The notes beneath the pieces were generated by a model, which ran no database searches, was not told where the DNA came from, and worked only from the letters and a program-made list of their open reading frames with translations. From Macrostomum lignano (lineage: Eukaryota), in NCBI GenBank assembly GCA_002269645.1, contig NIVC01001901.1, positions 62,001 to 126,000 of the forward strand: 64,000 nt of DNA, written 5' to 3'. The position numbers and the translations under genes are program-made. Positions 1 through 64,000 of the stretch are shown piece by piece (position 1 is the stretch's first letter; each line of letters starts with the position of its first letter).

Positions 1-959
1 GATCCTTAAAATCAGTTTAGAGTTGAAGAAGGCGTATATTATATTTGACTAACATCCTTCCAAACGGATCCTATATATACACTTTCGTTGTTAAGATAAT
101 TTAAATGGGGAGATTGTAGGCCTATTGTAATTGTATGAAGGTGATCGCAGGACGAAACTGGAGGGAGATATCAGATATATATTTCGTTTTATGATCACAT
201 CAGTGGTAAAATTACGGGTAGGGGATCATAGCACAAAATTAAGTGAAACTGATTGTAAACTAACAATTAATGTTATTCCTAAAAATCACTAGGTCTAATG
301 ATCTGGAAATATTTTAGAAATAACTTAGATTCCTAGAAAAATCCTGGAAAACCCTAAAAAATCTAAAAATTTAAAATTAAAATTGTGTAGACACCCTGGC
401 TTTAATGAAAATTTTATATTGTTGCTAATTAAAAAACTAAAGCCTACTACATAAAATAGGTCTATTGTTTATATGGTAAAGGCCTAACTATATATTTTCC
501 TTAAACCATTTTGGCCAAAGATATTTTGCCCCTTGACCATTTTGCTTATAGACCATACATGACCAACCTCAAAATTTCACCTGTCCAGTGCAACTTAGTT
601 TTGTCCAAATTTGCGACTTACCTATGTACCACCACACTAAAAGACCGGGGGGGGGGGTGGCATGCATTTCGTGCTTATGCTTATTGAAAAATGGAAATAC
701 CTCATTTCTCTTCCCTTTTCCTACCTTTACTCTCTTTCTTGATTGATTTATCTTTTACTTATTCACTTATATGTAGTACTAAACTGCACTGTAGCCTGTA
801 CCCTATAGGCTATACTGTACTGTATGTCTGGCAAACTAACTTGTATATATACACTCATGCACTCAATGGTATAAATTCTTTGAGTCATTATATACTTCAC
901 TTAAAGATAGATCTGCACCTGACTATACGAGCGTATATTGAATCTTATACATGAATAGG

Positions 960-1650
960 ATGAAAATGGCCATGAAGACTATTCCATCAACTAGTGTCCC
1001 CTTTCTGCAACTGAAGAGCAAAAGCCATTGCTCTTTATATGATGGAAACTTGGTCATGCGACTCTTGGAGAAGTTAATGATTGTTGTGATATGCATTGGA
1101 TATTAAAAGAAAATTTACCAGCAATCTTAAGTGCAGCCTGGGGGATCAGGTGATGGTGTAGCTGCAGCACATTCAATAGAACTAGAAGCACCACCATCCC
1201 AATGTTTAGCAAGCTTACACAGAGAGGGACTGTTAATGGCAGTACAAAATCCAGAGGTTGTTGTTTTTAATAAAGATCTATCTATGCAAAAAATTGAAAT
1301 TCATGGTGCAGATACAACAACATTACTCTTCTTGAGTAATGTCACTTAAAAAAGAAGCTGTTTTTGAAATAAAGAAGAAACTAGAAGTCTTGAGACAGAA
1401 TTTGTACGACGGTGCACTGCTCATGCTAAATCTATTGCTATAGAATCTTGACCATCAACTGATGCTAGTACTGAAGCGCAGATCCAACTACAACACAGCC
1501 ATTCATTTGGACTCAGATTCGGAGACTGCGACTGATGGCCAAAGAAGTGAGAGTCCTCCAAGAAAAAGATATATTTATAGTTTATCAAAAAGGATTTTGA
1601 TGAAGTTCAGTCTCATGAAGAGATTTTGATAGAGTTCATTTTTATGGAGA
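960..1650 (+). pseudogene. Probable decayed hAT-superfamily transposase fragment
   Basis: Broken frames give AKAIALYMMETW, LEKLMIVV with gttgtgatatgca (like VxDNA), SNLKC and AAAHSIEL (like CAAHxLxL), in the order expected for the hAT core. Many stops and frameshifts; motif recognition by eye only. Confidence 0.35.
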
Positions 1651-1679
1651 GAATTTTGATGGATTTGGCACATTAAATG

Positions 1680-2400
1680 AGTCAGAGAAAAAAATATAGA
1701 GAAGAATGAACAAATAGAGGAGAGATGATAGAGAAGAAAGTAGATATGAGAGAAGACAGATTAGAGATAACAGATGGGAGAGAAGAAAGGAGTAAGGTAG
1801 GAATGAAGAGGGAGAGAGAAGAGAAGACAAGAGAAGAGATGAGAGGGGAGTTATGAGATAGCAGAGAGGAGACAGGAGAGATTAGAGAAGAAAGGAGGGA
1901 TAAGAGCATACAGCTAAAATAAAAGAGAGGAGAGAGATAAAAGATCAGAGATGAGAGAGTTAAGAGAAGAAAGTAGTAAGGATAAAGAAAGAGGGTAAAG
2001 GTAAAAGTGCAGAGAAGACAAATGAAAGATGCAATGAGAAAAGATATGATTGAGAAAATAAGAGAGAAGAGATTAGAGATTAGAAAAGAGAAGAGACAAA
2101 GGGGAAAGATAGAATCGAGATGGTAGAAAGGAAGCAAGAAAGATGGGAGATAAGAAAGGAGAGGGTATAGGAGATATGATAAATGAGAGCAGAGAGGAGA
2201 GAGAAAAGAGAAGAGAGAGGGTATAGGAGAGACGATAGATAAGTGAGTAGAGATGAGATATGAGAGAGGAGAGAAGAGAGGAGACAGGAGACAGGAGAGG
2301 GTACAGACAAAACACAAAGGAGAAGAGATAAATAGAGGTAGAGAGGAGGAGGGAGAAGAGAGTAATGGTGAGAATGCAGAGAGGAGACATGAGAGTCTAA
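1680..2400. repeat. Purine-rich (GA) low-complexity tract
   Basis: Almost only A/G on the + strand; it produces the spurious S/L-rich minus-strand ORFs. Confidence 0.85.
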
Positions 2401-2515
2401 GTCTGGACAATGGAAGTCAGTTTTTGCAAACAGGGAAAACAAGATTTGATATTTGAAAGGCTGTACATTGGATTTTAAGACAATTTAGAATATGGGATTC
2501 AAGTTTCTCTCGATT

Positions 2516-2985
2516 ACAACTTAGTTCCTCTCAATTGCGACTTAGTTCCTCCCAATTGCAACTTAGTTCCTCTCAATTGCGACTTAGTTCCTCCCGATTG
2601 CGACTTAGTTCCTCCCGATTGCGACTTAGTTCCTCTCAATTGCAACTTAGTTCCTCCCAATTGCAACTTAGTTCCTCCCAATTGCAACTTAGTTCCTCCC
2701 AATTGCAACTTAGTTCCTCCCGATTGCGACTTAGTTCCTCCCAATTGTGACTTAGTTCCTCCTGATTGCAACTTAGTTCCTCCCGATTGCGACTTAGTTC
2801 CTCCCGATTGCGACTTAGTTCCTCCCAATTGCGACTTAGTTCCTCCCAATTGCGACTTAGTTCCTCCCAATTGCAACTTAGTTCCTCCCGATTGCGACTT
2901 AGTTCCTCCCAATTGTGACTTAGTTCCTCCTGATTGCAACTTAGTTCCTCCCAATTGCGACTTAGTTCCTCTCAATTGCGACTTA
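2516..2985. repeat. 21-bp minisatellite (GACTTAGTTCCTCCCAATTGC), about 22 copies
   Basis: Tandem units read directly from the sequence. Confidence 0.95.
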
Positions 2986-4520
2986 ATTTTCACTTTGTAT
3001 ATGACTTTTCTTGTCTTTTTCTCTTTTCTTTTCTTTCTCTTTCTTTTTCCTCTTTCCCCCCTCTCTCTTTTCTCCCTCATTTCTTTTCCTTTTCTCTTTC
3101 TCTCCTTTCTTTCTTCTCCCAATTTTTCATTTTTGTGTTTTTGATTTTGCAACTTACCTTGGCCAGCGGCCATTTCACCTGTTTGGTTCAGACAGGTTGG
3201 ACAGGTGTTGGGCATGTATGTTATAGACTGTTTTGTCCTAAAGCCAATTTAGTCACAAACTAATGTCTAATTTTGGCTTAAGTGGAGACAAATGCCTATA
3301 TAATATATTATTTGTTCAACTTTTATCCTTATAAGAAAAAGTTGTAAAATTGCAAATGGCATCCAGCGTGCTTTCAAAATTTTTCTTAAGTGCAATGCCT
3401 ACACAAGCGCATAGCACCTGTGCACACGCTGCCTTTTTCTGCTGGTTGCTGCTCTAGCAAATATATATATATAAATAAAGGTTTAATACCTTTGTGGAAA
3501 GGACCTATACACTTGTATTTTTTATATAATACTTAGAGTTGTTCAAAAACTTAGAGTTTTTTTTAAATTTGGAATTTTAAAGAGTGAATTTTGTTTTTAA
3601 AAAAATTTTGAAAGTCAAAATTTTGGAAGTGTGTAAAAAAGTGGCTAAAAAATAAACTAATTTGTGCTATAGTATAGATACATATATTTGGTTTTGCATA
3701 AGCAATAAATCAAGAGTAAAAGAGTGAGTTTTGGTCATACTAAACTTTGTTTTTTTTAATTTTGATTTCAGAAAATTTCAATTATGATTTTGGAAAGTTA
3801 GCAAATTTAGATTTTGATAGAAAATGATTTCTAATAATCCTAAAGTGTGGTAAAATAATTTCTCTTTTTCTAAAGCATGCATCAACAAGTTTTCAATATT
3901 TATTCCAATAGGGACTTTTATTAGTTGATAGATTTTTATTTTTGCAATTTTCTAGCCTAGGCCTATAAAATGTTTTATTCTTAGACCCATATAAGTATAA
4001 ACATTAAGAGTTTATATATTGGAATATGCCTTCATTTTGTAGATATCATCTAGCATGCCTAAGAAATTTTTCTATCTATCTATCTATCTAATATTAAACT
4101 TTGCTTGAATGATTTGTATCAATGGTATATATCAGTTTATAAATGACAGAATATATAATTGTCTTTTCTACTTAATAGTTTTTTTGTATTTTTGTAGCAT
4201 ATCAAAATATACGTTTACTATCACTGTCATCACTGTTACTAAAAAGGATTTTCATTTATCTACTTTACTTGACTTAGCTGCAGGGGGCTGCAGCTGCAGC
4301 ATCATTTATCTATCTATTAAGCTTTTTAAAGCCTATACTCTCAACAAAATATAATAGATCACTTCTTTAAAATTAAAATTATTTATGGTCTAGCCATAGC
4401 CTAACTATATAAATAGTCACAAATAGTCTATTATAGTATAGATTATAAAGTATTGCCAGTATTGGTATATTATATAAGTATAAGTATGGTATATATAAGT
4501 ATTGGTATATATATTATATA

Positions 4521-4874
4521 GAGGCCATAGCCTAGCAGTAGCGCAGCTGCTCTGGTGTGCTAGTGACCCAGGCTCGATTCCAAGTGCAGTCACATTAATT
4601 TGGGGCTGAATTGGAATCTTGGCTTGGCTCTGCTCATGCAATTAACAGCCTTGAGAGCCAACCTCCCAAGCCGCAGTGAAGTGTACATGCCTAACAATAA
4701 AAGTTAGGGCTGCTGTACACTCCTGTGTGAGTGTGTGCCTGCATATGTATCCACGCACTTGTATGTCTGCTTAGGGGAGTTGGCGGAATGGGCAGTAATG
4801 CCTCTTGCCAGTTGTGTGCCCATGTCACTTAAAGTGCACTAGGGTGCACACAACCCCCTGCCTCTAATAAAAAA
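4521..4874 (+). mobile_element. tRNA-derived SINE, copy 1, with 14-bp target site duplication
   Basis: A-box-like TAGCCTAGCAG (4528-4538), B-box-like GGCTCGATTCC (4571-4581), A-rich tail TCTAATAAAAAA. ATATATATTATATA flanks it at 4507-4520 and 4875-4888. Colinear with 49880-50236. Confidence 0.9.
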
Positions 4875-5383
4875 ATATATATTATATACCACATTGACAG
4901 TAGCTTTTTCTCCCTAGCCTCTTTGTTAGCATTAAGTTGAAATCTTATCTGGGTTATTTTTCTACAAGAGTAAAATCAAGTTTTTTAGTAAATTTAAGTT
5001 GCTAAAATAAACAATTGGCATTTCAATTGGCTATTTGTTTTTTTCTAAAATAAAGAAAACTTTAAATAGGTCCCAGCATACTGTTATTCAAGTTTCTGAA
5101 TTAATATAGGTTTTCTAAATAAAAAACTTGATTGTTGACAGTAGAAAATTGTATTATTTGTACTACTCATATCTGGTCCTAAGATGATACCTTTTCCTAG
5201 TACATGGCAGCCATATATTAGTAGGTAAGAATATAGGATAGTTTATTATCTACCTATTTATGAATAAATCTAGGAAAGATGCTGGTTGATCTGTTCCTGA
5301 TTTTAATATTAGTCCTTTCAATTCCCAGCTCTGTTGCACTAGCATAAAATTTTGCAACTGCAGAACAGTGTTGGCCTGTTACC

Positions 5384-6079
5384 ATGATGACCACCGAGCC
5401 CGAGTCGGCGCATCCAGTTGAACCGGGCGCTGGTCCCGGCGCCGCCGCGGCCGCCGCCGCAGCCGCCGCAGCCGCAGCCGCCGCCGCAGCCGTAGTGAAG
5501 CGGCCAGTGAATCCCTATCTATTGTGGGCCACGCCCAGGCGCAAAGAGATCGCCGCCCAGAATCCCAGACTGAACAACGCCGACATCAGTCGCCGCCTAG
5601 GCGAAGAGTGGAAAGCCCTATCGGCCGAGGCCAAGCAGCCATTCGTTGACGAGGCGACCAGATTGAAGGCGGCCTTCAAGTCCGCTTATCCGGACTACAA
5701 AAGCCAGCGCAAGCCCAAGAAGAGGCCGAAGGCTGGCCAGCAGCCGGCTGCCGCTGCCGCCACCGCTGCTACTCCGCAGCAGGCTTCAAGCGCAGCTAAG
5801 GTTGGCGCCGCTACGGCTCAGAAGCAGGCTAAGCTGTCCCCGCCAGCCCAGCAGCAGCAGCAGCAGCAGCTGCCTATTCAACAGCTGCAACAGCAGCCAG
5901 CCGCTATTGTTCAACAGCCTCAGCTGCTGCCGCCTCAGGTGCACCAGCTGCCAATTATGCCGCAGTACTACCACATGCCAACTGGGCCGCTGCATTATTA
6001 TCCTATAGCTACTCAGCAGCAGCCACAGCAGCTTCAATATCAACCATTCGCTGTTCACGACGCCGTGTACGGCATGTAT

Positions 6080-6111
<32 letters not shown>

Positions 6112-6217
6112 GCAGCAACAGCAGCAGACGCCTGGAACAACGCAGCAGCAGCAGCAGCCGCATTTAGCGGCTGTCACCAGCGAGGCTGGGTCCTGGCTAC
6201 TGTTCCAGCAGCCTTGA
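5384..6217 (+). CDS. Sox: Intronless, divergent Sox-family HMG-box transcription factor (277 aa) with 17-Ala N-terminal run and Q-rich C-terminus
   Basis: VKRPVNPYLLW...NPRLNNADISRRLGEEWKAL...KQPFVDEATRLK...YPDYK aligns with the Sox HMG box (about 5495-5730). Subgroup cannot be assigned. Confidence 0.9.
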
Positions 6218-7065
6218 AACTGAGAGCGCGATTCAATAGTCTTTTGGGAAGACAGGCTTTTTGGGGGAACAAAGTCAGAACAGTTTTTATTAATTTTTTT
6301 ATTTAAGAACCAGTTTGAGTGGCCCAGCACCGACACTTCCGTGAATCTCGCGCATCGGAACTTTATTGTTGCCTTGAAAATGTTGCAATCAAACTCGTAC
6401 TCGATTGCTCTGGTCCGACACCTGACATATTGTAAATATACTGATATTTAAGTTGCTAAGCTGTATTGGGGTGTGTACTGTCACACAGTTCCTGGTTGAA
6501 TTTATCAAAATTTATATTTGTTATTAATTAATTTGGTCTCCATGACAACGCGTTACTCGCATTGCTCCAGTTTCATTTTCGTATCTCTTCTTAATTACTT
6601 CAACTTTGCTTTTTTCATAAATCCAAACCAAAATTAATAGTCTAAGTGGCATTACTTTAGGTAGTAGTGTGTACTGCAAATTGCTCCGTTTTTTGGTTGC
6701 CTTTATTTGTCGGGCCAGAAACGAACATCTCCACGCGCTTTTTTTTCACAGTTTCCTGTCAATTTAGCAGCTGGTTACTGATTTGTTTTTGCTCCTAAAC
6801 CTTTTCTACCCCTTTTCTTAAAGTAAGTTTAACTTTGGTCAGTTTTTTAATCGCAACATTTTAAATTATTTGAAAAAATTGACCTAATTTCCTGTTTCTT
6901 ATCGACTATGTTTAAGCCGAAGGAGATCTGCTGTCAATCATAGTTTCTTTTGGGTTGTCGCTAAATACTTTTACGACCATTGACTGAATTGACTTTAGGA
7001 TCTCAAATCTAAGTCTCTTCAAAATGAGACCTTCTCGATAGGATGTTTTGCCAAACAGCAGAATG

Positions 7066-7620
7066 CCCCGTGGGATAGAATGAAGGAATCTCACCCCGTG
7101 GGATAGAATGCAGGAATCTCACCCTGTGAGATAGAATGCAGGAATCTCACCCCAATAGTCGGGAAGTCAGGAATCTCACCCCAATAGACAGGAAGTCAGG
7201 AATCTCACCCCAATAGACAGGAAGTCAGGAATCTCACCCCAATAGACAGGAAGTCAGGAATCTCACCCCAATAGTCAGGAAGTCGGGAATCTCACAACAA
7301 TAGTCAGGAAGTCGGGAATTTCACAACAATAGACAGGAAGTCGGGAATTTCACAACAATAGTCAGGAAGTCAGGAATCTCACAACAATAGACAGGAAGTC
7401 AGGAATCTCACAACAATAGACAGGAAGTCAGGAATCTCACCCCAATAGTCAGGAAGTCAGGAATCTCACCCCAATAGACAGGAAGTCGGGAATTTCACAA
7501 CAATAGACAGGAAGTCGGGAATTTCACAACAATAGTCAGGAAGTCAGGAATCTCACAACAATAGACAGGAAGTCAGGAATCTCACCCCAATAGTCAAGAA
7601 GTCAAGGATCTAATCCCAAT
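7066..7620. repeat. 29-bp minisatellite (AGGAATCTCACCCCAATAGACAGGAAGTC) with divergent units at the left edge
   Basis: Tandem units read directly from the sequence. Confidence 0.95.
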
Positions 7621-9132
7621 AGAAGTTTTACTTATTACTGTTACTTATTAGTAATCCATGTACTGTACATGCGTGTCAACCCTGTTTTATTTTGTTTGTT
7701 GCTATTTTTTGTTTATTTCTCCAACTATCTGCTGTAATTTTCTGTCTTTATCGAATTTTTCATCTTGCTGCTCAGTCGTTTTTTTCTTCTTTTTAGCTTA
7801 CAAAAATGTTTCTTAGCGCCTGGAGCGAATTCCGCTCCTTGGTGTAGCTCGCTTTATCAGCTAATGTGTATTTGATATGCCGGCCCCACTGTGCGTGTTT
7901 TTTATTAAGTAAACTGAAACAACTTTAAAATACATTTAAAAATTGCATATTTACTTGATAGTGTGCGATAATATATATTAGACGTAAGATAGACATAATT
8001 ATTCACCTGTGTACTGGCTTGTTTCTGTAATCTCTTCTGCATCGACTGCTCTTTTCGTAACTTATGTCATATTTATGTATGAGTATGCATATTTCTATTA
8101 TTAATAAGTCTAAATTAATCTATTTTTATATATGAGTTAAGCAACCAAAGTTTTAATTATAAGCATCTATAACTGGAAAAGACTTGTAGTACTTAAAGAA
8201 ATTGTCTTAATTATTAGACATCAACAAAAAGGTAAATACATTTCTCATTGGAATTCTCTAATGTTTTCTGTTCGGCTTCTATCCGGTTCGTCAGTGTTGT
8301 CTCCTTGGTGTTATTCTGGTGTATAGGTGAATCTAGCATCTGCACTCAATGGAATGGGGGAAGAGTTGGCACTAATTAAGCGATTATGTTTTGTTTAGAA
8401 TTTTGTATAAAATCTATTCGATTTGCGGTGCTTAATTTTATTTAATCACATTTTTATTTTCAAGCACTTGTCATCGAGTGCTCTTCCTTTGTCACTCTGT
8501 CCTTACTCAACTCCGAAGAATCAGTGACCACTGAGCCTGTAACAGCTACTATTATTGTTGAAATAAATTGTCCATAAACCGTAGCTTAACCCCTTCGCCA
8601 CCAGCTATTTCTTCTATTAATTATTATTACAGTAAAAATACTTTTTGCAATACTGTTTTTGCCTGTAATTATTTGCTTTACTACATCAAACAGTTTAAAT
8701 ATTAATAATATAACAACCTTGTGACAGCATTCAGTTTGTAGAATTTAACTTGCAAACACCATTTTTCTATTAGAAATTTGTTTGTGTGCTGTGCGTTTGA
8801 TTATTGCTAATGCAAAGCAGAACATAATTGTTGCGGCTTTAAAAGCACCGGCAAGCAAATTATACTTGCACTTTGTGTGCCTGTCTGTTAAGGCTTTTAT
8901 TGCACGCAAACGTTACGCAAATTTTTGTGTTTTGTAATTTCATTTAATTCTGACTGGCTAGAACCCTGTATTAAAAGTTTATGAATTTGGGTCGATCTTG
9001 AAATTTACTGATTGGCTGGAAATAGAGGAATAAGAATAATGTTTGATGATAAACTATAAATGTGTGATGACCTTGAAATAAAAAGTCAAATAAAAACAAA
9101 GTGACTGATACACTAGAATGGGAATGATCTTA

Positions 9133-9536
9133 ACTGATTGGCTAAAGCGGGAATGACATTGAACACTTGAAATTAGCTGATTGGCTGAAGCGGGAATGAC
9201 CTTGAAATTGAAATTAGCTGATTGGCTGAAGCGGGGATGACCTCGAAATTGAAATTAGCTGATTAGCTAAAGCGGGTTTGACCTTGAAATTGAAATTAGC
9301 TGATTGGCTGAAGCGGGGATGACCTCGAAATTGAAATTAGCTGATTAGCTAAAGCGGGTTTGACCTCGAAATTGAAATTATATGATTGGCTAAAGCGGGA
9401 ATGACATTAAACACTTAAAATTAGCTGATTGGCTGAAGCGGGAATGACCTTGAAATTGAAATTAGCTGATTGGCTGAAGCGGGGATGACCTCGAAATTGA
9501 AATTAGCTGATTGGCTTAAGCGGGAATGACCTTGAA
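9133..9536. repeat. 41-bp minisatellite, 10 units, 8 containing GATTGGCT (reverse CCAAT box), just upstream of ASZ1
   Basis: Unit GAAATTGAAATTAGCTGATTGGCTGAAGCGGGAATGACCTT read directly. Confidence 0.9.
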
Positions 9537-9648
9537 ATGAAAGGTCTCGCTAATGGCTAGAAATAGATGTTGCTAATTAGAGAATCAACAGTAAAACCAT
9601 GCGCTCTTTTTATGTCGCCACCCGAACAACAGATAAGCCCATCTGAAT

Positions 9649-12600
9649 ATGCAATCCCGAGGCAACTTCTTAATCGACGGCGAATGTTACGACGACGACG
9701 ATGACGACTATGACGATGAAGATGACTACGACGACGACGATGATGACGCAATCATTGACCCGTCTGCTGGCGTCGAGGCTGGACAGCGGCGTCGGCTGCA
9801 GCAACGATTCCGGGCTTCGCTGCCGCATCCTGGCGAGGCGACGGCGGCAGCAGCAATGACGGTCGGCAGTAGCGGCTGGGGCCAGCGGCAGCCGCAGCAG
9901 CGAAGTTCCCTGGCTCAGCTGCAGCTCCAAGAGGCCATCAGTAGCCGTCAGCTTGGCCAGAAGCTGGACGAACTGCTTGACCGTCTGGCTTCGACGGCTG
10001 ACTTTGACATCAATGCGCCGTTGAAGAACGGCTGGACGCCTCTAATGCTGGCTGCCGAACGGTGCAACATCGAGATGGTCGCCGCCTTGATTGACAAGGG
10101 TGCACGCGCTGACCGTGTCTCCGCCGACGGCACCACCAGCCTAATGGCCGCCTGCGGCAGCGGCAGTCGGCACAGCGACGAATCTGCGGTTCTAGAAATG
10201 ATTCAATTGCTGATGGACTGCGGAGCTAAGGAGACTATTAATACCGTGTCGGCTAGGTGAGTTCTCATTAGAGATTAGTGCCTTCACCTTTCTCCACTAG
10301 TTCAATAAATGTCGCTAATTTTTCACCAAGTTTAATAAGTGGATAATTCGTCATCAATCAGACAGGGCACGGCTCTGCACCTGGCTGCTCGATTCAATTA
10401 TCCTCGGGTTGTCGCTCGCCTCCTGGCCGATGGCGCCGGGGTCGATACGCTGTCGGCCGGATCGGACGGGCGCACACCGCTAATGGAAGCCGCTGCCAGA
10501 GGCAATCTCCGCTCCGTTGAGGCCCTGCTGTCCGGCGGCGCCAAGCCCGACCGTCGGGATCGTCGGGGCCACACAGCGGCTGAGTTAGCAGCCAACGCCG
10601 GCTATCCACGGGTGGCCCGCCTCATCGACAGTCCCGTAGGCGAGCTGACCGTCTCTCTGGCGGGCGACGGCGACGGCGAGGGATGTATCGGTGAAGTTGC
10701 CCCCAGCGTCGGCTCGACCAGCGCCGACGATGAATCCGCCAAACTGGACGACCTGTCCAGCTTTTTCTACGGCATCGGTGAGCAATCCTTTTATGGTCAT
10801 TCCATCCTAACCTAAAATCGGCCTCTCCTGACATCTCATGCCTTGACATCATCCTGTATTCACCGCCACCCTCTCCTGACACATTCCTGTCCTGTCGTGA
10901 CGTCACCCTCTCCTAATGTCACTGTCATGACGTCACCCTCTCCTAATGTCACTGTCATGACGTCACCCTCTCCTAATGTCACTGTCATGACGTCACCCTC
11001 TCCTAATGTCACTGTCATGACGTCACCCTATCCTAATGTCACTTTCATGACGTCACCCTCTCCTAATGTCACTGTCATGACGTCACCCTCTCCTAATGTC
11101 ACTGTCATGACATCACCCTCTCCTAATGTCACTGTCATGACGTCACCCGGTCATTTGCATTTGTGTATTTTAATCATGCTGCTTATTGGCGATAGATATA
11201 TGGAATAAATAAAAAAGGTATAAAAAGCGAAAGATAGACTGAATCGACAAACTCGGATACTTATTAATACAGTAAAATACTAACACGACTTAACGTCAGA
11301 TAAAACGGCAAGACATAACTTACGAACAAATGACTTACTGATCTATTATACCTTGACGCTTTTAAAAACCTCATTAAACAGGGTTCGAAACCCTGCACGG
11401 ACTCCAAACAACCTTATGAGCTTAGACTACTACATGTAGCATTGAGGTTTATACTAGTTCAATAGTAAACTTCAAATATCACTTTGTGAGTCTTCTTTGC
11501 CATGGTTTCTGGCCTTGCTGCAATCTTAACCATACCCAGTACGAAGACTGAGTGAAGTCTTTTCTTCACGTATTTTTTAAGACTTATGGACAATATTTTG
11601 GTCATTTACCTACTTCTCGGTCATTTTGGAAGTAAAGTACCCTTCACAAGTGCTCAACATAAAGAATCAAAGTAGAGGTGTGACGGTCAAGAATGAAGTG
11701 CTCATTATTAGTCCTACCTTGATAATAACACATAAAATACGCTGTCAGTCAGTTCTTAAAGAAAACAGCGTCTCAGAGTGCGCCTCGGGGTCAGGACCGA
11801 ACCAAATATGAGACGCCAGCGTCAGCCAGCAGGCAGTCAACGAAGCACCAAGTCCGCACCTTTACGACTTGGCACGGATGATGTGCTGGACCAGCTGGAG
11901 TTACCACAACGGTTCGTTTGGACAAACCAGGCCGACGCAGCGATACAGTGCCGCGTTTGTGACTTGCTCGTCGCCTATCTAGAAGGCAGCCGGCAGTGAG
12001 GTAGGTCCTCGGGCTGCAGGACCGGCCTCACAGAGCGAAAGGAAGCGCAGGCAGGCCCGCAGCGACGCCGCGAATCCTCGCACACGTCGGGAACCAGACC
12101 GCCAATGAAGTCAAACAGCTGACATCGCGGAAGCTCCGTCGCCTCAGAACTCTGTGCAAAACCGCAGTCTTGGCCATCCGAGTGTTTATCACGTTCCAGC
12201 CTCTACCGCAATTAACCGGTTCGATTCTAACTAAAATCCATCTACTCGTACATTTAGTACAATGCTACAATATTGTCTTCAAGCGGAACTTTTTAGAGCG
12301 ATATTTCTGCCACGAGAATACTGTTTTATACAGTACTCCAAATGCAACTCCAATTACTAAGCTTGACTACCAGTGGTACAAGGAATTGTTTAGAACAGTT
12401 TACAGTACCAAAGTTAATAAATTAAGCCGAATTGAAAATCCATACAAGTGTATAATTTAAAGCAAACTATTAGTCTTTGTTCGTGCTTTTGTCGCTTTTC
12501 GTATTTTTTCACGCCAGGAACTAACAAATAATATTGCAACCAGACCGTGTGGTGTGAGTCTCATCCGCTGCCAGGATTGTTAATACAAAGTATACTGAAA

Positions 12601-15261
12601 AGTTAGCAGATCAAAGTAACAAATAATGTTAGCGCAAATGCAAACCAACATTTGCTTCCAGGTGGCTAATCGTCACCTGGAAACTATAAAAATATATCAG
12701 CTGGTCTCAAGTAGGAACTCAACCTGACGCATTGGCACTAAACTCACATAATAATCTTCTCATTCAACTTTTTCCTCTCAAAACAAAAACTGATTGCGGC
12801 TCTGAACCAATAATCGATTGCTTTTCTCAAGCACGCAAGCCCTCACGACCTCCCACCGTCACGCCGAGTCCCCCGCTGCTCGAGCATCCGCCGGAGTGAC
12901 TCAAGCCTGGCTTGAGCAGCGGCACCGGAGCACAGTCTCCAGTCACCGGCCGCAACGTCTGCCTCCACCGGCACCACGTAGTACTTGCTTGAGCCCTTCT
13001 CCACCGCGAACTCGCGAGACAGATCCTCCGGCTGCAGCTGGCAGCCGAGCTTCTGCAGTCGGAGCACCTTCTCAACGCTGAGCCCTTCGAAGGCTACAGT
13101 CGAGTCGACGTCCAGAAAGGCCAGACCATCGCCGCTGTCCTTCTCCAGCAGCAGCAGGTCCTCGCCGCAGACACGGAAGAAATGCACGCACAGGTGCAGG
13201 CGCCGAACAGATTTTGCGCAGATCAGCTCAGCCTGTCTGGAGGCGTAGCGACGACGAACTGGATCGAACCACAGGAACCGAATGACATTAGACTGCTGTT
13301 GAGCTTCTTGACTGCGAACCTCTGGGCCTGGGTCCTTCCTATTAAATGATCCAATGGCAGGTTTGGTGTAGCTTTTTAGATTACCATTTTCAAAGCAGGT
13401 TTTTTGAACTGTGCTTTGAAAACTGCTCGGGTTTGATTCCAGTCAATACGAGCGTACACGGTGGATCATGAGTAGAACCGCATGTCCTGATGAGAAAGAA
13501 ACCACCGGTGATGTACAAGGCGGAGGATAATTCAACCCACGAGTCAAGACTGATAAATAGTCGTACCTTGAAAAAGAATTCTGTACTCTATAAAAACTGA
13601 AGATTGCAGCTAATGAGCTTTAAACATAAATACAGTTCGATTATCAACTATATTTCAATAGTGAGCCCTGTTAATTGCATGTGACCGATGGGGTTAGCCA
13701 TTCTGAAAAGTTGATGTATTCTGCAACTGAGCTAGTTTCAAATGAACCATGAACAATTGTATGAACTGTCACTGTCATGGGACAGCACGCGGCTACAGCT
13801 AGAAGGAGAAGATGGCTGTTGGGCTATTTTGAAACTTCTTTGAACTGCATGCGCTACAAACTCTTCTTTAAAAAGATGAACTCTAAATTTTCTATGTATA
13901 ATTTTAAAAATACCTAGCTAAAGCCGTCTTCTTCTTCTGCTGCTGTTGTTGTTGTTGCTGCTCCTGCTGCTGCTGCTGCTTCTGTGTGGCGTTTCGACTC
14001 GCCAGCTGAGCATTAGCCTGCCTCATTGGCAGCGACTTCAACGTCTCCGAAGTTGTCGCCGCGTCGTCCATCTGGCAGGCACCCGCGGCGGCGGATTCTC
14101 CGTGGCATCGACAGACACAGCAGGGCGGAGTACCGGTTTCCACCGGCTTCATTGGAGGCGGCTGCTGCGTCAGCGAGTCCCCGCGGTTGCTGCTGTTGCA
14201 GGGAACTTGACGACGTCGTCTGCCTCCGGTGTTGGTCGCGGTGTCGGCGGCAGGTCCGTTCGCCACTTCGCTGCCGGACAGCAGAGTTGCCAGGCCGGCC
14301 AGCTGCTGGATTGTGCTGTCCAGCCGGTCCTTGAACTCCTTCAGGCTCTCCTCATTCTGTTCAGTGGTCAACTGAGTCCTGGTGGGCTCCCTCGAGCTGC
14401 TCATTGAGGTGTTCGTGGAGCTGGATTGCTGGCCATAGCTCATGGCCGACTTCACTTGCCGGTCTTTTTTCGTAGTGCCAGCTGTCTTGTGCATTCTTGG
14501 TTTCCTACAAAAAAACCGCCAAAATAAAGTTCAGATAGCCGCGCCTTTAAGTTTTATAGTTATTTCGTTAGTGTGTGACACTTCTAAAGATCTGGCTATG
14601 CAGTTTGGTGCATAGATATAAGGCAGTGACTACAATAAATGCCGCGCAAAAAATTGCTAGGTAATTTCAAAGTTTAAATGGCATCAAAAACTGACATAAA
14701 AAACTATTATAAGACATTTAGATTTAGGCAGACAGATTGAAACTCCCGATTTAGGGCGTATTCTAAGCGCACTCTTTAGGAAGTGGCTGAGTAGTTAGCT
14801 TATATGGTACTTGCTTATGCGTACTTAAAAGAGGATTGAAAGTAGTTGCCTAGTAGAATCACGGGATTTCAGAGAATATGGATCAAGAACTTTCAATCAT
14901 TAACAGAGACAATCTCATGAGATTCCTCTCTTTGTTTGATGCCACACCTTTGATATTGAAATCAGGCTAGTAGTTAACCCTAAAACTTCGCTCTGTTTTC
15001 TTTAGGCTATCCAGAAGTGGCAAACCAATTTCGCGCTCACTGTTTGACTTTTGTTGACCTGCTGACGACGACAGACTCGGCGCTTGAAAAAATCGGCGTC
15101 CGACAAGTCGGCGTTCGTCGGCGCATTTTGGAGGCCGTGCGGCAGCTGCACAGGCGGCCCTGGCGGGATTCCAGCATGCCGCAGCTGGCTACTGGGAGAC
15201 CGCCTGCCGCTGCTGACTATCTGGCGATACTGGCCAATCTGCACAGGTCTGTGTCTGTCTG

Positions 15262-15296
<35 letters not shown>

Positions 15297-15449
15297 GTCT
15301 GTCTGTCTGTGTCTGTCTGTCTGCCTGCCTGTCTGTCTGCTTGTCTGTCTGTCTGTTTGCCCGTCTGTCTGCCCGTCTGTCTGTCTGTCTGTCTGTCTGT
15401 CTGTGTCTGTCTGTCTGTCTGTCTGTCTTAGTGTCTGTCTGTCTGTCTG

Positions 15450-15494
<45 letters not shown>

Positions 15495-15684
15495 GTCTGT
15501 CTGTCTGTCTGCCCGTCTGTCTGTCTGTCTGTCTGTATGTCTGTCTGCCCGTCGTTCTGTCTGTCTGTCTGTGTCTGTCTGTCTGTCTGTCTATCTGTCT
15601 GTCTGCCCTTCTGTCTGTCTGTCTGCCTGTCTGTCTGCCCGTCTGTCTGTTTGTCTGTCTGTCAGAGTGTATGTCTGTCTGCCC

Positions 15685-15716
<32 letters not shown>

Positions 15717-16394
15717 GCCCGTCTGTCTGCCTGTCTGTCTGTCTGTCTGTCAGAGTGTATGTCTGTCTGCCCGTCTGTCTGTCTGCCTGTCTGTTTGCCC
15801 GCCTGTCTGCCCGTCTGTCTGTCTGTCTTTCTGTCTGTCTGCCCGTCTGTCTGTCTGCCCGTCTGTCTGTCTGCCCGTCTGTCTGTCTGTCTGTCTGTCA
15901 CAGCCCACCAACCAACCCAATCGCTGCCCGCCACCCCATCTAGGCACCTGGAGTTCATGAATGCCACGCTAAAATACCTGACCGACCACGCTGAAGCCGC
16001 GGCTGCTGACGCTGCCGCTGATGCCGCCGCGGCCAAAGCCTCTGTAGCTTCGGCTGGACAACCATCGGCAGCAGCCGCCGCCACCGCGGCTGTTGAGGCT
16101 GCGAGCTCCGGCGGCCCAGCCGACGGCCTTCGCAATCAGCGCGTGCTGGCCCGGGCCCGAAACTCCTGTCGGCTGGCCGCTGGCGAGTGCCGCCGACTGC
16201 TTGGCCGCCTGGAGACCGGCTTAGCAGCGCTGCAGCGCCTGCAGCCTGTTGAACGGCCAGACCGTCTGCCAGCGATCGGCGAGGCGGGCAGTAATAAATC
16301 TGCCAAGTGGAATTTTGCGGCTATCGGTGTCGGAGCCGCTGTGTGCGCCGCTGCGACTGTTGCTGGCTTCTTAGTGGCTGCGAAGCGGCGCTGA
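9649..16394 (+). CDS. ASZ1: ASZ1/GASZ (ankyrin repeats, SAM, coiled-coil, C-terminal membrane anchor), about 571 aa. Exons 9649-10256, 10362-10777, 15006-15246, 15944-16394
   Basis: ANK repeats ([27 protein letters not shown]). [12 protein letters not shown]|GYPEV matches the ASZ1 SAM start (DLEVFLHGIG type). SAM exon [35 protein letters not shown]. Hydrophobic tail ending in AAKRR. All three introns are GT-AG with matching phases (2,1,2). Confidence 0.9.
10898..11147. repeat. 30-bp minisatellite (TGACGTCACCCTCTCCTAATGTCACTGTCA) in ASZ1 intron 2
   Basis: About 8.3 units read directly. Confidence 0.95.
12843..14494 (-). CDS. Unassigned 2-exon gene (about 358 aa) nested antisense in ASZ1 intron 2. 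Exons 14494-13914 and 13338-12843
   Basis: ATG at 14494, 10 nt after acceptor TTTTTTTTGTAG. Donor AG|GTATTT at 13914/13913 and acceptor TTTAATAG|G at 13339/13338 join in phase 2 to give one open frame ending TGA at 12843. Exons are GC-rich with a poly-Q run, like the host genes. Confidence 0.75.
15247..15898. repeat. (TCTG)n microsatellite filling ASZ1 intron 3
   Basis: Starts at the donor GT of the intron. Confidence 0.95.
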
Positions 16395-16817
16395 TCGTTG
16401 GGAGTTTTGGTTGCACTGATCGAAGAACTTGTGTACGAAATTGAAGCTACTTTTAAGCTTAGCGATAGTATAAAGTTAGTTTAGTAATGCATGTTTGTTT
16501 GCTATTATGGTTACTCGTGTAATAACTGACTTAACTGGGCTCTTATTCATATTAGTCCTCATTAAACCAATAAAGTCTAGTATAATAACCCTTTCAATGC
16601 ATGCATTTGTGCTTGTACTCAAAAGCGCAGTTCCGGTGTTTTTTATTTATTAAAAGCCATTTGTTTTTTCTGTGTGCGCTATTTGTTTTTTTTCTAATTT
16701 CTTAAGTTTGAATGAAAATATAAAAATACTGCTGCAAAGTGCTTCAAGTTTGTAATGTACTCGTGACGTCTCTAATTTAACTCAATATGACTTCAGTTTA
16801 AGGCAAGATTTAGTTCC

Positions 16818-17354
16818 TGTTTCAGACAGGATTTAGGTACTGTTTCAGACAGGATTTAGGTACTGTTTCAGACAGGATTTAGGTACTGTTTCAGACAGGA
16901 TTTAGGTACTGTTTCAGACAGGATTTAGGTACTGTTTCAGACAGGATTTAGGTACTGTTTCAGACAGGATTTAGGTACTGTTTCAGACAGGATTTAGGTA
17001 CTGTTTCAGACAGGATTTAGGTACTGTTTCAGACAGGATTTAGGTACTGTTTCAGACAGGATTTAGGTACTGTTTCAGACAGGATTTAGGTACTGTTTCA
17101 GACAGGATTTAGGTACTGTTTCAGACAGGATTTAGGTACTGTTTCAGACAGGATTTAGGTACTGTTTCAGACAGGATTTAGGTACTGTTTCAGACAGGAT
17201 TTAGGTACTGTTTCAGACAGGATTTAGGTACTGTTTCAGACAGGATTTAGGTACTGTTTCAGACAGGATTTAGGTACTGTTTCAGACAAGATTTAGGTAC
17301 TGTTTCAGACAGGATTTAGGTACTATTTTAGACAGGATTTAGGTACTGTTTCAG
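16818..17354. repeat. 23-bp minisatellite (TACTGTTTCAGACAGGATTTAGG), about 23 nearly identical copies
   Basis: Read directly; lies between ASZ1 and the PRA1-family gene. Confidence 0.95.
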
Positions 17355-17656
17355 GTTGATATTCCGGCCGGTTTTATTGATATTTCAACTAACCTTTTTC
17401 AACTAACCTAAACTTTACCTAACCTAACCTAAACTATAGTAAAGTTTTTCATGCAGTTAATTGTTAAGTTCACCTGTACAAAACGACTAATTTTGATTGC
17501 TTGCTAATTAATTTTTGAATCGCTAGCATTATATAACTTTGAATTCTTTATAATTCTTGCTTTCTGGTCGCCACGAACGGCGATTGTCAGCCTAGACTGA
17601 AATACCAGCAACAGCCAGCAAGATTTACAGGCAATTCCTTGCTCACTCCCTCTAAT

Positions 17657-18208
17657 ATGCGCCTAGCCAAGCTTCGATCCCTAGATGAATTTCTCGGCCG
17701 CTCGTCGCGTTTCCAGCTGCCGGACCTGCAGCATCAGGAGCGCTGGAGCAACCGGGTGCAGCAAAACCTGCTGTACTATCAGACTAACTACATGGCCGTG
17801 TTCTGCCTCAGCTTCATCATCTTCCTACTGGTTGATCCGGCTAGCGTACTATGCGGATGCGGCATTGTCGGGGCCTGTCTGGCGGCCGGACTCTGGCTAG
17901 CAAATGGCGGCGCTGAACGGCGCCTACAATTTCGCGACGCCGTCTCGCGTCGGCCGGCGCTGACCGTCGCGCTTAGCCTGGCCTGCGCTCTGGTGCTGCT
18001 CTACTGCCTGCGCCCCGCTGCCATCTTCCTGCTGGCCGCCCTGCTGCCTCTGTTCGCCTGTCTGGTGCACGCCTCGCTCCGACTGCGCAGCGTGTCCAGC
18101 AAGGTGTCGCATAAGCTGCGCGGCCTTCGCTCTCCCGAAGATGTCACCCCGATGGAATTCGTGCTCGGCTGGCTGACGGCTGTAGAGGCCGAGGGGCTCG
18201 ATCTGTGA
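17657..18208 (+). CDS. ARL6IP5: Intronless PRA1-family protein (ARL6IP5/PRAF2-like), 183 aa
   Basis: MRLAKLRSLDEF...RWSNRVQQNLLYYQTNY, VHASLRLRS and TPMEFVL are PRA1/JWA hallmarks, with two long hydrophobic segments. True start taken as ATG 17657 rather than TTG 17639. Confidence 0.9.
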   Translation: MRLAKLRSLDEFLGRSSRFQLPDLQHQERWSNRVQQNLLYYQTNYMAVFCLSFIIFLLVDPASVLCGCGIVGACLAAGLWLANGGAERRLQFRDAVSRRPALTVALSLACALVLLYCLRPAAIFLLAALLPLFACLVHASLRLRSVSSKVSHKLRGLRSPEDVTPMEFVLGWLTAVEAEGLDL

Positions 18209-19771
18209 TTTAGTGACCAAGCACTAATTAGATATCGAGGTATTATCATAATCAAAACAACATTCAAATTTACTCTCCGCCCCCCCCCTTTTTCGTTTGA
18301 CGGTCCCGCGTAGTTTCTATAAGGTGGCTCGTAAGGTGGCTAATGCAGTAATGCAGCAAGACGCAATTTAAACCCGAGATTGGGCTTCAGATCCTGGTGT
18401 CCCGTTGAAAACGATACTGAGAAAAGAATCCCTCAGAGCCTCAGAATCGTTTCAGAGTCGCAGACAACAAAAGGCCTCGAATTGACTCTTAGGCGACTCT
18501 TTGACGAATTTTTGGCGACTTGTACACTTGTACCGTGGCATCTCGTCGTTTTAAAGTCGTCTAGAGTCTCTTCTTTCCTTTTTTACCTGTGTTACCTTCT
18601 TGGCCGGGGTGCCGTTGTCATAGGAGTGTCTCGTGGTTAAAACCAATCCAATTAAACCAGTTTTAGTGGTTGTATTAGAGACTTCATAGACCCTTACCTA
18701 GTTTTTTGTAACCTAACCTTTTCCCATTCGTCAATATGCTGAGTACTTTTTTTCTTTGTTTAATACTATAAGTATGCAGTCTACACATTAGAACATGTAT
18801 TTTAGCAGTACATTACACATATATCAAGTGAAAAAAATCTATTGTATGCGGACATTCTGTACAAAGTTATTATTATTGATTAGTATTTTTGATATTACAT
18901 TGATAGTTAGCTATTTCTGCACTGTTCGCGGTAAATATGTCAAAATGGTTGTTGTGTGCGCTAACTTAATTAAGTAATTTCAAAAGAGTTTGAATTGTTT
19001 TTAGTAGCCATTGTACGTTGCGCTGAAAGGTATTAGTTAGAAGATTATAATAATGTTGGCAGTTAGTAACTTGGCGTTGAGAGTATGCCGATGTTCGATA
19101 AGTACTTTCTTATATGTAAAGTGAGTGCACTGTGTACTTAAATGCACCTATTAAAGTAGACCGCAAAACTTAAAAGTATCATTTTTACTGCTGCTAGCTG
19201 AAATTTTATATTACTCTGTTTCTAATCAGATTAATTTGCTTGAAGAGAGCACGATTTTTTCTAATCCAGCTATGATGCTTCATTTGTCTTTATTACATTT
19301 ATCTGGATTTATAGTCATATACAGTCAATTGGCTGGCTTGTTTATCAACTTTTTCATTTATAATTAACATATAATTATATTTGTAAACTCAGCTTTAAGC
19401 TCTACAAGACTTAATTTCTTTTCATCTGATAATTCACAGTAATTTCAACTCTTGAAAGAAAGGCGTTTTCGATTCGTTCATTTCGTTAATTTTCTATCGA
19501 ACCGTGTGGAAGCTATGCACTTTAAAAATGCAGAGAAAAAGGCCTGATTATGAATTGTCTATGGCAGAGGGCAGAGAGCTCGCAGATGCCAGAACGATTT
19601 GCCTGCACACCGCTCAAGCCTTTCCTTTATTCTCTTAGTAACAGCTTGTGGAAATAAGACGCCTGAGTTTCATTGTCAAACAACTTCAATTGCCATCTCT
19701 TTAGTAAGCCTTGCAGCAGCTTTTTTGATCGATTTTGCATCACAACTTGTTGCACAAGTCCAAGCTCGAGC

Positions 19772-21874
19772 ATGACCATGGATAGCGAGCACGGTCGCGA
19801 GCTGCAGAAGCAGCTAGCCGTTCACAAGAAGGTGGTCGTGGATGAGACCGTGGAGCGAATGGAAACAATTAGGCCGCCTATATACTATGACATGCCTCGA
19901 CCAGACCAATTTCTGTCCGCTGACGTCAGCCAATCGTTGCGTGATTTGATCAGCTGCCCGGAGGGCTTCTTTGGCGTCGACCATCCAAATACGGCCTGGC
20001 TGATTAACCTGCTCAAGGACACGTCTGAGTGGCGGCTGCAGAAATGCCTAGTATCGCTGCGGACCCGGCCTCTGTTTGACAACACCAAATACTATCAACT
20101 GATTGATCGGCCCACCTATTATTGGGGCAACTCCGCTAGCATGGAGAAGCCGTTGTTTAAATCCAACTCGATGCTTTATTTAAACGCATTCGGCGTTGCG
20201 CTCTATTTGAAAGTTGAAGTCGGCTGTCACAAGCTGGCGGCGGCCAAGTCGGGCAAGAACTATCTGGTCAGCGCCATTGTACCTCAGTATGCGTCCTTCG
20301 TGCACGACTGCGACTACGACTTGGTGCGCTTCAATTACGACTTCCTGTGCATGAAGCGGGAGTATTTCGACGGTTTGCACTTTCTGGCCATGACCGGCTG
20401 GAATCCGTCCAGCACCACGTTGTTCACATACAGACGCAAGTACTACCAGTTCAGTGTGCCGTTCACGGATTGGGTGGACGTTCTGCGCTACCTACTGGAA
20501 CGGAAACCTTCGTTGAACGTTGCTAGACTAGTGGACAAAATGTATCGCCTGCAGTACGTCGTGAATCCGGCGTACAACTTTAACATGATGTTTATGAAAG
20601 AGATCGGCAAAGTAATGATGGAGGCCTTCGAGCTAAAGGAGCTGACGCGTTACAACTTCAACAATCCGACCAAACTTGGTAACTATGCGGGCCGCAAGGT
20701 GCTTAAGAACAAGGAAGTGCCAGTGCCGGACGAGTATGCCACTGTGTTTTCCGACAAAGAAGGTAAACCAAAGAACCCACTGAGGCCCGTTGTGCCCAAC
20801 ATCATGTCTTACGTGCGTCGGTTGCTATCCTTTCAGTACTACTTTGATGGCAAGCACTTGTTTGCTCTGCCGCAGATCATCCGGGCTATTCTATGCTTCA
20901 AGTATCACGATTTTTTTGTCGTCTCGCAGACGGTAAAAAATTCGTGCGAAACGGACTCGACCGGTGTGCACCGGGTGTACATTGACCCGCTGATCTTTCA
21001 GATCAACTACTTTCTTAATTTGAAGTCGGATGGAATGTACCTGCGCCACAAGCAGTGGTCCAGCCACTCGGCATCCGCTGACACGGATGGCATCACTGAG
21101 GAGGAGCGGACCTGGTTCTATCGATTCGACACTTTCAACTGCCTTAGTCTGCTTGCCGGCTTGCTGCAAAACTGTCTCATCAAGAACGTGTCAGATGTCA
21201 TTGTTGAGAACGTCTGTGATCTTATTGTTCACGTGTTGGTAGATTCTGAACTCATCGAGCCCTTCTTTCGCTATTCGTATTACGATACGTACTTTGGTCT
21301 GACTAGTGTTATTAATTGTGTGCCAAACCTCATGTCCAAAACTGTGCTGCGTCTGTTAAAAAAGGCACCAATCACGCTGGTGAGCAACTTTGAGGTTACT
21401 CAACTAGCCCGCATGTTTACCATGAGCTTCTGGAAAATCAGCGCCCAGATTGACTGCGTGACGGTGCCTAAGACCATCGACGAGATGGCCACCTTCCTGC
21501 TGTGCAAGCGGCGTCGAGTCAGCATGAAGGTTGAAGGCCCAGCCACGGGCGAGGCGATGTCGGGCGCCAGCTCCATTGGTGCCGCCGGTGGAATCACCAT
21601 GTTTGTGCGCAACTACGACGACATGACGGAAATCAGCGCCGGTGACGAGAACGCCGAGCAGCCAGCCTCAGAGACCACCAAGAAACAGGACGAGGAGAGG
21701 AAGCACGTTTACGAGTACAAGCACATGGAGATAGACGCCCGCTACAGTTCCGTATTCCCTGTGTACTTCGAGGGTCTTAACAAAGTTCAGGTGAACTTGG
21801 ACGAAAACAAGATGTTCGATGATTGCATATTCGAGTCTTACTCGCAGCACATGTTGGCCCATTTGAGGAAATGA
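19772..21874 (+). CDS. Intronless ORF of about 700 aa, function unknown
   Basis: 2.1-kb stop-free non-repetitive frame; ATGACCATGG start context; no family motif recognised. Confidence 0.85.
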   Translation: MTMDSEHGRELQKQLAVHKKVVVDETVERMETIRPPIYYDMPRPDQFLSADVSQSLRDLISCPEGFFGVDHPNTAWLINLLKDTSEWRLQKCLVSLRTRPLFDNTKYYQLIDRPTYYWGNSASMEKPLFKSNSMLYLNAFGVALYLKVEVGCHKLAAAKSGKNYLVSAIVPQYASFVHDCDYDLVRFNYDFLCMKREYFDGLHFLAMTGWNPSSTTLFTYRRKYYQFSVPFTDWVDVLRYLLERKPSLNVARLVDKMYRLQYVVNPAYNFNMMFMKEIGKVMMEAFELKELTRYNFNNPTKLGNYAGRKVLKNKEVPVPDEYATVFSDKEGKPKNPLRPVVPNIMSYVRRLLSFQYYFDGKHLFALPQIIRAILCFKYHDFFVVSQTVKNSCETDSTGVHRVYIDPLIFQINYFLNLKSDGMYLRHKQWSSHSASADTDGITEEERTWFYRFDTFNCLSLLAGLLQNCLIKNVSDVIVENVCDLIVHVLVDSELIEPFFRYSYYDTYFGLTSVINCVPNLMSKTVLRLLKKAPITLVSNFEVTQLARMFTMSFWKISAQIDCVTVPKTIDEMATFLLCKRRRVSMKVEGPATGEAMSGASSIGAAGGITMFVRNYDDMTEISAGDENAEQPASETTKKQDEERKHVYEYKHMEIDARYSSVFPVYFEGLNKVQVNLDENKMFDDCIFESYSQHMLAHLRK

Positions 21875-22891
21875 GGAACTCATAGCCAGTGAGTATAATC
21901 TATCATCTGAAGTACGAATTAAGAAGTACAAGTACGACATGTAAGACTATAAATATTGGATGCTTAATGCTGAAAAGTTTTGCAAATGTTTTTGTTGTAA
22001 TATGAGCTTTTTAGTTTTTTTCATCGGCTTTCAGCTCAGCTTCTTAGTGTGATTTTTCATGCATTACGGTAGTTTTGCATTCAAATTTTGCAGTAAATAG
22101 TATTTAATCTGAAAATGCTATCATTTACTGCCTCACATATTTATTTTACCTAATTTAATTTTGCCAATGCAGAACATGTTTTTTGTATTTATAAAGCTTC
22201 TTATACTCGTAACTTTACAAATGTATTTCTGCATGCATATGGTTATCTGTACTTTTGGTAAATAAAAAGAAATACTAACGGCTATCACTATCAGTATGGG
22301 TGGATACAGTGCTTCCACTTTCACTTTCGCCCAAGCTAGCTACTGAAATTTCAATAGCTCTTTCTTAGTATTTTAATCGAATCGAATCACATACACTGTA
22401 CGTCTGTAAAACCTGCGTGGTAGGAATAAGAAGGTTTATGATTTATGTACGATCCAGATTTGATGTGGGTAGATGAGGAGTTTTCGAATTCGCACATCAG
22501 GTACGTACATATCCATCTCTGTATACTTGTGTCTTGTACTCGTACTTATTCTGTACTATCATTAGAAAAAGAGCTGCCGAAAAGACTAATAACACTAAAA
22601 TCTACATTTACATAGCTAACTTTCTATTTTGAACTTTTTTCTTAGAATTTATAGCTTATTGTTTTATTAAGGTAGCCGAAAACTTTTTTGAGTGCTCAAA
22701 TTTAAAACAGTATTTTTCAGAAAAAAGGTACTGGCCACTACTGTGTCGTTCGTTATCACTGTCCATTCAATCGGTTTGTAATTAGTTTATCTAACAATCG
22801 ATTGTCTTTTAAACAACTCAGAAAGATACTCTTAATTTCTGTTTTATTTTCTGTTATTTATTTATCTATTTCCACTTGTATTCGAGCGGAA

Positions 22892-25288
22892 ATGTTGCGC
22901 GCAAGTTTTGGTCTTTTAAATCTTCAGAAGGGACTCTTTCTGGTAAGCGAAACGTAAGGTGACAGATATAAAAAGATAACCAAGTGACTAGAATTAAATA
23001 GTTTTTGTTTTCCAGTTCAGCAATTCTTATGCTTGGTAATTCTTGACTAGGCCTATTTGTTCTCATTCCAGTTACGACTAGATAACTTAATATTTATATT
23101 ATAATGCCATGGGAAACAATACAGAAATAGTAAATTTCTAACAACCCTAAAATATATAAAACAATGCATTTTAACTTAAGCAACAAAAGTTAACAATGTT
23201 TTGTTATGCTTTGTTTTGCTATTTGCATTTTAATTTATTTGCAGTTTTGCACCTGTAAACCAAAAATATAGGCTTAACAAAAAAACAACACCTAACTAGG
23301 AGCTAAAAAGTATAAAGATTTGTATTCTTATATAATAGACAATAATATAGTAATAAGCTATCTAGGACAAGAAAAAGGCTAGGCCCATAATAATAAAAAA
23401 AGTAATAAAGTAATAAAAAATATTTAGGAGTATTTTATTTTTAGCTTAAATATATATTTTAAATATACTTTATATAATATATGACAAATCAAAAAAATAT
23501 TAATATAATTATAACAATTGCTTTAGAATAAGAAAGATAAAAGCATTAAGCAACAAATAACAGCAAGTATTATTTTGTATAAATTGAATGATATAAAATC
23601 TCAATTTAATTTGACATTTCTAAAAAAACAAAAAATCTTTTATACTTATATGACTTACTCCTATTTTTTTAAATATGATTTTTTGCATTGTAATACTAAT
23701 ACTAATTACATTTTTAACAAAATCTTTTTCCTGAGATACTAATTTAGCTTGCTAGTCAATTATGCTTTCTGGCAGAAGCCAATGCAAGCTCAAAAATTTA
23801 CCAAAATTTTGCTTTTCTTTGCTAAAAAATCTCTAAGAAAACTAGCCACCTTTTGAACTATTATGTGCAATACTTGATCTAATTGTATAATAGATAAAAT
23901 AATCCTAACTTTGCATAACCTCCAATTTAAGCCATCATATAAAATCATAGGAAATCTGCATCTCTAACTCTGAACTTGCACTTACAAATATTTACTAAAC
24001 AATATAGATTTTTACATTGCTTTGGCTAAATAGGCTTTTTTGCCTAAGCCACTTAATACTACTACTACTACTACTACCACTACTAGTCTACAGTCTTCAA
24101 GTTTACAAGTACAAGTTGTGTACCTTTGAAAACCAGTTATCCTACAAGTCACCCCAGAAAATTTCTGCTAAACCCTGCAAAATAAAGCCTTACCCTAAAA
24201 AGGGGAGCTTTCCAAAAACACTGTTATATGCAAAGAATCTTGCTTCTACTTAATTATCCTATTAACCAACTATAGTAAACAAGTCAGAGTAAATAGATGA
24301 TTGATCCAAAATATTTCCTAATTGATGGGGATAAACTGGGAGTTCTGCAAATATGAAATCTGCACCCGAACAAGTGCATAGTCTATTTATACTAATTAAA
24401 TAATGTTCATTCCCATCTGATAACCCAAACAGTCTGGAAGGAGTCGCCTAGCCAGCAGTCTGGTGATAGTTGAGCATGACAATGCCAAACTGAACCCAGC
24501 CACTCTGCATGCGGTTACTGCCGCAGCCAAGCTCTCTGGCAGTGGAGGCGACGTCACCTGTCTTGTTGCTGGGCACGGATGCTCACCTGTGGCTAAGGCT
24601 GCTGCTCAGGTAAGAATTCTACAATTCTATCATTCTACACTAATTATTATAATATACCTTTCTGAAGTTCAAAAGTATTTTTCGCGTGGAGCCAGCCTGA
24701 GGAGAATAACATATCTTTCTAAGAAACGTACTTTCCCCTCCTCCTCCCAGATTTTCTCATATCCCTGAGAATTTCTCACAGTTGTGGAAAATGCCTCCTC
24801 CTCCCCCACGGCAGGTCGCCGGAGTCAAACGCGTCCTGCTGGCCGACTCCGATGCATTCAAAGGTTTCCTGCCCGAAGCCCTCGCCCCCCTCATCGTGGC
24901 CTGCCAGTCCAAGCTGCAGTTCAGCCACATTGTCAGCTCGGCCACTGCGCTCGGCAAGTCGCTGCTGCCGCGCGTCGCCGCTAAATTGGACGTCGCCGCC
25001 GTCTCCGACGTTATCGACGTCAAATCTGAGGACACCTTTGTCCGGCCTGTGTACGCTGGCAACGCTCTGCAGACCGTCAAGTCGCTCGACAAGGTCAAGT
25101 GCATCACCGTTCGGGGCACCGCCTTTGAAGCTGCCGCAGAAACTGGCGGCTCGGCCGGCGAGGAGGCCGCGCCCGGTGCCGACGGGGTGACCAACTCCGT
25201 CAGTAAGTTTATTGGACAGGTAAGTTACAGCTGACTGACTGACTGACTGACTGACTGACTGACTGACTGACTTGAGTGAGTGGGTGAT

Positions 25289-25320
<32 letters not shown>

Positions 25321-26260
25321 TGACTGACTGACTGACTTGAGTGAGTGGGTGATTGACTGACTGACTGACTGACTGGCTGACTGGCTGACTGACTGACTGA
25401 CTGGCTGACTGACTGACTGACTGACTGACTGACTGACTGACTGACTGACTGACTGACTGACTGACTGACTGACTGACTGACTGACTGACTGACTGACTTG
25501 AGTGAGTGGGTGATTGACTGACTGACTGACTGACTGACTGACTGACTGACTTGAGTGAGTGGGTGATTGATTGACTGACTGACTGACTGACTGACTGACT
25601 GACTGACTGACTTGAGTGAGTGGGTGATTGACTGACTGACTGACTGACTGACTGACTGACTGACCCAACTCACAGCACACAGCGTTATTAAAGCACTAGA
25701 AATTCATTTTAGTTTGAAGCCATAGGTTTTCTCTGTGCTTTTTTATATGCTTCATCTTAAAAAACGCACTTTTAAGGCTGCATTCAATTGTTGGACAACC
25801 GCATTAAGGCTGTAAGTATTTTACACCTGACAACCCATCACCCGAGAGCTCTCTCCCTCCCCACCCTCAGGAGCTGAGCAAGAGCGACCGACCTGAGCTG
25901 TCCAGCGCCAAGGTGGTTGTGTCCGGCGGCCGTGGCCTGAAGTCCGGCGACAACTTCCAGCTGCTGTACGAGCTCGCCGGCAAGATGAACGCCGCCGTTG
26001 GCGCTAGCCGGGCCGCTGTGGACGCCGGCTTCGTGCCGAATGACATGCAGATCGGCCAGACCGGCAAGATCGTCGCCCCGGACCTGTACATCGCAGTTGG
26101 CATCTCGGGCGCGATCCAGCACCTGGCCGGCATGAAGGACAGCAAAGTGATTGTCGCTATTAACAAAGACCCCGAGGCGCCAATATTTCAGGTGGCCGAC
26201 TACGGCTTGGTTGCCGACCTGTTCAAAGCCGTGCCCGAGATGACCAAACTGCTCAACTGA
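22892..26260 (+). CDS. ETFA: Electron transfer flavoprotein subunit alpha (about 340 aa). Exons 22892-22942, 24433-24609, 24815-25219, 25871-26260
   Basis: [61 protein letters not shown] and [12 protein letters not shown]. All introns are phase 0 GT-AG. Exon 1 ([17 protein letters not shown]|GTAAGC) is inferred as the mitochondrial presequence and is less certain. Confidence 0.95.
25230..25663. repeat. (GACT)n microsatellite with interspersed TGAGTGAGTGGGTGAT blocks, ETFA intron 3
   Basis: Read directly. Confidence 0.95.
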
Positions 26261-26644
26261 CCGGCTGCTGACTACTAACCAGTGTGCGACTCGATTCAAA
26301 TCTATTATTATCGACGTCATTTCTTAATCTGCGTATTTTTTTAAGTTCAAACATTTTCATTATCTTAATTCCATCATAAAATTATATTGAAATTCGGGTT
26401 CGATTAATTTCATGCCATTGATTACTGTAGCTCTGGCCCAGTGTGCGTCTGTTTGATTTGTCTTTAGTAAATTGTTAATTATTATTATTATGAATTAAAG
26501 TTATTTCTTATCGAAACTAGCAATACCTTGCTATAGTGTCTGTTTATTGTTTCGTATTTACAAATTAGTGCCTATATTAGACCCAGAATGTGCAAGCACT
26601 AGGCAAGAAAATAGAAATGCTTAGTCTATCCTAACTCGTAGCAT

Positions 26645-29600
26645 ACAGTATCATACCTAGAATCACTGCCAGTGTCATACCTATAATCACTCCCAGTATC
26701 ATACCTAGAATCACTCCCAGTATCATACCTAGAATCACTGCCAGTGTCATACCTATAATCACTCCCAGTATCATACCTAGAATCACTCCCAGTATCATAC
26801 CTAGAATCACTCCCAGTGTCATACCTAGAATCACTCCCAGTATCATACCTAGAATCACTGCCAGTATCATACCTAAAATCACTGCCTGTATAACACCTAA
26901 AATCACTGCCAGTATCATACCTAAAATCACTGCCAGTATCATACCTAAAATCACTGCCAGTATCATACCTAGAATCACTCCCAGTATCATACCTAGAATC
27001 ACTGCCAGTATCATACCTAAAATCACTCCCTGTATAACACCTAAAATCACTGCCAGTATCATACCTAAAATCACTGCCAGTATCATACCTAAAATCACTG
27101 CCAGTATCATACCTAAAATCACTGCCAGTATCATACCTAAAATCACTGCCAGTATCATACCTAAAATCACTCCCTGTATAACACCTAAAATCACTGCCAG
27201 TATCATACCTAAAATCACTGCCAGTATCATACCTAAAATCACTGCCAGTATCATACCTAAAATCACTGCCAGTATCATACCTAAAATCACTGCCAGTATC
27301 ATACCTAGAATCACTCCCAGTATCATACCTAGAATCACTCCCAGTATCATACCTAGAATCACTCCCAGTATCATACCTAGAATCACTCCCAGTATCATAC
27401 CTAGAATCACTGCCAGTATCATACCTAAAATCACTGCCAGTATCATACCTAAAATCACTGCCAGTATCATACCTAAAATCACTGCCAGTATCATACCTAA
27501 AATCACTGCCAGTATCATACTTAAAATCACTGCCAGTATCATACCTAGAATCACTGCCAGTATCATACCTAGAATCACTCCCAGTATCATACCTAAAATC
27601 ACTCCCTGTATAACACCTAAAATCACTGCCAGTATCATACCTAAAATCACTGCCAGTATCATACCTAAAATCACTGCCAGTATCATACCTAAAATCACTG
27701 CCAGTATCATACCTAAAATCACTCCCTGTATAACACCTAAAATCACTGCCAGTATCATACCTAAAATCACTGCCAGTATCATACCTAAAATCACTGCCAG
27801 TATCATACCTAAAATCACTGCCAGTATCATACCTAAAATCACTGCCAGTATCATACCTAGAATCACTCCCAGTATCATACCTAGAATCACTCCCAGTATC
27901 ATACCTAGAATCACTCCCAGTATCATACCTAGAATCACTCCCAGTATCATACCTAGAATCACTGCCAGTATCATACCTAAAATCACTCTCTGTATAACAC
28001 CTAAAATCACTGCCAGTATCATACCTAAAATCACTCCCAGTATAATACCTAAAATCACTGCCAGTATCATACCTAAAATCACTGCCAGTATCATACCTAA
28101 AATCACTGCCAGTATCATACCTAAAATCACTGCCAGTATCATACTTAAAATCACTGCCAGTATCATACCTAGAATCACTCCCAGTATCATACCTAGAATC
28201 ACTCCCAGTATCATACCTAAAATCACTGCCAGTATCATACCTAGAATCACTGCCAGTATCATACCTAAAATCACTGCCAGTATCATACCTAGAATCGCTC
28301 CCAGTATCATACCTAGAATCATTGCCAGTATCATACCTAAAATCACTCCCAGTATCATACCTAGAATCACTCCCAGTATCATACCTAGAATCACTCCCAG
28401 TATCATACCTAGAATCACTGCCAGTATCATACCTAAAATCACTGCCAGTATCATACCTAGAATCACTCCCAGTATCATACCTAGAATCACTGCCAGTATC
28501 ATACCTAAAATCACTCCCAGTATCATACCTAAAATCACTCCCAGTATCATACCCAGAATCACCCCCAGTATAATACCTAAAATCACTGCCAGTATCATAC
28601 CTAAAATCACTCCCAGTATCATACCCAGAATCACCCCCAGTATAATACCTAAAATCACTGCCAGTATCATACCTAAAATCACTCCCAGTATTATACCTAA
28701 AATCACTCCCAGTATCATACCTAGAATCACTCCCAGTATCATACCTAAAATCACTCCCAGTATCATACCTAGAATCACTCCCAGTATCATACCTAGAATC
28801 ACTCCCAGTATCATACCTAAAATCACTCCCAGTATCATACCTAAAATCACTCCCAGTATCATACCCAGAATCACCCCCAGTATAATACCTAAAATCACTG
28901 CCAGTATCATACCTAAAATCACTCCCAGTATTATACCTAAAATCACTCCCAGTATCATACCTAGAATCACTCCCAGTATCATACCTAAAATCACTCCCAG
29001 TATCATACCTAAAATCACTCCCAGTATCATACCTAAAATCACTACCAGTATCATACCTAGAATCACTCCCAGTATCATACCTAGAATCACTCCCAGTATC
29101 ATACCTAGAATCACTCCCAGTATCATACCTAGAATCACTGCCAGTATCATACCTAAAATCACTCCCAGTATCATACCTAAAATCACTCCCAGTATCATAC
29201 CCAGAATCACCCCCAGTATAATACCTAAAATCACTGCCAGTATCATACCTAAAATCACCCCCAGTATCATACCTAGAATCACTCCCAGTATCATACCTAG
29301 AATCACTCCCAGTATCATACCTAAAATCACCCCCAGTATCATACCTAGAATCACTCCCAGTATCATACCTAGAATCACCCCCAGTATCATACCTAGAATC
29401 ACTCCCAGTATCATACCTAAAATCACTCCCAGTATCATACCTAGAATCACTCCCAGTATCATACCTAGAATCACTCCCAGTATCATACCTAAAATCACCC
29501 CCAGTATCATACCTAGAATCACTGCCAGTATCATACCTAGAATCACTCCCAGTATCATACCTAGAATCACTCCCAGTATCATACCTAAAATCACTCCCAG

Positions 29601-29665
29601 TATCATACCTAAAATCACCCCCAGTATCATACCTAAAATCACCCTGTATAACACCTAAAATCACC
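26645..29665. repeat. 24-bp minisatellite (CAGTATCATACCTA[G/A]AATCACT[C/G]C), about 125 copies, 3 kb
   Basis: Constant 24-bp period with recurring variant blocks. Confidence 0.95.
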
Positions 29666-30221
29666 CCAGTATCATATATTTCAGCTGGCATGCTTACAGC
29701 ACTATGATACAAATGTTTAACTTTAGTGAATCATGCCGCTATCACTATTTCAGCCAATCAAGAAACAATGAGCCTGGACTATGGTAGAAAGCGCAGACTG
29801 AATCGGTTGAACAGTCAAGAGGGGTGAGAGTTTGCGCATTGCTATAGTGAGCTGACTTAGTAGTCCATAATACTTGATGTTGTTAATGTAGCTGTGCTTA
29901 GTACACATAATTTATTTAGTTTATACCTGAGCACCATAACCCGTGTGACCTCTGCCAGCTTATATGTATGCTTTGATGGTTTTGGCACCGTAACTACTTT
30001 ACATTCTCGTTAATTAAATGACCTATACTTTCAGTTGCACTGCGCCCGCATGTCTTGCTACATGTAGATGCTATTGTCGTCGCCACCCGTTTGTTGTTGT
30101 GTATTGCTTTGTAAGTATAGCTTTTGTGTGCGTTTTTTATTGCTTTTTTTCTAACAGACTGACCTGTTCACTTTTTATTAAAACAATTCTAATGCTTAAG
30201 TAGAATTTGCGAAGCCTAAAT

Positions 30222-31497
30222 AATCTCAGTGTCAGGGGAGCTGTGCCCCCCATCTCAGTGTCAGGGGAGCTGTGCCCCCCATCTCAGTGTCAGGGGAGCT
30301 GTGCCCCCCCCCCCCCCAATCTCAGTGTCAGGGGAGCTGTGCCCCCCATCTCAGTGTGTCAGGGGAGCTGTGCCCCCCATCTCAGTGTGTCAGGGGAGCT
30401 GTGCCCCCCATCTCAGTGTGTCAGGGGAGCTGTGCCCCCCATCTCAGTGTGTCAGGGGAGCTGTGCCCCCCATCTCAGTGTCAGGGGAGCTGTGCCCCCC
30501 ATCTCAGTGTCAGGGGAGCTGTGCCCCCCATCTCAGTGTCAGGGGAGCTGTGCCCCCCATCTCAGTGTCAGGGGAGCTGTGCCCCCCATCTCAGTGTCAG
30601 GGGAGCTGTGCCCCCCAATCTCAGTGTCAGAGGAGCTGTGCCCCCCATCTCAGTGTCAGGGGAGCTGTGCCCCCCATCTCAGTGTGTCAGGGGAGCTGTG
30701 CCCCCCATCTCAGTGTCAATGGAGCTGTGCCCCCCATCTCAGTGGCAGGGGAGCTGTGCCCCCCATCTCAGTGTCAGGGGAGCTGTGCCCCCCATCTCAG
30801 TGTCAGGGGAGCTGTGCGTCCCATCTCAGTATCAGGGGAGCTGTGCCCCCATCTCAGTCTCAGGCGGGCTGTGCCCCCATCTCAGTGTCAGGGGAGCTGT
30901 GCCCCCCATCTCAGTGTGTCAGGGGAGCTGTGCCCCCCCATCTCAGTGTCAGGGGAGCTGTGCCCCCCATCTCAGTGGCAGGGGAGCTGTGCCCCCCATC
31001 TCAGTGTCAGGGGAGCTGTGCCCCCCATCTCAGTGTCAGGGGAGCTGTGCCCCCCATCTCAGTATCAGGGGAGCTGTGCCCCCCATCTCAGTGTCAGGGG
31101 AGCTGTGCCCCCCATCTCAGTGTGTCAGGGGAGCTGTGCCTCCCATCTCAGTGTCAGGGGAGCTGTGCCCCCCATCTCAGTGTGTCAGGGGAGCTGTGCC
31201 CCCCATCTCAGTGTCAGGGGAGCTGTGCCCCCCATCTCAGTGTCAGGGGAGCTGTGCCCCCCATCTCAGTGTCAGGGGAGCTGTGCCCCCCATCTCAGTG
31301 TCAGGGGAGCTGTGCCCCCCATCTCAGTGTGTCAGGGGAGCTGTGCCCCCCATCTCAGTGTCAGGGGAGCTGTGCCCCCCATCTCAGTGTGTCAGGGGAG
31401 CTGTGCCCCCCATCTCAGTGTGTCAGGGGAGCTGTGCCCCCCAATCTCAGTGTCAGGGGAGCTGTGCCCCCCATCTCAGTGTCAATGGAGCTGTGCC
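30222..31497. repeat. 29/31-bp minisatellite (ATCTCAGTGTCAGGGGAGCTGTGCCCCCC)
   Basis: Read directly. May lie in a 5'-UTR intron of hexokinase (donor-like GTAAGT at 30111, acceptor at 31671). Confidence 0.95.
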
Positions 31498-31687
31498 TTA
31501 ATTGACAAAGCCCCTTGGTTGTTTCACTGTTAATCTCTGGGTTGATATTTGTTTATCAGCTTGATAATCTGGGCAGTCTATACATGTATTGCTCAAGTAT
31601 GCAATAGCAGACGTTGCAGAGCAGCTGTGTAAGATCATCTATCATATTGGATACAAAAATTGTATTTGCAGAAGGAATTACGAGTTC

Positions 31688-33066
31688 ATGCATGTCAGCG
31701 ACTCGCGAAAGAAGATTCCAGCTTTACCAGAAAAGGTAAGTAAACCTTGGATAAGCTTATATGGAATTTTTGAGTACTCGTATGTTAACTTACGACTCGT
31801 ATTTTCAGGAGAGAAACAATAACTTGTAAATATTTTCTGCTAAATTTAGCATTGAATAAGCATCTATTCGGCATCTAGCCAATATCTATTCAGAAATCTA
31901 GCCAATATCTATCAGACATCTAGCCAATATCTATCAGACATCTAGCCAATATCTATCAGAAATCTAGCCAATATCTATCAGACATCTAGCCAATATCTAT
32001 CAGAAATCTAGCCAATATCTATCAGACATCTAGCCAATATCTGTCAGAAATCTAGCCAATATCTATCAGACATCTAGCCAATATCTATCAGAAATCTAGC
32101 CAATATCTATCAGACATCTAGCCAATATCTATCAGAAATCTAGCCAATATCTATCAGACATCTAGCCAATATCTATCAGAAATCTAGCCAATATCTATCA
32201 GACATCTAGCCAATATCTATCAGAAATCTAGCCAATATCTATCAGACATCTAGCCAATATCTGTCAGAAATCTAGCCAATATCTATCAGACATCTAGCCA
32301 ATATCTATCAGAAATCTAGCCAATATCTATCAGAAATCTAGCCAATATCTATCAGACATCTAGCCAATATCTATCAGACATCTAGCCAATATCTATCAGA
32401 AATCTATCCACTATCTATCAGACATCTAGCCAATATCTGTCAGAAATCTAGCCAATATCTATCAGACATCTAGCCAATATCTGTCAGAAATCTAGCCAAT
32501 ATCTATCAGACATCTAGCCAATATCTATCAGAAATCTAGCCAATATCTATCAGACATCTAGCCAATATCTATCAGAAATCTAGCCAATATCTATCAGAAA
32601 TCTAGCCAATATCTATCAGACATCTAGCCAATATCTATCAGACATCTAGCCAATATCTATCAGAAATCTAGCCAATATCTATCAGACATCTAGCCAATAT
32701 CTATCAGAAATCTAGCCAATATCTATCAGACATCTTGCCAATATCTATCAGAAATCTAGCCAATATCTATTCGGCATCTAGCCAGTATCTATGCAGCATC
32801 TAGCCAATATCTATTCGGCATCTAGCCAGTATCTATGCAGCATCTAGCCAATATCTATTCAGCATCTATCAGACATCTATACCATTAATCTCCATCGCAG
32901 GCCCGCGCCCTGATAGCCAGCCTGACCCTGTCCGAGTCGGACTATCACGCCATCGAGCTGCAGCTGGAGGCGGCCTTCCGAGCCGGCCTGAGCGCTACTG
33001 GGCCGCCGCAATGCGTTCCAATGCTCTGCTCTCATGTGACCCGGCTGCCCGGCAGGGCCGCGCCCA

Positions 33067-33097
<31 letters not shown>

Positions 33098-36000
33098 AGG
33101 CCACGGCCAGTCCCCGGGCCCAGGCGACTACCTGGCACTGGACCTGGGCGGCACCAACTATCGGGTGCTGCTAGTTCGAATGCGCCCGCCAGGCCAGCCG
33201 CCTGAGATCGTTGAGAACGTCTACTCGGTGCCCGGCGAGCTCATGCGCGGCCGCGGCGTCGACCTGTTCGACTTCTTGGCCGCCACCATTGCCGACTTTA
33301 TGGCCGAGCACGGCGCCGCCCATCTGGCCGAAAATCCGGCCGCTCCGCTTCGCCTCGGCTTCACATTCTCGTTCCCGTGCGAGCAGCGCGGCCTGGCCAG
33401 CGCCCGCCTGCTTGGCTGGACCAAGGGCTACTCGGCTGAGGGCGTCGTTGGCAACGACGTGTGTCAGCTGTTGCAGGTGCGTGGCGGGAGTAAAGAAATT
33501 TCCTTCAGTCTCTGAGGAATGCCATTCAGGCTGCAATTATTATCCTTCAGGCTATGGTTAATATCCTTCAGGCTTTGGTTAATATCCTTCAGGCTTTGGT
33601 TAATATCCTTCAGGACATGATTAATATCCTTCAGGCTATGGTTAATATCCTTCAGGCTATGGTTAATATCCTTCAGGCTATGGTTATTATCCTTCAGGCT
33701 ATGGTTAACATCCTTCAGGCTTTGATTTTTATCCTTCAGGCTGCAATTAATATCCTTCAGGCTGCTATTAATATCCTTCAGGCTGCTATTAATATCCTTA
33801 AGGCTGCAAGTAATATCCTTCAGGCTGCAATTAATATCCTTCAGGCTGAGATTTTTATCCTTCAGGCTGCAATTAATATCCTTCAGGCTGCAATTAATAT
33901 CCTTCAGGCTGCAATTAATATCCTTCAGGCTGAAATTAATATCCTTCAGGCTGCAATTATTATCCTTCAGGCTGCAATTAATATCCTTCAGGCTGCAATT
34001 AATATCCTTCAGGCTGCAATTAATATCCTTCAGGCTGCAATTAATATCCTTCAGGCTGCAATTAATATCCTTCAGGCTGCAATTAATATCCTTCAGGCTG
34101 CAATTAATATCCTTCAGGCTGCAATTAATATCCTTCATGCTGTGATTATTATCCTTCCGGCTGCAATTAATATCCTTCATGCTGTGATTATTATCCTTCC
34201 GGCTGGGATTTTTATCCTTCAGGCTGTGATTTATCCTTCAGGCTGCAATTAATATTCTTCAGGCAGCGATTACTTGTAATATCCTTCATAAAACGATTAT
34301 TGTTAGTCAGGCAGTGATAAGTATTCTTCAGGCTACGAAGAATATCATATGCGTTCTATTGGATATTCCAATCCTGCGTTAGGGATATCATCCTTCTAAA
34401 AAAGATTGCGCATGAATCCACTCCCAAGCGCCAAATGTAGCTGCACTGTACAAGACTGTAACCGGGCTAACGCATCCGCAGGAAGCCATAGACAGGCGCG
34501 GTCTGGCCGCCCGCTGCGTAGCCCTGGTCAACGACACCGTGGGCACCCTGGCAGCCTGCGCTCTGGAGGACCCTGCCTGCATGATCGGCCTCATTGTTGG
34601 CACAGGCACCAATGCCGCCTACGTGGAGCGGGTAGCCGCTGTTGATAAGTACTCAACGGAGCTGCCAGCCGGGGAGAGTCGGGTTGTCATCAACACGGAG
34701 TGGGGCAACTTCGGAGCCGACGGCTGTCTGGAACGGTTCAGAACTGATCTGGATAGGCAGCTGGACGCGGCCAGCATTAATCCGGGGCGACAGGTGAAGC
34801 CTGACAGGCCAATTCAGGGCGATTTTTGGGGAGCAAGCGGTTCAGGGGCGATTTTTGGGGGAGCAAGCAGTTCAGGGGCGATTCTTTGGGAGCAAGCGGT
34901 TCAGGGGCGATTTTTGGGGAGCAAGCGGTTCAGGGGCGATTTTTGGGGAGCAAGCGGTTCAGGGGCGATTTTTGGGGAACAAGCGGTTCAGGGGCGATTC
35001 TTGGGGAGCAAGCGGTTCAGGGGCGATTCTTGGTGGAGCAAGCGGTTCAGGGGCGATTTTTGGGGAGCAAGCGGTTCAGGGGCGATTCTCAGGAAGCAAG
35101 CGGTTCAGGGGCGATTTTTGGGGAGCAAGCGGTTCAGGGGCGATTCTCAGGAAGCAAGCGGTTCAGGGGCGATTTTTGGGGAGCAAGCGGTTCAGGGGCG
35201 ATTTTTGGGGAGCAAGCGGTTCAGGGGCGATTCTCAGGAAGCAAGCGGTTCAGGGGCGATTTTTGGGGAGCAAGCGGTTCAGGGGCGATTCTTGGGGAGC
35301 AAGCGGTTCAGGGGCGATTCTTGGGGAGCAAGCGGTTCAGGGGCGATTCTTGGGGAGCAAGCGGTTCAGGGGCGATTTTTGGGGGAGCAAGCAGTTCAGG
35401 GGCGATTCTTTGGGAGCAAGCGGTTCAGGGGCGATTTTTGGGGAGCAAGCGGTTCAGGGGCGATTTTTGGGGAGCAAGCGGTTCAGGGGCGATTTTTGGG
35501 GAACAAGCGGTTCAGGGGCGATTCTTAGGGAGCAAGCGGTTCAGGGGCGATTCTTGGTGGAGCAAGCGGTTCAGGGGCGATTTTTGGGGAGCAAGCGGTT
35601 CAGGGGCGATTCTCAGGAAGCAAGCGGTTCAGGGGCGATTTTTGGGGAGCAAGCGGTTCAGGGGCGATTTTTGGGGAGCAAGCGGTTCAGGGGCGATTCT
35701 CAGGAAGCAAGCGGTTCAGGGGCGATTTTTGGGGAGCAAGCGGTTCAGGGGCGATTCTTGGGGAGCAAGCGGTTCAGGGGCGATTCTTGGGGAGCAAGCG
35801 GTTCAGGGGCGATTCTTGGGAGCAAGCGGTTCAGGGGCGATTTTTGGGGGAGCAAGCAGTTCAGGGGCGATTCTTTGGGAGCAAGCGGTTCAGGGGCGAT
35901 TCTTGGGGAGCAAGCGGTTCAGGGGCGATTTTTGGGGAGCAAGCGGTTCAGGGGCGATTTTTGGGGAACAAGCGGTTCAGGGGCGATTCTTGGGGAGCAA

Positions 36001-37354
36001 GCGGTTCAGGGGCGATTCTTGGGGAGCAAGCGGTTCAGGGGTGATTCTTGGGGAACAAGCGGTTCAGGGGCGATTCTTGGGGAGCAAGCGGTTCAGGGGC
36101 GATTTTTGGCGAACAAGCGGTTCAGGGGCGATTTTTGGGGAGCAAGCGGTTCAGGGGCGATTCTTGGGGATCAAGCGGTTCAGGGGAGATTTTTTAGCAG
36201 CAAAGATTCTTTGGGATCAACCCGCAGACATTCGAGAAGCTGGTGTCCGGCATGTATCTGGGCGAGCTGGTTCGCTTGGCCATCCAGCAGCTGGTATCTG
36301 ACGGTGTGCTATTCGACGGCCGCATGCCCGAGGCGCTGCGCCAGCCCATGAGCTTCCACACCAAATACCTGAGCGAGGTGGAGCGGGATCCGCCCAGGCA
36401 CTACTATAGCACAGATAGCCTGCTCACTGTGGACCTCGGCCTGCAGCTGGTCCGCCCGCTGGACATGATGACTGTGCGCTGCCTGTGCGAGGCCGTGTCC
36501 ACCCGGTCTGCCTACCTGGTTGCCACCGGCATCTCCTGCCTGTTGAAGCGAATCGGCTCCCCCGATGACGTCACCGTCGGCATTGACGGCTCGCTGTTTA
36601 AATTTCATCCGCACTTTCCACAGCGGATGATCGATAAGATTAACGAGCTGCACCCGGATGCTAAGGTGAGGGGCTGGCGCTGGAGTGCAGCTTTGATTGG
36701 CAGGTGGGATTGGAGATTTGATTGGCAGGTGGGGATCGGAGATTTGATTGGCAGGTGGGGATTGGAGATTTGATTGGCAGGTGGGATTGGAGATTTGATT
36801 GGCAGGTGGGGATTGGAGATTTGATTGGCAGGTGGGGATTGGAGATTTGATTTGCAGGTGCGGATTGGAGATTTGATTGGCAGGTAGGGATTGGAGATTT
36901 GATTGGCAGGTGGGGATTGGAGATTTGATTGGCAGGTGGGGATTGGAGATTTGATTGGCAGGTGGGGATTGGAGATTTGATTGGCAGGTGGGGATTGGAG
37001 ATTTGATTGGCAGGTGGGGATTGGAGATTTGATTGGCAGGTAGGGATTGGAGATTTGATTGGCAGGTGGGGATTGGAGATTTGATTGGCAGGTGGGGATC
37101 GGAGATTTGATTGGCAGGTGGGGATTGGAGATTTGATTGGCAGGTGGGGATTGGAGCTTTGATTAGATCTGAACCAGTCAGTTAGAATAAGGTAGTCATA
37201 TATCAATTAATCAATGCAGGATTTCGGTTTGGTTCGGCAGCTTTTAGCAGCCTACTATGAGTAGTATATAATTATTTTTTCTTTGCAGTTCCTGCTGCGC
37301 CTATCGGAGGACGGCAGCGGCAAAGGTGCGGCGGCCATTGCCGCCATGGCCTGA
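31688..37354 (+). CDS. HK: Single-domain (~50 kDa) hexokinase, about 479 aa. Exons 31688-31735, 32901-33476, 34482-34793, 36228-36665, 37289-37354
   Basis: LALDLGGTNYRV, LGFTFSFPC, WTKG, VNDTVGTL, IVGTGTNAAY, INTEWGNFG, FEKLVSGMYLGELVR, VGIDGSLFKFHP and SEDGSGKGAA. All introns are phase 0 GT-AG. Exon 1 (MHVSDSRKKIPALPEK|GTAAGT) is less certain. Confidence 0.95.
31862..32875. repeat. 22-bp minisatellite ([A/C]ATCTAGCCAATATCTATCAGA), HK intron 1
   Basis: Units mostly alternate A/C, giving a 44-bp dimer. Confidence 0.95.
33525..34265. repeat. 21-bp minisatellite (AATTAATATCCTTCAGGCTGC), HK intron 2
   Basis: Read directly. Confidence 0.95.
34817..36200. repeat. 29-30-bp minisatellite (GAGCAAGCGGTTCAGGGGCGATTTTTGGG), HK intron 3
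   Basis: Read directly. Confidence 0.95.
36694..37165. repeat. 26-bp minisatellite (GATTGGCAGGTGGGGATTGGAGATTT), HK intron 4
   Basis: Read directly. Confidence 0.95.
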
Positions 37355-38029
37355 ACTGTCCTGATGGCGCCTTGCCTGCTGTGTTTCTATGGCAACGGGT
37401 CAACACCTTGTGCGTTGGCTGACAATGCAAACCTCCCCCTTGACGCACCTTCGCATCTCGCAGCTCCAGCAAATTCTTCGCTCTCATAGAACTCTCAGAA
37501 GTTTTTCTAGCTAGGATTTAATCACTAATTTATTAATCGCCTTTTACTACTGAATTAGCCTCATCTGCAGGTCCCGTGGTGTTACTCAGCTCACGTTTAT
37601 TTGTTGTGATCAAAAAAGTTATCTTGTAGCCATAGAAACGGTTATAATTCGTTTTTGTTTTTATTCAATTCTTGCACTTTCTCATGACTGAAAATGAGAG
37701 GGCAGAACTTTGTGTTCAGAACGAGTTTGTGTAGCATTTTTCGTAGTGTAGCATTACTGAATTATGTTAATTAGCATGGGGTCGTTGTGTTAATTGCTCA
37801 GCTCCTTGATATTTGGTAGAACTTGTTTTGTGTCCTTTTTTACCTTAACCAAGCCTCAGTGTCTTCTGTTGCGGCTATCTGGGATATTCAATTTGCGTCT
37901 CGTGCACTTTTTTACTCTTAGTAGTGTGTTGCGTGTAGTAGAGAGCTTTGCGAGATGCGTAAACTCAACGCTCGTATTATGATTGCTATTCATTAATGTT
38001 ATTGGTGTATGACAGAGGGTCATCAGGCT

Positions 38030-38455
38030 CTCTGATTGGCTAGCAGCCTAATATACACTCTGTGGCTAGCTAGGATTTTCCAGAAGCTTTCTGATTGGCT
38101 AGCAGCTTAATATACACTCTGTGGCTAGCTAGGATTTTCCAGAAGCTTTCTGATTGGCTAGCAGCTTAATATACACTCTGTGGCTAGCTATGGTTTTCCA
38201 GAAGCTTTCTGATTGGCTAGCAGCTTAATATACACTCTGTGGCTAGCTATGGTTTTCCAGAAGCTTTCTGATTGGCTAGCAGCTTAATATACACTCTGTG
38301 GCTAGCTATGGTTTTCCAGAAGCTTTCTGATTGGCTAGCAGCTTAATATACACTCTGTGGCTAGCTATGGTTTTCCAGAAGCTTTCTGATTGGCTAGCAG
38401 CTTAATATACACTCTGTGGCTAGCTATGGTTTTCCAGAAGCTTTCTGATTGGTTG
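38030..38455. repeat. 59-bp minisatellite, about 7 copies, between the convergent HK and PDE1 3' ends
   Basis: Unit CTGATTGGCTAGCAGCTTAATATACACTCTGTGGCTAGCTATGGTTTTCCAGAAGCTTT. Confidence 0.95.
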
Positions 38456-39939
38456 GCGGCTATATGTAAACTGTAGCTAGAATGCAATTGTCCAGCAGCT
38501 CTCTAATTGGCTAGCGGCAAAATTTACTATTTATACTTCAATCCAGTTCAAAATGCAGTCAAAGCGAACTGTTTTTGTTTTCTCACGCATTGTTAATTTT
38601 TGTCTTCTGAGTATCACTGTTACAAAATCTCTGCTTTGACATTAAAGTTTTCATTCTTGCCTACAATTTTAGCCGTTTATTTTTAGCAGCTGCTAATATT
38701 TTACTAATGAGTATCGGCTTAAAATGCACCGCATAGATTTTTTTATGTAGCTACAAAGGGCGTCACAAAATTTCCAAGGTATCTTCGCCCTATCTTCTTC
38801 GGCTTCTACGAGTAGCCAATGAAAGAAGCCCAGATCGAATACAAAAACTCAGAACAGACGCTACCCTATCAGTAGTATCAAGAACTAAGTTCATTCTTTA
38901 GTGTTATAATTGTCTCCTAAGAACCTTTTTGACTTTCTAGTTCATTTTGGGCAAAATTTAAACTACTGTAAGTAGACGCAATTCCGTTTTTACCAAGAAT
39001 TTAGCACCAATTTAAATTAGAAAAATTCTAGGAAATCTTTAGCTTTAGAGTCTGAAAATAGACTGGGCGCCTTTCGTAGTTAGAAATCATGTTTGTTGTG
39101 ACCTACAATGCACAGTATTGAGTAGTTTGTTATTAGATTGAATCTTTTTTGTTTTTTTTTTGTTTTCCAAACCACTCGGATCATAAAAATACAAAAACGT
39201 GGAGAGTCCACAAATTAGATTCAAATCTGGTAGAATTTGCCCAGCTTAGAAATGAAGAATACTTAAAACGAGTTTCTCAAATTCTTTTATAAATAATTGT
39301 TTAAGACTTATTGCACAGGTTAGGGGCATGATTTTCTTTATTGTTTCGTATTGAAAAGAAAATCTTTGTTGCTACGGCGAAAAATATAGTCGCATTATTA
39401 ATCAGTTCAGTAGGGGGTATGACTCGTGGTGTGTACTTTTATGCAAAGGTACAATCGCATGCGCTCGGGGAGACAGGCAAACCACTATTACATGTACATT
39501 ACCTATCATTTCTCAGTTGCAAGCTTAATTACTTAACTTTTGCGACTCACACTAATTAACTCATTAACATGAATTAAAGAAGGAAACTAACACTTGAATC
39601 TTATTTTAGACCTTTCCTATTTTAAAATATTTACAGCAAAATATTCTGGTATCTTCGGGCCTTCTTACTGTTGCTATGCTGGTTAAGGAGATTATATGAT
39701 GACTATATTAGAATTCGACAAGACAAGGAAAGACGCGCAAAGATTTCTTTTTATTAAAAATATGTCGACTCGATTGAATTGATTGATAAACTCAAAAAGA
39801 AAAAACTGGGAATCTTTGAAGGAGTTTCTGCTTGGGAAACTGAATAGGGAACTAATGGCGTGCCGCTGCTACATGGTCATTAATCCTGCTAATTAAGTAA
39901 TTAAATGTGGATCGACCGAAATCGAATGATTTCTAGAAA

Positions 39940-63069
<23,130 letters not shown>

Positions 63070-63204
63070 CTGTGGGCGGAGATGGGGCGGAGAGGCTGGG
63101 TTAGCAAGCTCTGAGAAATTTAGGTGTGAGTGTCAGGAAGGTGAGAGTCATAGAAATGTGAAAACTGGGAAAAATGAGAGCCAGATAATGCTGATAGTCA
63201 ATGA

Positions 63205-64000
63205 AGGGTGAGAGTCGGGAACGGATAAGAAAAGGGAAAGGTGAGAGTCAGGAACAGATGAGAATAGGGAAAGGTGTGAGTCAGGAACAGATGAGAATAG
63301 TTGAAGGTGAGAGTCAGGAACAGATGAGAATAGGGAAAGGTGTGAGTCAGGAACAGATGAGAATAGGGAAAGGTGAGAGTCAGGAACAGATGAGAATATG
63401 GAAAGGTGAGAGTCAGGAACAGATGAGAATCGGGAAAGGTGAGAGTCAGGAACAGATGAGAATCGGGAAAGGTGAGAGTCAGGAACAGATGAGAATCGGG
63501 AAAGGTGAGAGTCAGGAACAGATGAGAATCGAAAAAGGTGAGAGTCAGGAACAGATGAGAATCGGGAAAGGTGAGAGTCAGGAACAGATGAGAATCGGGA
63601 AAGGTGAGAGTCAGGAACAGATGAGAATAGGGAAAGGTGAGAGTCAGGAACAGATGAGAATAGGGAAAGGTGAGAGTCAGGAACAGATGAGAATCGGGAA
63701 AGGTGAGAGTCAGGAACAGATGAGAATAGTTGAAGGCGAGAGTCAGGAACAGATGATAATAGTTGAAGGCGAGAGTCAGGAACAGATGAGAATAGTTGAA
63801 GGTGAGAGTCAGGAACAGATAAGAATAGGGAAAGGTGAGAGTCAGGAACAGATGAGAATCGGGAAAGGTGAGAGTCAGGAACAGATGAGAATAGGGAAAG
63901 GTGAGAGTCAGGAACAGATGAGAATAGCTGAAGGTGAGAGTCAGGAACAGATGAGAATAGGGAAAGGTGAGAGTCAGGAACAGATGAGAATAGGGAAAGC
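63205..64000. repeat. 33-bp minisatellite (GGTGAGAGTCAGGAACAGATGAGAATAGGGAAA), truncated by the window edge
   Basis: Read directly. Confidence 0.95.

What the first reader, a model, noticed from the sequence alone, without database searches (positions are those of the whole stretch)
19772..21874. Intronless 700-aa unassigned ORF with non-host-like composition between housekeeping genes
Seen: 2.1 kb open, no introns, no poly-A/Q tracts, rich in F/Y/M/N/K/V, and roughly 50% GC against roughly 60-65% in sampled HK exon sequence. It looks globular along most of its length, and I recognise no family motif. Inference: a domesticated viral or horizontally acquired gene, or an ancient lineage-specific enzyme or structural protein, possibly co-transcribed with PRA1 and ETFA. 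No TIRs, LTRs or TSDs seen around it.
Basis: partly seen in the sequence, partly recalled or inferred. Interest (0 to 1): 0.7.

Follow-up and report, generated by a model that had tools for sequence, protein, structure and literature searches.

The report
Flatworm-only orphan gene family member
The 700-codon intronless ORF is a real, strongly conserved gene of the flatworm Macrostomum lignano; it belongs to a multigene family so far found only in flatworm-type sources, has no recognisable domain or fold, and shows no sign of viral or foreign origin.

Summary
The ORF is real: window 19772-21874, + strand, 700 aa, single-exon CDS, between PRA1 and ETFA. The window is Macrostomum lignano.

Total GC is indeed low (0.51 against about 0.60 in neighbouring exons). 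GC3 is host-like (0.68-0.69 against 0.67-0.70), so the difference comes from amino-acid composition, not foreign codon usage.

No Pfam, PDB-sequence, PHROG or IMG/VR match was found. An AlphaFold model (pLDDT 69, pTM 0.73) has no Foldseek match in PDB or in viral structures.

An exhaustive HMMER search found 19 other hits. About 17 are true relatives and two look like fused gene models.
- At least 9 are M. lignano paralogue groups, each in 2-4 near-identical copies. Two examined paralogues have spliceosomal introns.
- Others come from the monogenean Protopolystoma xenopodis, two unidentified sequencing runs and a Tara Oceans contig.
- A published table lists a planarian homologue for one paralogue.

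dN/dS is 0.04-0.07.

Published tables class one paralogue as a stringent stem-cell (neoblast) gene and another as testis-specific. The target itself has no direct expression data.

Verdict: an ancient, flatworm-restricted host gene family of unknown biochemistry. The viral/HGT reading is not supported. Interest is modest.

The parts
19772..21874 (+). Single-exon CDS of the orphan gene (700 aa plus stop); protein P0001
   Evidence: ORF list. Identical protein annotated on M. lignano contigs NIVC01000575.1 and NIVC01002125.1. dN/dS 0.04-0.07.
19943..20539 (+). Family-defining N-terminal domain (residues 58-256). Motifs: PEGFFGxDHPNTxWL, YYQxxDRP, LYLNxFGxALYLK, PQYAxFVHD, KREY, GWNP, YRRKYYQ, FTDWVD, RKP
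   Evidence: Shared by all relatives (query 65-260). Alignments A2 and A3. An HMM built from M. lignano sequences only hits Protopolystoma at 3e-20 and the Tara contig at 3e-23. The model is alpha/beta with pLDDT 80-94.
20648..20782 (+). Linker (residues 293-337). Low model confidence but highly conserved between the A and B paralogues (94% identity over residues 301-350)
20789..21526 (+). Mainly helical middle/C-terminal domain (residues 340-585), with conserved SxxRRxL, DxxNxxxLL and YYDTYFGL motifs. Ends in the basic motif KRRRVSMK
   Evidence: Model pLDDT mostly 70-94. Alignment A2 has nearly invariant R350 and D453.
21527..21871 (+). C-terminal tail (residues 586-700). Gly/Ser-rich, then acidic. 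Predicted disordered, yet among the best conserved parts (88-92% identity A vs B; dN/dS 0.02)
   Evidence: Alignable in the subfamily members P0003 and P0004.
19711..19716 (+). TTGCAG, the only match to the published trans-splice acceptor motif [T/C]TNCAG in the 400 nt upstream of the ATG. A candidate only
   Evidence: Motif scan. Motif taken from PMC8629364.
22261..22266 (+). AATAAA, the only such hexamer between the stop codon and ETFA. A candidate poly(A) signal, giving a 3' UTR of about 390 nt
17657..18208 (+). Upstream neighbour: PRA1-family gene, also a single-exon CDS
   Evidence: PF03208, 1.7e-29. Annotated 183-aa product on L004.
24782..26257 (+). Downstream neighbour: the verified ETFA exons. 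A likely first exon with an ATG lies near 22892
   Evidence: PF01012, 1.5e-32. ETF and ETF_alpha on the annotated product. ORF list. Sequence.

Best explanation
Shown:
- This is an ordinary nuclear gene of Macrostomum lignano.
- It belongs to an old multigene family that all evidence so far restricts to flatworms and unidentified flatworm-like samples.
- It encodes a soluble protein with no signal peptide and no transmembrane segment.
- The layout is a short N-terminal helix, a family-defining alpha/beta domain of about 200 aa, a conserved linker, a helical domain of about 250 aa, and a conserved but disordered Gly/Ser-rich then acidic tail.
- The gene is under strong purifying selection.
- Its low GC reflects an F/Y/N/K/M-rich protein, not foreign codon usage.

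Inferred:
- The intronless A lineage (this gene) and B lineage (Mlig012070) arose by an ancient dispersed duplication, possibly retroposition, from an intron-containing family member.
- One paralogue is a stringent neoblast transcript and another is testis-specific. No catalytic signature or known fold is detectable. The most likely role is therefore a non-enzymatic scaffold or adaptor acting through protein-protein contacts in proliferating stem or germ cells. The folded domains would provide the binding surfaces. The conserved tail and the RRRVS motif would provide short linear or phospho-regulated motifs.
- The functional part is a guess, with about 0.3 confidence. The overall confidence of 0.6 blends about 0.9 for the shown part (host gene, flatworm-restricted family, purifying selection) with about 0.3 for the functional part.
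For: Identity and host:
- The protein is 100% identical to an annotated M. lignano protein on two contigs with the same PRA1-ORF-ETFA order. The window is 98-98.6% identical to them.

Family:
- HMMER against 1.84e9 representatives gives 20 hits.
- Every hit that carries a name is M. lignano (groups Mlig012070, 004562, 021828, 014962, 011744, 022898, 032244, 027160, 009405, each in 2-4 near-identical copies) or Protopolystoma xenopodis.
- The paralogue Mlig032244.g1 is classed 'flatworms' with a Schmidtea homologue (E 1e-20) in PMC5816591 Suppl. Table 2.

Host nature:
- GC3 is 0.68-0.69, like the neighbours.
- Paralogues have 2-3 and 4 introns, and one spans 17 kb for 2062 nt of exon.
- No flanking repeats were found.

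Selection:
- Nei-Gojobori omega is 0.069 against paralogue B and 0.038 against the 88%-identical P0043.
- Near-identical copies differ only synonymously.

Architecture:
- AF2 with 18 sequences gives pLDDT 69.4 and pTM 0.73.
- The maximum 19-residue hydropathy is 1.42, below the usual 1.6 threshold for a transmembrane segment.

Expression of relatives:
- Mlig032244.g1 is 'Neoblast, stringent', with irradiation logFC -2.0, -2.6 and -3.0.
- The Mlig021828 model is 'Testes-specific'.
- Transcript-like 2.2-2.9 kb contigs exist for P0043, P0003, P0013 and P0017.
Against: - No direct expression or localisation data exist for this gene itself. The published tables I could read were truncated in storage or did not list it.
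- Expression of paralogues that are 20-30% identical is weak evidence for the target's own role.
- Nearly invariant D112, D233, R350 and D453 could equally mark an active site, so 'non-enzymatic' is unproven.
- dS is close to saturation (1.8-2.0), so omega values are approximate, although pN is far below pS.
- Restriction to flatworms rests on one search with a narrow two-sequence profile. More distant relatives in other phyla could have been missed.
- The organisms behind the Logan runs and the Tara contig are unidentified.
Confidence: 0.6

Rival explanations
1. Domesticated viral (for example Polinton or giant-virus) gene, or a horizontally acquired gene.
For: Intronless. Overall GC is lower than the neighbouring exons. 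No cellular family is recognised.
Against: - GC3 equals the host neighbours.
- The family has intron-containing paralogues and is spread across distant flatworm lineages.
- No relative was found in IMG/VR, though that scan used exact peptide patterns and reaches only close relatives.
- No PHROG hit.
- Best BFVD Foldseek E-value is 0.48.
- No TIR, LTR or direct repeats flank the gene.
- The neighbouring PRA1 CDS is also single-exon.
- A capture before flatworms diversified cannot be formally excluded.
Confidence: 0.05
2. Retrogene. The intronless A/B lineage arose by reverse transcription of a spliced mRNA from an intron-bearing family member, followed by a second dispersed duplication. This refines the best explanation rather than excluding it.
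For: - A (this gene) and B (Mlig012070) have single-exon CDSs.
- The closest intron-bearing relatives are Mlig004562, with at least 2 introns, and Mlig021828, spread over 17 kb.
- The A and B loci share no synteny within +/-10 kb.
- The average M. lignano gene has 4-5 introns (PMC5816591 Suppl. Table 1).
Against: - No poly(A) remnant or target-site duplication is visible. None would be expected to survive at dS of about 2.
- Intron loss by other routes, or intron gain in the paralogues, is not excluded.
- UTR introns were not examined.
Confidence: 0.4
3. A novel enzyme. The conserved N-domain is a catalytic domain of a so far undescribed fold, with the nearly invariant acidic and basic residues forming the active site.
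For: - D112, D233, R350 and D453 are at least 90% conserved across 18 very divergent members. D112 is invariant in the N-domain alignment (D55 in A3).
- The N-domain is a compact alpha/beta domain.
Against: - No match to any enzyme family in Pfam or in the PDB, by sequence or by Foldseek.
- Conserved charged residues also occur in structural cores and interfaces.
- Much of the conservation lies in predicted disordered segments.
Confidence: 0.15
4. A highly degenerate ankyrin-like or other helical-repeat scaffold. I raised this from motifs such as LYLTPLGLAIYLK....LL and RRExF....LL.AGW.P.
For: - The motifs look like the TPLHLA....LL..GA.p pattern. This is my reading, recalled from general knowledge.
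- The model shows recurring hairpin plus two short helices.
- Ankyrin proteins appear far down the Foldseek lists (E 2.7-4.4).
Against: - No Pfam Ank hit in any of 18 members, even at E <= 5.
- hhalign of the N-domain profile against the window's own ankyrin exon gives probability 0.2%.
- No internal repeat signal between putative units (all probabilities 3.2% or lower).
- No significant Foldseek hit.
Confidence: 0.07
5. A transposable-element protein or a domesticated transposase.
For: Multi-copy family. One UniRef member is named 'Integrase catalytic domain-containing protein'.
Against: - That name and the other UniRef names (Mab-21, MPN, Bromo, TPR, Sm and so on) have no Pfam support.
- Copies come in sets of 2-4 at syntenic loci, as expected from polyploidy.
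- No terminal repeats.
- Introns are present in paralogues.
- omega is 0.04-0.07.
Confidence: 0.03

Closest known systems
M. lignano paralogue Mlig012070 (P0002, PAA63608.1 / PAA87401.1 / PAA90676.1, 'hypothetical protein')
   Same: 78% amino-acid identity over the full length, 701 aa, also a single-exon CDS, same domain layout.
   Different: Different genomic neighbourhood with no PRA1 or ETFA. GC3 is 0.82 against 0.69. dS is about 2, so the duplication long predates the recent genome doubling.
Subfamily relatives Mlig004562 (P0004/P0022), Mlig021828 (P0005/P0025) and the Logan protein P0003
   Same: Alignable end to end at 30-37% identity, including the conserved C-terminal tail.
   Different: Mlig004562 and Mlig021828 contain introns. 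Mlig021828 is classed testis-specific in PMC12896417 Table S10. The target has no such data.
Mlig032244 group (P0011/P0034) and its relatives Mlig011744, Mlig022898 and Mlig009405
   Same: They share the N-terminal domain of about 200 aa (28-29% identity) and several downstream motifs.
   Different: Longer (742-877 aa), with low-complexity C-terminal halves and 4 introns. Mlig032244.g1 is a published 'stringent neoblast', trans-spliced, flatworm-specific transcript with a Schmidtea homologue (PMC5816591).
Protopolystoma xenopodis VEL15930.1 (P0021, 'unnamed protein product')
   Same: Carries the N-domain (E 3e-20 against an HMM built from M. lignano sequences only). This places the family's origin before the split of Macrostomorpha and Neodermata.
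   Different: 22-23% identity. The rest of the protein is hardly alignable.
Mlig-sperm1 family (another flatworm-specific M. lignano family, PMC5816591)
   Same: The same kind of thing: a taxon-restricted multigene family expressed in reproductive or proliferating tissue.
   Different: Unrelated gene IDs. None of our family's IDs is in that paper's Suppl. Table 4. Sequences were not compared directly.

Membership tests
Unnamed flatworm-restricted family (Mlig012070 / 004562 / 032244 / Protopolystoma VEL15930 group) | N-terminal domain of about 200 aa carrying the motifs HPNTxWL, YFQxxDxP, LYLTxLGxAxYLK, PQYA...GD, RRE, GWxP, FxDWxD and RP | tested here: met
   Cross-lineage HMM E-values of 1e-20 to 1e-60.
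Unnamed flatworm-restricted family | Downstream helical domain with SxxRRxL and DxxNxxxLL motifs | tested here: met
   Nearly invariant R350 and D453 in alignment A2. Helical in the model.
Ankyrin repeat proteins (Pfam Ank clan) | Significant match to Ank profiles, or internal repeats of about 33 residues | tested here: not met
   No Pfam hit in 18 members. hhalign probability 0.2% against the window's ankyrin exon. No internal repeats.
Mab-21 / cGAS-like nucleotidyltransferases (a UniRef name on P0004) | Match to PF03281 or an NTase-fold core | tested here: not met
   No Pfam hit for P0004. No Foldseek PDB hit at E < 0.38.
Viral, Polinton or phage proteins | Sequence or fold similarity to a viral protein | tested here: not met
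   IMG/VR scan negative, though it reaches close relatives only. PHROGs gave none. BFVD best E 0.48 with TM <= 0.26.
Viral, Polinton or phage proteins | Foreign codon usage or flanking element structure | tested here: not met
   GC3 0.68-0.69 against 0.67-0.70 in the neighbours. No flanking repeats.
Processed retrogene | Intronless copy of an intron-containing parent at a new locus | tested here: met
Processed retrogene | Poly(A) remnant and target-site duplication | tested here: not met
   None seen. At dS of about 2 they would not be expected to survive, so their absence carries little weight.
SL trans-spliced operon (PRA1 - ORF - ETFA) | Same-strand neighbours with a repeat-adjusted intergenic distance below 1 kb and SL addition on the downstream gene (criteria of PMC8629364) | tested here: inconclusive
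   The genes are on the same strand. The CDS-to-CDS gaps are 1.56 kb and about 1.0 kb and include UTRs. One acceptor-like motif lies 55 nt upstream of the ATG. No SL-read data are available here.
Secreted or membrane protein | Signal peptide or hydrophobic transmembrane segment | tested here: not met
   Hydrophilic N-terminus. Maximum Kyte-Doolittle 19-residue mean is 1.42.

The most novel reading that the evidence does not exclude
The family defines a previously undescribed protein fold, or pair of domains, that arose at the base of Platyhelminthes. It then diversified into at least 9 paralogue groups whose members act in neoblasts and germ cells. That would make it a lineage-specific component of the flatworm stem-cell and germline machinery, with this gene as its intronless, most constrained branch.
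Probability: 0.25. Interest if true: 0.6.

Novelty: new member of a known kind. Interest (0 to 1): 0.35.

Why it matters
Flatworms are studied for their pluripotent stem cells and include major parasites. Taxon-restricted genes are candidates both for what makes neoblasts special and for parasite-specific markers. This report does three things:
- It connects a set of scattered 'hypothetical proteins' into one family with a definable conserved domain.
- It shows the family reaches from Macrostomum to a monogenean, and probably to planarians.
- It links two of its members to neoblast and testis expression in published tables.

For the scan itself, the main value is negative. An intronless, compositionally odd ORF between housekeeping genes turned out to be a normal host gene, not a viral capture.

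Tried and rejected
1. Word-indexed homologue searches with alignments A2 and A3 returned almost nothing. Only the exhaustive HMMER search was productive.
2. The AF2 run with a 2-sequence alignment was useless (pLDDT 30).
3. Profile searches of the PDB with A3 and A2 gave only chance-level hits: IL-18 receptor at E 0.15 and eL19 at E 0.93.
4. The ankyrin-repeat idea was rejected.
5. UniRef names on family members (Mab-21, MPN, Bromo, Integrase, TPR, Fungal_trans, Sm, ANK_REP_REGION, ORF12) were checked against Pfam and found unsupported. P0007, P0018 and P0019 look like fused gene models carrying a neighbour's domain.
The single-protein scan was negative.
7. Literature searches for the gene IDs and SRR accessions in main texts found nothing. 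Supplement searches of PMC7336406 and PMC5946080 found nothing. The key table of PMC5816591 is truncated in storage, so the target's own row, if any, could not be read.
8. Rfam found nothing in 16-26 kb.
Full report
**1. The observation**

The + strand of the window has an open frame from 19673 to 21874. Its first ATG is at 19772, giving 700 codons plus a stop. By chance, such a run is expected about 3e-10 times in 64 kb.

The protein is 100% identical to a protein annotated on two contigs of the Macrostomum lignano assembly GCA_002269645.1. There the gene is called as exactly this single-exon CDS. It is flanked by a PRA1-family gene upstream and ETFA downstream on the same strand (Pfam). The window is 98-98.6% identical to those contigs, so it is M. 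lignano, from another assembly or haplotype.

The compositional remarks hold. GC is 0.51, against 0.60-0.64 in neighbouring exons. The protein is richer in F, Y, M and N than the neighbours; K and V are high but not above all of them. No repeats bracket the gene, and Rfam finds nothing nearby.

**2. Composition is not foreign**

The GC deficit lies in codon positions 1 and 2 (0.48 and 0.35). GC3 is 0.68-0.69. That matches PRA1 (0.70), the ETFA exon (0.70) and the ankyrin exons (0.67). Four-fold-degenerate GC3 is 0.68 against 0.73-0.77. The low GC therefore follows from the amino-acid content, not from non-host codon usage.

**3. What it is related to**

Curated libraries give nothing:
- Pfam, no hit.
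- PDB sequences, no hit.
- PHROGs, no hit.
- Pfam on all 18 family members at E <= 5, nothing consistent.
- PDB with family profiles, chance-level hits only.

The word-indexed search found only the protein itself and a 78%-identical M. lignano paralogue, Mlig012070.

The exhaustive HMMER search of 1.84e9 cluster representatives found 20 proteins. Three are full-length relatives (P0003, P0004, P0005). About fourteen others share only the region of query residues 65-260.

Cluster look-ups show where they come from. Every named member is an M. lignano 'hypothetical protein' or the monogenean Protopolystoma xenopodis protein VEL15930.1.
- The M. lignano groups are Mlig004562, 021828, 014962, 011744, 022898, 032244, 027160 and 009405.
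- Each group is present in 2-4 near-identical copies, as expected in this polyploid genome.

The remaining members come from unidentified sources:
- Run SRR30276804/15, with GC3 of about 0.83, like Macrostomum.
- Run SRR33002330, with GC3 of 0.43-0.52, so a different organism.
- One Tara Oceans metagenome contig.

The odd UniRef names on some members (Mab-21, MPN, Bromo, Integrase and others) have no Pfam support.

**4. A host gene family, not a captured element**

- The paralogue Mlig004562 has at least two introns and Mlig032244 has four.
- The Mlig021828 model has 2062 nt of exon spread over 17 kb.
- Copy numbers are 2-3 per paralogue, at syntenic loci.
- There are no TIRs, LTRs or direct repeats.
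- The IMG/VR pattern scan was negative. It reaches only close relatives.
- Foldseek against BFVD gave nothing better than E 0.48.

The A locus (this gene) and the B locus (Mlig012070) share no neighbours within +/-10 kb. Both have single-exon coding sequences. An ancient retroposition from an intron-bearing relative is therefore plausible, but its hallmarks are no longer visible.

**5. Selection**

- Nei-Gojobori estimates are dN 0.137, dS about 2.0 and omega 0.069 against paralogue B.
- Against the 88%-identical protein P0043 from run SRR30276804 they are dN 0.067, dS about 1.8 and omega 0.038.
- In 100-codon windows against P0043, omega falls from about 0.10 over the first 100 codons to about 0.02 in the C-terminal half.
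- The 1-6 nucleotide differences among near-identical genomic copies are all synonymous.
- dS is near saturation, so the ratios are approximate. The contrast pN 0.06-0.12 against pS 0.68-0.70 is robust.

**6. Anatomy of the protein**

With the 18-sequence alignment, AlphaFold2 gives pLDDT 69.4 and pTM 0.73. With two sequences it gave pLDDT 30.

| Residues | Feature | Model confidence |
|---|---|---|
| 6-32 | N-terminal helix | moderate to low |
| 60-290 | alpha/beta domain that carries the family motifs | pLDDT mostly 73-94 |
| 293-337 | linker, 94% identical between A and B over 301-350 | low |
| 340-585 | mainly helical domain ending in KRRRVSMK | mostly 70-94 |
| 586-700 | Gly/Ser-rich then acidic tail, 88-92% identical between A and B | low |

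There is no signal peptide or transmembrane-grade hydrophobic segment.

D112, D233, R350 and D453 are at least 90% conserved across the family.

Foldseek finds no significant match in the PDB (best E 0.38, TM <= 0.13 on the query) or in BFVD.

My own idea that the N-domain is a degenerate ankyrin array failed every test.

**7. Function**

Nothing is shown directly for this gene. Two published tables bear on its relatives:
- Mlig032244.g1 is 'Neoblast, stringent'. It is strongly depleted after irradiation (logFC -2.0, -2.6, -3.0), enriched in S/G2/M cells and trans-spliced. Its conservation class is 'flatworms', with a Schmidtea homologue at E 1e-20 (PMC5816591 Suppl. Table 2).
- The gene model that contains Mlig021828 is 'Testes-specific' (PMC12896417 Table S10).

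The 2.2-2.9 kb contigs with short untranslated ends from RNA-like runs suggest that orthologues and paralogues are transcribed.

From this I infer, at about 0.3 confidence, a role in proliferating stem or germ cells as a non-enzymatic scaffold or adaptor. An enzymatic role is the main functional rival.

**8. Co-transcription**

All three genes are on the + strand.
- The gap from the PRA1 stop to this ATG is 1.56 kb.
- The gap from this stop to the likely ETFA start is about 1.0 kb.
- A single TTGCAG acceptor-like motif lies 55 nt upstream of the ATG.
- A single AATAAA lies 390 nt after the stop.

The published operon criterion is under 1 kb of repeat-adjusted intergenic distance plus SL addition (PMC8629364). 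Without read data the question stays open.

**9. Comparison with what is known, and verdict**

The gene is an annotated 'hypothetical protein', and one paralogue sits unremarked in a supplementary table. The family as such has not been described in any source I could search.

In kind it is a taxon-restricted multigene family like others reported in flatworms. It is therefore a new member of a known kind, with possibly novel folds. The viral/HGT reading is not supported and the lineage-specific reading is. Interest is modest (0.35).

The most novel reading that remains open is a flatworm-born fold family acting in the neoblast and germline machinery. I give it a probability of about 0.25.

Noticed in passing
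window 2519-63999 (for example 26646-29676, 30223-31497, 34813-36191, 50526-52047, 60800-62751): The window is packed with long minisatellite arrays. About 29 arrays have periods of 4-59 nt and up to 126 copies. One is a 3-kb array of a 24-nt unit inside or next to ETFA. Many create long spurious ORFs on several frames.
   Followed up: partly
window 16796-17354; L005 5726-7457: A 23-nt tandem array (24 copies) lies just upstream of PRA1. It is expanded in the second genomic copy (L005), which explains part of the length difference between the two homeologous loci.
   Followed up: no
L011 5637-6963 and 8001-12128: The neoblast paralogue Mlig032244 sits directly downstream of a deoxynucleoside kinase (dNK/TK2-like) gene. 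In PMC5816591 that gene has the same transcript-cluster base ID (MligTCv3c-18137) and is also 'Neoblast, stringent'. This may be an operon-like pair.
   Followed up: no
P0004, P0009, P0015, P0029, P0033, P0035, P0041, P0042 (UniRef A0A1I8... entries): UniRef/UniProt names of M. lignano WormBase-ParaSite-derived entries in this family (Mab-21, ANK_REP_REGION, Sm, MPN, Integrase catalytic, Bromo, TPR_REGION, Fungal_trans) are mutually inconsistent. Pfam backs none of them. Treat such names as unreliable.
   Followed up: yes
window 19772-21874 versus L001 10001-12106 and L012 37-2145: The target has markedly lower GC3 (0.69) than its paralogue B (0.82) and the 88%-identical P0043 (0.83-0.84). It sits in an AT-rich intergenic setting (flanks at 0.24-0.44 GC). 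This suggests a locus-specific drift in base composition.
   Followed up: partly
window 10339-10812 and 14984-15300 region; L004 1-5238: Upstream of PRA1 lies an ankyrin-repeat plus SAM-domain gene (ANKS-like). On the opposite strand inside it is a gene for a 373-406 aa protein with no Pfam hit. It was not examined.
   Followed up: no
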